The position numbers and the translations under genes are program-made. From Diretmus argenteus (lineage: Eukaryota), in contig CM109057.1 in NCBI GenBank assembly GCA_048569125.1, forward strand, positions 34,878,381-34,942,380: 64,000 nucleotides of DNA, in the 5' to 3' direction. The notes beneath the pieces are model-generated. The model was not told the DNA's origin. It worked only from the letters and a program-made list of their open reading frames with translations, and did not search any database. Shown here in pieces: positions 1-64,000 of this stretch; the first letter of the stretch is position 1; every line of letters begins with the position of its first letter.

Positions 1-1439
1 ATTATGTTGCTACAGGTGAGAAAATACACCATATCAAATACTATAGTAATACCATAGTAAAGCAATATCATTAAGTATGATAAGGTCACTATTGAGTGCC
101 ACAGATGCAGTATGTCCCTGTAGGAATATTACAGTGATTTTTAGTTTGGGTCAGTCTTAGTTAAGGATACAGTGATATATCATGCTGCCAATACTGGCCT
201 TTTATTAAATATCATTTATCATCCAATCAGTGTCAACTGATACGGAGGCTCCACCCTGACCGCAGCTCCATAAACCAGTCTGTAAAACCTGCAATGTGAT
301 TTTATTTTATTTGCATGTTTTATTTTATGTGAAATCCTGCATACTCTCGGCACACGGTTGCCCACCCTGGTCTAAAGTCTATCACTGACTTCAGTCTAAA
401 CGTGCAAAAACACATTTTGGTTGAACCCGTCTCAATAGCTGTGTTGTCAATACTGGCTTAAACTAGTTTTTAATCCCAAACTATCATATAATCCGATGTT
501 ATGAGATACAAATTCAAATAAAGGGCCAGTGCAAACACATACACATGAATATGGTGTCACCAGCCACCAACCCCATATCTCCTACTGTATGTTTGTCATA
601 GCTCTATGCAAAGGCAAACACATACTGAAGGACAATATGACGAATGAGTTTATCTTGAATATGTATTAAACAAATACACAATCAAAGGCAGAAGTGAATA
701 AGGGCCCAGTAGAAGCTGGAAGGAAATAGTGTTTGCTACCGTTGTGTGCAGCATTTCAGCGTAAACCCATAACACACTTCTTGACACTATTTTTTAAAAA
801 GACTGATATTATCCTCTGACATTTTATTAGCAACTTTACATACAGTAAACACACAGTCCTGCATTGCACATGTAAACATAAGGTATCGCACACATAATGA
901 AAAATTCCACCCAGAACCAGACTGAGAGATACACGTTAAGTTCATTAAATATAACAGAACTGATGGATGCATTGACTGCATCATGTTCACCATCTTTAGA
1001 ACTGCAGTCTACAAAGGACAATTCTTCCATCAGTGTCACATTAAAGAGAAAAGGCAAAGCTAAGACATGGGCCTCTTCTTGTAACACCCTTCATTAGGAG
1101 TTCAGGTTGGCAATATCAATGCAACCTTTTAACTCATATCTAAAACACAGACAGACTTTAGATTTATTATTACATTTCCCCGTTTTATTCTTCCTTTAAC
1201 TGTGATTTTGTAGTTTTATTGGCTTTTATGAAAAGCATTTTGTACCTATTCGTACAGCGTAAGAGATACGTAATTCCTCCAACCGGTCAAACAAAGACTT
1301 ATTTCCACCTTCATTCTGATCAGAAAAATATAGATGACAGATATTTTATACATTATATGACTTTTTAAGTAAAGAGTTTTTACTAAGACAAAATGTGCCA
1401 TGTTGTAGTTAAAGTGTGTGTCAGTGAGAGAGAGAGCGT

Positions 1440-2100
1440 CACTTATATTACATTTAAGTCTATCAAATAACATTTATACAAGGGCATCCTCAGTTTCACT
1501 TTTCATAAATGCCCAGATGATCAGGGGGAAGTAACAGTAATAATGGTAATAGTGATTTTGACTGTACAGGCTCTGCGTGGGCTATTTGCAGAAGTGGAAG
1601 GGCCAAAATCTCCATGGACACATTGAAACGGGAAGCAGACAAACAAGTTTGGGCACATTGCAACCAAATCTCAGCACGTCCTTCACACTAAAAGGGCACA
1701 AACACCATGCAGTGATGTGGTGGCTGAGATTTGTGTTGAGAAAGCAGAGAACTATAATTATCTCTCTTGGGAGCCAGGAGGAGACCGGAGGAGACCATGG
1801 AGACTGGAATGCAAATGGCCGCAGAAGAGTTGGTTTCAGACAGGAGGAGGAGAGGAGTCAGGTGACCTAAACCATGTGACAGACCTTGTGTAATCCTGGA
1901 CAATTCTGACACACATGGGGGTTCATTACATGCTGAAGTGAAGGCAGCTATTAGTCTAAAGCAGCGTGTGTTTGTGTGTGTGGGTGAGTGAGTGACTGAA
2001 ATACAGACAGACAGACAGACAGAAAGTGAAGAAGTGAGAAGAAGAAAGAGAGATTGCATTTCATGAGTTATAATCTGCTCCTATGAAACATTTCCAAGCC
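1440..2100. repeat. Dispersed ~0.6-1 kb repeat (copy A). Copies B (15836-16030) and C (41330-42420) lie next to APOL-like genes.
   Basis: The shared blocks can be read directly: …tcctccaaccggtcaaacaaagacttatttccaccttcattctgatcag…(GA/GAGAGT)n…aacatttatacaagggcatcctcagtttcacttttcataaatgcccagatgatcagggggaagtaacagtaata…gtggaagggccaaaatctccatggacacattgaaac…. Confidence 0.6.
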
Positions 2101-4086
2101 TGTTTCAGGTATGTGCTGAAGAGCATCGTCAATGCAACATCCAAGATTAAAATACAAGATTAATGTCAATATGAAAACACTGATATAAATGTTAAATATG
2201 TGTGTATTGCATTGCACACATTTACCTAATGGGCGTAGGTGGAATGTACAAAGACCTGAGATAGTTACTCAACAGATTACAGAGAGAAAGTGCAGAGTCA
2301 GGAAAACACAGGCTGACATGTACCCACGAAAGGATTATGACGCTTCGGTTTTTCCACTTTGGTCTGATGACAGAGTGACATCATGGAAGGTGACATGACA
2401 ACAATTGGATTAACTAATAATTGAGTACAGTTGATGAATCGAAGAACTTTGCATACACATGATGCGTAATGTCTCATGTAGTTCTAGGTTTATATTTAAA
2501 ACAGTTTCATCTCAATATGGATTTTAGAAACATGAACTGTCATGATCAAACTGACACGGTTCCTTCTGTGATAATGGATGAGAGCTAAAGCAGATCATTT
2601 GCATGGCTCTGGGCTGAAGAAACTGCCAGACGGAAGTAGTAACGCTGATAATTATCAGAGCCTGGAAAAAGTTATCATTTGCAAATACTCATAACGATAT
2701 AAAGATGGACTTCATGCAATGTTTATCTCTGCAAACCGACTGAATTTATACTTTATATGTAATGAATCATTTATCCTGTGCTCCATAAGTCATGATGCTT
2801 TTCAGTGTATCTGCTTGACTGGTGCGGGTGAAGTAGTTAAGTGAAAAGTATCTCCAAAAAGGAAAGGTTGCCCACGCCTGTAGCAACAAACTCTGAGACT
2901 AAATATTAATACACACTTCAACGACTTGGGTACATCTATTCCTTTATTTATACAATGAGAAACCAGCACCATAGAAAAGAGCAATGACCCATATAAAAAT
3001 GTTTTTAAAAATACATACAGTGAACTTATCCTCAAAATACCGGTAAAGACAATATTGACATTGGCACATATTCCAGTAACATTAGAAAACTGATTTAGAG
3101 TCCAAAATGTGACGCAGTAAACCTGAGTGGACAGACGTGGAGCAGGTTGTTAAAGTGCATTGAGTGTACAGTTTCTGTAACAGGTATGTTTTGTTCAAAG
3201 TGGTTAAGACAAAATACACATATTTAGTCTTGACAAGATAAGTCCACACAACGTATAGAATTAGACTGAGTAACAAAATGAGTTCTACCCTGAAACACCA
3301 GCAACATGGAACAACAAGGTCTAAATGGATGAAAAAAATATTTAAAAGCTGCTACGTGTGGAATTTTAACATCAATTAATCATCATCACATTCATTTAGA
3401 GAGATCTAGATGTAGATAAACAAGACCGAGACACTGAACTTGACGTTTTCTACCGGGTTGGATTTCATGGGAAATCTACCGGATTGCTTTACGGCACAAA
3501 TCAGCAAGGGGACGCTGTTCTTCCAAAAGGAGCTAAAGCTTTCAGAGTTTCAACCACAGCAGATGGTGGAAGGAGAGAAAGGCAGATGGAAAAATGACTT
3601 CCAACATGTTGATCCTCTTCAGTGAACCAAGAGAAAACCATCGACTGAAGAAGTAACATCCTCTCTTTGCAACATGAAGCAAGGGTTTATGGGAAATGTG
3701 GTCTTATGTGGGCTACCGGTCATCCAGTCCTGGTCTCCTTTGTCCATCTTCCAGGATGGCTTTGGAGCTCGAACGAGAGCCTCGGCGGGCAGGTTCATGC
3801 TCTCTATCGCTCCTTCTCCTCTCTCTCTCCCTCTGCTGAGTCCCTCCATCATCTCTTTTCATCCCCCTCTCCCCACCTCCGCCCTCAAACTGCTTCCACA
3901 TACTCTCCACCTTGCTCCCTCTCTTCTCCTCTCCCCTCTCCCTCCTCCACTCCCTCCCTACTCATCTCTTTCTTTCTTTCTTTTTTTCTCGTCTCCTGGT
4001 CTTTTTTAGTCTTGCTCTTCTCATCTGTTTGTTTCTTCTCCTCCTCTGCCCTCTCATTCTTGCTAGTTTTTTGCCTTTTCTCGCGC

Positions 4087-4785
4087 TTACTCACATTTTC
4101 TTTTTTTGGTTTTGGTTTGACTTTCCATTTCTTCCTCCTTTTTCCTTTTCACTGACTTGGACTCAACCTTGGTCTCACCTTTCCCCTTTCCCTTCATGAA
4201 CTGAACCGCCTGGTCCAGTTTCTGGTCCATGGTCTTCTGCAGCTGGGTCTTCATCTTTTTTAGCTCCAGGAGATCATCTTGAAAATCTTTACATACTTCC
4301 CGGATTGTGCAGGCTAATTTGGTTTTGGATCCTTTGCGGAGCTGGTGTGCGTTCTTGGCCAGGTGGAAGATATTCATTGGCAGGGAGAGGGCCGACATGA
4401 TCCCTTTGCCGGCGTCCAAAGGGCCCTCCACAGCGCCCTGCAAAGGGCCCTTCACAACGCCCTCCACAGCACCCCCCAAAGGGCTCTTCACAATGCCCTC
4501 CAAAAGGCCCTCCACAGCGCCCTCCAAAGGGCCATCCACAGCGCCCTCCAATGGGCCCTCCACAATGCCCTCCAAAGGGCCCTCCACAGCGCGCTCCACT
4601 CCTTTGAGGAGCTTGGGTGCGTTCTTGGCCAGGCAGAAGATATTCCGGCGCAGGGAGCGGGCAGACATGATCCCTGTGCCGGCGTCCACAGGGCCCTCCA
4701 CAGTGTCCTCCACAGCGCCCTCCACAGGGAAAGCGCTCTCCGAGTTCTTCTCAAAGTCCGAACCCTGGAGGGTGTCCATACCTTC
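4087..4785 (-). CDS. APOL-like gene 1, terminal exon with internal GPLEGAVE repeat expansion and K/E-rich tail
   Basis: The acceptor is cccttgtag and the exon encodes EGMDTLQGSDFEKNSES.... It keeps the conserved APOL C-terminal block (FHLAKNAHQLRKGSKTKLACTIREVCKDFQDDLLELKKMKTQLQ, compare human APOL [22 protein letters not shown]). The central helices are replaced by about 10 copies of a 24-bp repeat (GPLEGAVE) flanked by a duplicated ~100-bp segment. The exon then runs on into a K/E-rich tail and reaches the stop at 4087-4089. Confidence 0.6.
   Translation of the reverse strand, partial: EGMDTLQGSDFEKNSESAFPVEGAVEDTVEGPVDAGTGIMSARSLRRNIFCLAKNAPKLLKGVERAVEGPLEGIVEGPLEGAVDGPLEGAVEGLLEGIVKSPLGGAVEGVVKGPLQGAVEGPLDAGKGIMSALSLPMNIFHLAKNAHQLRKGSKTKLACTIREVCKDFQDDLLELKKMKTQLQKTMDQKLDQAVQFMKGKGKGETKVESKSVKRKKEEEMESQTKTKKRKCE
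4420..4600. repeat. 24-bp coding minisatellite (ccctccacagcgccctccaaaggg, ~8-10 copies) inside the terminal exon of APOL-like gene 1
   Basis: The tandem array is visible directly and translates on the minus strand as (GPLEGAVE)n. Confidence 0.85.
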
Positions 4786-5585
4786 CTACAAGGGTCACAC
4801 AGAGAGAATATGTTGATGTCAGTATGATGTCTAAATGTGTTGTTATTGACATGTGTTAGGTTGAAATGTGTTGTACCAAGCTAGAAATATGAAAGACTGT
4901 AGAGGCGGAGGAAGTACAGTATATACTCATCGGTTTCTGAGTAAAGATATTTGTGTGTGTGTTTTACAGAGCATGAACCCAACCTTTTCCCTTTTTTATA
5001 TTTAAATTTGTATTACTTTTGAAAAGACAAGACGGTTGACAAACAAAACTCAAGAAACACAACACAAAAACAATATAGACAAACAAAAAACAGAAGTGGG
5101 GGGAGGAGGTGCAGGGCAATCACAGCAGACGTGCCAAGTTACATACAGTGGCATAATATATATAGTACAGCTTTACTGTACTCATAATATACAGCTTTAC
5201 CTCTTACAAGGGATGTGACTCAAGGAATGACCTCACTGTGGTCCAAATCCCCGGCTCTGCTGCTCACCATTGTCCGCATAAGACAAGTATGAGGCTGCTC
5301 CCTCCATACTCACAACATTGAGAAATTCGTACAGCCAGTTATTCAGACAGAAGCAGTTGGGTTTCCTACGCAACCTTTTCTGATGTCTTAGTTCTTAACC
5401 CAACTCTTCTCTATTGTAACCATTAGGGACACAGGATTTACCATTTACGATCGACCTACATCCATCCAGGAAACCTTTGAGGCCTCTTCAGGTATCTCTT
5501 TTTCTTGCCAGGTTGCTTTATATTTAGACATTATCTTAAGCCTCTATAAGAGCATAAGCTAAATGCAAATCTAAAACTTCCTCAC

Positions 5586-6000
5586 CTGTACAAACTCCCA
5601 ACACTCCTTGATGTCCTTGATTTCCTCCTGGTATCCCTGGATCATCGTCTCCATCTTCTTCTTCTTCTTCTCGCAGCGTAACTTATCTGTTATATTGGCT
5701 GTTTTCGTGATTAAGCCGCCCACTGACGCTACGCCGATGCCTACTGCCGAGATGATGGTTGAGATGCCAAAGGTGAAGGGTGCCAGGGCGAACCCCGTGG
5801 TGTTGATCATGTGGCCGGCTAGTTCGGCCCCACGTCCGCCCAGGGCAGCCGATACCGTTTTCTTGTGGAATTTATCCAACTTGTCGGCCTGGACAAAAAG
5901 CTCCTGGATGCGCTGCTGTAAGGACGCCTCCCGCTGGTTGAAGAGCCGCACAAACAGACGGGTTGCCTTGAAGACACGGTCGGCGGCCTGCTCCACAGCC
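5586..6000 (-). CDS. APOL-like gene 1, main N-terminal domain exon (apolipoprotein L family)
   Basis: A 415-nt exon with acceptor ctctccag and donor GTACAG|gtgagg. Its translation runs AVEQAADRVF...LDKFHKKTVSAALGG...LAPFTFGISTIISAVGIGVASVGG...KMETMIQGYQEEIKDIKECWEFVQ. The glycine/alanine-rich membrane-insertion hairpin and its flanking helices align with human APOL1/APOL2 (…[27 protein letters not shown]…). Confidence 0.75.
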
Positions 6001-6177
6001 CTGGAGAGGAAAGACACATCAGTTATAAGGCTCATAGGATGTTGTATACCAGGGTTCCTACAGCGGGGAAGAGACTGAAGCAGTTATAGAATTAGAAAAT
6101 AACCTCATACACCCCAATGATCAAGTATTTAAGGGTTATTAGAGAGGGAATTTGAAGTGGCGCGTTGCACTGCTTAC

Positions 6178-6217
6178 ATTTCCTCATCGTCCTTCTGGAA
6201 ATTAGACCTCTTCCATT
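6178..6217 (-). CDS. APOL-like gene 1, short coding exon (EWKRSNFQKDDEE)
   Basis: A 40-nt exon with acceptor ggttggtcag and donor gtaagc. The reading frame closes exactly between the neighbouring exons, and the two leftover bases AT plus the leading G of the next exon make ATG. The exon is paralogous to 22467-22509. Confidence 0.45.
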
Positions 6218-6457
6218 CTGACCAACCTGGCAACCCAGAAACACAGATATCAGTGTTACCTTTAACTTTATCAGTGTTAACTTATGTAGCAGTGGTGCTG
6301 GGGGTGAGTACAGTTTTGGTTCTAGTATAGTACTGATCTTCTTTAGATACTTTATCATTAGAAACATTCATTCCAATCATCAGAAACTAGATGTTGTGTT
6401 GAAGTGGAAAGAGAAACCAAATTATTGCAATTTAAAGCTAAATACTGTTATACTCAC

Positions 6458-6494
6458 CTTCCACTGCATTCCACCATTCCATCAACTTAGTTTG
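6458..6494 (-). CDS. APOL-like gene 1, short upstream coding exon (QTKLMEWWNAVE)
   Basis: A 37-nt exon on the minus strand with acceptor tttttccag and donor gtgagt. It encodes the LMEWWN motif, which is also found in the equivalent exon of genes 2 and 3. It ends one base into a codon, so it links in frame to the next exon. Confidence 0.5.
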
Positions 6495-9010
6495 CTGGAA
6501 AAAATAATGTAAATGTTAAATTAGGAAAGACAAAATCACACAGCTCCAGATATCCAGATAGCCTGCCCCACCCACTGCCCCTGCCCCTCTCTACCTCTCT
6601 GAGCTTCTGCACCACCACAACCCCTCCAGATCCCTTAGGTCAGCAGACCAGTTACTGCTGGTGGTGCCTAGAACCAACCTCAAAACCAGAGGAGACAGAG
6701 CTTTTGCGGCTGCTGCACCCAAACTTTGGAATAGCCTCCCCCTTCACATACGAGCCGCTCAGACCCTGGACATTTTCAAATCCCTGCTAAAAACTCACTT
6801 GTTCTCCCTGGCCTCCCCCCCCCCACTTGGCCATTGTAAGCTACCTGGCTTTTATTGTTTCATTGCTATTATTGTTTTATTGCTTTTAGTTCTTTATTTA
6901 CGACTTTACCTTGCATTTTGTTGTTTTTATTTAGTTCTTATGCACTTTACCTGCTTGATATCTATGCTCCTCTCTGCTCCCTGCCTGTGAAGCACTTTGG
7001 TTCAGCTGCTGCTGTACAAATAAAGTTGACTTGACTTGACTTGACACACACACACACACACATAAAATGTTGCACTCCCTTCATGTTTATGAACTGCCGA
7101 CATCTTCCTCTTCCTGATCAGGGCTCCAGAGAAACTCACCAATCAGAAGTTCCCAAAGATGAACCAGACTTCAAGCAGGTATTTATTGTGGGATTCTGAT
7201 TCTCATCTCTGACCTACTGTGTTTTTGTAAACCACATTCCTCTTCATTCCCCCTCAGGGTAATCATGGGATGTCTCAGGAGAGGTTTAAGTGTGAGAGCA
7301 TGAAGCTGTTTCATGTGTAGTACATGATGAGGCAGAAGAAGGTCACGAATCACACTAGGATCATTTGATGAGTCACACACACACACACACACACGTGCAT
7401 ACACACCTCCTCAGACTGCAGGGCGTTGCCCTCACTAGGGTAAGCTGCCATTTCCACAGGCTGGATCTCTACTGTGTTCTCCTGGAAAACACAAACAAAA
7501 GCATCCACAAAGTGTACATACTTTATGAAATGACCCGCCAACAAAACAATACAGAACAGATGTTTAGATGTAAAAAGTCGTGGTTTGGATGGGACTCTAT
7601 GAGCGGAGTGTTGTTCCTGCTTAGCTGAGCCTTTCCATGTGTACAGATCAATACACATCTCCAGTACATCCTTGCTAACCTGTTCCAAAAATAGCGATGC
7701 ACTGTGCTGGGATTCCCAACCCCTTTTTATAATCTATCGTTATTGTTAAGTATGAAATCACATCAATGTGTGGCTACAATACCTAACTGCAGCTTATGGT
7801 AGCTCTCCCCTTACAAAAAAAAGTAGTCTCATACGCGGTGGTTAAGCCAGAACAGAACAGCACTATACTGTACTATTATAGTGTACAACTAGTGTACTGT
7901 TGTGCTGCTAAATAACCCATTAGACCTAATTGGCCTTGACATTACATCACTTAATAACAAACACATTCATACCTGCGGGAAGATGTTTTGAGTAGGGGGT
8001 GCTGTGCCGACGCTTCACTCCTCTTCGGTCCTTCTGAGCGAGCGACAGACGGAGGCAGACTCAGTCAGCGTGAAAACAGAACTCATACAGCCCTCACAAT
8101 GTGAAACCTTTGCTTACAAAATATTTGATGCAATTTGAAGAAGGAACTGAGAAACCGAGAAACCTCAACCCTACTGCAACACCTGAAGCACACAGGGAAA
8201 AAAATCAGTTTGAAGGTTTGGGATTGCTGCAATAGTTGCAATAGCTCATTGGTCATATTGACTATCAGGATAGTTTATATTCTACACTGAAATCCAGTCA
8301 AACAATGAAGGTCTGAAAAAAGCATGGACATTTGAAATGTATATGTGAAGAAATCCTGACTGGGAATAAAACCGTTTCACCCAAGACATTTGGAAATAAT
8401 AACGGGTTAACCATTTCTTTCCATTTTTGGTTTAGAATTGTTTTTTTCTCTCGTTTTTTTCCAACACAGTCATTTATTGTGTGGTTGGATTACAGTAACT
8501 CAGTAATCTGTGATAAATTAAAAGAGAAAAGAAATGTCCATCCTCATTATTCAATAACATTATGTTTCCTCTGCAACTGGCTAACCAACTAGCTAGCAAC
8601 AACCACGCTAACCAATAATGCACACACACAACTATGCAAATGTTTCTTTTGCGACACCTGTCATGACAGTGGTCACGGTTCAGCATTTCTGGACTGACTG
8701 ATTTGTATCTGTCTGTCTCAGGAAACTTGCGACCGTGTTGCGGTTATTGGAAATATCTACACTTTTGCAAACTTTGATGCAATCACATCTTGTAAGATTT
8801 ACCAACATGTGGTTGAGAATCACAGGTGCTTCCTCGTCTGATAGCTAGGCTACCCTAATGTCCTTAAGATCGACACAGTTTGACAGCTGTACAAGACAAC
8901 ATCATTCTGTCGGCGTTAAGGAAAATAATAAATATTTGAAACACCCCAAATTATAGTCTTATTATCTGAATGTTGTTTTTTCTTTACATTAATAAAATAT
9001 ACGATATAAT

Positions 9011-9013
<3 letters not shown>

Positions 9014-9045
<32 letters not shown>

Positions 9046-9048
9046 CTA
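9014..9048. repeat. (TA)n microsatellite
   Basis: Direct read. Confidence 0.9.
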
Positions 9049-9662
9049 TATAACATATTTAATATACTTTATATAAATATATACTAATAAACTTCACTGT
9101 AAACTAATGCATAAAAATGGTAAATGGGTGGATAAAAATCCACCAGAATGCAGGAAATTGAATGTAAGATGCTCAAAATTTCCAGGGGGAGGACCCCCTG
9201 ACCCCCCACTAAATGTGTCCCCTCCAATGTCAAAGTGAAAGTTGCACCCTTGGATGACTGACCTGAACATTACAGTCACAGACAATGCACTCGTGATAAC
9301 AAAAAATAATAGTTTAAGAAAATGTATTTTCTAAAATAGGTGCAGGCCTATGTTCTTTCATTCCCCTACCCCACTTACATTATTATTTATAATAATGTGA
9401 CAGATTTATTTTGCACCAATAACCGTTCATGCCGCAAGGGGGTGCTGCACCTGGAGATGGGGGTGCTGCCGCTCCCCCAGCACCCCTACTTCCCGCGGTA
9501 ATGAACACATTAACATACCCGCATGCTCACAAGCCTTTATACATTTTTCTCACTCAAATGCAAAGAATTTGAGATATCGCAAAACCAGCCACTGCACAGG
9601 AGGAGGACACACATGTAGGCTAGTTAACTAAACACTCAGACCATTTTGGATTGTCTATAACA

Positions 9663-10125
9663 GTGTTTCTCAACTGGTGGGTGGCAGACTCATTCTGAAT
9701 GGGTCGCGGAGTGAGTGTTTTGGTTTGGTTTTTTTGAATGCAAAAGTACCCAGATTTTGAAACTCTTATTGGAAGTAAATCACATCCCCAATTATCTCAT
9801 TATCTTCCCCAAATACCTGTTAAGTGAAAACAGTCTGTTTAGTAGATCTACTCAGAGATGATCATATTACCGGTATGTGTGTAGACACACAGTTATGCAG
9901 TTATGTTCATTTTATTCATATTCACCAGGATCAGCAGCAGTTGTGATGTTCATGCTCATCAGTTTATTAATCAGCTTATTAGTTTATTATCAACCATAAT
10001 GTGCTCTGAATGCAGGGATAAAAATGTTTGTTTATTTTGTTTAAAAAAATCATGACAAATACATCTTCTTGGTTTGAATTCTATAAATGTGGGTCCCAAG
10101 GCCAGACCAGTTGAGAACCACTGCT
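9663..10125. mobile_element. MITE (~460 bp) with terminal inverted repeats CAGTGTTTCTCAACTGG / CCAGTTGAGAACCACTG
   Basis: The terminal inverted repeats can be read directly at both ends. The internal sequence is the reverse complement of copy 24745-25175. Confidence 0.6.
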
Positions 10126-11789
10126 CTTTAATCTGTCTTAATGTTGTTTGATTAGTTCAAACTCAAGGGAAACGCAAATGAACACAGCACCAATCAGCAC
10201 GCACCCGGCCATCATGTAAACAGCTTCTGTAAATTATCAATACCAATGTTTAGAAAACTTGTTCATCAAGTAGTAGAAGTACTCACCTATTGGACTGATG
10301 CTCTGCGGACCTTGCGCTCCGGACAGACAACGGAGGGACAGTCTGCAGTCGTTTTTTCCTTTTTATAGTCCAGTTGTACCAAGGCATTTGCGTTATGTTA
10401 CACCGCCGGTCTGTGAACTCAAGGTATGCTCAGAGTTGCTACTCGTGAACAGGCAAGCCAGGCAACTGATTGGGGCCCCCAGGCTGTTAGTCCCTCCCTT
10501 TTTGTCACATTAACATACTGGTGATTGAACACTGGTTGGAGAGGCCCTCTAGGAATTTTTGCTTTGGGCCCCAACAAACTCTAGAATCGCCTCTGGGTAT
10601 GCTAGGACATGCAGTATGCAGACATGGACGGTCCGGTCAGCCCGGCCAGTCCAGTTAGTCTCTCCTGTCCAAATGTGCTCCTCAGATCGTTTTTTCTTCT
10701 TCTTTCATTTCAGTTTGGAGAACTGAGTTCAGTTTGCACTTTTAATAGTGTAATGTTTTTTATATTATTGTATTGCATTTTTTCACACCGGTTTACATTA
10801 TTTATATTGTTTTTTGCTTTGGCAATAAAAATGTGTACATTTTGTCATACCAATAAAGCACCATTGAGAGAGAGGGAGAGAGAGGGGATATAGACATTGC
10901 AACTGTATTTCTGTCTATTTTTGCTGAGAAACGCGTGTTCTGTAAGTGGAAGCTTCTCGAGGACCAGGTTTCTTTTTAGAATGCACGTTTATTTTAGCAC
11001 GTATACTGCAGTTTCAGTGGAGGAGCCTCTGCCGCATCCAGAGCATCTAAGAAACAAGCTCGCTAGCATAAGACTCATCTGCTTCCTGTTTCCAGAGGCA
11101 CATACTATTAACATAACTTAATCAGTAATAAATGACTAATATCTGACTAAATGTAAACGACATTACGTCAGGAGACTAAAGACTAAATTAGAAAACGGTG
11201 TGAAAATTCTATAGGAATGCAGTTGTTTTTATGATCGGTAGTTCTTATTTTATTTTTTTCCTTTTGAGACAGGTCAACAGAACATATCAATCCATAATAC
11301 TTAGACAGGACACTTGAACATACAAAACATGACAAATCATACAAAATGCAACAATAAAATAAATTAAAAAGAACAAAAATATGTTTTAACTAAAATACAT
11401 ACAATCATAAAAGTGAAGGTAGCAGAAAGTGTTCAAATTGACAAAGAATAAAATAAGAAAATGAATGAATAGAATACAAGAGACAGTACAAATCTGGCAG
11501 ATAGGTAGGTTAATATTTGTCAGATTAAACATTTGCAGTAGTCGGTTATGAGCCGATAAGCTTTAGCTTCAGCCTACACCCTTTTGGTACATAACAGAGT
11601 ATTACTTTTTTTTTGTCTTTGTTATTTTGTAATTGTACCAAAATAAAAATCTATCTATCTATCTATAACTTCTATGCTGAGGCCTTAGGGTCCTTTAATG
11701 AAGGAAATGTAATGCGCCCACTGAGCCTGGTATTTCTCCACCTGGTTGATGAGCGTAAAAGAGAGAGGCCCTCATGAGCTGCCACAACA

Positions 11790-12210
11790 CCCAGTGGAGG
11801 GAACCACACCCTGGCCGGTGGCAGTGGAGAGAACCACACCCTGGCCGGTGGTAGTGGAGAGAACCATACCCTGGCCGGTGGCAGTGGAGAGAACCATACC
11901 CTGGCCGGTGGTAGTGAAGAGAATCATACCCTGGCCAGTGGTAGTGGAGAGAACCATACCCTGGCCGGTGGTAGTGAAGAGAATCATACCCTGGCCGGTG
12001 GTAGTGGAGAGAACCATACCCTGGCCGGTGGCAGTGGAGAGAACCATACCCTGGCCGGTGGTAGTGAAGAGAATCATACCCTGGCCAGTGGTAGTGGAGA
12101 GAACCATACCCTGGCCGGTGGTAGTGGAGAGAACCATACCCTGGCCGGTGGTAGTGGAGAGAACCACACCTTGGCCGGTGGTAGTGGAGAGAACCATACC
12201 CTGGGTTTAT
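11790..12210. repeat. 30-bp minisatellite in ~14 copies (gagagaaccataccctggccggtggtagtg), embedded in the LTR-retrotransposon fragment
   Basis: The tandem array is perfect or near-perfect, and both strands give open low-complexity ORFs. Confidence 0.9.
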
Positions 12211-13869
12211 CGTCGGTCTCCAGGCAGAAATGTTTTCCTATGAGGAAGTCCCAGAACCGTTCACAGGCCCATGTGAGGCCCAGGGCCTCCTTCTCCACTT
12301 GCGCATATCTTTGTTCAGTTGGAGAGAGTGACTGTGATGCATAAGCCACAGGCTTCCATTCGTCCTCCCATCTCTGGAGAACGCCTCCTAAGCCATAGCC
12401 GGCAGAATATACTTTTCACGGTACACATACTCATTCAAGCCAGTCAAGTCCACACACAAACGCACTCTTGGACTGTTTTTCTTGTGTACGACCACTATGC
12501 CGGTGCACCACTGTCGGCTCCTCCACACGACTGATAATGCCCAAATTCTCCATACGCTGGAGCTCTTCCTTTACTTTCCCCATCAGCGGCAGTGGGATTC
12601 TCCTGGGGGTTTTCAAAGAGAAAGGCACAGCCCCAGGTTTGAGCTTTATGGTGTAGGGCCATTGTACCTCACCTAGCCCGCTGACCAGCTTGGGTTAAGT
12701 GGTCTTGAGAGTCTCCATGTCCATGCTATTGACACGGATGAGCAAGCCAAGGGCTATAATGGCTGGTAACCCTAGCAAGGGTGTGCTCAGATTTTTGACC
12801 ACATAAACCTTCTCCATGGTCTCTTGACTGCTCTGCTTCGCTCCAGTTTGGCGAATCCTGACACGTCCAGAGGAATCCGCCCTGGAGGTAACAAAGGTCT
12901 CTCTGCTTTCTGGAGAACAGGCTGCCGTGCACCAGAAAATATGTAGTTAAAAACAGTCTGTGACACAGCAGTGACATCCGCTCCAGGGTGACGTTTAAAT
13001 GTGATAGTTTTGTCCATTATGCGTATTTCAGCAGTCCATAAATTGTCCACAGATGACACAGAGCCTAGGACGAAGCTTTCCTCCTCCTCCTCGATACCAT
13101 GCACAGATTTTCCTGCACGACACACATGCTGGTAGTGACCTTTTTCCCACAGGAACGGCATTTGGCATCATTGGCAGGACACTCATGTTCAGTGTGAGGC
13201 GTGCCACCACATTTATAGCACTGGGATCTATTTGGATTAATACTCTGGCTGCTGTGTGGCTTTGCTCCATACCCTTTGTATTTGCTGAACTTAGGCTGCT
13301 TTTCTTTTTGGTGTCTGTCTTTAAACACCTAGTCCACAGCATCCATACGCTTTACACCACTGACATCATTCCTCAGTGTGTTTTGCTGCTTGTTGACCTT
13401 CCAGGTTTTAAATCCTTCTCCATTTGCATGTGTTCTGAGAGCCGTGTGTCAGCCAGTCCAACCACTATCCTGTCCCTGATCAAGTCGTCATGCAACATGC
13501 CATAGTTGCAGTGCTCTGCTAGTGCATACAGGGCAGTAACAAATGCATCAACAGAATAAAGACTGAAAGCCACGCTGATCTGCATCACTGAGCTTCAAGC
13601 CTCTCAAGACGTCATCTGCTTCGTCTCCCATGCAGTATATAAAGGTATGCACCTGGTTCTCTTCGGAGCTTGCAGATAGATTGCTTGCCTGACGAAACCT
13701 CAAACCTCTCAAATCTGCGTATCCACTTTGTCCACTCATGTGACCTGGAAAAGTAAAAGGGCTCCGGTGGCTGAATGCTAGGAGTAGCGCCGGGTGTGTT
13801 AGCCGCATTAGCCATCATGCTAACTCCTTCCCCGCTCCGCTCGTCTTCTTCGCTACTCATATAACCCAC
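12074..13869 (-). mobile_element. LTR-retrotransposon (Ty3/gypsy or BEL-like) gag-pol fragment
   Basis: A gag fragment carries the CCHC zinc knuckle QCYKCGGTPHTEHECPANDAKCRSCGKK. Downstream pol pieces follow, including an RT/RNase H connection motif SPTEQRYAQVEKEALGLTWACERFWDFLIG. No LTRs are identifiable within the window. Confidence 0.55.
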
Positions 13870-16149
13870 CGAACACTTTCTTCTCCGTCCTGGTAGACCG
13901 TTGGTACTGTCTCGGTTGTTGTTGTTTTTAGCTTCACAGCACTTCTAACGTCTTGTTTTAGAAATCACTCCGTGAGATCCGACTGTGTACTCAACATGAA
14001 ACGGTTTATTTAGACTCCCGCACTTCATTCAAACTCCCCATACGTCACATCCTGCTGTCACTCTATTGGTCCATCTTTAACTCTCGCTTCCTATTGGTTA
14101 ACTCATAACTCAGGAGGCGGGACCAGTGAGCAAGGTGCCTGAGGCTATATGGAGAGACAAATGTGTCTTTATTATGTGAAAATAAATCCACTTTGTAATC
14201 AAAAAATAGATCCGTAATGTTTGCGAAACCATTACTCTGTTTTCTCTTTTAAATCCTTGTTAAAACCCCACCTTTTTACTATGGCTTTTTATTAATCTTA
14301 TTACTGTTTTATGTACACTGTTTTTTGATTCAATGTGTTTTATTGTTTTTATTTTATTGTTTTATTGTAAAGCACTTTGTAACTGTGTTTTGAAAAGTGC
14401 TCTATAAATAGTTATTATTATTATTACCTTTGCTTACAAAGCTCAACTTTTTGTCTAAAGGCTTGGTAGTATAAATTTGGAATACCCAGCCCACCTTGGT
14501 CCACCAGCCTTTGCAGTTTTTGTACTGTAAATTAAGCCTAGGGCACTTACTATTCCATAATAATAATAATAAATCGGATTTATATAGCGCTTTTCCCAGT
14601 GCTCAAAGACGCTTAACAAAACAGGATAAAACAACTTTAATAGAGAAAATAATTAAGTAAAAAGTGAGAGGAAAATAAATTCATGTGTTGAAAGCAAGAG
14701 TAAAAATGTGGGATTTGAGGGCTGTTTTGAAAGTTGACAGGGAGTCAAATGGTTTAAATATTTAAGTGGAATTCTATCTGAAAACATTAGCTTTCCCCCA
14801 CAAGGAATGCAGTTCTAAAGTAATGCAACCTCCATAGTTCAGTAGATACTCCTGCCATTTCACTGAACTATGGAGGTTATGGAGGTTGCATTCCTTCATA
14901 GTTCGATACTTTTTTTAAATAACCAAAATTTAAAAAAGTGCAAATAATACAGACATACAGACATTACAAAATGAAATTCAAGGACTTTCAAGTATTTTTT
15001 CAAGTACTATTTTTTTCATTTTCAAGGACTTCACTCAATGCAAATAATTCATTTTCAAAAAAATGTTTTATTAAACATGAACCAATGATGTGATCAATGC
15101 CCGTCTGTCTTAAAACTTGTCATGTACATATTACATTCAACAAGTTGAAGTGATGGACGGGGGGGGGGGACATCATCAAAACAGGAAAGAAGTGGTAAAG
15201 TTTTATTTTTTATGAAGTGGTAAAGCAGTAAAGCCCACCTAATAAATGAATAAGAATAGTAATAATAATGCACATATTGAAAATAATAATAATAATGTAT
15301 ATATTGAATACATAAAAATAATGATAATACATATTTCAGAGAGAGAGAGAGAACATAAATTATATTACATTTAATTCTATCTGTAGGAGCCATAATATCT
15401 ATAGCGTATGTTGTTTATTTTGTTTACATAGTGACGTAATGTTTAAGCTCCATACATTTATTGATGACTAGGATCTCTTGTAATTGGTCAATTTTGCACA
15501 GGGGGTGTGGTTTCACATTGGCACTGGGTGTGGTTCATTCATTCATTCATTCATTCATTGATTATTTACCTGATCTGAAGTATGGCATCTGGTCGGACGT
15601 TAGAGGGTGAGCCAGGCTCTGATATTTTCTGTTGACTGTACGTTTGTTCATGCGTTTGTTCGTTCATAAAGTTTGTTTCCTTGTTTGACCTTTCCTGTTA
15701 TTCTTTCATTTCATTTCAAATTGTCTAACGTAAGTCACGACTGAAGCATGGATTCATTGGAACGCGTCACAGTAAGAGCCGGCTTAGCCTCTGTAGTGAA
15801 CCTTTTTTTATATTAGACGCTACACTATCAAATAACATTTATACAAGGGCATCCTCAGTTCCACTCTTCATAAATGCCCAGATGATCAGGAGGAAGTAAC
15901 AGTAATAGTGGTAATAGTGATTTTGAATGCACAGGCTCTGCATGGGCTGTTTTTGCAGAAGTGGAAGGGCCAAAATCTCCATGGACACATTTAAAAGGGA
16001 AGCAGACAAACAAGTTTGGACACATTGCAACCAAATGTAATGCATGTATTGTGCATTGTAATTGTAATGCATGTAAAGTGAAATGTCAAATGGGACTACA
16101 GGTGGAAATGAGCCTCTGGCTACAACCTGGCTTGTTTACAACCTGTTGT

Positions 16150-16275
16150 ATTGCTTTGTAATCCAATGGTCTCGTCTCGTTGTCCTCCGCTTATCCGGGT
16201 CCGGGTCGCGGGGGCAGCATCTTCAGCAGGGAAGCCCAATAATCCAATCCAATCCAATGGTGTTTGTCCATTAAC
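16150..16275 (-). mobile_element. Short L2-like LINE 3'-end fragment
   Basis: The sequence gtctcgttgtcctccgcttatccgggtccgggtcgcgggggcagcatcttcagcagggaagccc is near-identical to 44218-44285. Confidence 0.55.
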
Positions 16276-16728
16276 TTGCGCTGTCCCTCAGCAAATAAAC
16301 AAACAAATCAAATCAAATATGTGTAGCCTGTGCATTGCACACATTTAACTAATGGGCATAGGTGGAATGTACAAAGACCTGACTTACTGTTTTGCTCTGA
16401 GCAGGGTTGACCTCTTGTCCCTCTCTGGCCTCCGAGGTGAGAGATTCATGCAATGTTTATCTCTGCAAACAAACAGAATTTATACTTTATATGTAATGAA
16501 TCATTTATCCCGTGCCCAATAAGTTATGATGCTTTTCAGTGTATCTGCTTGACTGGCGCAGTAGGCAATTGAAAAGTAGCTCCAAAAAGAAAAGGTTGCC
16601 CACGCCTGTAGTAAGATCACACTGAACAAACTCTGAGACTAAATATTGATACACACTTCAACGACTTGTGTTCATCTATTCCTTTATTTATACAATGAGA
16701 AACCAGCACAAAAGAAAAGGGCAATTAC

Positions 16729-16835
<107 letters not shown>

Positions 16836-17924
16836 TTATAAAAAATAAATTAAAAAATACATACTTGAAAAAATACATGAACTTATCCTCACATAACACA
16901 ACATTGGCGCATATTCCAGTAACATTAGAAAACTGAATTAGTCTAAAGTCCAAAATGTGAGGCAGTAAACCTGAGTGGACAGATGTGGAGCAGGCAACGC
17001 CTTGTTAAAGTGCAGTGAGTGTACAGTTTCTGTAACAGGTATGTTTTGTTCCAAGTGGTTTTAAGGCAACATACAAGTATTTAGTCTTGATGAGCTAAGA
17101 TACACACTGGATATCTACCAAGTACGTTGCGGGTGTATCTTCACACTGACCCTGGCATGTTTATTAAAGTTAAAAGAAAACACTGCATGAAAAGGATGCT
17201 GAAGCCCACACAACATGTAGACTGAGTAGCAAAATGAGTTTTACCCTGAAACACCAGGAACATGGAAAGTAACAAACAACAAGGTCTAAATGGATAAAAG
17301 TATTTAAAAGCTGCTACGTGTGGAATTTTAACATCAATTAATCATCATCACATTCATTCAGAGAGATGTAGATGTAGATAAACAAGACCAAGACACTTAA
17401 CTTGACACCGTTTGCCACCGGGTTGGATTTCATGGGAAATCTACCGGATTGCTTTACCGCACATATCAGGAAAGGGGCGCTGTTCTTCCAAAAGGAGCTA
17501 AAGCTTTCAGAGTTTCAACAACGGCAGATGGTGGAAGGAGAGAAAGGCAGATGGAAAAATGACTTCCAACATGTTGATCCTCTTCAGTGAACCAAGAGAA
17601 AACCATCGACTGAAGAAGTAACATCCTCTCTTTGCAACAGGAAGCAAGGGTTTATGGGAAATGTGGTCTTATGTGGACTACCGGTCATCCAGTCCTGGTC
17701 TCCTTTGTCCATCTTCCAGGATGGCTTTGGAGCTCGAACGAGAGCCTCGGCGGGCAGGTTCATGCTCTCTATCGCTGCTTCTCCTCTCCCTCTCCCTCTG
17801 CTGACTCCCTCCATCGTCTCTTCTCATCCCCCTCTCCCCACCACCGCTCTCAAACTGTTTCCGCATACTCTTCACCTTGCTCCTTCTCTTCTCCTCTCCC
17901 TCCATACTCGTCTCTTTCTTCACC

Positions 17925-19103
17925 TCACTTCCTTCCCTTTTCATCCCCCTCTCCAGTTCTATGTTCTTTACCTCTTTCCATTTCTACTCTCTTTGCCCTC
18001 TCTGCCTCACTTTCTTTCCTGCTCCATCTCTTCACATCTCTGCTGCTGCGTATCTCCCAGTTGCTTTCATCTTTGCTCCCTCTCTCACTCCTTTCCTTGG
18101 CTCTCTTTCTTTCACTCCTGCTGCCATGTCTGCTTGTGCTCCCTCTCCCAGCCTCTCTCCTTTTGACTCCATGCTTTTCTTTATCTCCTTTGGTCATCCC
18201 TCTTTCATTCTCTTTACCGCTCTTCTTCACCCTTTTAATCTTGCTCTTCTCATCTGTCTGTTTCTTCTCCTCCTCTGCCCTCTCATTCTTGCTAGTAACC
18301 TTTTTTGCCTTTTCTCGTTTACTCGTATCATTTTCTTTTTCGGTTTTGGTTTGATTCTCCATTTCTTTCTCCTTTTTCCTTCCTTTCTCAGACGGTTCTT
18401 TTGAAACCTCCTCTTTGGTCTTTTTCTCCACTTTGACAATCTCACTCATCTCCTGTTTGTCTCCCTCTCGTAGCCTTCCTGATTTGGACTCAATCATAGC
18501 CTCCTCCTTCCTCCCTTTCTTACTTCCCACATTTCCTTTCTTCTTAATCTCCTTGCTCTTTATCCGCTCCTCTAGAATCTTCTGGTCCAGTTTCTCCTCC
18601 AGGAGGTCCAGCTCCAAGTCCAGCTGAGCCAGTTTCACTGGGTCCAATTCCAAGTCATCATCCACCTCCACCTCCTCCATCTTCTCATACTCCTCCAGCT
18701 CGATGCCGTCCATGGTCTTCTGCAGCTGGGTCTTCACCTTGTTTAGATCCAGGAGGCCATCTTGAAGGTCTTTACATACTTCCCGGATCTTGCAGGCGAA
18801 CTTGGTTTTGGCGCCCTTGCGGAGCTCGTGGGAGTCCTTGGCCAGGAAGAAGATATTCAGGGCCAGGAAGAGGGCCGATATGACCCCTGTGGCGACGCTG
18901 ATGGCCTCGGCGGCTTTGGCAGCACCACCCGCAGCGCTCAGGACCTCCACAGTGCTGACAACCTTGTCGCTGTTGATCATCAGGGCCTTGCCGGCTCGAA
19001 CGCCCTCTTTCATCACATGCTTAATGTTGTGGTTCAGAGCCTTCTTGGCAGCGCTCTCCGAGTACTTCTCAAAGTCCCAACCCTGGAGGGTCTCCATACC
19101 TTC
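17925..19103 (-). CDS. APOL-like gene 2, terminal exon (APOL C-terminal helices plus ~250-aa K/E-rich low-complexity tail)
   Basis: The acceptor is ccttgtag and the exon encodes EGMETLQGWDFEKYSES...ATGVISALFLALNIFFLAKDSHELRKGAKTKFACKIREVCKDLQDGLLDLNKVKTQLQ. This matches the C-terminal amphipathic and leucine-zipper region of APOL proteins. The open frame then runs through CT-rich simple sequence (GA-rich on the coding strand), producing a long lysine/glutamate-rich tail before the stop at 17925. Confidence 0.65.
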   Translation of the reverse strand, partial: EGMETLQGWDFEKYSESAAKKALNHNIKHVMKEGVRAGKALMINSDKVVSTVEVLSAAGGAAKAAEAISVATGVISALFLALNIFFLAKDSHELRKGAKTKFACKIREVCKDLQDGLLDLNKVKTQLQKTMDGIELEEYEKMEEVEVDDDLELDPVKLAQLDLELDLLEEKLDQKILEERIKSKEIKKKGNVGSKKGRKEEAMIESKSGRLREGDKQEMSEIVKVEKKTKEEVSKEPSEKGRKKEKEMENQTKTEKENDTSKREKAKKVTSKNERAEEEKKQTDEKSKIKRVKKSGKENERGMTKGDKEKHGVKRREAGRGSTSRHGSRSERKRAKERSERGSKDESNWEIRSSRDVKRWSRKESEAERAKRVEMERGKEHRTGEGDEKGRK

Positions 19104-19849
19104 CTACAAGGGTCACACAGAGAGGATGGCAGTGAGAATATGTTGATGTCAGTATGATGTCTCAATGTGTTGTTATTGACATGTTAGGTTGAAAATGTGT
19201 TGTCCCGAGCTAGAAACACGAAAGACTGTAGAGACAGAGGAAGTATATAATCATCGGTTTCTGAGTGAAGATATTTGTGTGTGTGTGAAAGAGCATGAAT
19301 GCAAACTTTTCTGATGTAACCCAACCCTTCTCTATTGTACACGTTAGGGACATTTACTGTGCACGGGATTTACCATTTACTGAGTTACAATGACCTGAAT
19401 TTGAAAACAAATTGACCTTATCCACCTAAACTAAATCGTACAACGGCGTTTTAGGGCCACTGCAAAGAAACAAAAAGAAACTAAAATTTCGAAAATAAAG
19501 TCGTACGTATGTTACAAGAATAATCTCATAATGTTGAGTTCCTTTTTATTGATCAGTGCATTGGGTTCATGAAATGCGATATATAAGCCCAATTTATTAT
19601 TTTTACAATAGGCCTATTACGAGAATAAAGTCATAACTTTACGAGAATAAAGTCGTAACTTTACAAGAATAAAGTCGTAATTTTACGAGAATAAAGTCGT
19701 ATCGTTGCGAGAATAATGTTAATAAAGAAATTGCGGACTACTACATTTCCAGTGACCCACCTTGGAGGCTGTCCCAAGCCGTTTCCGTTAATACTAATGA
19801 TAATTCGGTGTCGATACACCAAAAGACCAAGGATTTCCTTGTTAGTAAA

Positions 19850-20990
19850 CCCTATTCTAAAGTATCATCATCATCCGCTTATCCGGGGTTGGGTCACAGA
19901 GGCAGCCGTTCCAGCAGAGGGTCCCAGACCTCCCTGTCCCTAGCCCCATCAACCAGCTCTGACCTGGGGATCCCGAGGCGCCCAAGGGCCAGTGCAGAGA
20001 TGTAATCCCACCACCTGGTCCTGAGTCTGCCTCGAGGTCTCCTCCCAGTAGGAAATGCCTGAAACACCTCCCTAGGGAGACGCCCAGGGGGCATGATCCT
20101 TACCAGATGCCCAAACCACCTCAACTGGCTCCTTTGACACAAAGGAGCAGCGACCAGGATGAAAGCTGTATTGTTCCTCTTCGATCTGAGGTTGGACTAT
20201 CGGCCAGACCCTCCTTTCCAGCACCTTAGACTAAAATTTTCCCAGGGAGGCTGAGTAATGTGATGCCTCTGTAATTTGCAAACATCCTCTGTTCCCCCTT
20301 TTTGAAGAGGGAAACCACCACCCCGGTCTGCCACTCCTTCGGCACTGCCCCCGACTTCCACGCTATGTTAAAGAGATGTGTCTCGTAACAGCCCCTCAAC
20401 ACCCAGAGCCTTGAGCATTTCCAGACAGATCTCATCAATCTCTGGGGCTTTGCCACTGTGGAGTTGTTGGACTACCTCATTGATCTCCTCCAGGGAAATT
20501 GATGTTGATCCCCCATCATCCTCAGGCTCATCCTCAGGCTCTGTCTCGATCGTAGAGGGTGGATTTGTTGGGTTCAGGAGTTCCTCAAAGTGCTCCTTCC
20601 ACCGGCCGATGACTTCCTCAGTTGAGGTCAAGAGTGTTCCATCCTTGCTGTACACAGCCTGGATGGTCCCCTGTTTCCCCTCCTGAGGTGCAAGATGGTT
20701 TTCCAGAAACATCTTGGTGCCGCCCGATAGTCCTTCTCCGTGTCTTCTCCGAACTTCTCCCACACCCGCTGCTTTGCCTCCGCCACGGCTGCAGCTGCCA
20801 TCCTCCGGGCCCGTCGGTACCTTGCAACTACCTCCGGAGTGTCCCGTGCTAGCATATCGGTTACCACCCCTTGAGGCACCTATGGCCCTATGGCCACAGC
20901 TCACAGCCGTGACTCCAGCAATGGAGGCTTTGACCATCACCCACTCTGTTTCGATGTCCCCAACCTCCACAATGATGTCAGTTTTCATTT
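19850..20990 (-). mobile_element. Internally deleted L2-like LINE copy inserted in the intron of APOL-like gene 2
   Basis: Minus-strand ORF fragments carry ...SISLEEINEVVQQLHSGKAPEIDEICLEMLKAL..., ...WQTGVVVSLFKKGEQRMFANYRGITLLSLPGKILV and ...LRWFGHLVRIMPPGRLPREVFQAFPTGRRPRGRLRTRWWDYIS.... Together these are the endonuclease, RT and C-terminal blocks of fish L2-type ORF2. The region is missing from the paralogous intron of gene 1. Confidence 0.7.
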
Positions 20991-21096
20991 CTTTTTTTCT
21001 AGGTTTATTTTTTGGGGATGTATATAATTGTTGTTTGTTAAATTTTGAGATTTATGTGTCCCCTCAGGAGGACTAGCAAATCGAAAACTTCCCCAC

Positions 21097-21511
21097 CTGT
21101 AAAAACTCCAAACACTCCCTGATGTCCTTGATCTCCTCTTGGTATCCCTGGATCATCTTCTCCACTTTCTTACGGTCCATGTTGGAGTGAACTGTATCTG
21201 TAATATTGGCTGTTGCCGAAATTATGTTGCCTACTGTTGTCACGCTGATGCCTACTGCCGTGACGATGACTGAGGCACCAAAGGTGAAGGGTGCCAGGAT
21301 GAGCCCCGTGATGGTTGTCACGCTGCCTGCTACTCTGGCCACCCCTCCGCCCACAGCGGCCGATACAGTTTTCTTGTGGAATTCATCCGCGGCGTCGGCA
21401 TGAGCCAAAAGCTGCAGGATGCGCTGCTGTAAGGACGCCCCCCGCTGGTTGAAGAGCCACACAAACAGACGGGCTGCCATGAAGACACGGTCGGCAACCT
21501 GCTCCACAGCC
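21097..21511 (-). CDS. APOL-like gene 2, main N-terminal domain exon (apolipoprotein L family)
   Basis: A 415-nt exon, the same length as its gene 1 paralogue, with acceptor ctctccag and donor TTACAG|gtgggg. Its translation runs AVEQVADRVFMAARLF...FHKKTVSAAVGGGVARVAGSVTTITGLILAPFTFGASVIVTAVGISVTTVG...KVEKMIQGYQEEIKDIRECLEFLQ. Confidence 0.75.
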
Positions 21512-22466
21512 CTGGAGAGGAAAGACGCATCAGTTATGAGGCTCATAGGATGTTGTATACCAGGGTTCCTACAGCGGTGAAGCGACTGAAGCAGTTATAG
21601 ATCTAGAAATGCATGCTCGGAGAGCGCAGACCTCCGCCCAGGATGCATGTCGCCTGTTCATGCGATTCAGATTCAGATCCACTCCAAAATGTAATAGCTC
21701 TTCCTTGGGCCAAGCTGCACCTATCCAATGGGTATCATGAAAATCGGATGCTGCGTTAAGCTATAGACCTCACTTCCTGTTGACGTGGCATTTCATTGGG
21801 CGTTTCATTGGGTAGCGGCCATGTTAAATTGTGCCCAGTGACCCTTAGGGAGCATGCATATTAAGTAGAATGTCAAAGAGATGTTGTGTTAAACAATGAG
21901 ACCTCACTTCCTGTTTACGCGGCGTTGCGTTGACCTTTAGTGGCGGCCATGTTAAATTTTGCCCATTGGCTCTTAGGGAACATACATATTAAGTAGAATG
22001 TCAAATGGATGATGCGTTTACACCTCACTTCCTGTGTACATGGCGCCCTACGTGGCACCCCGTGATTTGGATCCGCCCCAAAATTTCAGGGGGTCATCGT
22101 TGACTGATACTACACCCTTCCACTGGGTTTCATGAAAATTGGATGTTGCAAAAAGCAATTAGAGCTCATTTCCTGTTTATGTGGTGTCCTACGCGGCGTC
22201 TCGTGATTCGGATCTGCCCCAAAGTTTTCCTGGGTCATCGATGTCCGATACTGCACCCTTCCACCAAGTTTCATGAAAATCGGTCTGGTAGTTTTTGCTT
22301 AATCTTGTACACAGACAAACGAACGGACGCTACTGAAAACTTTACCTCTCGCCCCGGACTTCGTCCTTGGGCGGAGATAATTAGAAAATAGCCTGAAAAG
22401 TTATCGGGGGTTAAGTTATTTTGAGGGAATTTGAAGTGGCACGTTAGAAACACATGCACTACTTAC

Positions 22467-22509
22467 ATTTCCTCATCGTCCTCCTGGAAATGGGACGTCT
22501 CATTCCATT
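22467..22509 (-). CDS. APOL-like gene 2, short coding exon (EWNETSHFQEDDEE)
   Basis: A 43-nt exon with acceptor ggttggtcag and donor gtaagt. The reading frame bridges the exon before it and the main exon, and the leftover AT plus the next G makes ATG. Confidence 0.45.
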
Positions 22510-22773
22510 CTGACCAACCTGGCAACAGAAACACAGATATCAGTGTTTCTTCTATAACTTTATGTAGCAGTGGTGCTGGGGGTTATCTCACTGTCACTTC
22601 CAAATCAGTCCCCGTTTGGTTCACAGTTTTGGTTCTAGTATAGTTAGAGTACCGATCTTCTTTAGATACTTTATCATTAGAAACATTCATTCCAATCATC
22701 AGAAACTAGATGTGTTGAAGTGGAAAGAGAAACCAGATTATTGCAATTTAAAGCTAAATACTGTCACACGCAC

Positions 22774-22813
22774 CTGCCACTGCATTCCACCATTCCATCA
22801 ACTCATCATTTTC
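22774..22813 (-). CDS. APOL-like gene 2, short upstream coding exon (ENDELMEWWNAVA)
   Basis: A 40-nt exon with acceptor ttctattcag and donor gtgcgt. It is paralogous to 6458-6494 and 41201-41240. Confidence 0.5.
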
Positions 22814-23519
22814 CTGAATAGAATAATTTAACTGTTAAATTAGGAAAGAGAAAATCACACAGCTCCCTGGATATCCAGATAGCCTGCCATGCACACATAC
22901 ACGTGCATATACAGTACACACCTCCTCAGACTGCAGGGGGTTGCCCTCACTAGGGTAAGCTGCCATTTCCACAGGCTGAATCTCTACTGTGTTCTCCTGG
23001 AAAACACAAACAAAAGCATCCACAAAGTGTACATACTTTATGAAATGACCCGCCAACAAAACAATACAGAACAGTTTAGATGTAAAAAGTCGTGGTTTGG
23101 ATGGGACTCTATGAGCGGAGCGTTGTTCCTGCTTGGCCGAGCCTTTCCATGTGTATAGATCAATACACATCTCCAATACATCCTTGCTAACCTGTATCGG
23201 GGTCAGCTCCTGCATCTCCATAGTCTCAAGAAGAGGCAGCTTGTCAGAGCTCTACAGGAGGAATAAATTACCCAGTTAGTCTGTAATAAGAAAGTTTGAG
23301 AACTTTTTGAATGCCAAGAAACATTCATAATAATACCATGCAAACTAAACAGTATTGAATATAATAATTAAGAATAATTGTATTTATAAAGCACTTTTCA
23401 TACAAGAGCAACTCAAAGTGCAGAGTAAAAACAAATAAACAATAAAACAAGGAGAATTAAGAAAAAGTACATAAAAAGGGGGGGAAAGTGTTAGCAAAAA
23501 GAAAAGCAAAAAGCAGGGC

Positions 23520-23960
23520 GTTCCATAGCTCGGAACCCAGATTGCCGGCCACTAGTTTTGGGTTATGTGGTCTAGACAGCGGATCCGAAGAACGGGCTTC
23601 CTCTTCCCGCCGCCGATCATTTAGTTTTTAGTTTTTACGGTCACATTTTTTACATCAAACTTTTGCCATATCCTGTCAGCAACAAGCTAACACATCACGT
23701 TTGTCAAGTAAATATGTTAAACAAATCAATCGGACGAAATACGATCCGTGGATAGTGACTTCCTCTTCCGGGGACCGGTCATCCACCGGCCGTTTTTCAG
23801 TGTTATTGCTTTGTTCAACGTAAAATGTGACCGTAAAAACTAAAAACTCAATGATCGACAGCCGGATATCCTGGCTAGACCGGATAAACCAAAACTAGTG
23901 GCCGGCGACCCCAGAGGCCGAGACAGTCATCAGACTGATTGAGCCTCTGGGTTCCCAGAT
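23520..23960. mobile_element. Candidate non-autonomous DNA transposon with nested long inverted repeats
   Basis: Inverted pairs include cagattgccggccactagttttgg (23541-23564) vs ccaaaactagtggccggcgacc (23889-23910), and gtttttagtttttacggtcacatttt (23627-23652) vs aaaatgtgaccgtaaaaactaaaaac (23822-23847). A further pair is gggttcccagattgcc near 23950. Confidence 0.4.
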
Positions 23961-24099
23961 TGCCTAGGGGCAGACACACTAAAAGCGGCATCTCACATTC
24001 TCTTTGTGGCAACCAGAATCTAAAATAAAGCATTTAACTTGTGGTCGTGTGAAGTCAGGGTTTCCTATGTTTGAACAGATAAGATCCCTCCTGGATTTG

Positions 24100-24430
24100 G
24101 TGCCAACTACAAGAATTTCTTGTCTTCATTTACCTGCAGGAAATTATTGCTCATCCATTCACTTATGGCAGACAAACAGTCCGTTAGGATTGATGTAGCA
24201 CTCGGGTCCTCCGGCTTCACAGATATATACAACTGAGTATCGTCGTCAGCATAGCTATGAAAATTGACACCATGCTGAATAATATTACCTAGCGGGAGCA
24301 TGTAAAATGAGAACAACAATGGCCCTAGTACACTACCTTGGGCTACACCATAATCAATGGTAACAGTTTTTGAGGTACATGTTCTGTTTTGAGGTGTATG
24401 TTCCCCAAGATGTACAAACATAAAATTTGT
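24100..24430 (-). mobile_element. LINE reverse-transcriptase fragment
   Basis: ORF 24107-24421 carries ...[42 protein letters not shown]..., the RT palm motif. Confidence 0.55.
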
Positions 24431-24744
24431 TTCCAGTGCTGTGAGAATGGAACCAACTTAGAACTGTCCAACTGACCAACTCATTTCTCAAGTTACAGTA
24501 TTATGGTCAATAGTGTCAAATGTGGCACTGAGGTCCAGCAGAACAAGGACAGAAACATCTCCACCTAGATGACCTGAGACTGACTGCTGATGAGTCAGTC
24601 TCAGGTCGTCTAGGTCATCTAGGGCTGTCACAGTGCTATGATTTGCCCTGAAGCCAGATTGCAAGGATGGTATGTGTTAAGTGGTTGCTTAGTTGTTTGA
24701 ACCTTGCCTTTTCTAAGACTTTGCTCAGAAAAGGTAGGTTAGAG

Positions 24745-25175
24745 CAGGGTTCTCAACTGGTCTGGGACCCACATGACTTAGAATAAACAAATATTTTCAT
24801 CCCTGCATTCAGAGCACATTACTCTACAATAACAAACTGATCCTGATTAATAAACTGATGAGTATGAACATCACAACTGCTGCTGATCCTGGTGAATATT
24901 AATAAAATGAACATCAGAACTGCATAACTGTGTCTACACACAATATGATCATCTCTCTGAGTAGATCTACTAAACGGACTGTTTACACTTAACAGGTATT
25001 TGGGGAAGATAATGAGATAGTTGGGGATGTGCTTTACTCCTGATAAGAGTTTGAAAGTCTGGGTACTTTTGCATAAAAAAAGAAAAGTTTTTTTGATCAC
25101 TCACTCTGCAACCAATTCAGAATGAGTCTGCGACCCACTTTTGGGTCACGACCCACCAGTTGAGAAACACTGGGT
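24745..25175. mobile_element. MITE, inverted copy of the element at 9663-10125
   Basis: It has the TIRs gcagggttctcaactggtctggg ... cccaccagttgagaaacactgg, and its internal sequence is a reverse-complement match to 9700-10100. Confidence 0.6.
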
Positions 25176-26108
25176 TAGAGATTGGGCGGTAATTGTTGAG
25201 GGCAGAGGGGGTCCAGGTCGGTCTTCTAAAAAGGATAACTTCGGTATTTTTCAACCTGGACCCTATTTTCCCATGGCCGTGTGTCTACGTGACTCGTGGG
25301 AAGAATTTTTGAAATTGGTCCAGTATTGACCGAGCCCGTAGCTGCTAGCGGTAAGCTTAGCAAATCCGTCTGAAACGTGGGGCTTCGGGGCATGTGAGAA
25401 CCTACATGTACGTCCTCTAAAAGCGTTTTTTTTTGTCACTGAAAGGCTCCGATTGTCCCTGAATAAATACAGGGTAAATTAAAGAACAGGACGAGGTGCC
25501 GGGTGGGAAAGAGGGTAGTAATTGAGTCATAAATAGAGGCAGCAGTAATACCCGAGCAGCTAGGCTCACCTTGGGAATTCTGGGAAGAGTTTGCTTGATT
25601 CGGAATGACACAACCTGAGTGAGAAGAAAAAAACAATCAACCAATTAGAGAACAGCTAAGATACAGAGGAAGACTGGGTATCATTCAATAGCATGTATGG
25701 CTGTATTCTTTGTTGATGTGAAATCTAAACCCTAGCCATGACCTTTGACCTTTAAAAACACACACAACTACCATTTCTAATGGGCAGAAGAACTCTGAGT
25801 TCATGTAAGGAGAATAACTCACTCGTCTTTTCTTCTTGATGGTCCTCCGGCGTCTCAGCTGACTGCCTCCCTCTGGTGGCTGCATGTCCTCACCTCCCTA
25901 ACAAACCATTACAGACGCTTTGCATGACGCCTGTATAGGTGTAGACTGGCCATCCAGGTATGTGCAGGGTACTAACTTATTAGCAATGATCACTATTTGC
26001 ATTATAAAGTTATTTATCCTTAACATTTTACAGTGTATCGACGATGTAGGCAGCAAATCATGTAAAGTTCGATAAACGTGATAACAGGCAAATTAAAATA
26101 GGAAATAA

Positions 26109-27845
26109 ATGTTTGACGTAGAGGTTCAGATCACTGACAATCTAGAAATATATGATTTTCATAGGAGGAGGAAGAAGAAGAACAAGAACAAGAACAAGAA
26201 CAACAACAACAACAGAAGAAATATGTTGATAAGGTTGTATCTTGAGCTGGAAAAACGGGTTTCAGCCAACGACCCAGCGTCAGTGTGGAGAGGCCTGCAA
26301 GACATCACCAACTACAGGAGACCATCCCCCCCTACTGTGGAGAACGATCAACTGGCTGACGACCTGAACAAGTTCTACTGCCGGTTCGATGAGGCCAACA
26401 CTTCACACCTCACTTCAATCCCCCCCAACTCCATTCACCCTACTGACCCCCGCTCACCAGCACTCAAGATCTGTGAAGAAGATGTAAATCAGCTCTTCCG
26501 GAGACAAAAGAGCAGGAAGGCTCCAGGCCCAGATGGCGTGTCACCCTCCTGCCTAAAAGTCTGTGCTGATCAGCTGACCCCCATCTTTACACGGATATTC
26601 AACAGATCACTGGAGTTGTGTGAAGTCCCTGCCTGCTTCAAACGCTCCACAATTATCCCGGTCCCCAAGAAATCTTCCATCACTGGATTAAATGACTACA
26701 GGCCCGTCGCCCTGACGTCTGTGGTCATGAAATCCCTTGAGAGACTGGTGTTGACCCACCTGAAGGACACCACAGGCCCCCTGCTGGACCCCCTGCAGTT
26801 TGCTTATCGGGCAAACAGGTCAGTGGATGATGCAGTCAACATGGGACTGCACTACATCCTGCAACATCTCGACTACCCAGGGACATATGCAAGGATCCTG
26901 TTTGTGGACTTCAGCTCGGCTTTCAACACCATCATCCCGGACATCCTTCACCACAAACTCACCCAGCTCACTGTGCCAACCTCCACCCGCCAGTGGATTA
27001 CAAACTTCCTGACAGACAGGAGGCAGCAGGTGAGGCTGGGAAAAATCACATCCAGCACCCGGACAATCAGCACTGGCGCCCCCCAGGGCTGTGTGCTCTC
27101 CCCTCTGCTCTTCTCCCTCTACACAAATGACTGCACCTCACGTGACCCAACTGTTCAACTCCTGAAGTTTGCAGACGACACCACGGTCATCGGTCTCATC
27201 CGGGATGGTGACGAGTCTGCATACAGACAAGAGGTTGAACGGCTGGCCCTCTGGTGTGGTCATAATAATCTGGAGCTGAACCAGCTCAAAACTGTCGAGA
27301 TGACTGTGGACTTTAGGAAGAGCCCCCCAGCACTGCCCCCCCTCACTTTACTCAACAGCTCGGTGTCTGTTGTGGAAACCTTCAGGTTTCTGGGCTCCAC
27401 AATCTCCCAGGATCTGAAGTGGACCCCCAACATAGACACTCTGATCAAAAAGGCCCAGCAGAGGTTGTATTTCCTGCGCCAGCTCAGAAAGTTCAACCTC
27501 CCTCTGGAGCTGCTGATCCAGTTCTACTCTGCGATCATCCAGTCTGTTCTCTGCACCTCCATCACGGTCTGGTTTGGCTCGGCCACCAAACAAGACAGAC
27601 GCAGACTACAACGAACAGTCAGGACCGCAGAGAAGATCATCGGTGCCAACCTGCCCTCCATCCATGACCTGTACACCTCCAGAGTCAGGAAACGGGCAGA
27701 AAAGATCACGGCCGACACGTCACACCCTGGACACGACCTGTTCCAACTCCTCCCCTCTGGTAGGCGCTACAGAACTCTGTACGCCAAAACTACCAGACAC
27801 AAGAACAGTTTCTTCCCACAAGCCGTCACTCTGATGAACACTTGA
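26109..27845 (+). mobile_element. Non-LTR retrotransposon (CR1/Rex1-like LINE) reverse-transcriptase ORF, 578 aa. The whole element spans roughly 25.9-28.35 kb, including its 3' (GATTCT)n tail.
   Basis: The ORF is intact. Its RT motifs include ...LLDPLQFAYRANRSVDDA..., FVDFSSAFNTI, QGCVLSPLLFSLYTNDC and FADDTTVIGLI, and its C-terminus ends ...KNSFFPQAVTLMNT. An AATAAA signal is followed by (gattct)5 at ~28310-28350, which is the kind of short tandem 3' tail typical of fish CR1/Rex LINEs. Confidence 0.8.
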
Positions 27846-28947
27846 ACACTGGTGTCAATCACCCTCTCACTCCATCTACCTCATCCTTCACATCATCTAC
27901 CTCACCCTTTCACTCCCTTCACACCCATCACTCCCATTTACCTCATGTAAATAAGGTACCTGTACATAGACTCCCCTATTTATAACAGCATCTTTGCACA
28001 TTCATCACACCCAAGCATCTTTGCACATTTCCTCCCGCAATAATTTCACATAGGCACCACATTTTTTATTTATTTTTTATATAAGTACTATTTAGATATA
28101 TATTTTATTTTAAAAATTATTTTTCATATAGCCTTTTTCTCCTGTGCTGCTAAATGTTTCTGCTGTTGTTGTTTTTTGTCATGTTGAGTTGTTTTCTGTC
28201 ATGTCACGTGCTACATGTTATACGCCCTTGTCTATTCTTGTTTGTACAGAGAGCTTCAGAATTCCGGAGACAAATTCCTTGTAGGTGTATTCGTACTACG
28301 TACTTGGCAATAAAGCTGATTCTGATTCTGATTCTGATTCTGATCTTATCAACCTTATCGTACCTGTTGCTCCACAGCTTTAGGAGTCCTGAACAGTTCA
28401 CTGAGTCCGACTTTTTTCTCCTGTTTCCCAAAGACACGAGTCAGTGATACAGGACACAAACAGTGGAAAGATGTTGATAAAAGCAAGTGGGGAAACACAA
28501 TCTACTCACTTTTGGAACTCCAGTCAGACTGTCGTTGCTGCCTGACAACTCGCTGTGTGCAGAAAGATTGTGCTAAATAGAAGGAAAGCATGCATGTTAG
28601 GTTAAAGAAGCAGTGCACTACTTTAAATGTTATTGTTATTGGCCTTTATTTTGTAATAGTTCCTGTTTGATTAAAGTACCAATGTTAAGCTCTTCCCATG
28701 TGATCCCTCTGCCAGCAACCTAACAAACCAGTCAGCTGCTAGTTGACTGCAGCTGAACTTGTGATATTGCTCATCAGCAGCCAATCACATCCTTGTGTTG
28801 CTAAATTCCTATTGCTACACTAATAATAACAACTACAGGTTGCAATCATTTAGCTCAAATCAGCCATCGGACAGAATTAGGCAAAGTAGATGCACAATCC
28901 TCAAACCAGTAGACAACAATGCGAGGAAACCGCAATGCTGAGGTCAC

Positions 28948-29016
28948 CTTTGCGATGAGGTTTTCCGTGAGGCTGTCGCAGCTTGCTGACAGTTCCTTTG
29001 CGTCACTGAGAGGATC
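28948..29016 (-). CDS. Type-B-like exon (DPLSDAKELSASCDSLTENLIAK)
   Basis: A 69-nt exon with acceptor ttttccag and donor AAG|gtgacc. Confidence 0.4.
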
Positions 29017-29370
29017 CTGGAAAACAACATGAAGGTTAAAGTCACACCTGGATCAAAAGTATTTAGAAGTAATTGTGTTTATGTTAATCAGCATTTCAGA
29101 CACTATTTGAGTTCTCACGCACGCACGACTGAGGATGTGTTTTTTTTAATTAAACAGGGCAAAAGGGTGATCATCCACACAACAATAAACAACATCAGAT
29201 AATGTCAATGCAACCTTAGTAGCAACAGAGCGTGGAGCTGGTCTGGGAGGCTTTTTGAGCATCCCCGACAGCCCTCCTGTCTTCTACTGAAACATAGGAG
29301 GACATCAACACATTACCAGTCAGTAATAAAGGGCAGACTGAGACTGACTCATCGTTTCCAGACAGCGTAC

Positions 29371-29442
29371 CTTCTGTGTGGCTGTGTCTGAGAGATTGTC
29401 ACAACTGATTGATAACTTCTTGTCCAAGCCTGAGTTTGACTC
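29371..29442 (-). CDS. Type-B-like exon (ESNSGLDKKLSISCDNLSDTATQK)
   Basis: A 72-nt exon with acceptor tgttcag and donor AAG|gtacgc. Confidence 0.4.
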
Positions 29443-29530
29443 CTGAACATACAAAAGAACGAACAAAGTAAAATAATGAAAGAACCACAGACATCGATGC
29501 TAACAACGTCATATGAAAGTAGACACTCAC

Positions 29531-29602
29531 CAGTGCAGCTGCCTCATCTCCAGATGCTTTAGGTGTCTTCTTGAGAAGTCCACTGAACAGCCCACCTTTC
29601 TC
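29531..29602 (-). CDS. Type-A-like exon (EKGGLFSGLLKKTPKASGDEAAAL) of the same or a paralogous modular gene
   Basis: A 72-nt exon with acceptor ctcatcag and donor CTG|gtgagt. It belongs to the same motif class as the exons at 52-61 kb. Confidence 0.4.
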
Positions 29603-29755
29603 CTGATGAGCAGAGATGATGAGAAATGTTTTAGATTAGTGATCACAATCATTTACTACATTTCCCAGAATGCCTTTTGTTAACCCCCAGAAAATAGGAA
29701 TGAACATGTTGCATTCAGCTGGGGATTTTGCATTCAGGTGGAGAGAGCAATAGCA

Positions 29756-30137
29756 CTACTACTACTACTACTACTACTACCATTACTCCTACTACTACCA
29801 CCACCACCACCGCTACTAGTACTACTGTTACTACTACGACCACTACTTCTATTACTACTACTAATAATAATACTACCACCACTATCATTACCACTACTAC
29901 TACTATCATTACTACTACCACCACTACTACCATCATTACTACTACCACCACCACCACTAATACTACCACAACTACTATCATTACTATTACTACCACCACC
30001 ACCAATAATAATAATAACTAGAAAATTCCAGGAAAAGTAGTAGCAGTAGTAGTAGTAGTAGTAGAAGCAGCAGTAGTAGTAGCAGTAGTAGTAGCAGCAG
30101 CAGCAGCAGTAGTACTATTATTAGTAGTAGGAACAGA

Positions 30138-30160
<23 letters not shown>
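29756..30160. repeat. Compound trinucleotide array: (ACT/ACC)n followed by (AGT/AGC)n
   Basis: Direct read. All six frames give homopolymeric T/L/V/S ORFs. Confidence 0.95.
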
Positions 30161-30168
<8 letters not shown>

Positions 30169-30972
30169 GTGAGGAGAGAGAACAATGGGGTGAAAATGGG
30201 TGTCTGTACCTTTAAGAGATTCCCACCATTTCTGCTGAAGGACCCTGAGCGTGTGTATGGCCCTTTCGCCTTCTTCTTCTCTCCAAACTGTCAGTGTTGT
30301 AAATGAGAAAACCATGCTGGCTTCAAACATCTCTATCTCAAAAAGTATGAATGTCACAGCTTAGATAATTACACCATATGAGTCCTGGAAACCAGATGAA
30401 CATTTCAATATATATATTTCAAACTGTAGGGGCTGTGACAGTTTATAAATCACCATATTCTCCCTCCATTACTCCGCACTTCTCGCTTCAGATTACATTG
30501 GACTCAATGAGATGCGTAAACAGCACTGTCTGCCCTTTTGGGAGATTTATTCAAAAACTGTGAGTCCTATCTCAATGGAAGTAACATTGAATGGGAGAGG
30601 ACACACTTGTCTACATTTTGATGTATAAATTGTTCTTGTATGGTAGAAGCTGTTGGAGTAAGATGGTGTCTTGAATATTCTTGACAACATTTAGAAGGGC
30701 TGAAGCTAGAGTGCGTGATGCCACTCCACTCTAGCTGTACGCAAACTCTGATTTTGTACATAGCATAGAAGATATCAAAACATGACTTTAGACCGACACA
30801 GGTCAAAGTCTTGTGACCCGTTTAAACCTTTAATCACGTTTCTGCGACAAAGTATGACGAAGTGGTGTGGCTCCAAAGAACGGTGGGTTTCATCAATTTG
30901 AGATTTTTTTCATAAATTCCTATTCATGTGAATGGAAAAAGATTAATCACTTTTTCGCCCGTTGTGCGACTA

Positions 30973-31086
<114 letters not shown>

Positions 31087-32199
31087 AGGGTTTTCCCAAA
31101 GCTGCGGGACTAGTAGTGCACCAAGGTTTTGTACATAAGAATAAATAAATGTATGAGGAATGAAGTATGATGAATAATATGAGTGTGACTTTGCATTGTG
31201 AAGCAGTTACACTAATAATAATGAGTGAGTTTTTCCAGTAGAGAAAAATAAGTCATAGATACGCTGGAAACATCTCAATGTCACATCAACATTTGGCCAG
31301 TTATCCACGCCAGTAAGAAAAATACAAATTACAAAATGGGTTCAGAAATGCAAGTCTGTCTTTTAAACAGTGTTTTTTAGGGTGGGTTTTCCTTTTTAAT
31401 TCCTTACTGAAATTACAAGCAACCCATAGCAAGAAGTGCAGGTGTCAAAGCAACAGCACCCAGATTATTAAAGTAACATATAATGTGTCCTTAGAATTAT
31501 TGTTTTTGTTAGAGAAGTGCTGGATCAAGAAATAGATCAAGAGCCCGGGAGAAAGGGAGATTGTTTTCCTGATTTAACAAGATGGAAACATGTGTGAGTA
31601 GAGTGAAGAGGTTGATGTGATTTAGGACTAAGAGGAAGGAAGGGGAGAAGGGAATGAGAAGTATTTCATGGAGAGATGAGTCTTCAGGCTATGACAGAAG
31701 ATATGCATGCAAAGATGTGTGCATTGGACTGACCTCATTTTCAGACAGGTTACCAGTGCTGGCTGACCTCTTTAATATGCCAGGTAGGCCGCCCTTTTTC
31801 TCCTGAAACAGACTCCAAGTCATTTCACTCAAATTAACTTACTCAAAAACAGTATGTGTACGTGAGAATGGAGGAGGATTGAAAACGGTGAGTTAGTGGA
31901 GTCACAAGCCACAGCTAGTCATCATTTCTACCACCACTACCACTACTACTACCACCACCACCACTACTATTATTACTATTACTACTACAACTACTACTAA
32001 TATTAATAACTAGAACATCCCAGGGAAGTTTTGAATGGGACTGCTGCTTGGTGCGTATCTAAATCCCTCACACATACACAAACACAGATGTAAACCACAA
32101 TTTGGTCCTCACAAAGATGGACAACTTCATCTATGCATGTGTGTGTGTGTGAGAGAGATTATTATGATATTTTTTTATACTATGTAGCTGCTAGTGTGT

Positions 32200-32320
32200 G
32201 TGTGTGTGTCCTGTTTGGTTGCTAGGGTGTCCTGCACGGTTGCTAGGGTGTTCTGAGCGGTTGCTAGGGTGTCCTGGGCGGTTGCTAGGGTGTCCTGGGC
32301 GGTTGCTAGGGTGTTCTGGT
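32200..32320. repeat. 21-22-bp minisatellite (ggttgctagggtgtcctgggc) x5
   Basis: Direct read. Confidence 0.85.
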
Positions 32321-33766
32321 TAGCAGCAGCAGTAGTAGTATCATCAGTAGTAGTGAGAAGGAGAGAGAGCAATGGGGTGAAAATGGGTGTCTGTACCTTT
32401 AAGAGATTCCCGCCATTTCTGCTGAAGGACCTTGAGCGTGTGTATATTGTACCTGGCCCTTTTGCCTTCTTCTCTCCAAACTGTCAGTGTTGTAAATGAG
32501 AAAACCATGCTGGCTTCAAACGCCTCTATATCTCAAAAAGTATGAATGTCACAGCTTAGATAATTACACCATAGGAATCCTGGAAACCAGATGAACATTT
32601 CAATTTGAATTCCTTGCTGAAATTATAAGCAACCCATAGCAAGAAGTGCAGGTGTCAAAGCAACAGCACCCAGATTATAAAAGTAAGATAATTCAGTGTC
32701 CTTAGAATTAGTGTTATTGTTAAAGTGCTAGATCACGAAATAGATCAAGAGCCAGGGAGAAACGGTAGATTGTTTTCTTAATTTAACAAGATGGAAACAT
32801 GTGTGAGTAGAGGAGGAATATAGCGAAGTGATGTGATTTAGGACTAACAGGAAGGAAGGGGAGAAGGGAATGAGAAGTATTTCATGGAGAGACGAGTCTT
32901 CAGGCTAGGACAGAAGATATGCATGCAAAGACGTGTGCATTGGACTGACCTCATTTTCAGACAGGTTACCAGTGCTGGCTGACCTCTTGAATATGCCAGG
33001 TAGGCCGCCCTTTTTCTCCTGAAACAGACTCCAAGTCATTTCACTCAAATTGGTCTGGATGCACTGAAGTCACATTGCTATTGGATCGTCGAGACTAGAT
33101 ATGGAGGTCGTCAGGTTTGCATGATGATCAGAGTTGCACGACAGGAATTTACAGGCCAAAATCTGGTCCCTGATCAAATCGAATCACATTTTATTTGTAG
33201 TCTCAAAGGGCTTCTTTGTGAGACACAACAACAACAGACCAGATCAAGCCAAAGGTAAAGAAAAATGTTATTTCTCTGTATGAATCCTTTCCATAACACT
33301 GTCAGACATCTAGAAGAACAATCTGAGCCTGTAAGTGGCAAAAACAAGCACTTTTAGAGGATGTACATTGACAGGGTGCAGTTGCCCCATAGGGTTACAT
33401 TGCAGGTGGTTTCGCTGCTAACGGCTTGCTCAATACTGGACCAATTTCAAAGATTGTTGTCCCCATTAGTCACTTATACACAATATGATGGGAAAATAGG
33501 GTCCAGGTTGAAAAACCCTGAAGCTAATTAACTTTAATTACCCTTAAACCTCTTCTGAAACAGCCCATGATTACCCTAAGGAGGAATGAAGCGGAATGTG
33601 GTGTACAAAATAACCAAAGTAGGTCAGAGATGATAATCAGAATCCCACAATAAATACCTGCTTGAAGTCTGGTTCATCTTTGGGAACTTCTGATTGGTGA
33701 GTTTCTCTGGAGCCCTGATCAGGAAGAGGAAGACTCAGCAGTTTATAAACATGAAGGGAGCGTGAC

Positions 33767-33811
<45 letters not shown>

Positions 33812-34473
33812 TCAGCCTGTACTCTCTTGCGCTGACTGTGTTTTGTTGTGGCGTTCAGTTCCTGCTGCCACACAACCCAGTCAGGGGAATGAAAACAAAA
33901 GATGAACAGAAGAGGAAGGAAACATGAAACCTGAGTGTTGCAGGACGGTGTTTTACGGTAAACGTCTCTCAGACTGAAGAGCGAGACCGGTGGTCGACAG
34001 GGTTAAGCTCGTTTGAATTCCACTGACTCCTCCTGACTGCATTGTGTACTACTGTACCTTCTCTGTGGGTCTGGCTGGAACCACAGGAGATCCAGATGGT
34101 TTCTCTTTAGTTTCTCCATGTATCAAGTTTCCATTGGCCTGGTAGAGGCGAAAATAGATCAGAAATAGTCACATGCCATTTTTGACTGGATCATGAAAGC
34201 AGCAGCCCATCACGCGAATGTCTGTGACTGATCGAGTTAGTGACTGATGAAGTTACACCACTGGTTGACTTTCACACACATGATGAAATGCATTCAAGTG
34301 CGCCTAGGAAATTTGGGCATTTGGCGATGTCATGGTGTGTTGAATGTACCATTCAGGTTAGGAAATTCCAGTGTTTGGTGTTAATCATAGACTTGGGATT
34401 ATTACAGTACCTCAGCAGGTTTTGGAGGAGGCTTGGGCTAGGAAGAGAAGAACAAGTATATGAGACACAGTTC

Positions 34474-34515
<42 letters not shown>

Positions 34516-34859
34516 GGCGATGTTGTGTATTTGATAGTGTTGACGTGGAGTCTGTGCGTCTTCTCACCGGCTTGGGTTTGCGTTTGACATCTGGCTTCAC
34601 TAAACCCTGCTCCATCCTGCCTGCTGAAACCACACAGGGGGAGAAGTTTGATCAGGATCAACCACAGAATACATCAGACTGGTTTGAAACTGGGGCCATG
34701 AGACTGTAGAGGTTAGAAACGCTGGCCTGCGACCAGAATGTTGCTGGTTTGAATAGACCAGCTCCACAGTAGGCAGTCTAACCCTTTGTTCTGAGATGAT
34801 GAACGGTGAAATGAAGTTCAAAATCCATGCAAACACAGCAACACTTGACAGGTGGGTCC

Positions 34860-35075
34860 GCAGCGTCCAGGTCTGCAGTCTACACTCAGGTCTGCAGTCT
34901 ACACACTCAGGTCTGCATTCTGCACTCAGGTCTGCAGTCTACACTCAGGTCTGCAGTCTACACACTCAGGTCTGCAGTCTACACTCAGGTCTGCAGTCTA
35001 CACTCAGGTCTGCAGTCTACACTCAGGTCTGCAGTCTACACTCAGGTCTGCAGTCTACACTCAGGTCTGCAGTTT
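34860..35075. repeat. 19/24-bp minisatellite (caggtctgcagtctacact) x~10
   Basis: Direct read. Confidence 0.85.
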
Positions 35076-35289
35076 CCAGGCTTGGAAACTTTGGCAGCCC
35101 AGAATAAAATGGAAATATTTTGCTTATCCTCCTCTTTTCGCTGTCTGCATCATTGTCTGTGACAATGAAGTTCTCAGAAGAGATGAACAATTTAGATAAT
35201 TTCACTTTGTAAAAGTCTATCTAATTGCAGACTGTTAACCTCTTGCTGTAGAATTTCACATTGTTGCCTCAACTGTGTAGCTAAGCTAA

Positions 35290-37440
35290 GCTAAGGTAAG
35301 GTATAAGGTAAGCTAAGGAAAAAATTAAAAAACATGACCAATATCAATAAGAAGACCCATCCCATAGCCAACACTGACCCTGAGCTTCCAGACAAACTAA
35401 ACCAATTTTACAGCCGCTTTGAACATTCCCCAGTGCCCCAATACTCCCCCCCCAGCCCTGCCCCCCCACCTCCTTTTGTCATCACAGAGGAGGAGGTGAG
35501 AAAGGAGTTCAGAAAGCTGGACAAAAGGAAAGCTGCTGGCCCTGACGGTGTCAGTCCAGCCGTCCTCTCACACTGCGCTAACCAACTAGCTCCACCTTTC
35601 ACCCATCTGTACAACTCCATCCTCCGTCACTGTACTGCACCAGACTGTTCTAAGGACTCCATCATCATCCCCGTACCCAAATCCAACAAAATCACCTGCC
35701 TCAACGACTACCGACCCATCGCCTTGACATCTGTCGTCATGAAGTCGTTTGAGCGTATCATCCTCTCCCATCTGAAAGAACACACCTCCCCCCTACTGGA
35801 CACTCACCAATTTGCATACCGCCCCAACAGATCTGTGGAGGATGCAGCCAACCTCACCCTTCACAGCACACTACAACACCTGGACTCACCCAACACCTAC
35901 ACCCGCATCCTCTTCATGGACTTCAGCTCTGCATTCAACACCATAGATCCGGTTAAACTGTACAACAAAATGACAGACATGAACATTCACCCCAGCCTAT
36001 GTCACCTCACCAGAAGCTTCCTGTGGCAGAGGCGTCAGAGGGTTAGGATAGGCAGCCTCCTGTCCGGACCCCTGACCCTCAGCACAGGTGTCCCCCAGGG
36101 CTGTGTGCTGTCCCCATGGCTCTTCTCCCTGTACACCAACCACCTAACATCCCACCACAGTTCTGTCTCCATATCCAAGTATGCCGACGACACCACCATA
36201 ACCGGACTCATCACCAACAATAACGAGGATCACTACCGTGAACAGGTGGCCTAAGCTGTCACTTGGTGCCAGGACAACAACCTTCATCTCAACACATTCA
36301 AGACCAAAGAACTCCAAATAGACTTCAGACGGAACCCACCCCCCAAGAAACCCCTCTACATCTCCGGACAACCCATCACCACTACAGACTCCTACAAATT
36401 CCTTGGCACACACATCAGCAACACACTCAAATGGCAAGTCAACACCAGTCACATAATCAAAAAGGCCAACCAAAGATTATTTCACCTCCGGCAGCTAAAA
36501 AAATACAAAGTCAAACGCAACCTCCTCATACAGTTCTATACAGCTATCACTGAAAGCATTCTCACATCATCTATCATAGTCTGGTTTGGTAGTCTGGACA
36601 GCCAATCTCGCAACAAACTTCACCGAATTGTCAGAAAAGCATCCAAAATCATAGGCACCCCCCTCCCATCACTAGACTCACTCTACCACAAACGCACAAT
36701 CCAACGAGCACATAAAATAATCTCTGATCCATCCCACCCAGCTAACCACCTATTCCAACTGTTGCCCTCTGGGCGGCGCTACAGATCCATTTCCACCAAG
36801 ACAACCCGTTTCAAAAACAGCTTTTTCCCCACTGCTATCCGGTCCCTGAACGCATTTTGAAACATCCACAACCATGTACCTATGTCTTGTTGTCATCCAT
36901 GTACTGTTGTGTAATGTTGTGTATTGTGAAATGTTCTTGTCCTGCGGACACAGTGATTTTTGAGCAACTGTACATGCTGCACCGACAGCAAATTCTACCG
37001 ACCATTGGTTGTGTAGCCTTTAATAAATGAATCTGAATCTGAAGCTACGCTAAGCTACGCTAAACTAAGCTAAGTTAAACTAAGCTAAGCTAAATTAAAC
37101 TAAGCTAAGTTAAACTAAGCTAAATTAAACTAAGCTAAGCTAAATTAAACTAAGCTAAGTTAAACTAAGCTAAATTAAACTAAGCTAAGTTAAACTAAGC
37201 TAAGCTAAATTAAACTAAGCTAAGCTAAATTAAACTAAGCTAAGTTAAACTAAGCTAAGCTAAATTAAACTAAGCTAAGTTAAACTAAGCTAAGCTAAAT
37301 TAAACTAAGCTAAGTTAAACTAAGCTAAGCTAAGTTAAACTAAGCTAAACTAAACTAAGCTAAGCTAAGTTAAACTAAGCTAAACTAAACTAAATTAAAC
37401 TAAGCTAAGCTAAACTAAACTAAGCTAAACTAAGCTCAGA
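35290..37440 (+). mobile_element. Second, degraded copy of the same LINE family, with a frameshifted RT ORF and a 3' (CTAAGCTAAATTAAA)n tail array
   Basis: ORF 35334-36254 carries the RT motifs FMDFSSAFNTI, QGCVLSPWLFSLYTNH and YADDTTITGLI. The reading frame shifts near 36250. The C-terminal ...KNSFFPTAIRSLN lies at ~36800-36860. A tandem ctaagctaa(a/g)ttaaa array follows at 37030-37440. Confidence 0.7.
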
Positions 37441-38214
37441 TGTCATATTTACCGCGTAGTAGCATACCTTACTTCCGGTGGTGACCGGAAGCAGTTATCT
37501 ATCCGGAAGTATCTTGGTGACCTTTGTTTACAAACATTCTGATTAGGCCTTGGAGGGTATTTGTGGTGTCTGTTGTATTTTACAATCAAGCGGCACAGAT
37601 ACTTTGTGCTGTAGCTGCAAAAGGAAGAGGAGTATGTGCACCGTGCATGTATAATGTTTGCTCGAATGTATTAAAAACAAAATTGTGCAACAACTAATGG
37701 TTAGACAGGGAGTATAAATAGAAACATGGAATGCTAATTATTTACACTGCACAAAAACATGCTTTATAATAATAAAATACAATCAGTTGTTGACATGGCT
37801 TCATGCTCTAAATGTAAATGGAACTTGGGTATTCCCACTTTCAGTACCTTCTTCTCCATTATACATTATATTTACTTTACTTTGTCAGGATGACAATGTG
37901 CACTCAGCTCCTCCCTACATATTCTGGACAGCACCTGAAGGCAGCATCAGTTACAAGTGGAACCCACCCATCCCAATGAAACACTGAGCAACACATCCAA
38001 AACAAACCTAAACACGCCCTGCGGCCTTTGTGCCACAAAACCTCCCTTTGAAAACAATGTTGCATAACCGGGCGAATTTCTATCACACTCCAAATGATAT
38101 CCCACCACGTATTCCGAGGATCAAAAGGCAGCATCAAAAGCAAAATATCTTACTTAGTTCCCAGAGAGGATGAGAGACATGCAGCCAATTTGTGTCTTCC
38201 TGACTTGTTGATTG

Positions 38215-38325
38215 ATTCACCTGGGACGGGGCGTGGCTACTTTCAGGTTCACCTGGGATGGGGCGTGGCTACTTTCAGGTTTACCTGGGGACGGGGCGTG
38301 GCTACTTTCAGGGCGTGGCTACTTT
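38215..38325. repeat. 33-bp minisatellite (cacctgggacggggcgtggctactttcaggtt) x~3.5
   Basis: Direct read. Confidence 0.8.
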
Positions 38326-39950
38326 CAGGTCTTCTGTCCGTGGGAGTGGAAGAAATGTGTTTTCCAGCAGGTGTGACTCTGACTCATAAGAGACAGTTTC
38401 ACATCAACAGCAGGATGAAATGTTTAGGAAACCCTGAAGAGGCTGTTCCAAAAATAGATAGTGATGAACTGTGCTGGGATTCCCAACCACTGGTATCATC
38501 TATTATTATTATTATTATTATAAAGTATTAAATCACATCAATGTGTGGTGGAACCTGCAACACCTAACTGCAGCTTATAGTAGATCTCCCCTTACAAAAA
38601 AGCCTGATCCTACAGTACAAGAAACTGTAGGATATTACATGCATGTTAAAAAACCTGACCACAGAGACTTTATTTCGTTTTATTTTATGTGAAACCCTGC
38701 ATACTCTCGGCCCTCCATGACACAGTTACCCACTAAAGTCTTATCAGTCTATCACAGTCTAAACATATTGGCATCAACATTCCAAAAAAGTTTTGGTTGA
38801 ACCCCTAGTTTTTAATTCCAAACTATCATATAATACAATGTTATGAGATACAAATTCAAATAAAGGGCCAGTGCAAACACATACACATGAATATGGGGTC
38901 ACCAGCCACCAACCCCATATCTCCTACTGTATGTTTGTCATAGCTCTATGCAAAGGCAAACACATACTGAAGGACAATATGACGAATGAGTTTATCTTGA
39001 ATATTTATTGAACAAATACAGAATCAAAGGCAGAAGTGAATAAGGGCCCAGTAGTAGCTGGAAGGAAATAGTGTTTGCTACCGTTGTGTGCAGCCTTTCA
39101 GCGTAAACCCATAACACACTTCTTGACACTATTTAAAAAAAGACTGATATTATCCTCTGACCTTTTATTAGCAACTTTACATACATTTATTCAACACACA
39201 TAAAGTCCTGCATTGCACATATAAAAATAAGGTATCGCACACATAATGAAAAATTCCACCCAGAACAAGACTGAAAAAGACACGTTAAGTTAAGTAACAT
39301 AGAACTGACGTTAACAGGATGCATTGACTGCATCATGTTCACCGTCTTATTGCTAAGGCATTATAATAAATAACAAAGGCACTACTCCCCCAACAGTACG
39401 CAGCATCTCCGTCGTTACACTCGGTCAGTAAAAGTCTCAATGTTTCAATATGAACTAAAACACTTTGGATAAATCTCTAAGCAGCAAATAAAGTCAAAAG
39501 CGGAACCAGAAGTACATAGATAGCATCTATTCCTGTGATTCATCTAAAATTATTCTACCAAAATATTTGGCTAGGTTTGATCTGAAAAGACAACATGGCA
39601 GTTTTAAGCATTGGTGGAAGAGAAACGTACCACAATGCCTCAGTTTCTCCCAGTAGTATAAATGCTCACAGCTTCATTCAGATTCTTAGAGGGAAGGCTC
39701 AGACGTTTTAGAGGCCTGTTGAAGTGATCACAGATAAGGCCGTTCCCACCCCACCACCATAGGACATTCAAAATAGTTTCTCTCACTGAGAAATTGGCAC
39801 CAACCAAGCGATTCTAGAGCAAGCTGAAGTCTTACACCAACCACATAAACTGTTTGAAATGTCCTGAGAGGGGACATGATTAAGTGTGAATCTTCCCTTT
39901 AAGACCTTGATAATGAAGTGTTAGGGCTTTGCTAACTTTGAAGCTTTTGG

Positions 39951-40893
39951 TCAAACATATTCCCGGTTCTCGATGTCCTTTTTGATGGCTTTTTTGATGC
40001 GGTCAATTTCATCTTCGTCTGAACTCTCAGGTTTCTCATCCTTCTCGGCTTTGACAGAGGTAGCTGTGTTATCGTTTTCTGATGGGCCGGTGGACTGAAG
40101 CTCCTCCCGTATCCCGTTGAGCTCCACCAGACCTTCGTGTAGCTGGACCGCCACCTCCCTGATTTTGCCAGCAAACTCTGACTTGGCCCCTTTCTTGAGT
40201 TCTTTGGAATCTTTGGCCACAAAGTAGATGTCCATACCTACGAAGAGTCCAGTTAGCACCCCCGTGGCCATGCTGGCAATCTGAACTGCTCTGGCCGCTG
40301 TGCTGCCGGCCACGTTGGCAATCTGCACCACACGCATGATCTCATTAGCATTGATCAGGATGGCCTTGCCTGCCATGGCGCCGTCCTCGTAAATATTGTT
40401 GAGGGCAGGGAAGTCCCGGTTGTAGGCGTGCTTCTTCATCTTGAGCAGGTCGAACCTGCGCAGATTCTCAATCCCCTGCTTGATGAACATCATGCACTTG
40501 TTGAGGTCGGCTATCTTCTCCTGGTAGTCCTCCACTATCTTCTCCACCTTCTTGCGGTCCATGGAGTTGTTGACCTGGTTAGAAATGCCGGCGCCCGCTG
40601 AGGTGAGACCGCCCGCCGTGGCCACGCCCAGCCCCACCGCTGTGATGATCAAGGATGTCCCAAAAGTGACGGGGGCTAGAGCCAGGCCGGCAATGGTGGC
40701 CACACCTCCGATGGCGCTGGTGGATCCGCCGGTGATTTGGGCGATCTTTGTGTTCTTGTTGAATTTGTCCAGGCCGTCAGCAATGGAGTTCAAGTCAATG
40801 ACGTGCTGCCACAGGCTCTCGGCGCGCTCCGAGAACAGCTTATTAAAGACACGGATTCCCTTCTGCACCTTCTCCGCTGTCACAGCAAATGCC
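39951..40893 (-). CDS. APOL-like gene 3, single large exon encoding the complete apolipoprotein L domain
   Basis: The acceptor is tttctgtttcaag. A continuous 314-codon frame runs AFAVTAEKVQKGIRVFNKLFSERAESLWQHV...DKFNKNTKIAQITGGSTSAIGGVATIAGLALAPVTFGTSLIITAVGLGVATAGG...MATGVLTGLFVGMDIYFVAKDSKELKKGAKSEFAGKIREVAVQLHEGLVELNGIREELQ...REYV, with the stop at 39951-39953. It is collinear with human APOL2 across the hairpin and C-terminal helices. Unlike genes 1 and 2, it has no intron between the two halves of the domain. Confidence 0.8.
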
Positions 40894-41046
40894 CTTGAAA
40901 CAGAAAGTGCATACGAGTGATTACTCAGAGGTAATATAAGTAGAGATTAGTCAGTACCACGTACCCAGACATCACTATCATTTGCCTTGAGACATGTCTT
41001 GAAATACTAGCGAAGACGATGGGATGATGTGGTGATGATCACTTAC

Positions 41047-41098
41047 TTGGCCTCTTCTTTCTCTGTCATGTCATTATCTTCAGGTACTTCCCCCCATG
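41047..41098 (-). CDS. APOL-like gene 3, short coding exon (PWGEVPEDNDMTEKEEAK)
   Basis: A 52-nt exon with acceptor ctttatcag and donor CAA|gtaagt. It enters in phase 1 and leaves in phase 2, and the frame rejoins the main exon as K-AFAVTAEKVQ. Confidence 0.45.
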
Positions 41099-41200
41099 CT
41101 GATAAAGATATACATGAAGTAAAAGTATGAATTATGTTTTTTCACTGTGCCAAAACAAAGTGTGTGTGAGTGTGTTTGTATGTATAAGTGCATGACTTAC

Positions 41201-41240
41201 GTTCCACCGTGTTCCACCACTCCATAAGACCCTCCAGATC
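41201..41240 (-). CDS. APOL-like gene 3, short coding exon (DLEGLMEWWNTVE)
   Basis: A 40-nt exon with acceptor tgtttcag and donor gtaagt. It carries the LMEWWN motif shared with genes 1 and 2. Confidence 0.5.
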
Positions 41241-41348
41241 CTGAAACAGACCATTACATTGACTTTAGCTACTTGTATAAACCAGAAAGGTGCAATGAAG
41301 TATTAAAGATTGTAAATCAGTCTGAGGTATTTTGCTTCAGAAACCCAC

Positions 41349-41426
41349 CTGCATCTCTCCAGGCTCTCTTTCGTCGACACGTAAGTCCTCCAACCGGTCA
41401 AACAAAGACTTATTTCCACCTTCATT
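41349..41426 (-). CDS. Possible upstream coding exon of APOL-like gene 3 (…SLFDRLEDLRVDEREPGEMQ)
   Basis: A 78-nt open segment with acceptor ttttttctgatcag and donor ATGCAG|gtgggt. It is in phase 0 with the downstream exon at 41201-41240 and contains an in-frame ATG. It lies inside a dispersed repeat copy, so it may be spurious. Confidence 0.2.
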
Positions 41427-41538
41427 CTGATCAGAAAAAAGATAGGATGACTTTTAGAAACAACGCTAAGAGTGTTTCCTGTACTAAGACAAAATGTGCC
41501 ACATTGTAGTTAAAGTTTGTGTCAGTGAGAGAGAGTGA

Positions 41539-41571
<33 letters not shown>

Positions 41572-43289
41572 TCAAATAACATTTATACAAGGACATCCTC
41601 AGTTTCACTTTTCATAAATGCCCAGATGATCAGGGGGAAGTAACAGTAATAGTGGTAGTAGTGATTTTGAATGTACAGCTTCTGCATGGGCTGTTTTTGC
41701 AGAAGTGGAAGGGCCAAAATCTCCATGGACACATTGAAACAGGAAGCAGACAGACAAGTTTAGGCACATTGCAACCAAATCTCAGCACGTCCTCCACACT
41801 AAAAGGGCACAAACACCATGCAGTGATGTGGTGGCTGAGATTTGTGTTGAGAAAGCAGAGAACTATAATTATTTCTCTTGGGAGCCAGGAGGAGACCATG
41901 GAGACTGGAATGCAAATGGCCGCAGAAGAGTTGGTTTCAGACAGGAGGAGAAGAGGAGGAGCCACGTGACCTAAACCATGTGACAGACCTTGTGTAATCT
42001 TGGACAATTCTGAGCCATGCTGCAACGCCTCAGTCTGTTTACACAACAACGTTTTTTTCAAAAAACTGGAAAGTTTTATCTTTGTGTTTTAAAAAAACAT
42101 GTGATAACGATCTGCATACACACGGATCAACATAAACGATTGAAAATCCTGTAGTATGCATGCCAGGCCAGTGGGTGGGGGTGGCTCCGTCCTTGAATCT
42201 GCAACTCAATGTGAGAGTCAGACAGACAACCTGACACACATGGGGGTTTATTACATGCTGAAGTGAAGGCAGCTATTAGTCTAAAGCAGCGTGTGTTTGT
42301 GCATGTGGGTAAGTGAGTAACTGAAATACAGACAGGCAGACAGACAGACCAACAGACAGGCAGGCAGACAGGCAGAAAGTGAAGAAGTGAGAAGAAGAGA
42401 GAGATATTGAGTTTCATGAGTTACAATCTGCTCATTTGAAACTTTGTATATTCATATATTCATATTCATCTGTTTTCTTACATCTCATAACATCTCATAA
42501 CCTTAAGTTAGAAACATATGTATGCATGTACCAATGTGGTCTGTCAGTGTGTGTGGATATAATGGTCTGGGCTTGTAACTTAGACAAAACAAGACGTGGC
42601 CTCACATGCATCCAGAGAGTGCGTGTTGTCTAGGAGATCAGCCTGTGGCCTCTAAAACCCTATAAAGGGTAAAGCGCGTTGTCTCTGCAGAGTCACCTCG
42701 ATTTTTTATAATAAAGATCTTTGTATGCCCTGAAGAAACCTCTGCCTCCTCCAGTCTTAATTCCACCACAAAACATTTCCATAGATGTTTTATTACCGTT
42801 TTAGATTTGTGCTTTCACTGAAGAGCATCGTCGATGCAACGTCCTGTCCCGTACAATGAGACAGGCAGAAGGTTTTCTGAATCTGAATGAGTGTAAGTGA
42901 TTTTCTTTACCTCTGCCGTACTGTTGTCTGCAGCTCCTTCCGGTGCATTCTTTTGTGCACCTCTGGTCTAAAACAAACAGACACACACACAATTAAAGAA
43001 TAACACGTACAGTGTAATTTTGCTTCTAGGTCGACATTAGAGAGGCACATTGGTCACTTTCACACATACACATACACCGTCTTCCTTCCCATCTGTCACC
43101 TGCAGATACCACAGACTGGAGTTTTAGTTCTACAAACATGTCTCAGAGGCAGAAGCTGGAGCTAAGGGGTTAAACCTTAATGGGCGGAGCTAAAGAACCA
43201 CAGTTTACCGGAGTGCAAATCAGCTAACTGCCACACTTGGAACTCACTTGCTTAGTGTCTATAGACTACGTAGTATGTCTTGGAAGGTC

Positions 43290-43450
43290 AACAAGGATAA
43301 CTAGTTTTTCTTGGCAGAGAGACAGGATGGGGCGAGAGAGAGAGAGGAGGGATGACATGCAACACAGGTCCCGGGCTGGGATTCGAACCCAGGATGTCAC
43401 ATGTTACATGGTCTGTGCCCTAGAGACCACTGAGCCACCAGGACGCCCCT
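43290..43450 (-). mobile_element. tRNA-derived SINE
   Basis: The plus-strand gggctgggattcgaacccagg is the reverse complement of a tRNA T-arm (B-box GGTTCGAATCC), sitting in a tRNA-like context. Confidence 0.45.
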
Positions 43451-44212
43451 TCATAATACCAGTTAGCACCTCTCTTACCCCCTAAAAAAGTCCAAGTTTA
43501 CCAGTGATATCCTAGGTATGTGAAATGGCATTTTAAAGATGTTGACTGTCCACGTTTGAGGAAATAAATTCCCCATGTGATAAAGTCCCATGTTTGAGTG
43601 TTACCTTAACCCGAGGCATGAAGGGGTTGTGTTTCTTGGGTTTCCTGACTCTGGCCTAGGAAAAGGAATCAATGGAATTACAGTGTTAATTCAAGGAGGA
43701 GTATCATTGTTTAAATGTTCCTTTAGTAGTTTGGCATTATTAAAATCAGAATCAAAATCTCTTTAATTCACAGGACAGACCCTCCATTCTAACCTCGCAA
43801 TTTCATCGTACGATTCATTGTATAATGACAATAAAAGCTACTTATCCTTATCCTTACAACAGGAACTGAACTAAAATACCTCTTTGTCCTTGTCGTCCTC
43901 CTTCTTTCCTTCCATGGATAAAGACTCATCTTCTTTCAGGCCTTCATCATCAGATGGAGCCTGGAGTAAATAACAAACAACAACTCAGTATCATAGTGAT
44001 GATGAAACACTGACATGAGACGCAACAATACCCCATTGCATATTAGCATCTTCCAGATTGGAGTTTGGTTCTAGAGGTGTAGTCTAGTGTTTTGGAGTGT
44101 GGTTCTAGAGGTGTAGTCTAGTGTTTTGGAATGGATGCATGTAAAAAAAATATCTTGCATCTTTCATTGAGATACAAAATACAAGATGAATGTCAATATG
44201 AAAAACACTCGT

Positions 44213-44783
44213 CTAATCTCGTTGTCCTCCGCTTATCCGGGTCCGGGTCGCGGGGGCAGCATCTTCAGCAGGGAAGCCCTTTCCCCCGCCACTTCCACCA
44301 GCTCTTCCGGGGGGATCCTGAGGCGTTCCCAGGCCAGCCGAGAGATGTAATCCCTCCAGCGTGTCCTGGGTCGACCCCGAGGTCTCTCCCCGGTTGGACA
44401 TGCCCGAAACACCTCCCCAGGGAGGCGTCCGGGAGGCATCCTCACCAGATGCCCGAACCATCTCAGCTGGCTCCTCTCGACGTGGAGGAGCAGCGGTTCT
44501 CCTTCCGGATGTCCGAGCTCCTCACCCTATCTCTAAGGCTGAGCCCGGCCACCCTGCGGAGGAAGCTCATTTCGGCCGCTTGTATTCGCGATGTCGTTCT
44601 TTCGGTCACTACCCAAAGCTCATGACCATAGGTGAGGATTGGAACGTAGATCGACCGGTAAATCGAAAGCTTCGCCTTCCGGCTCAGCTCCCTCTTCACC
44701 ACGACGGACCGAAAAATGAAATGAAACCGAAAAACACTGATTGAACAGAATACGTTAAATATGTGTAGCCTGAGCATGCACAC
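44213..44783 (-). mobile_element. L2-like LINE 3' fragment (ORF2 C-terminus plus 3' UTR)
   Basis: It encodes ...KAKLSIYRSIYVPILTYGHELWVVTERTTSRIQAAEMSFLRRVAGLSLRDRVRSSDIRKE and ...RMPPGRLPGEVFRACPTGERPRGRPRTRWRDYISRLAWERLRIPPEELVEVAGER..., and ends with the same 3' end as the fragment at 16150-16275. Confidence 0.7.
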
Positions 44784-45681
44784 GTTTACCTAATGGGCGT
44801 AGGTGGAGATATTTACTCAACAGATTACAGAGAGAAAGTGCAGAGTGAAGGGAAACACAGGCTGACATGTACCTTGGCTGCTGCACGCGGCATGAACGGA
44901 TTATGGCGCTTCGGTTTCTTCACTTTGGTCTGGAAATGACAGAGTGACATCATGGAAGGTGACATGACAACCAACGATTGGATGAACTGACATACACATG
45001 ATGCATAATGTTTTATACCCTCATATACTTCTAAGTTTGATCTCAATATGGATTTTAGAGTCTTCTCTTTGGGTCGACTGATTAATTGATTGGCCGATTA
45101 TTCAGACATTTTAGCAACAGAACTATCGGCATCGATAGTGGCCGATGGCTGCGCAGCTTCCAATTGATCTAGAAAATGTGTTTGGGACGAACACAGATCT
45201 TCCCCAGGACCAATGGGTTTTTGGTATGAATTGTTGGTTGAAAGTAACCATTTAGATTCCCAATATCTGGTCAGTTCCTCCAAATCTATTTGAGAAGAGA
45301 GGATCTGTGTGCCGTCACAATAATAATAATACATTGGTTTTATATATCGCTTTTTCTACTGCTCAAAGACACTTTGCAGAACAAGACAAAAACAATGTTA
45401 AATGCGTCTGAATGGAACGGAAGTGCTTTTATTTTGAAAAAGCCTTTTAAAATGAAAGTCCTGAGCGAGCGTTCAGCGAGGTCAACTGGAACTATGAGAG
45501 GAAAAAATAGCTCAAAAATAAAAACAGTTCCCATCCACTGTTATGTTACATACCAGATTTTTTTTTACAGTTTGTTTGATGTTCAGTTCCAGATTCTTTT
45601 TTAGGTATTTATTACTTTGACTTAGATATTCAGTTCAACAGTTGTCTTATCCAGTTTCTAATAAAATCATAAAATCAAAGA

Positions 45682-45704
45682 TGGGGGGGGGGGGGGGGGG
45701 GTTC
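45682..45704. repeat. Poly-G homopolymer (~22 G)
   Basis: Direct read. Confidence 0.9.
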
Positions 45705-47123
45705 GGGTATTGGAAGATTAATCAGCCATCGGCTTTTTCCTGCCCCAAACTGAAGTTATTATATCGGCCTTTAAAAATCCACTATCGGTCGACCTCTACT
45801 TAGCACATTAAAACATGACAGTACATAACAAGAAGCGTGAACTTGGAAGAATGCCATGAAAAACTGACACGGATCCTTTCGTGATAATGGATCGGAGCGG
45901 ATCATTTGCATGGCTCTGGGCTGAAGGAACTGACAGAGGGAAGCAGTAACGCTGATAATCATCAGAGCTTTATTATTTGCAAATACTTTGGCCGTAACGA
46001 TAAAAAGATCTGACTTACTGTTTTGCTCTCTGCAGGGTCGACCTCTTGTCCTTCTCTGGCCTCCGCGGTGAGAGATTCACCTTCTTTCAGCGCTTCATCG
46101 TCCGACTGGCTCAGGAGCAAATACTACAAATATTAAAGAGAACTCAACATGCTTTAGACCCAGTGGATGTCGTCAGGTGTTGATTATGATGAATTAGAAT
46201 ATTGGGTCTGATATATTGGCTGAACCATCGCGCGTGTACACTTTCTATACCTGACTGTCCTTCTTCTGCTTTTGCGGACCGCGTCTTCCTCCTCGGTTCA
46301 TCTCCTGAAATGAAACCAGAACGGTTTCCTGAGTCACAAGGGCACATTGTGCAACGGCTCATCGATACACATCGGTTCCGTCGCGATAAGCTACCATCCG
46401 ATCGCGATTACGCAACCGCCGAGCGCTTACCTCCTCTGTGGGTCTGGCAGGAACCGTCGGAGTTTCTGCCCATCTCCCGTCTCTCTCCCTGGGGATCATG
46501 TTCTTGTTATTCTAGGAAGGACAAAGAAAAAAATGTAAAATGAGATCCGCCGTTTGAAAAGCGACACCCGCTCCTACAAAATGCACATTAAAGACAAATT
46601 ATGTACACAGAGGACATGAAAACTAGACGGGGTCCTTTACATCCGAATGATGAACTGAAGGATTTGTGTTATAATCAAACACGACAGACTGCAGTGATGT
46701 ACAGATAACCTACATATCACTTAAAATAGAAGCTCAACCCGCTACCTGAACGTCCTCAGCTCCTCTGGGGTTCAGTTTGTCTTTTGCTGCCGTCCCCTTC
46801 AGCTCCTGTGGAGAGACGTCAGACTTTAGCCGGGAGAATGTAGCACAGACAGAGAAGTCCGAATAGTCTCACGTGAACCACATGGCACTGCAAACCTCTT
46901 CTGTTGTTCTGGACGTTTCACTTCTGTCCTTCCTCTCTTGCTGGATCAGATTGCTTTTGACCTGGCAAGGACACGCACACGCAAACACACACGAGCTTGA
47001 GCTGGAGAGGGAGTTTTGACATTGGGCGGTCAGCATTTAAAGGGAGGCGAAGAGATGAAGAGGATGTGGTAGGTACAGTAGGTATAAAAGAGGAAGAGCC
47101 GAGAGGAGAGGTTATTTTTCAAG

Positions 47124-47126
<3 letters not shown>

Positions 47127-47177
<51 letters not shown>

Positions 47178-47178
47178 T
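47127..47178. repeat. (GT)n microsatellite, ~25 copies
   Basis: Direct read. Confidence 0.95.
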
Positions 47179-47989
47179 CACTGATGACGAAACAGCGATG
47201 CAAAAAATAGACTGACCGGCTTCGGCTTCTCCTCCCCTTGTTTCTCGTTCTCCTTGAGCGTCTCCTCAGTGTCTTTCTGAACAAACACAAAAAAAGGTAG
47301 CAGCTGTTACCCATCGTACGCTATAAACCAGGTTAACACAACACATCACTACGAGTTCAACTGAACCCTCTGGTTTTAGAAGCGCTATCACCACCAGCCA
47401 CCATCACCATGACTATCACCAGTCCACTCAGGAGGACTCAGGTCACCAACACCTCCCTCTAACACAAGCACCTGCCCCCAGCCAAGTTAAACACATTCAA
47501 CCACGTCTTTACTTTGTTTGCTGAGCGGAACGGATTCAGTTTGGACATGGCTCCAGCCATCGCGCTCTGAGGGGGAGGAACATATATTGTGAACACATAG
47601 TGTGAGATTCAGTCACTTAGAAACCCTTTGGAAACATGTTGTGGTCATACGCTTTCAAAAGCCACACTTCCTCGTTTCCCAATAGTTCCGCCCGGCGAGT
47701 GCAAAATGATCACAGTCATTCAAAGTTTCCCAGTTCGCTCTCAATATTTACTGCAAAGACAACAGAAATAAATGTCTCTAAAACGATACTCGTTTATTTT
47801 CTATTAATGCTACCTAATTAGCATCTGCAAGCTAGCTGACTCATCAAAACTATATAGAGGTGCAACGATTAGTCGATTAATTGATTAGTTGTCAACTATT
47901 AAATCAATAGCCAACTATTTTGATAATCGAATATTCGCTTTGAGTCATTTTTTAAAGAAAAAATGTCTCTAATTTCAGCTTCTCAAATG

Positions 47990-49645
47990 TGAATATGTTG
48001 TGGTTTATTTAGTTCTTTATGACAGTAAACTGAATATGTTGTGGTTTCTTTAGTCCTCTATGACAGTAAACTGAATATGTTGTGGTTTCTTTAGTCCTCT
48101 ATGACAGTAAACTGAATATGTTGTGGTTTCTTTAGTCCTCTATGACAGTAAACTGAATATGTTGTGGTTTCTTTAGTCCTCTATGACAGTAAACTGAATA
48201 TGTTGTGGTTTCTTTAGTCCTCTATGACAGTAAACTGAATATGTTGTGGTTTCTTTAGTCCTCTATGACAGTAAACTGAATATGTTGTGGTTTATTTAGT
48301 TCTTTATGACAGTAAACTGAATATGTTGTGGTTTCTTTAGTCCTCTATGACAGTAAACTGAATATGTTGTGGTTTCTTTAGTCCTCTATGACAGTAAACT
48401 GAATATGTTGTGGTTTCTTTAGTCCTCTATGACAGTAAACTGAATATGTTGTGGTTTCTTTAGTCCTCTATGACAGTAAACTGAATATGTTGTGGTTTCT
48501 TTAGTTCTCTATGACAGTAAACTGAATATGTTGTGGTTTCTTTAGTCCTCTATGACAGTAAACTGAATATGTTGTGGTTTCTTTAGTCCTCTATGACAGT
48601 AAACTGAATATGTTGTGGTTTCTTTAGTTCTCTATGACAGTAAACTGAATATGTTGTGGTTTCTTTAGTCCTCTATGACAGTAAACTGAATATGTTGTGG
48701 TTTCTTTAGTCCTCTATGACAGTAAACAGAATATGTTGTGGTTTCTTTAGTCCTCTATGACAGTAAACTGAATATGTTGTGGTTTCTTTAGTCCTCTATG
48801 ACAGTAAACTGAATATGTTGTGGTTTCTTTAGTCCTTTATGACAGTAAACTGAATATGTTGTGGTTTCTTTAGTCCTCTATGACAGTAAACTGAATATGT
48901 TGTGGTTTCTTTAGTCCTCTATGACAGTAAACTGAATATGTTGTGGTTTCTTTAGTCCTCTATGACAGTAAACTGAATATGTTGTGGTTTATTTAGTTCT
49001 TTATGACAGTAAACTGAATATGTTGTGGTTTCTTTAGTCCTCTATGACAGTAAACTGAATATGTTGTGGTTTCTTTAGTTCTCTATGACAGTAAACTGAA
49101 TATGTTGTGGTTTCTTTAGTTCTCTATGACAGTAAACTAAATATGTTGTGGTTTCTTTAGTCCTCTATGACAGTAAACTGAATATGTTGTGGTTTCTTTA
49201 GTCCTCTATGACAGTAAACTGAATATGTTGTGGTTTCTTTAGTTCTCTATGACAGTAAACTGAATATGTTGTGGTTTCTTTAGTCCTCTATGACAGTAAA
49301 CTGAATATGTTGTGGTTTCTTTAGTCCTCTATGACAGTAAACAGAATATGTTGTGGTTTCTTTATTCCTCTATGACAGTAAACTGAATATGTTGTGGTTT
49401 CTTTAGTCCTCTGACAGTAAACTGAATATGTTGTGGTTTCTTTAGTTCTCTATGACAGTAAACTGAATATGTTGTGGTTTCTTTAGTCCTTTATGACAGT
49501 AAACTGAATATGTTGTGGTTTCTTTAGTCCTCTATGACAGTAAACTGAATATGTTGTGGTTTCTTTAGTTCTCTATGACAGTAAACTGAATATGTTGTGG
49601 TTTCTTTAGTTCTCTATGACAGTAAACTGAATATGTTGTGCTTTC
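47990..49645. repeat. 41-bp satellite (tgacagtaaactgaatatgttgtggtttctttagtcctcta) in ~40 tandem copies, 1.65 kb
   Basis: Direct read. Units are very homogeneous, with occasional tt/cc and a/t variants. Confidence 0.95.
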
Positions 49646-52298
49646 TTTAGTAACGTTATGAAAGTTTCAACAAGTTCAAGACTTTTTAACACCACTTTGA
49701 ATGCAATTTAATACCAATTTCACTGCCATACTATCAAAAGAACAAGTAGTGATATCTACTATAGGTAAATAACAGTCTGAATGATGGTAAAAGTCCTAGA
49801 ATGTATTAACATTAAGGTCATAGCTTCTGTAGCTCCCGGTAGAAACACAAACACATAAAGTCTGATCATCAAAAACATCTGACATATTATTTCATATTCT
49901 GACAGACCCACTAAATATTTAAGATCTATGAACATTCAATTTAAGACTTTTTAAGACTCTCTGCGTTATCCTTTTTAGACTCGACAGTGAAACAGGAACA
50001 GTCATATATAGAGTCACAGCTCACCTGTTTGTGGCCTGATGACTTGTCACCGCTGGCAGGTGGATCCTCATAATTTGTTTGCTTTTCATACTGTCGGAAG
50101 AAGACACACGTACTATTAATGGAGTCATAACATCGAGCTTTCTCCATCACACCGCTTAGGTTCTCCAGTAGTCCTCTAGTCCCAGCAGACCCTCCTTACT
50201 TTGTCTGCAGAGCGAAACGGATTCAGCTTCGTCATGGCCTCAGACAGTTTATTCTGATATTAAACAAAACAGAAAAAAGAGACACAGAAAATGAGAACAT
50301 ATGCAGAAGTTAAACCGGCGACGGGAATAAATTAAAGTTGAACAAACCGGTTTGTGGCCGGGATGGTTCTCTCCGCTGGCTGACATCTCCTCGCTGTCCG
50401 AGTCGGAGTCCTTCTCCTGCAAGTAGAACCGACGTTTAAGTTTGTCAAGTGAGAAGAAAGGGGCGGGACTTAATAAGTGCAGACTTCTTCCTGCTCCCTT
50501 TCGGACATGCAACATTCAGCAGATGTTGTTCAGGTGAAGCGATTTTTGCTCACTGTTTTTCGCTGTATTATTCTATTATACTACTTTAATTTGGTTTTGT
50601 TATGTTGTTTTTTTACTCTTTTGTTTTTACATGATTGAAATAAATATCTACCTACCTACCTAAGAAGTAGTAATATAATAGTAATTCTAGCAGTAATAGC
50701 AGTATGACTACAGTAGCAAGGTATCAGCAGCATGAGAGAGAGAGCGAGAGAGAGAGCGAGAGAGAGATTAGTTATTATTATTTCTGCTTCAGCTCGCATC
50801 CAGTAACAGGAAAGACGAAGACGGCATGTGATGTGAAGTCGTTTCTAACCCAGGATGTAATGTTGGAATGCACTCCGCCTCTCACCTGTTTGTTAATAAA
50901 GAATGTGCTCTTCATAATTCCGCCCAAACCGTTCTGCAATAAGGCAAAGACAGACCTGTTCCCCCTGATCTAACTCATCACACCCTAAACCTGCCGTCAC
51001 GGGAGACCTCCCTCCTGACCACGAAGACAGGACAGATTTTAAAGTAATCACTTTAAACCTTTTTTTTTTTTTTGGATGCTTTTGTCTTTGCAGCCATGAA
51101 GTGAACATTAATATTTACGCCGTCAGTTCCAAATGCAGTCAAAAATATGTGTAACGTATCTGCAGGTTTCAACAAGTTAAATTTAAGACTTTTTAAGGCT
51201 TTTTTAAATGCAATTTAATACTAATTTCACTGCCATAGAACAAGTAGTGATATTTAGGTAAATAACAGTCTTAGAATTATTTGAAAAGTCCTAGAATGTA
51301 TTAACATTAAGTTACTTCAGTCTAATAAAGTCTTGACATCAAAAACATGACATATTATTTTCATATTTTTTAATCTGCTGACAGTTCCACACAATATTTA
51401 AGACCTATAAACATTAAATTTAAGACTTTTTAATACCTTTTATTGAGAATTTAAGACTTTTTAAGACCCCGTGGACACGCTGATGTGAAAGGAATAGAGA
51501 GATTTAGAGGCTTCACCTGTTTGGCTTTGGGCTTCTCTGTAGAAACGATTCTTTCCTTAGAGTCTGTTGAGTTTTCAGTCTTCTCCTTGTCCTAATGTAA
51601 CACAGCATTCAGTCAATACCAAGCACGAAAAGCATGATAAGCAACGTCCCAATACTGGTTTGTTTGCATGTATGATACAGGTTCTCTCTGACCTGAGTTG
51701 AGGACTGGAATGGATTCTTCAGGATCTTCCCCATCACTCCTCCCTGACAAGAGAAGTTCAATCCGTGGTTACGATAACTTCCTTTAGTCTTAAAGGATAA
51801 CTTTGGGATTTTTCAACCTGGACCCTATTTTCCCATGGCCGTGTGTCTACATGACTGATGGGAACAAGAATCTTTAAAATTGGTCCAGTATTGAGCGAGC
51901 GGTTATCTAAAAGATAAAAAACAACTATGGTTCGTTTTTGCACATTTTTCTGAATTGTGCCAACAAAATGTTACGCAACAATTCGTGCAGCTTTCATGTT
52001 GGATATAGACATGCTGTTGTTGTGGCTAGTTGTGCTCCAAATGGATGCTAACACAATAACAACAGACCGGATCATGCAAAAGGTAAAGAAAAACGTTTTA
52101 TTTATTATTTCTGTCAACAGAGCTTTTTTGCAATTTAACCCTTCGGGGTAAGTTCGCGCCCTAAATGTACGTCCTCTAAAAGCTCTGATTGTTGACAGGA
52201 TCCCTTTTTCTTTACCTTTACCTTTAATGCAGCACAGGTCCATGTGAACACGATACCCAGGTGGAGGGTGTAAACAAACAGTGGGCAGCATCTCTCAC

Positions 52299-52364
52299 CT
52301 TTGACGTCTTCTCTGTGAGGTTGTCATTGCTGGCGGAGAGTTCGCCGCCTGCAGACACGTCATC
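52299..52364 (-). CDS. Modular repetitive gene: type-B exon (DDVSAGGELSASNDNLTEKTSK)
   Basis: A 66-nt exon with acceptor ctgtttcag and donor AAG|gtgaga. Confidence 0.5.
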
Positions 52365-52511
52365 CTGAAACAGGGGGTGCAGCGTGTAAACAGGTTCTCA
52401 GGTTCTGAGTCGTGTTGAGGTGTTTTCAGGTAACAACAGTTCTCTCAAACTGGATACCGGTATGTAGGTTTTTGGAAGGAAATCCTTCAAAATAAAAGAC
52501 ATCCACCTTAC

Positions 52512-52580
52512 CTGAGACTGAGACTTAGCGCCTAAGGGCTTAGGTTTCCTGAACACGCCGCTAAAGATTCCTCCTTTCTC
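52512..52580 (-). CDS. Modular repetitive gene: type-A exon (EKGGIFSGVFRKPKPLGAKSQSQ)
   Basis: A 69-nt exon with acceptor ttttcccag and donor CAG|gtaagg. Confidence 0.5.
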
Positions 52581-52629
52581 CTGGGAAAACAACACGAGCA
52601 GTTAATTATGAGATGGGTGTCATTCTACA

Positions 52630-53290
52630 AGTTAAAGGATAACTTCGGTATTTTTCAACCTGGACCCTATTTTCCCATGGCCGTGTGTATAACTGACTCG
52701 TGGGAACAAGAATTGTTGAAATTAGTCCGGTATTGACCGAGCCCGTAGCTGCTAGCAGTTAGCGCTTAGCTTAGCTAATCCGTCTGAAACGCAAGGCTTC
52801 GGGGCAAGTGAGAACCTACATGTTTGTCCTCTAAAAGCGTTTTTTGTGTGTGCCACTGACAGACTCTGATTGTTGTTCTAAGTGTCTGACAGGATCCCGA
52901 CAGAAAACGTTTTTCTTTACCTTTCGCTTGATCCGGTCTGTTGTTATTGTGTTAGCATCCACTTGGAGCACAACTAGCCACAACAACAGAGTGTCCCTAT
53001 CCAACAAAGGTGTAGCTGCAACAAGAGGTCTCACTCCTCACGAAAGAAAAATGTTTTATTTCTCTGTCAGGATCCTGTCAGACACTTAGAACAACAATTG
53101 GAGCCTGTCAGTGGCAAAAAAACACGATTTTAGAGGATGCACATTTAGGTTCGCACTTGCCCCGAAGCGTTGCTTTTCAGAAGGATTAGCTAAGCTAAGC
53201 ACTAACCGCTAGCAGCTACGGACTCGGTCAATAATGGACCAATTTCAAAAATTCTGAGTTAATGGGAATGGGAAAATAGGATCCAGGTTG
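52630..53290. mobile_element. Palindromic MITE family copy (long inverted halves)
   Basis: The left arm aaaggataacttcggtatttttcaacctggaccctattttcccatggccgtgtg… is mirrored as a reverse complement in the right arm (…ggatccaggttgaaaaatacctaagtt). Other copies or partial copies lie at 25190-25460, 33060-33560, 51790-52200 and 58000-58700. Confidence 0.55.
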
Positions 53291-53346
53291 AAAAATACCT
53301 AAGTTTTCCTTTAAGAATTCAGCTGGTTGGTTTTAACAATCCTCAC

Positions 53347-53415
53347 CTTAGTGTTGTTACTCTCGGAAAGATTGTCATTGCTGCCTGAGAGATCACCGGG
53401 TGCAGACAGGTCATC
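53347..53415 (-). CDS. Modular repetitive gene: type-B exon (DDLSAPGDLSGSNDNLSESNNTK)
   Basis: A 69-nt exon with acceptor ctcattcag and donor AAG|gtgagg. Confidence 0.5.
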
Positions 53416-53500
53416 CTGAATGAGAGGAGCACACGCAGTCGGCCAGTTGAGATCAATCATCATCTATCAATGTAGCATCAATCAACACCACAACTCTCAC

Positions 53501-53572
53501 CTGAGACGCCGTCCTAACTCCCAAGGGCTTCTGGGGCTTTTTAAACATCCCACTGAAGATTCCTCCCTTCTC
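53501..53572 (-). CDS. Modular repetitive gene: type-A exon (EKGGIFSGMFKKPQKPLGVRTASQ)
   Basis: A 72-nt exon with acceptor ttttcag and donor CAG|gtgaga. Confidence 0.5.
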
Positions 53573-53694
53573 CTGAAAAAAGCAGACAATTTAAACCACC
53601 GATGGACAAAGATGTCGCCAAAACGAGTCAACCTCAGACATGTCATGTGACTTGAACGGCTGTTAGCAGAATTGATCCGGTAGATGAGACTCAC

Positions 53695-53760
53695 CTTAGT
53701 GTTGTTGTCTGTCAGACTGTCGTTACTGCCCGAGAGCTCATTGCCCACTAACAAATTATC
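53695..53760 (-). CDS. Modular repetitive gene: type-B exon (DNLLVGNELSGSNDSLTDNNTK)
   Basis: A 66-nt exon with acceptor gtgtttcag and donor AAG|gtgagt. Confidence 0.5.
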
Positions 53761-54376
53761 CTGAAACACACACACATAGAATTCAGCCTCGCTATGAAGT
53801 CACATTCAAAGGGTTCCCACTCTTTTTGAGAAATCTTTTTCCAGGACATTTCCAGGAGTTTTTCTTGACAATCCAGGACAGCACTTTGCTCACAAACAGT
53901 CATATAATTTACCGGTAGGTCTACTGTAATATCAACACACGCTTCTTCCGCCAGAAGAAACGGAGAACGAAAATAAGTGCAAAAGTGAGCAATTTATTGC
54001 TACACACAGTGAACGTTTATAGTGAATGTGATGAGGAGGCGCCGCCATCATACATGACATCATCACGTCAGAGAACCCAGAAGTTAAATAGACCGGCGTT
54101 TGACAATCGACTTTACCGAACACTGGAGCGATTAAAATTTTCCAGGACAACATAGATTTCTTTCCAGGATATTTGGTCATTTTAGTCAATTTTCCAGGTT
54201 TTCCACGACTGGAAATTTAGTCTCTGAATTTCCAGGTTTTCCAGGAGGAGTGGGAACCCTGCATTCATCTAACACTCTCATCCAGAGCAAGCACCGATCA
54301 TAGTGAACAAAATACTCCAGAAAAAACTGCAATAACACATTTTGGAGTTTATATTATATAAAAGATGATGTTTCAC

Positions 54377-54448
54377 CTGTGAAGACCTGCGCTCGTGACC
54401 CGGTTTCGGTGCTCGTCTCAATATCCCGCTCAGCACACCTGTTTTCTC
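54377..54448 (-). CDS. Modular repetitive gene: type-A exon (EKTGVLSGILRRAPKPGHERRSSQ)
   Basis: A 72-nt exon with acceptor tattcag and donor CAG|gtgaaa. Confidence 0.45.
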
Positions 54449-54739
54449 CTGAATACAAACATGGAAAGAAAAGTTTAGTTTCAGATACTAAAGTATTGTT
54501 CAAACGATGCAGCTGTCAGACGGGCGGAGATGGAACTGAACGCTTCACACAAAGGGCAGCGCCGCAAATCTGCTGATGCCTGCAGGTCAACACGCCAAAC
54601 ACATTCTCTATCCCACACACACACAATGAGCCAGTTGTATCCAGTTACCAGGGGTGGGAATCACCTGGGACTTCACGGTACGATATTATCACCATACTTG
54701 TATCACGATATGGGGAGTTTTGCGATACATTAAGTATTG

Positions 54740-55090
54740 CGAGTCAAGGTCGTAGGTTCGATCCTTGGGGTTGCTACCGGCTTGGCTGGGCGTCCCTACA
54801 GGCGCAATTGGCCACGTTTGCGGGTGGGAAGCCGGACACGGGGATTTGTCCTGGTCGCTGCACTAGCACCTCCTACTGGTCGGTCGGGGCACCTGTCGGT
54901 GGGGGGCGGAGCTGGGGAGGATAACGTGTTCCTCCGCACGCGCTATGCCTTCCCGGTGAAACTCCTCACCGGCTGGTGTAAAAGAAGCGGCTGGCGACTT
55001 CACACGTGTCGGAGGAGGCATGTGTTTGTCTACACCCTCCCCAGGCCGACAGTGGGAGGTGGAACAGCGACCGGGACCGCTTAGGCAGTA
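54740..55090 (+). mobile_element. tRNA-related SINE-like element (5' truncated)
   Basis: It begins with a B-box-like gtaggttcgatccttgg and continues into a ~300-bp GC-rich body unlike the sequence around it. Confidence 0.35.
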
Positions 55091-55946
55091 CAGGGGGATT
55101 GGATATGTACAATTGGGAGAAAATGGGGTAAAAAAATAAATAAATGCAAGTCAATTTATTACGATATATCACAATTATTTTAAGTAAAATAAAATGTAAA
55201 ATGACAATTAAAATTGAAGTCGTACCCCTACAGGTGTCAACGTGACGCCTCGAAATAAGAAGCAAGAAGTGAATCAATTTAACTCAAACATTTTTTTTTG
55301 ATTTGATCCAGTTCTACTGAATTTCAAAATAAAATTGATTTCTAACTTCCGATCTGTCACAGTGCAGTTGTTTTAACACTCGACACCTACAGGATTTTGG
55401 CAGCAATGAACTTTTGCATCGCTCCAGCTACAAAATGAAGAAAAAATAGGTTTCATAATGTGTGTAACACAATAGATAAAGTATCGATATTGTATTGCGG
55501 AAGAAAGTATCATGTTACTATGCTGTATCGATATCCCCCCCCCCCCCCACTCCTACCAGTTACATCATATGATTTACACTGATGTTTGAAAATGGCTAAT
55601 ATTAAGGAAACACTTGTTTAACGTGCTTTTAGTGTAAAATCATTCATAATTTTCAGATAAATAAACATCTGTTTTGCTACTATCTTGGATCTGCCAATTG
55701 ATACAACACTATTACATTTTTTGATCTAAACATCAGGCGTCAGGTAGGTGATGTGTTTTATGTTTCGACCAACAACAGCAGGTCGTTTGGAATCAACAGA
55801 AGAAGATGACAAGTGACCGCCACCATGACTGAACACACAAAGAAAAGAGTAACTCAAACTCCATCAACAGGAACGAAGACGTCACAGCGCCGGACCCACC
55901 AAAGATGAGGCCAAAACTAATCAAACTCAGGCATGTCATGTGGTTG

Positions 55947-55979
<33 letters not shown>

Positions 55980-56107
55980 TTTAAAAAACTTTATTTAACC
56001 AGAGAGATCACACAACAGTTGCATAAATTAAAAGAAATCAAAATGTAAAACATGTTTTGTTGACTAAAAGGTCTGTTAACAGAGTGTACTTGGTTGATGG
56101 GACTCAC

Positions 56108-56164
56108 CTTAGTGTCTGACAGACTGTCGTTACTGTCCGAGAGCTCACTGCCCAACAAATTGTC
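56108..56164 (-). CDS. Modular repetitive gene: type-B exon (DNLLGSELSDSNDSLSDTK)
   Basis: A 57-nt exon with acceptor gtgtttcag and donor AAG|gtgagt. It is a tandem duplicate of 53695-53760. Confidence 0.5.
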
Positions 56165-56581
56165 CTGAAACACACAAAACTAGAATTCAACCTCTTTATT
56201 GTCACTATACCAGCGGTACAATGAACATATGTGTGACTCTCTCAACAAAGGACTACACAACAATCATAAATAAAAAGAAATCTAAATAATTAAATAGTTT
56301 AAAAATAGTTAAAAACACCATCAGGGCAACGTTAAAACAGCAGCAGACATTGGGATTAAAGTGTTCAGTCTAAAATGTGCATAGTTCACTTGTCTGTACA
56401 AATAATAACAAATAGCAGTCATCTCACTCTCTCGTCCAGAGCGACTTACAGTACAACAGTAGAAAAAAGTTCCATTTCTTGATCGCACAACATTATAAGT
56501 AGAGCGAGTAGAGAAAGGTCACGATCATAGCGAACAAAATACTCCAGAAAGAAGGAGTTTATATGAAAGATCCGGTTTCAC

Positions 56582-56653
56582 CTGCGAAGGCTTGCGCTCG
56601 TGACCCGGTTTAGGTGATCGTCTCAGTATCCCGCTCAGCACACCGCTTTTCTC
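56582..56653 (-). CDS. Modular repetitive gene: type-A exon (EKSGVLSGILRRSPKPGHERKPSQ)
   Basis: A 72-nt exon with acceptor tgtatccag and donor CAG|gtgaaa. It is a tandem duplicate of 54377-54448. Confidence 0.45.
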
Positions 56654-56747
56654 CTGGATACAAAAACGCGGAACGGAAAGTTTCCTTTCAGATACTAAAG
56701 GATTTCCAGTGGTTATGAAAGAACGCAGAGCAGAAAGTAAAACTCAC

Positions 56748-56822
56748 CTTAGATGATGTGCTGCTGTTGTCCGGTAAACTGTCTCTACTGCCAGACAGAT
56801 CCGTGTTGTGCAGAGCGATGGA
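56748..56822 (-). CDS. Modular repetitive gene: type-B exon (SIALHNTDLSGSRDSLPDNSSTSSK)
   Basis: A 75-nt exon with acceptor tgttcccag and donor AAG|gtgagt. Confidence 0.45.
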
Positions 56823-56879
56823 CTGGGAACATCGGAGACAATACATAACAAAACAACACATTTGTGTCTCTACACCTCT

Positions 56880-57560
56880 ACTGGTTGCATGTAGGGATGC
56901 ATGATATTGACATTTTTGGCCGATATCCAATAACCAATTATTTTCATGGTCATATCGACCGATACCGATACTGATATTGCATATTGATATCTGTCCGATA
57001 ATGATACTGCATTTTTAAGTAATTATCGTCCGATACGGATATGATGACCGGTATATTGTCCATCCCTACTATCTATCTATCTGTCTGTCTGTCTGTATCT
57101 ATCTATCTATCTATCTGGGATGCACAATACTGTAATTTTGGCCAATATCCGATAACCGATTATTTCCATGGTCATATTGACCAATACCGATACTGATATT
57201 GCATATTGATATCTTTCCAATGACGATAATGCATTTTTAAGTAATTATCGTCCGATACCGATATGATGACCAATATATCGTCCATCCCTACTATCTATCT
57301 ATCTATCTATTAGGGATGCACAATATTGTAATTTTGGCCGATATCCGATTATTTCCATGGTCATATCGACCGATATCTATACTGATACCAATATTTGATT
57401 TGATTTGAATTTATTTGACATACTCATAAGAATAAAAACATCCACCAACAAACAACAACACACTTTTCTCAGAGCATATTGATATCTGTCCGATAATGAC
57501 TATGCATTTTTAAGCAATTGTCAGCCGATACCGAGATAATGACCGATACATCGCGCCTCC
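56880..57560. repeat. ~190-230-bp macro-tandem repeat x3, with (CTAT/CTGT)n junctions
   Basis: The unit gggatgca(c/t)…attttggccgatatccgat…ttccatggtcatatcgaccgataccgatactgatattgcatattgatatc…cgataatga…gcatttttaagtaattatcgtccgataccgatatgatgaccg…ccctactatctatc recurs at 56896, 57118 and 57313. Confidence 0.8.
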
Positions 57561-57639
57561 CTAGTTGCATGTATAGGAAAAGGTAAACAATCACAACACA
57601 ACAACAAACAGGACGTATAGTCAGTTCTAGCGGACTCAC

Positions 57640-57693
57640 CTGAGCGGGCTTGGTGCTCTTCTTCAGGATCCCTTTAAACATGCCTCCTTTCTC
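57640..57693 (-). CDS. Modular repetitive gene: type-A exon (EKGGMFKGILKKSTKPAQ)
   Basis: A 54-nt exon with acceptor tgtttcag and donor CAG|gtgagt. Confidence 0.5.
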
Positions 57694-57802
57694 CTGAAAC
57701 ATCACGACGCTGGACTAAATCACTATAGCTGATTCATGAAGCTTGAATCAGAGAAACAAACCCAAACCCTGAGAAATCCCACGGCTGCTTCAGGAAACTC
57801 AC

Positions 57803-57871
57803 CTTGGTGTTGTTGTTTTCAGTCAGACTGTCGTTGCTCTTTGAAAGCTCACCGCTCACTCTCAGATTGTC
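57803..57871 (-). CDS. Modular repetitive gene: type-B exon (DNLRVSGELSKSNDSLTENNNTK)
   Basis: A 69-nt exon with acceptor tttcacag and donor AAG|gtgagt. Confidence 0.5.
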
Positions 57872-57999
57872 CTGTGAAACCAACGTCTATGTGAGTAAAA
57901 GTAGAATGAAACAGTGTAAATCTGTGGTGTCGTTCCCTGTATGTCCATTTTAGAAAATAAAGGTCACCCACATGAGCACGGCCTCTTATTTTGAAGTAT

Positions 58000-58700
58000 T
58001 ATTAAAGGATAATTCCGGTCATTTTCAAAGTGAATCTATTTCCTCATGTTCGTGTGTGTTTGTGACTGATGGGAACAAGAGTTTTTGAAATTGGTTCAGT
58101 TTTAAGGTAGCGGTTAGTAGTAGTTTGCGTCAGAGCTAATGGGTCGATGTTACGTCTATGGGGCAACAAAATCTAGTCAATGTACATCTCTAAAAGCGTT
58201 TTTTTTGCCACTCACGGGCTCCGATTGTTGTTCTAAGTGTCTCACGTCCCTACAGAGAAATAAAACGTTTTTCTTTACCTTTGGCTTGATCCGGTCTTAG
58301 CTTCTACAACGAGCCAGCGTCACGCTACAAACAGCGAACAAAGATCTAGTAGTGAGAAGACGTCTCCCTCCTGTCTCACTATTTCACAACGGGATTTCTC
58401 GAGCTCAACGAGAAATATCGTTCTGAAATTTCACGACGAGTGAGACCTCTTCTTGTTACTAGATATTTGTTGGATGTTTACAGCCTTTGAAGCTGGCTCC
58501 TTGTAGAAGCTAAGACAAAAAAAAGACCGGATCAAGCGAAAGGTAAAGAAAAACGTTTTTATTTCTCTGTAGGGATCGTGAGACACTTAGAACAACAATC
58601 GGAGCTTGTGAGTGGCAAAACAAAATGCTTTTAGAGATGTACATTGACTAGATTTTCTTGCCCTATAGACGTAACGTTGACTCACTTAACTCCGACGCAA
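58000..58700. mobile_element. Palindromic MITE family copy
   Basis: It has the same two-arm inverted structure (aaggataattccggtcattttcaaagtg… / …cactttgaaaatgaccggaattattc at 59340-59375 belongs to an adjacent partial copy). It is homologous to 52630-53290. Confidence 0.45.
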
Positions 58701-59582
58701 ACTACTAACCGCTTCCTTAAAACTGTTCCAATGTGGAGGGTAGAATTAAACAGTTAAAACTGACCATGATCTATAAGATTTTACATGATATGTGTCCTAA
58801 GTATTTTTTAAATTATTTTCTGTACGTCCGGGACTCACATAGCATGAATACAAGGGCTAGTGTAGATGATTTGAAGCTACCTAAGCTGAAGAGTAAAACG
58901 GGAAGAAGTACATTCCTCTCCAGCGGGGGGAGGAATGGAACAAAATTCCCAGAGAAATAAAATCCGCCCAGTCCTTGAATGGGGTCAAAAATCGACTAAA
59001 AAAACGGTTGGTGAATAACTTAGTTTAGAAAGAAGTCCGGACTGATGTAATGATTGTGTCTTGTATGTATTATTGTATGTTACTTGTTTGTGAGTGACTG
59101 TCCATGGGTGTCAGGCGAGAGGAGAAGCACTTTTTGTGCATGTGGCTCCTTTACTCTGCCTGCCCTACCTTGGGACCGCAATGGAAATACGTTTCAGGAC
59201 TTTCTTGCGCTATCCTGATGTATGTAAATACTGTATGCATTTGTGTATTGTATTTTATGATGTCAAATAAAATCTATCTATCTATCTATCTTCAAAAAAT
59301 TTTGTTCCCATCAGTCACAAACACACAGGAACATGAGGACATAGATTCACTTTGAAAATGACCGGAATTATTCTTTAAGGTATGTTAGGTAAGTTTGAAA
59401 ATAATGCTACCTTCAGCCCTCCCTTCAAGACCCCTCCCCCAAAATATGAACATGCACTAATATCAGGTAGGTAGACAGACAGGTAGGTAGACAGGTAGGT
59501 AGGTAGACAGACAGGTAGTCCGTCCGATCATTTCATTCGGACCGAATGAAATGATTGGACGTAGTTTTTCCGGTCCTGCGCC

Positions 59583-60390
59583 CACTAGAGCAGTGGTTCT
59601 CAACCTTTTTCATATCAAGGACCATCGTTTAGTCGTCATTAGAGCCACGGACCATTTGATGAGATTTTGCCTCTCAGACCCAAAACTTATAATATTTTGT
59701 TATTGTTGGATCAGATTTAGTCAGAATTCCAACGCTGTATTGATGTGGGAGAGAGATAACAGTCAAACTTTGATCAAAATAACAATTCTTCTACATTCTC
59801 TAATGGTGTAAACTTCTTGTAAATTAAGTAATGCAGATGTTTAATAATAATTTAATTTAACAAATGAAACCAAATGGACCCGTACGGGTCCATTTGGTTT
59901 CATTTGTACACTCTCAAGAGTTAAATTACAGACCTATAAGGGTCCATTTGGTCCCCAACTGTCTTTAGTTGGGATTCATTTGGTCCCCAACTGTCTTTAG
60001 TTGGGGTCCATTTGGTCCCCAACTGTCTTTAGTTGGGGTCCATTTGGTCCCCAACTGTCTTTAGTTGGGGTCCATTTGGTCCCCAACTGTCTTTAGTTGG
60101 GGTCCATTTGGTCCCCAACTGTCTTTAGTTGGGGTCCATTTGGTCCCCAACTGTCTTTAGTTGGGGTCCATTTGGTCCCCAACTGTCTTTAGTTGGGGTC
60201 CATTTGGTCCCCAACTGTCTTTAGTTGGGGTCCATTTGGTCCCCAACTGTCTTTAGTTGGGGTCCATTTGGTCCCCAACTGTCTTTAGTTGGGGTCAATT
60301 TGGTCCCCAACTGTCTTTAGTTGGGGACCACCTGGGACCCCCTCAAGGACCACTGGTGGTCCCCGGACCACTGGTTGAGAACCACTGCTT
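59583..60390. mobile_element. Element with the same TIR family (CAGTGGTTCTCAACC…GGTTGAGAACCACTG) carrying a 32-bp minisatellite. It is flanked by ~170-bp direct repeats at 59380-59560 and 60396-60545.
   Basis: The TIRs lie at 59587-59601 and 60361-60377. Between them is a 32-bp tandem repeat (ggtccatttggtccccaactgtctttagttgg) in ~12 copies. The flanking direct repeats are aggtatgttaggtaagtttgaaaataa…ggtaggtagacagacaggtagtccgtcc…gaatgaaatgattgga. Confidence 0.5.
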
Positions 60391-60760
60391 TAAAGGTATG
60401 TTAGGTAAGTTTGAAAATAAGCTACCTTCAGCCCTCCCCCCAAACGTGAACGTGCACTATAATTAGGTAGGTAGACAGACAGGTAGTCCGTCCAATCATT
60501 TTATTCAGTCCGAATGAAATGATTGGAAGTAGTTTGTCCGGTCGCTATCAGGATGGCCAGAACAATTCAACAAATATAACGAAAAGTGTCTCTGAACAAA
60601 ATGCCCTATCCAGCCTTAAAATGACTTACTTAGTAATCAAAGATATTCGAGTGGCAAGCACCTAAATAATATTCATTTTTAATCATGAATATTCAATAGT
60701 GAGTTTTACCTTCACGACAGAAAATATTTGATCAATCTAGGTGCTACTAAAACACATCAC

Positions 60761-60832
60761 CTGTAGTTGGAGTGAGGGCTCTGCGGATTTGGAGGATTTC
60801 TTGAACATCCCACCGAACATCGCTGCCTTACT
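60761..60832 (-). CDS. Modular repetitive gene: type-A exon (SKAAMFGGMFKKSSKSAEPSLQLQ)
   Basis: A 72-nt exon with acceptor tcgttcag and donor CAG|gtgatg. Confidence 0.45.
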
Positions 60833-61344
60833 CTGAACGAGGAGCGAACAAGACACAACTCAAAAACTTACTTCAGCCTCAAAACAATTACAGAGCACTT
60901 CAACCCCAAAAATTGCTGTTGGCCTCATAAACATACAGCAGATAAAACATTATAACAGTGGTGGAACGTTCACTGCCCTCTCCTCTAATCAGAAATTAGA
61001 GCATCGTGTGTCAATCCCTTAATCTGTCACGCTGATCAACAGCTCTCTGGAGGTTTAACTGGAAAATATGAGCTTATATATGAGGATATATTTTCATGTA
61101 TGTTCTCTAGTCCACAAAGTCAGATTACCATGCTGATTGAGTCCGATTTAAAAGCAACCTTAACCTTAACCTTTAACACAACCATATCAGTATCAGCTTT
61201 CTAAAACCAATATCGGTCGAACCCCTGGTGAATAATGTTCATTTAGACAGATTTAGGTCAGGTGGGTTAACTGAGTTACACCCCTGGAGAGAAAGAGAAG
61301 GGGGGAAACACCAAAACAAATAAAAAACATCCTCCTCTACTCAC

Positions 61345-61410
61345 AGCGACTCCTCCACCTCCTCCTCCTCCATCACAGTCCAGGTCCACATCCAGGTTCT
61401 CGTACCGGTC
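61345..61410 (-). CDS. Modular repetitive gene: exon 2 (DRYENLDVDLDCDGGGGGGGVA)
   Basis: A 66-nt exon with acceptor ccacctcag and donor GCT|gtgagt. The frame is open. Confidence 0.4.
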
Positions 61411-61510
61411 CTGAGGTGGTTTGGTCGTAACAGACATTTAAACAGATGATCAAACGAGTTTATTATCCACAGATCCAACTTTCCAAACAAGAAGTTCAGC
61501 GTCGACTCAC

Positions 61511-61560
61511 CATGATGACGTCACTCTGTTGTTTACGTCTGTTGTGGTGACCTCGCGCTG
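61511..61560 (-). CDS. Modular repetitive gene: first exon (5' UTR ending in the start codon ATG at 61511-61513)
   Basis: On the minus strand the sequence reads ...GACGTCATCATG|gtgagtcgac, so the ATG sits immediately before a consensus donor. A (CTT)n-rich putative promoter lies at 61.6-61.8 kb. Phase 0 continues into 61345-61410. Confidence 0.35.
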
Positions 61561-62099
61561 CTTCTAGATGAAAACAGATTTAATGTTCGATATCAGCCCG
61601 ATGATGTTGACAGTTTCGGCTCTATATTCCCTCTGAACTCTCTCCGGTGTGAAGTTGTGAGATCCCGCTTGTTAAAGGACTCGGTCGGACACTTCACTTC
61701 CCCCCGGATCACATGAAGAACCTGAAACCGGCGGAACGAGTTCTTCTTCTTCTCCTTCTTCTTCTTCTTCTCTTCACCTATAGATGTTGCTGCCAGAAAG
61801 GGGCGTGGCCTCTGCGTTTACCTGGGAGCTCATGTTACTGCTGACTTCAGCCTGATGCTGCCTTCAAGTGCTCCTCGTAAACTCCCAACATGATTCAGGG
61901 TTTACTGTAGTGTTGGGCGATCCATGAACGAGTCGTTCTTTTTGAACGAATCTTTTGGGCGATCCGGTTCATACGATTCATAACTGCGAGTGGATCCACA
62001 TTGATTTGCACATGCGCAAATGAACATTATCCGTGATCCGTGTGACTCGAAAAGATTAGTGGATTTATTTGCCCAATGCGCAACACTTCCGTGATCCTA

Positions 62100-63510
62100 C
62101 AGGTGTAGCGGCCCAAAATATACCCCCCTAGTCCAGATTATACCCCCCTAGTCCAGACTATACCCTCCCCTAGTCCAGACTATACCCCCCTAGTCCAGAT
62201 TATACCCCCCTAGTCCAGATCATACCCCCCTAGTCCAGACTATACCCCCCCTAGTCCAGATCATACCCCCTAGTCCAGACTATACCCCCCTAGTCCATCT
62301 TATACCCCCCTAGTCCAGATTATACCCCCCTAGTCCAGACTATACCCTCCCCTAGTCCAGATTATACCCCCCTAGTCCAGATCATACCCCCCTAGTCCAG
62401 ACTATACCCCCCCTAGTCCAGATCATACCCCCTAGTCCAGACTATACCCCCCTAGTCCAGATTATACCCCCCTAGTCCAGACTATACCCCCTAGTCCAGA
62501 TAATACCCCCCTAGTCCAGACTATACCCTCCCCTAGTCCAGACTATATCCCCCTAGTCCAGATTATACCCCCCTAGTCCAGATCATACCCCCCTAGTCCA
62601 GACTATACCCCCCTAGTCCAGATCATACCCCCTAGTCCAGACTATACCCCCCTAGTCCATCTTATACCCCCCTAGTCCAGATCATACCCCCTAGTCCAGA
62701 CTATACCCCCCTAGTCCAGACTATACCCCCCTAGTCCAGACTATACCCCCCTAGTCCAGATTATACCCCCCTAGTCCAGACTATACCCCCCCCTAGTCCA
62801 GATCATACCCCCTAGTCCAGACTATACCCCCCTAGTCCATCTTATACCCCCCTAGTCCAGATCATACCCCCTAGTCCAGACTATACCCCCCTAGTCCATC
62901 TTATACCCTCCTAGTCCAGAATATACCACCCCTAGTCCAGAATATACCCCCGTAGTCCAGAATATACCACCCCTAGTCCAGAATATACCCCCCTAGTCCA
63001 TCTTATACCCTCCTAGTCCAGAATATACCACCCCTAGTCCAGAATATACCCCCGTAGTCCAGAATATACCACCCCTAGTCCAGAATATACCCCCCTAGTC
63101 CAGATTATACCCCCTAGTCCAGAATATACCCCCGTAGTCCAGAATATACCACCCCTAGTCCAGAATATACCCCCCTAGTCCAGAATATACCCCCCTAGTC
63201 CAGATTATACCCCCTAGTCCAGAATATACCCCCTAGTCCGGAATATACCCCCCTAGTCCAGATTATACCCCCCTAGTCCAGAATATACCCCCTAGTCCAG
63301 ATTATAACCCCTCTAGTCCAGATTATACCCCCCTAGTCCAGAATATACCCCCCTAGTCCAGATCATACCCCCTAGTCCAGAATATACCCCCCTAGTCCAG
63401 ATCATACCCCCCTAGTCCAGATTATACCCCCCTAGTCCAGAATATACCCCCCTAGTCCAGATCATACCCCCTAGTCCAGAATATACCCCCCTAGTCCAGA
63501 TCATACCCCC
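62100..63510. repeat. 20-bp satellite (ccctagtccagattataccc, variants gac/gat/gaa/atc) in ~70 tandem copies, 1.4 kb
   Basis: Direct read. The array ends in a poly-C run at ~63498-63512. Confidence 0.95.
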
Positions 63511-64000
63511 CCCCCCCCCTTGTGTTTGTCTGTATTTCAATGTCCAGTGTTTTTTCCATCATAATTGATATATTTTGGGTGAGACCAGACTATATCTCTC
63601 CTGTCCAGATTAAACTTCCTTGTGTTCTTCATAAATAAGGCAAATCGGGGGAATAATAGACTGGATTTAGTATTAAGTAATGGAAAAAATACAATTACAA
63701 ATTTAGAAATTGGTGAAACATTACGAAATAGCGATTACAAAGTCATCAGATTTGACCTTAACTTAACAAATGAGAAGAAAGGAAATAATAGAATTGTAAC
63801 AGACTTCAGAAAAGCAAATTTTAAAGGTTTAAGAGACACTCAGAAACCAGTTCTGTTTTGAACTCAGTGGTTCTGGCTAAACTATTTAATTTAAATTAAA
63901 AAAACACACTCAGATATTAAACTTTGATTATATTTCTCACGCTATGACACAACTTTATAAACTAAAATACACAGTTTTAAATCCAGTTTATTATTCCCCT

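Follow-up and report, generated by a model that had tools for sequence, protein, structure and literature searches.

The best-described relatives of the genes considered here are human APOL1-6, which form cation channels. In the APOL domain model of Schaub et al., as outlined in the summary given in PMC8358165, the protein carries a membrane-insertion domain and a pore-lining region. The hydrophobic hairpin of the human proteins with its LAPFT motif, their pore-lining region and their C-terminal leucine-zipper helix all align with the product of the gene described below (gene 1), and the segment ..EGAKSE../..KGAKTK.. that follows the human pore-lining region is aligned with the fish proteins as well. 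Identity between the human and fish sequences is only 19-26%, and the members of the fish family are at most candidate channel formers.

Closer to gene 1 stands a teleost family that belongs to the same Pfam family and whose members are called apold1a, apold1b, si:rp71-1g18.13, si:cabz01007802.1 or 'apolipoprotein L3/L4/L6-like' (for example P0009 from Megalops atlanticus and P0018 from Pempheris klunzingeri); the database names of the nearest homologues of gene 1 are apold1a/apold1b or APOL3/4/6-like. The family shares the exon chain of gene 1, in which …WW.TVEGW.EWN… is followed by the ApoL exon and the last exon. Identity to the family reaches 63% over the N-terminal half of gene 1 and 82-84% over exon d of its neighbor, gene 2. 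A literature search on apold1a, apold1b, rp71-1g18.13 and cabz01007802.1 returned no papers, functional or otherwise, and a zebrafish interferon-stimulated-gene preprint mentions only human APOL1. The term 'immune effector', which a first-pass annotation of this DNA applied to gene 1, is an assumption.

Coding minisatellites, or in-frame VNTRs, are familiar from vertebrate genes such as MUC1, DRD4 (exon 3), PER3 and involucrin. They arise by slippage or unequal exchange, show higher-order periodicity and have copy-number polymorphism as their usual hallmark. Gene 1 resembles them in that head-to-tail units, a multiple of 3 in length, lie within an exon whose frame is open. It differs in that the array stands in place of a structural segment that is conserved in a helical membrane-active domain rather than in a pre-existing linker or mucin-like region, and in that the array is coupled to the duplication of a neighboring helix.

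The gene 1 locus and its paralogues

The stretch of DNA that we analyzed (the window, 64,000 nucleotides) holds three ApoL-domain genes, and gene 1 is the copy with the rearrangement. Genes 1 and 2 form a tandem pair within a colinear segmental duplication (2194-7683 versus 16315-23195), while gene 3 is ~41% identical to gene 1 across exon d. Gene 1 is an ApoL-domain paralogue of Pfam PF05461. Its profile score is 74.6 bits (cutoff 25.9), and of the 298 profile positions it matches only 43-171, whereas the matches of genes 2 and 3 run to position 297. The five exons of gene 1 (Table 1) give one continuous open frame through the ApoL domain, all nine AG/GT splice dinucleotides are canonical, and exon d is ~80% identical to that of gene 2 (21097-21511). 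The ORF start 'MSLITD...' that had been taken for the upstream exon is intronic; comparison with homologues places the true exon d acceptor, ctctccag/G, at 6001/6000. A Pfam search with the ORFs of the extra DNA within the gene 2 intron found no domain.

Colinearity with gene 2 stops at 7683, just upstream of exon a of gene 1. The end of the duplication falls 4 nt short of the donor of the ATG-bearing exon of gene 2, and gene 1 therefore lacks that exon. Upstream of 7683 the sequence is unrelated to gene 2, and an in-frame ATG was not found there. Exon a itself has an in-frame ATG in good context (gaaATGg).

Table 1. Features of gene 1 and of its two comparators in the window
Feature	Position	Strand	Description
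Gene 1 exon a	7407-7481	minus	ENTVEIQPVEMAAYPSEGNALQSEE; gene 2 differs at 2/75 nt
Gene 1 exon b	6458-6494	minus	QTKLMEWWNAVE; 3 nt below gene 2 exon b, in frame
Gene 1 exon c	6178-6226	minus	GWSEWKRSNFQKDDEEM; 3 nt below gene 2 exon c, in frame
Gene 1 exon d	5586-6000	minus	N-terminal half of ApoL domain; hydrophobic hairpin ..GFALAPFTFGISTIISAVGIGVA..
Gene 1 exon e (last coding)	4785-4087	minus	Acceptor ttgtag/GAAGGT at 4786/4785; stop TAA at 4089-4087
Array 1	4731-4684	minus	Four 12-bp units: FPVE GAVE DTVE GPVD
Block A	4683-4600	minus	Upstream copy of pore-lining-region homologue, AGTGIMSARSLRRNIFCLAKNAPKLLKG
GTGGAG junction and array 2	4414-4599	minus	Array 2 proper at 4593-4414, 15 units of 12 bp
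Block B	4413-4330	minus	Downstream copy of pore-lining-region homologue, AGKGIMSALSLPMNIFHLAKNAHQLRKG
Gene 1 tail	3885-4110	minus	Extra A in poly-A run puts TAA in frame at 4089-4087
Gene 2 exon e	17925-19103	minus	Intact comparator; holds 152-bp segment 18898-19049
Gene 3	39951-40883	minus	ApoL domain in single uninterrupted ORF; second intact comparator
Example of peptide expected from gene 1 product			GAVEGPLEGIVEGPLEGAVDGPLEGAVEGLLEGIVK

Anatomy of the array and the duplicated blocks

The rearrangement in gene 1 is real, and the whole of it sits inside exon e. Read on the minus strand, its order is array 1, block A, GTGGAG, array 2 and block B. It spans 4330-4731, so that the earlier placement at 4335-4705 had the right location and a slightly narrow extent. 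For 4415-4598, Tandem Repeats Finder gives a period of 24 with 7.7 copies, 79% matches and a score of 207, together with periods of 12 (score 174) and 36, and it finds a second short array at 4685-4729 with a period of 12 and 3.8 copies. In the one haplotype analyzed the arrays total ~9.6 24-bp equivalents, in agreement with the ~8-10 copies first estimated. The 24-bp period described at that stage is present as an alternation of GAVE and GPLE, but the basic unit is 12 bp, encoding the four amino acids G-[A/P/I]-[V/L]-E.

The units of array 2 read RAVE GPLE GIVE GPLE GAVD GPLE GAVE GLLE GIVK SPLG GAVE GVVK GPLQ GAVE GPLD. Units of 12 and 24 bp run head to tail at a spacing of 12 nt, in the frame dictated by the 4785 acceptor and by homologous sequence on either side of the array. 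The 24-mer consensus, with at most 3 mismatches, occurs seven times, always within 4414-4719, and not once in 100 shuffles. The idea that the 24-mer is a dispersed repeat, or belongs to a transposable element, was considered and, for the window, rejected because every match lies inside the array. An exact 36-mer across the junction of array and block B had no match in metagenome contigs.

The duplication of a ~100-bp block, already recognized in the first-pass annotation, is found as two 127-nt copies (4330-4456 and 4600-4726) with 85% identity, 270 bp apart, and the motif AG(T/K)GIMSA(R/L)SL..NIF(C/H)LAKNA occurs twice, once per block, as described there. The blocks are not, however, a neutral bracket around the array: the duplicated sequence aligns with the pore-lining region of human APOL1, and block B runs straight into the conserved C-terminal helix (SKTKLACTIREVCKDFQDDLLELKK...).

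Assemblies are known to go wrong at tandem repeats, and a mis-joined or artificially expanded repeat has to be weighed here, although nothing specific points to one and we rank it as the least probable explanation of all. The structure is ~400 bp long and fits within a single long read; its units are individually distinct (79% matches) and its blocks differ at 12/84 positions, which marks them as diverged copies and not stutter. It is also very improbable that the array and block A are removed as a cryptic intron running from the GT of a GTGGAG unit to cctttgcag/G near 4441, which would give a protein that merely lacks the central segment. The GTGGAG units could supply the GT and, as a reading of the sequence, the unit GGCCCTTTGCAG/GGC (4449-4438) is acceptor-like. 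These candidate sites match the splice consensus weakly, however, and the coding sequence of genes 2 and 3, like that of the family, runs uninterrupted through the homologous position. Nothing requires splicing.

Segments lost from gene 1

A nucleotide alignment of genes 1 and 2, which had been suggested as the means of defining the breakpoints, was run as BLASTN of the two loci. It left gene 2 18898-19049 unmatched in gene 1, and gene 1 4415-4731 unmatched in gene 2 except for block A. The 152-bp gene 2 segment absent from gene 1 is conserved across the teleost family. The earlier statement that the central segment is missing holds for these 152 bp, or ~50 conserved codons, but not for its 'ATGV', which is kept as AG(T/K)GI; the 'STVE' of gene 2 is probably retained as well, in the form DTVE. 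The peptide quoted in that statement for genes 2 and 3 is correct for gene 2, while the sequence of gene 3 is homologous but different.

In terms of the family, gene 1 lacks both the conserved helical stretch (..NIKHVMKEGxRAGKALxIN..VLxxAGGAAKAA..) that links the hairpin to the pore-lining region and the family-conserved acidic GIEVE.. segment. AlphaFold represents the missing stretch, with pLDDT <50, as one helix of 32 residues followed by a loop and the beginning of another helix.

Origin and age of the rearrangement

The central helices had been described as replaced by the minisatellite, a wording that suggests foreign sequence. The array probably grew instead out of the original S-T-V-E codons, since the 12-mer consensus matches these native codons of gene 2 (GCACTGTGGAGG) at 11/12 positions, a score reached by 20/2000 shuffles. 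Within array 1, the unit GAC ACT GTG GAG corresponds to AGC ACT GTG GAG (S-T-V-E) in gene 2, and this DTVE unit together with its neighbor matches gene 2 at 17/24 positions (reached by 16/2000 shuffles). The 12-bp unit is absent elsewhere in the window.

One of the two earlier readings took the structure to be recently derived, with which its internal divergence does not agree. Blocks A and B are alike at 72/84 nt and thus differ by 14%, and the units match at only ~79%, whereas the non-coding sequences of genes 1 and 2, in per-segment alignments of the two loci, differ by 111 substitutions in 1817 nt (~6%). Because the blocks differ more than the introns, these comparisons show the rearrangement to be old when set against the introns of genes 1 and 2. 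Measured against gene 2, 11 changes are common to both blocks, 6 are confined to block A and 4 to block B.

In the course of events that we propose, replication slippage or unequal exchange would have amplified a 12-bp unit, taken from the native S-T-V-E codons, into the 24-bp GAVE/GPLE array, and most of the ~50 conserved codons around S-T-V-E would have been lost. A tandem duplication, with a period that is now 270 bp, may then have copied the end of the array and the next helix, the homologue of the APOL1 pore-lining region, and the array between the blocks would later have expanded to 15 units. Every one of these steps would have changed the length by a multiple of 3, so that the exon remained open. 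The rearrangement is a fairly ordinary event in a fast-diverging gene copy.

Features of the predicted protein

The product of gene 1 would keep the N-terminal helices, the hydrophobic hairpin and the C-terminal coiled-coil helix and would have no canonical pore-lining helix; the array would contribute an acidic Gly/Pro-rich linker that is probably unstructured. The hairpin, which is the membrane-insertion domain with the LAPFT motif, is present in GFALAPFTFGISTIISAVGIGVASVGG, which aligns with the family and with APOL1/2, and its first arm has extra polar residues (GGRGAELAGHMINTTG). The C-terminal amphipathic or leucine-zipper helix after ..KGAKTK.. is likewise present, SKTKLACTIREVCKDFQDDLLELKKMKTQLQKTMD aligning throughout. 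AlphaFold models the N-terminal helices and the C-terminal helix (residues 345-395) of gene 1 at pLDDT 85-90, with 85-87 for residues 345-395, and array 2 (residues 262-329) at pLDDT <50.

The family has one pore-lining helix, which is hydrophobic and carries conserved acidic residues; gene 1 has two copies. The mean Kyte-Doolittle hydropathy of the core is 0.44 in block A and 1.23 in the other copy, compared with 2.38 in gene 2 and a range of 2.04 to 2.38 for the family and gene 2. Three Arg residues occupy the former hydrophobic core of block A, and Arg, Pro and His occur inside the cores across the copies. The conserved aspartate of AKD is gone in both blocks (AKD to AKN), and where APOL1 has D348, genes 1 and 2 both have Asn at the aligned position. 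Relative to human APOL, the pore-lining homologue of gene 1 is duplicated, less hydrophobic in both copies and devoid of the family AKD aspartate, and it is preceded by a tetrapeptide repeat, not by helices. We read the predicted product as a derived, non-canonical protein and not a conventional ApoL channel.

A Foldseek search of the PDB with the family model gave no significant match (best E = 0.16). Separately, phmmer with P0009 against PDB sequences returned only two weak matches, both to ClyA-family toxins (E = 9e-4).

Coding status of gene 1

The first-pass annotation offered a derived variant or a decaying copy, which is the correct pair of hypotheses. We put the chance that it is a translated, or recently translated, non-canonical paralogue at about even, and we favor this over a long-dead pseudogene, which is possible though somewhat less probable. 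On the latter account, gene 1 would be an unprocessed pseudogene that arose as a tandem duplicate, partial and truncated at its 5' end, and is in decay; its minisatellite, block duplication and helix loss would be neutral damage, and its open frame would be owed to the low-complexity repeat, to the 12-bp steps, to luck elsewhere or to recent death.

As had been noted, no stop interrupts the reading frame between 4785 and its terminator at 4087-4089, but over the rearranged stretch this carries no weight as evidence. Four of the six frames are open across 4330-4731, and in a neutral simulation the coding frame stays open over this interval 35% of the time, so that the open frame through the array is uninformative and compatible with a pseudogene. 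Against a pseudogene stand the 816 aligned coding nucleotides, which contain zero stops despite 123 differences from gene 2 (neutral P = 0.015 to 0.107, by the share of the differences put on gene 1). Upstream of the stop, gene 1 differs in length from gene 2 on four independent counts (-3, -3, net +165 and net -243), each time by a multiple of 3, whereas 11/21 non-coding gaps between the two genes are not multiples of 3. The nine splice dinucleotides are intact, and the amino-acid differences that arise from single-nucleotide changes are more conservative than random mutation would give (mean BLOSUM62 0.20 versus -0.32, P = 0.015). We infer from these signals that, outside the array, the frame was kept by selection during divergence; if so, the array most likely was translated and may still be.

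Other signals favor the pseudogene. At family-conserved columns (at least 90%), the departures seen in gene 1 alone number 23 + 15 and those in gene 2 number 3 + 1 (P = 9e-5 and 5e-4), or 38 against 4. The pairwise dN/dS of genes 1 and 2 is 0.94, a value that used older exon d boundaries including ~35 nt of near-identical intron, to slight effect, and the differences are spread flatly over the codon positions (31/26/25), which reads as the pattern of unconstrained sequence. The repeat units carry no signature of purifying selection, with 16 non-synonymous and 2 synonymous differences among them, and between the blocks the ratio is about 9 to 1. The only frameshift relative to gene 2, a +1 change, lies in a poorly conserved K/E-rich tail, which it truncates in gene 1; downstream of the stop, gene-2-like tail sequence persists out of frame, with further out-of-frame indels. 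What we have counted against a gene that is still alive is, accordingly, these neutral-like substitutions and the tail frameshift, the helices degraded in both copies of the pore-lining region, the want of a counterpart to the ATG exon of gene 2, the deletion of the acidic segment and an arrangement that is unique among databases.

Simple decay predicts that exons diverge no more than introns, and this is not the pattern found. Genes 1 and 2 share 70-78% identity in the interior of exon d and 90-97.5% in the introns, while synonymous sites in exon d are 2-3 times more diverged than the introns. This synonymous excess suggests a mosaic history. Gene conversion may have brought in the exon differences from some other paralogue that is functional, and would then explain the stop-free frame without selection on gene 1. 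That gene 1 is a live and adaptively diverging ApoL paralogue, its exons outpacing its introns, an expandable acidic tetrapeptide-repeat linker taking the place of the helix ahead of the pore-lining region and the pore-lining helix doubled and repurposed, is less likely than not; were it true, it would amount to a new domain architecture in a membrane-active family, possibly of copy-number-variable length.

Should gene 1 be translated, a few slippage and duplication steps would have remodeled a helical membrane-active ApoL protein, turning a structured helix into a repeat linker and duplicating a pore-lining element with loss of its transmembrane character. It would offer a natural experiment on which parts of ApoL can be dispensed with, and a marker of variable length in a family that elsewhere is known to change in copy number and to evolve rapidly, as in the copy-number variation of stickleback APOL (PMC4159527) and the positive selection on primate APOL genes for which PMC4159527 cites earlier work. 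If it is a pseudogene, it would be a routine case of a repeat expanding in coding DNA that is free of constraint, and would matter mainly for annotation, since its open frame should not count as evidence of function.

Comparison with database proteins

None of the 262 significant database matches, nor any match to the last exon alone, covers the array; the last exon is aligned over block B and the C-terminal helix only. No protein with the arrangement of gene 1 was found among 5.8 billion protein clusters, and exact-product look-ups in the ENA/JGI/NCBI/Logan index with the exon e ORF and with the exon d ORFs of genes 1 and 2 gave no match. Proteins of the form (hydrophobic-E/D-G-x)n, among them P0130 (LEGSVEGTLDGSLEG..), P0134 (EGAVEGAIDGVNEG..) and P0124 (TEGPLQNS repeats), have the four-residue periodicity and composition of array 2, to which HMMER aligns such proteins with E down to 4e-57. 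We rejected homology to them, as they resemble gene 1 nowhere beyond the repeat and sit in other domain contexts. The likeness of array 2 to these unrelated proteins is one of convergent low complexity.

Gene models and family assignment

The window carries teleost DNA with three ApoL-domain (PF05461) genes, all on the minus strand: gene 1, which is rearranged, and genes 2 and 3, which serve as intact comparators. Exon boundaries were set by homologues from other fishes and by direct reading of the sequence, and the exons derived in this way join in frame. In the databases these teleost homologues go under the names apold1a/apold1b, si:rp71-1g18.13, si:cabz01007802.1 or 'apolipoprotein L3/4/6-like'; the top identity to gene 1 in the protein database search, 63%, is confined to the N-terminal half. 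The label of immune effector, attached to gene 1 in the first-pass annotation, is not established for this teleost family.

A 'MSLITD' ORF start was rejected as the start of exon d, which encodes the N-terminal ApoL half, since homologue comparison places it in the intron. The 35-40 nt directly 5′ of the exon d acceptor (5997-6035 in gene 1; 21508-21546 in gene 2) are near-identical between the two genes though intronic and prolong the mechanical ORF as 'MSLITD..FLSR', so that six-frame ORF lists mislead on the exon start. For gene 3, tblastn indicates likely upstream exons at about 41202-41240 and 46430-51750 on the minus strand, among them LMEWWNTVE and several exons with the 'K(L/V)NPF(R/K)S' motif, the latter typical of the long N-terminal region in its fish ApoL family.

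Coordinates of genes, gene 1 repeat elements and tandem arrays in the window
Feature	Position	Strand	Description
Gene 1 exons a-e	7481-7407, 6494-6458, 6226-6178, 6000-5586, 4785-4087	minus	homologue comparison and sequence reading
Gene 2 exons a-e	22996-22922, 22813-22774, 22518-22467, 21511-21097, 19103-17925	minus	homologue comparison and sequence reading
Gene 2 ATG-bearing upstream exon	23251-23192	minus	SSDKLPLLETMEMQELTPIQ
Gene 3 ApoL domain	40883-39951	minus	one single ORF
Array 1	4731-4684	minus	FPVE GAVE DTVE GPVD
Block A	4683-4600	minus	upstream duplicated copy
GTGGAG	between block A and array 2	minus	
Array 2	4593-4414	minus	15 units
Block B	4413-4330	minus	downstream duplicated copy
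Satellite/minisatellite array	47990-49651		41 bp x 40.6 copies, 97%
Satellite/minisatellite array	62119-63511		20 bp x 69.5 copies
Satellite/minisatellite array	59940-60330		32 bp x 12.2 copies
Satellite/minisatellite array	37042-37436		15-35 bp units over about 390 bp
Satellite/minisatellite array	34868-35073		19 bp x 10.6 copies

Anatomy of the rearrangement

All three elements claimed for gene 1 (repeat, duplicated block and missing segment) are confirmed, and the structural observation stands. ApoL paralogues and coding minisatellites are kinds already known; what is new is the variant seen in gene 1. Tandem Repeats Finder reports a period of 24 (7.7 copies, 79% matches) at 4415-4598, the region of array 2, and a period of 12 (3.8 copies) at 4685-4729, the region of array 1. 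The 24-bp period described previously is real, but the basic coding unit has 12 bp and translates as G-[A/P/I]-[V/L]-E, and the alternation of GAVE and GPLE produces the longer period. At up to 3 mismatches, the 24-mer consensus occurs seven times, always in the gene 1 array, and never in shuffled sequence. A repeat search recovers a 127-nt sequence twice, at 4330-4456 and 4600-4726; the copies are 85% identical and lie 270 bp apart. Loss of the segment present in genes 2 and 3 is borne out both by 152 bp of gene 2 (18898-19049) that lack a match in gene 1 by BLASTN, locus versus locus, and by the Pfam match, which ends at profile position 171 of 298 in gene 1 and reaches 297 in genes 2 and 3.

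Origin of the array and the duplicated block

The consensus 12-mer matches the native GCACTGTGGAGG of gene 2 at 11 of 12 positions, a fit equalled by 20 of 2000 shuffles. GCACTGTGGAGG represents the S-T-V-E codons within the gene 2 segment described as missing from gene 1, and array 1 keeps GAC ACT GTG GAG at the position colinear with these codons. On the basis of this match and colinearity, the array most likely arose when slippage or unequal exchange amplified the original codons; a foreign-DNA insertion is disfavoured as its source because the unit resembles native codons so closely. Arrays 1 and 2 share the end GGCCCT(G/T)TGGAC, after which the block follows, suggesting that at least the last units predate the tandem duplication of array end and block. 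Block sites that differ from gene 2 comprise 11 common to A and B, 6 in A only and 4 in B only, a split that would place the duplication about midway in the gene 1-gene 2 divergence; two further sites differ in all three. The description of the variant as recently derived does not hold, as blocks A and B differ by 14% and the introns and flanks of genes 1 and 2 by about 6% (111/1817). The anatomy lends good support to a model in which the native S-T-V-E codons would have seeded an in-frame 12/24-bp amplification, and a 270-bp duplication would have doubled the pore-lining helix.

Structural counterparts

We aligned human APOL1 and APOL2 sequences, taken from the supplement of PMC8358165, with the fish proteins. 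The alignment pairs VSFFLVLDVVYLVYESKHLHEGAKSE with GVMSALFLALDIFFLAKDSHELRKGAKTK and identifies the duplicated block as homologous to the pore-lining region of APOL1, which PMC8358165 describes as the fourth transmembrane segment, governing gating and selectivity. Both gene 1 copies are degraded as judged from their residues: over the 15-residue core, hydropathy averages 1.23 in block B and 0.44 in block A, against 2.38 for gene 2 and 2.04 for the family consensus, and Leu, Ala and Phe are replaced by Arg, Pro, His and Cys. In addition, the aspartate of the family's AKD motif is Asn in both blocks.

What gene 1 has lost is the stretch separating the hydrophobic hairpin from the pore-lining-region homologue. 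In the AlphaFold model of P0009, a close ApoL-domain homologue from Megalops atlanticus, it runs from helix 227-258 through a loop into the first turn of helix 268-291. The pLDDT there is below 50, so the term 'central helices' used for it previously is a description of low confidence. In the gene 1 model, the N-terminal helices and the C-terminal helix are confident (pLDDT 85-90), and array 2 falls below 50.

HMMER matches to array 2 were rejected as homologues; they are unrelated tetrapeptide-repeat proteins, and the similarity is one of convergent low complexity. Closely similar (hydrophobic-E/D-G-x)n arrays occur in many unrelated proteins (P0124, P0129, P0130 and P0134, for example), and the 243 representatives matching 4414-4599 at E ≤ 1e-3 indicate a recurrent, convergent repeat type. 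Residues 55-173 of P0009, the counterpart of exon d (5586-6000), give weak phmmer matches (E = 9e-4) to MakE (6w08) and NheL1 (6tao), which are ClyA-family alpha-pore-forming toxins. Foldseek matches are not significant; the ClyA toxin family recurs among them (XaxB, ClyA, AhlB, SmhB, MakA).

Maintained frame or decay

We favour, at about even odds, the reading that gene 1 kept its frame as it diverged. The array would then have been, or still be, translated into an acidic, Gly/Pro-rich and probably disordered linker, within a protein that has lost canonical pore-lining features. The main rival, a long-dead pseudogene, is a serious though tentative alternative. At columns at least 90% conserved among 12 further teleost proteins, departures seen in gene 1 alone number 23 in the N-terminal half, and those in gene 2 number 3 (P = 9e-5); the corresponding counts in the C-terminal part are 15 and 1 (P = 5e-4). 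Decay is also favoured by a pairwise dN/dS of 0.94 in the ApoL exon, by differences spread flatly over codon positions (31/26/25) and by 16 non-synonymous against 2 synonymous differences among repeat units. Against long-term decay, the 816 aligned coding nt hold 123 differences but no stop; random placement of as many changes leaves the frame stop-free in 1.5% of cases with all changes on gene 1, 2.6% with 85% and 10.7% with 50%. All nine splice dinucleotides are canonical, the five exons of gene 1 join in frame, and the four net length differences 5′ of the stop (-3, -3, +165, -243) are all multiples of 3, unlike 11 of 21 non-coding gaps. Single-nucleotide amino-acid differences are also milder than random non-synonymous ones (mean BLOSUM62 0.20 versus -0.32, P = 0.015).

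The ends of the gene argue for decay. The colinear duplication stops at 7683 / 23195, 4 nt upstream of the donor of the gene 2 ATG-bearing exon, and the gene 1 sequence beyond is unrelated to gene 2 and has no in-frame ATG, so that its 5′ end is truncated or different. An acidic segment conserved in the family is deleted from the gene 1 tail, and a poly-A run that is one A longer than in gene 2 brings in the stop at 4087-4089. Past the stop, a gene-2-like K/E-rich tail runs on out of frame at about 3885-4110 (minus), with additional indels of lengths not divisible by 3. Also on the side of decay, the gene 1 arrangement was found in no protein across two database searches.

The frame is open throughout, as had been claimed, but across the array this is uninformative: four of the six frames lack stops there, and under neutral simulation the frame stays open in 35% of cases. 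That the array is spliced out is improbable, and an assembly artefact more improbable still.

Unequal divergence of exons and introns

The coding exons of genes 1 and 2 have diverged further than the non-coding DNA around them. The interior of exon d (5586-6000 versus 21097-21511) is 70-78% identical between the two genes, whereas introns and flanks (6227-6457, 7482-7683 and 3262-3935, for example) are 90-97.5% identical, which is not what simple decay of a young duplicate predicts. Synonymous change is in excess as well, with 12 of 89 same-amino-acid codons and 7 of 44 four-fold sites differing, compared with 6% in non-coding sequence (P about 0.01). This pattern fits a mosaic history, in which gene conversion would have homogenised the non-coding parts or a third paralogue would have served as donor for conversion of the exons; diversifying selection may also have acted on the coding parts. 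If exon sequence came from another functional gene, no selection on gene 1 is needed to explain its stop-free frame, and the case for a live gene would be weaker.

Other repeats and insertions

Gene 2 carries about 1.7 kb of extra DNA in intron d-e (19381-21075), with several ORFs (the longest 206 aa), none of which matches Pfam, and gene 1 about 0.8 kb in intron a-b (6568-7383); both are probably transposable-element insertions. Several large satellite and minisatellite arrays lie elsewhere in the window. Between genes 1 and 2, a 30-bp tandem repeat (11793-12204; 13.7 copies, 92% identity) is open on both strands, with ORFs of 165 and 141 aa whose Pfam matches are weak and sub-threshold.

Follow-up and report, generated by a model that had tools for sequence, protein, structure and literature searches.

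What does a gene built from many short, alternating exons encode, and where does it end? A stretch of Diretmus argenteus DNA of 64,000 nucleotides (GCA_048569125.1 CM109057.1:34878381-34942380), hereafter the window, was described in an earlier note, made from the sequence alone, as carrying on its minus strand a spliced gene at 46000-61600 with at least 14 exons of two motif classes, type A and type B, and a disordered product of no recognizable family. The present analysis identifies the locus as a member of a known, annotated gene family with an uncurated repeat module, and not as a new kind of gene. The A/B mini-exons very probably make up the first two-thirds, encoding a disordered region, of a conserved teleost ApoL-domain gene, a reading that includes a proposed scaffold role for that part of the protein.

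Exon Organization and Coding Frame

On the minus strand, 34 coding exons extending from 61513 to 39951 are joined into a single 3009-nt open reading frame (ORF) with one terminal stop, encoding 1002 aa in a locus of 21.5 kb. Every intron of this model is bounded by AG/GT, and exons 1-31 are all in phase 0; the chance of 30 in-phase exons in a row is approximately (1/3)^30 if exon lengths are random with respect to 3. All coordinates given previously were reproduced, as were the two alternating, phase-keeping exon classes: the 27 exons within 46000-61600 all have an AG acceptor, a GT donor, and a length divisible by 3. The extent of the gene had been drawn too short, and coding runs on to 39951. 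Exons 1-31, which are short phase-0 cassettes, encode the N-terminal ~640 aa, and the last exons encode the C-terminal ApoL domain. The start was correctly predicted: the ATG at 61513-61511 closes exon 1, and the protein continues with exon 2 (61410-61345) and exon 3 (60832-60761). Orthologue N-termini read M-(D/E)-R-Y, and exon 2 contains no in-frame ATG beside its acceptor. Exons 3-14 form six A+B pairs, in which the basic type A has the consensus EKGG(I/M/V)FxG(M/I)FKK and the acidic, Ser-rich type B has the consensus D(D/N)LSxxxELSxSNDSLSExNNTK. Against the count of at least 14 given earlier, 12 exons are clear members of these classes, and two more (15 and 17) are degenerate A-like exons. 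The first 14 exons are as follows.

61511-61513, minus: exon 1, coding end is the ATG alone, then donor GTGAGT; 5' UTR reaches upstream
61345-61410, minus: exon 2, DRYENLDVDLDCDGGGGGGGVA, conserved acidic N-terminus; cDNA contigs L001 and L002 align at 61411-61356
60761-60832, minus: exon 3, type A, SKAAMFGGMFKK... (SKAAMFGGMFKKSSKSAEPSLQLQ), net charge +3; tblastn module match
57803-57871, minus: exon 4, type B, DNLRVSGELSKSNDSLTENNNTK; tblastn module match and cDNA blocks
57640-57693, minus: exon 5, type A, EKGGMFKGILKKSTKPAQ, net charge +4; tblastn module match and cDNA blocks
56748-56822, minus: exon 6, divergent type B, SIALHNTDLSGSRDSLPDNSSTSSK; tblastn module match and cDNA blocks
56582-56653, minus: exon 7, type A, EKSGVLSGILRRSPKPGHERKPSQ, copy 1 of duplicated pair; tblastn module match, duplicated block
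56108-56164, minus: exon 8, type B, DNLLGSELSDSNDSLSDTK, copy 1 of duplicated pair; tblastn module match, duplicated block
54377-54448, minus: exon 9, type A, EKTGVLSGILRRAPKPGHERRSSQ, copy 2 of duplicated pair; tblastn module match, duplicated block; missing from the Centroberyx orthologue
53695-53760, minus: exon 10, type B, DNLLVGNELSGSNDSLTDNNTK, copy 2 of duplicated pair; tblastn module match, duplicated block
53501-53572, minus: exon 11, type A, EKGGIFSGMFKKPQKPLGVRTASQ, net charge +4; tblastn module match and cDNA blocks
53347-53415, minus: exon 12, type B, DDLSAPGDLSGSNDNLSESNNTK, net charge -4; tblastn module match and cDNA blocks
52512-52580, minus: exon 13, type A, EKGGIFSGVFRKPKPLGAKSQSQ; tblastn module match and cDNA blocks
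52299-52364, minus: exon 14, type B, DDVSAGGELSASNDNLTEKTSK; tblastn module match and cDNA blocks

The remaining exons include NPF-containing and acidic exons, among them the two KLNPFRSA(D/N)K exons (50253-50200 and 47566-47513) already recognized in the earlier note, and lead to the ApoL end.

51693-51743, minus: exon 15, degenerate A-like, first NPF motif, GGVMGKILKNPFQSSTQ
51517-51591, minus: exon 16, DKEKTENSTDSKERIVSTEKPKAKQ; cDNA blocks
50886-50933, minus: exon 17, degenerate A-like, NGLGGIMKSTFFINKQ
50348-50416, minus: exon 18, acidic, Ser/Asp-rich, EKDSDSDSEEMSASGENHPGHKP, net charge -5; cDNA blocks
50200-50253, minus: exon 19, NPF exon, NKLSEAMTKLNPFRSADK; NPF present in 43/49 aligned orthologues
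50025-50090, minus: exon 20, YEKQTNYEDPPASGDKSSGHKQ; cDNA blocks
47513-47566, minus: exon 21, NPF exon, SAMAGAMSKLNPFRSANK; cassette left out in annotated isoforms of other species
47217-47276, minus: exon 22, KDTEETLKENEKQGEEKPKP, weak donor GTCAGT; cDNA blocks
46896-46961, minus: exon 23
46746-46805, minus: exon 24
46431-46511, minus: exon 25
46251-46304, minus: exon 26, basic, net charge +4
46019-46105, minus: exon 27, acidic, SDDEALKEGESL..., net charge -7; acceptor at 46105 backed by orthologues
44873-44929, minus: exon 28, basic NPF exon, TKVKKPKRHNPFMPRAAAK, net charge +7
43880-43960, minus: exon 29, acidic, APSDDEGLKEDESL..., net charge -7, paralogous to exon 27
43605-43655, minus: exon 30, basic NPF exon, ARVRKPKKHNPFMPRVK, net charge +7; NPF present in 48/49 aligned orthologues
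41349-41426, minus: exon 31, NEGGNKSLFDRLEDL..., final member of the phase-0 run
41201-41240, minus: exon 32, DLEGLMEWWNTVE-
41047-41098, minus: exon 33
39951-40893, minus: exon 34, ApoL domain and stop codon; region at least 90% identical over 48 teleost orthologues

Identity of the Encoded Protein

The product, previously held to be unassignable, matches the Pfam ApoL family (PF05461) at residues 695-948 with an E of 5e-36; the ApoL-coding terminal exons lie at 41426-39951, beyond the range first given. Protein searches recovered full-length teleost orthologues (best E 1e-218); these proteins of ~1000 aa share the layout of the Diretmus product and carry, in dozens of teleosts, the annotation 'apolipoprotein L1' (NCBI) or 'Apolipoprotein L, 1' (UniProt/Ensembl). 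A deposited 'apolipoprotein L1 [Diretmus argenteus]' (P0043, 591 aa) is 100% identical over exons 21-34; it begins at the Met of exon 21, so that exons 1-20, including all A/B modules, are missing from it, and it places the acceptor of exon 27 18 nt upstream (46123), adding YLLLSQ. The module family yields 110 matches among 1.84 billion representative proteins, and all strong matches with a checked name are teleost.

The disordered character proposed for the modular product is predicted for residues 1 to ~618, which in an AlphaFold2 model of an 81%-identical orthologue have no secondary structure and a pLDDT <50. It does not hold for the ApoL domain that follows: helices are confined to 620-984 in this model, the ApoL part of which is of low confidence (pTM 0.29), and 62 residues in exon 34 (739-800) form a hairpin without D, E, K, or R. 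The protein is thus not wholly disordered and comprises a disordered arm and a very conserved helical, hydrophobic-hairpin membrane domain.

Putative Function of the Disordered Arm

Exon charges along the arm alternate strictly between basic (type A, +3 to +4; NPF exons, +7) and acidic (type B, -1 to -4; SDDEGLKE exons, -7). Five NPF motifs are observed against 0.053 expected by composition, an approximately 100-fold excess, and 0 of 20,000 shuffles reached three. The motifs are present in 18-48 of 49 orthologues, the remainder being mostly gaps at cassette exons, and conservation reaches at least 90% at N386, F388, N625, P626, and F627. NPF motifs are ligands of cytosolic proteins. The hairpin may anchor the protein in a cytoplasm-facing membrane, a signal peptide being absent (no hydrophobic core in exon 2 or the N-terminus MDRYENLDVDLDCDGGGGGGG), and the arm would present short linear motifs as a multivalent scaffold that splicing can tune. 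The five NPF motifs are predicted to recruit trafficking proteins that have EH domains (Eps15/intersectin/EHD class), a proposal for and against which we see even prospects. More tentatively, the GG-hydrophobic-F-x-G-hydrophobic-F-KK clusters of type A might interact with a repeated partner or with acidic membranes, an interaction that the B blocks, acidic and rich in Ser, might tune via charge or phosphorylation. The hydrophobic moment of the type A core (0.25) is not higher than that of shuffled sequences (0.28 +/- 0.14), which speaks against a simple amphipathic helix.

Conversely, the arm could have no specific partners and behave as a blocky polyampholyte, with exon blocks of +4/-4 and +7/-7, serving as an entropic spacer or mediating charge-based self-association or condensation at the membrane; conservation would then be due not to binding motifs but to splicing signals and the patterning of charge. 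The charge alternation and the predicted disorder of the whole arm are consistent with this explanation, as are the wide differences in module number between lineages that keep the gene and the lack of any Pfam family matching the modules or the arm, even at E <=10 (WH2 and MARCKS included). However, specific residues are conserved, not charge alone: G, F, S, and D positions within the module reach at least 90%, FGGMFKK, ELSKSNDSL, and KLNPFRSA are kept from eels through percomorphs, and NPF tripeptides are in ~100-fold excess. We therefore consider a partnerless arm possible but unlikely, and prefer the motif scaffold.

Transcripts and Isoforms

Transcript evidence was drawn from Logan RNA-type contigs of relatives. 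One contig (L001, 4159 nt) has an uninterrupted 992-aa ORF, which starts with MERYDNLDLDLECEGGG, continues into the A/B modules, and reaches the ApoL domain, so that in relatives the corresponding exons are joined to this domain; when L001 and L002 are compared with the window by blastn, the aligned blocks end where exon borders were predicted, and in the cDNA they follow directly on one another. In other species, isoforms from one and the same species are set apart by precisely one exon (an 18-aa NPF exon, a 24-aa A exon, or a 26-aa exon) and have zero mismatches in the remainder. The ApoL domain is missing from some models of relatives and one RNA contig (P0014, P0034, P0038), and part of the gene's output may therefore be a module-only product.

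These observations also bear on whether the A/B exons (1-20 or 1-22) belong to a gene of their own, or to a short isoform that is mostly independent, with an ApoL gene beginning at exon 21. The start of P0043 at the exon 21 Met would fit such a division, as would the several ApoL-less models from other species and the termination of L002/P0014 by reading into the conserved intron 22 (46962-47216, minus, 255 nt), which is retained in L002 at 72-81% identity and would end the protein in VSLFFASLFRHQ*. Nevertheless, L001 and dozens of independent gene models place modules and ApoL in a single ORF, exon 21 has a good acceptor with an unbroken phase-0 frame, and its Met is internal in all orthologues; two transcription units are improbable. 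Still less credible is a secreted acidic phosphoprotein of the biomineralization type, as suggested by the repetitive Ser/Asp/Glu-rich composition and by pipeline names, among them 'protein starmaker-like' and also 'dentin matrix acidic phosphoprotein 1-like': the N-terminus lacks a signal-peptide core, the C-terminal part is a membrane-hairpin domain, NPF motifs are known ligands of cytosolic proteins, and the pipeline names are arbitrary (also titin, piccolo, neurofilament, and midasin).

Intron Content and Tandem Duplication

The satellites and MITE-like palindromes attributed to the introns were recovered; the palindromes listed are examples.

47990-49651: 41-bp satellite, 40.6 copies, intron 20
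59940-60330: 32-bp satellite, 12 copies, intron 3
52632-53316: palindromic MITE-like element, intron 12, arms 88-94% complementary
58002-59378: nested palindromic MITE-like elements, intron 3, arms 88-94% complementary

Although introns so rich in such elements might suggest that the A/B pieces are dispersed repeat or transposon fragments open by chance, tblastn with module consensus peptides matched the predicted minus-strand exons exclusively and in order, with no module-like sequence in the introns or plus strand of this gene, and the AG/GT-flanked, in-phase exons have the same order as orthologous proteins and as the cDNA contigs, so that this reading, doubted from the outset, is rejected.

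The tandem A+B duplication noted earlier (56653-56582 with 56164-56108 against 54448-54377 with 53760-53695) is borne out by collinear blocks at 56704-55900 and 54497-53607, which are 83-97% identical over exons and intron flanks. The exon 9+10 pair is a lineage-specific tandem duplication that took in intron sequence; the Centroberyx orthologue lacks it, leaving Diretmus with one A+B pair more. Tandem copying of A+B pairs is how the gene expanded. Because every module exon is in phase 0 at both ends, neither A+B duplication nor single-exon skipping ever breaks the frame.

Comparison With Known Systems

Centroberyx affinis isoform X2 (P0001, 986 aa) and the Polymixia lowei protein (P0002) represent the same gene as the Diretmus locus; P0001 is 81% identical overall and at least 90% in the ApoL part. 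The teleost 'apolipoprotein L1' proteins are collinear with it in the acidic N-terminus, A/B pairs, NPF exons, acidic/basic NPF pairs, ApoL domain, and C-terminal SSDEDEIDRIKKAIKKDIENREYV. Module number ranges from 1 to 10 by lineage in apol1-type proteins, and exons 9+10 are the additional pair of Diretmus. A tandem paralogue ('apold1a' in NCBI, 'si:rp71-1g18.13' in UniProt) is adjacent in the window (~34.6-17.9 kb) in the same orientation. It shares the A/B module family (at most 17 matched stretches) and an ApoL domain but differs in its N-terminus (MEQCL..KKKPKPPKPP), a far less similar ApoL domain, and a long Lys/Glu-rich tail. It has no NPF motifs; since it carries A/B modules without NPF, the two motif kinds are separable.

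Mammalian APOL1-6 and APOLD1 resemble the Diretmus protein in their Pfam ApoL domain and in a double hydrophobic hairpin that is flexible and charge-free. According to PMC11726835, this hairpin is the hallmark of the ApoL family, that of APOLD1 likewise having no acidic residues; the 62-residue Diretmus hairpin agrees with this. Human APOL1 is a rapidly evolving protein with a signal peptide, whereas the ApoL domain described here is nearly invariant among teleosts. To our knowledge, and in PMC11726835, no mammalian member with a modular disordered N-terminal arm of ~640 aa has been described. The name projected onto these fish genes originates from zebrafish apol1 (NP_001025309.1 / ENSDARG00000007425), which is used in nephropathy models and is reported to be widely expressed and required for the glomerular filtration barrier (PMC4492502, PMC4854397). 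Zebrafish apol1 is described as a 2.6-kb locus, in contrast to 21.5 kb and 34 exons in Diretmus. No otophysan protein is found among the best 120 matches to the disordered arm, a clupeiform query included, so that zebrafish may lack the long arm or carry a strongly diverged form of it.

The EH-domain ligands epsin, Numb, synaptojanin, rabenosyn-5, and MICAL-L1 resemble the Diretmus protein, a putative ligand, in having several NPF motifs in a disordered region; those of Diretmus are strongly over-represented and conserved. The C-terminal EH domains of EHD proteins favor an acidic context after NPF; the Diretmus context is basic (K-L-NPF-R, K-H-NPF-M-P-R). Finally, tropoelastin, with its hydrophobic and cross-linking exons, the titin PEVK region, and fibrillar collagens are genes of short in-phase exon cassettes that alternate in character. 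The Diretmus locus is like these in that one symmetric-phase exon is one module, exons are duplicated in tandem, and cassettes are much skipped, but their sequences are unrelated, and they are extracellular or sarcomeric elastic and structural proteins rather than arms of a membrane hairpin.

Structure of Gene 1

Gene 1, the apol1-type gene, is encoded by in-frame mini-exons that were found by reading the minus strand from 45000 to 61700 and then locating each putative exon by script. This procedure reproduced all coordinates given in an earlier note on this DNA, whose reading of a modular gene was correct, the observation being real and well described; the gene is present at 46000-61600, as that note stated, and its extent had to be revised to include sequence down to 39951. 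Seven further exons were obtained by mapping P0043, the deposited Diretmus argenteus 'apolipoprotein L1', onto the window.

Coding features of gene 1
61513-61511, minus strand: coding end of exon 1 (ATG), GTGAGT directly after
after the ATG exon, minus strand: exon 2, DRYENLDVDLDCDGGGGGGGVA
next, minus strand: exon 3, SKAAMFGGMFKK..., with a series of short exons after it
44929-44873, minus strand: further exon from P0043
43960-43880, minus strand: further exon from P0043
43655-43605, minus strand: further exon from P0043
41426-41349, minus strand: further exon from P0043
41240-41201, minus strand: further exon from P0043
41098-41047, minus strand: further exon from P0043
40893-39951, minus strand: further exon from P0043

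The 27 coding exons within 46000-61600 are 48-87 nt each, save the 3-nt coding end of exon 1, and all their lengths are divisible by three; AG and GT borders are found throughout the gene. The complete model comprises 34 exons and 3009 nt with one stop, which is terminal. Phase 0 is kept by all of exons 1-31, other phases occurring only at the last three junctions, and the chance probability of 30 in-phase exons in a row is approximately (1/3)^30. Briefly, exons 3-14 are six pairs of a basic type A exon and an acidic Ser-rich type B exon (the A/B module), degenerate A-like sequence makes up exons 15 and 17, and exons 19 and 21 encode KLNPFRSA(D/N)K.

P0043 (591 aa) is 100% identical to the assembled protein across exons 21-34, begins at a Met within exon 21, and carries no A/B modules. 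On this alignment, the deposited model is truncated by 20 coding exons, corresponding to approximately 420 aa and all A/B modules. Furthermore, its exon 27 acceptor is placed 18 nt upstream of the orthologue-supported one (window 46105-46123), which inserts YLLLSQ and is probably an annotation error.

Family Identity and Orthologues

The product, which the earlier note had not recognised, is assignable as an ApoL-domain protein with annotated teleost orthologues. Residues 695-948 of the assembled protein match Pfam PF05461 (ApoL) with a score of 125 bits (curated cut-off, 25.9; E 5e-36), and residues 739-800 form a 62-residue stretch free of D, E, K, and R, which varies little or not at all among 48 teleost orthologues. 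The hallmark of the ApoL family is a double hydrophobic Gly/Ala/Thr-rich hairpin with transmembrane potential (PMC11726835), to which, at the level of sequence, the charge-free stretch corresponds; gene 1 is a family member by domain and by hairpin. In the hairpin region, residues 743-835 (window ~40700-40420) gave PDB sequence matches below significance (E 0.017) to ClyA-family pore-forming toxins, namely to the hydrophobic head hairpin of NheB (6tao) and MakE (6w08), and these weak matches may hint at the mode of membrane insertion of the ApoL hairpin.

With the assembled 575 aa as query, 139 proteins were returned. Of these, the best 120 bear teleost names or no name, and most are ~1000 aa in length and carry a Pfam ApoL domain at the C-terminus. 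The top matches were Centroberyx affinis 'apolipoprotein L1 isoform X2' (E 1e-218) and Polymixia lowei (2e-204); the teleost orthologues ranged from E 1e-218 to 1e-100 at query coverages of 86-100%, with identities of 57-81% (48 sequences). By these matches, gene 1 is orthologous to many teleost proteins annotated 'apolipoprotein L1'. In 42-48 teleosts spanning eels to percomorphs, almost all positions of the ApoL part reach at least 90% identity. In the same range of 42-48 teleosts, the arm, a predicted disordered N-terminal region of ~640 aa preceding the ApoL domain, keeps the N-terminal motif M-x-RY-x-LDLDLECDGG; FGGMFKK, ELSKSNDSL, KLNPFRSA, KKPKxHNPFMPR, and the C-terminal SSDEDEIDRIKKAIKKDIENREYV are likewise kept.

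Direct reading of the MDRYENLDVDLDCDGGGGGGGVA N-terminus, which is acidic and Gly-rich, found no hydrophobic core of a signal peptide. By this reading the product differs from human APOL1, a secreted, trypanolytic protein with an N-terminal signal peptide. Its putative orthology to human APOL1 or APOLD1 is suggested by database names.

ApoL Loci Neighbouring Gene 1

Further ApoL-type loci lie downstream of gene 1 on the same strand.

ApoL-type features downstream of gene 1
34615-17925, minus strand: gene 2, an ApoL-domain gene of the 'apold1a' / 'si:rp71-1g18.13' type, directly downstream of gene 1
near 34615-34562, minus strand: gene 2 N-terminal exon, MEQCL..KKKPKPPKPP-like
29617-29543 and 28572-28507, minus strand: examples of gene 2 A/B-type module exons
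21546-21073 and 19097-17925, minus strand: gene 2 ApoL exons
7595-4087, minus strand: third ApoL-domain gene
7595-7407, minus strand: upstream exon of the third gene, resembling a gene 2 exon
~6035-5571 and 4779-4087, minus strand: third-gene ApoL exons, 61-65% identical to the apold1a-type domain
2363-2325 and 1318-1265, minus strand: exon-like sequences matching gene-1-type exons, TKVEKPKRHNPFV (basic NPF exon) and a GGNKSLFD-type exon

The A/B module family is common to genes 1 and 2, and gene 2 additionally has a long Lys/Glu-rich tail. The matches at 2363-2325 and 1318-1265 suggest a fourth, apol1-like copy running off the window start. Long reverse-transcriptase-like ORFs on the plus strand (26109-27845 and 35334-36254), in or beside gene 2 introns and on the opposite strand, look by eye like LINE-type fragments. 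At 11746-12243, a tandem repeat keeps long frames open on both strands, with TIPWPVVVER / GQGMVLSTTT as the recurring units; rather than a gene, this is probably a minisatellite lying between genes 2 and 3.

Distribution, Splicing, and Evolution of the Modules

A dispersed repeat or transposable element as the source of the modules, which the earlier note had deemed unlikely, is ruled out by tblastn of the whole window on both strands with peptides representing the consensus of each exon type (A, B, NPF, and acidic), because these matched only the predicted gene 1 exons, in order, and a few exons of the downstream paralogues, all on the minus strand, with no module matches on the plus strand or outside exons. 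Beyond the window, a 46-position profile from 42 A+B units gave only 110 matches at E <= 1e-3 among 1.84 billion representative proteins, and the strong matches whose names were looked up were all teleost. Matched stretches were most numerous, up to 17, in 1100-1700-aa proteins of the 'apold1a' / 'si:rp71-1g18.13' paralogue, and in a moray eel the two module-bearing genes have adjacent locus tags. Nematode matches (P0162, P0164, P0186, and P0217) were weak, covered 10-20 profile positions of the A half only, and were taken as low-complexity coincidence. Residues 1-659 matched no Pfam family at E <= 10, including WH2 and MARCKS; SPAR_C, reported for the paralogue fragment P0090 with a summed 39.9 bits and no single significant stretch, was treated as a repeat artefact. 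On these searches, the A/B mini-exons represent a repeat family that is uncurated and restricted to teleosts.

In related fish, joining of the exons is seen in two intron-less Logan contigs from their sequencing runs. L001 (4159 nt) has an unbroken 992-aa ORF that opens with MERYDNLDLDLECEGGG, traverses the modules, and reaches the ApoL domain, and L002 (1747 nt) encodes 517 aa. Their blastn blocks on the window stop where the predicted exons do and adjoin one another in the cDNA; in L002, for instance, 1331-1387, 1410-1459, 1457-1519, and 1514-1630 correspond to exons 19, 20, 21, and 22, respectively. Furthermore, NCBI isoforms from the same species differ by exactly one module exon, such as STVVGAMSKLNLFRSANK, QKASLFSGIFKKSSKSKELLPSAQ, or NVKVGALTKLNPFRSAPK, with zero mismatches elsewhere, so the mini-exons behave as cassettes. 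Intron 22 (255 nt, 46962-47216) has a weak GTCAGT donor and is retained in L002 (1514-1742), to which it is 72-81% identical; read-through gives alike short tails in the two species, VSLFFASLFRHQ vs VSLFSTSLMSHH. The retained intron may be a regulated one, or it may mark a conserved short isoform that lacks ApoL.

The array has also changed by duplication. The regions round exons 7+8 and 9+10 share five collinear blocks of 83-97% identity (56704-55900 vs 54497-53607), which reach into flanking and internal intron sequence. The duplication of this A+B pair is lineage-specific, because Centroberyx lacks the exon 9+10 pair, and in other fish the apol1-type proteins have 1 to 10 copies by an HMM from the six Diretmus pairs. 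A second duplicated pair type, exons 27+28 and 29+30, consists of acidic SDDEGLKE and basic KKPK(R/K)HNPFMPR exons. The locus thus illustrates cleanly, in a natural setting, that symmetric phase-0 mini-exons permit repeat-number change by tandem duplication as well as cassette skipping. The intronic satellites and palindromic MITE-like elements described in the earlier note are present. A 20-bp satellite, TATACCCCCCTAGTCCAGAT, with 69.5 copies at 62119-63511, lies ~600 bp upstream of the gene 1 start codon and accounts for the pronounced negative GC skew seen over 62-64 kb.

Putative Function of the N-Terminal Arm

In the AlphaFold2 model of the 81%-identical Centroberyx affinis orthologue P0001 (49 aligned sequences), residues 1-~618 have no secondary structure and pLDDT <50, and helices are found only from 620 to 984; the pTM of 0.29 makes the model adequate to show disorder and too poor for a fold search. 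The arm contains 17.7% K+R, 16.4% D+E, 17% S+T, and 9% G, and its net charge alternates by exon, A exons carrying +3 to +4, B exons -1 to -4, and exons 27-30 -7, +7, -7, and +7. An amphipathic or ALPS-like helix in the A core was rejected, since the muH of EKGGIFSGMFKK was 0.25 against 0.28 +/- 0.14 for shuffles, 56% of which were equal or higher. The A core resembles basic-aromatic membrane-binding clusters, and putative membrane binding through it, the weak part of the model, is regarded as doubtful.

NPF is an established EH-domain ligand. Five NPF tripeptides occur in the arm against 0.053 expected, and none of 20000 shuffles reached three; these motifs are conserved wherever their exon is present, lie in a region predicted to be disordered, and are absent from the gene 2-type paralogue. 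Because the N-terminus has no signal-peptide-like features, the ApoL hairpin is taken to anchor the protein and the arm to face the cytosol, where its NPF motifs would recruit Eps15/intersectin/EHD-type proteins. The main rival is that the arm is a polyampholyte spacer without partners or a condensate former. Recruitment of EH proteins is preferred to this because NPF, an EH-domain ligand, is over-represented and conserved, and we hold it with about even confidence. More tentatively, the module family, if confined to two tandem ApoL-domain genes, might provide an otherwise ordinary membrane-hairpin protein with a splice-tunable multivalent cytosolic arm, which in the apol1-type gene would couple putative ApoL membrane remodelling to the EH-domain endocytic/recycling machinery via the conserved NPF motifs. 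If so, the ApoL family would gain a concrete trafficking partner, and fish 'apol1' would not be a simple counterpart of human APOL1; the NPF/EH part, if it holds, offers a testable link between ApoL and endocytic trafficking.

Naming, Zebrafish, and Comparison with Known Systems

What databases name 'apolipoprotein L1' in most teleosts is a protein of ~1000 aa with an ApoL domain that is near-invariant from eels to percomorphs, and we know of no mammalian counterpart described for its N-terminal arm; caution is therefore due when the name is cited in favour of equivalence with human APOL1. Clupeiforms, eels, salmonids, and acanthomorphs are present among the best 120 matches to the arm, and no otophysans (cypriniform, siluriform, or characiform) are found among the best 120 matches to the Diretmus or clupeiform arm query. 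Otophysi, zebrafish included, may have lost the long arm, or it may be strongly diverged there. A 2.6-kb locus is described for the zebrafish 'apol1' studied in nephropathy (PMC4492502; PMC4854397), and this gene may lack the arm. The published zebrafish morpholino start, M-E-W-L-D-D-F, was considered as an internal Met of a long protein, a link that is not claimed; against it, the Alosa orthologue starts MEWGGRYETLD, and otophysans are absent from the best matches to the arm.

Gene 1 belongs to an already annotated gene family, and no finding on it overturns current understanding. The novelty is limited to the corrected Diretmus argenteus gene model, the uncurated teleost-restricted module, and the testable NPF/EH hypothesis. 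Tropoelastin, titin PEVK, and the collagens are its nearest analogues in exon architecture and have no sequence relationship to gene 1.
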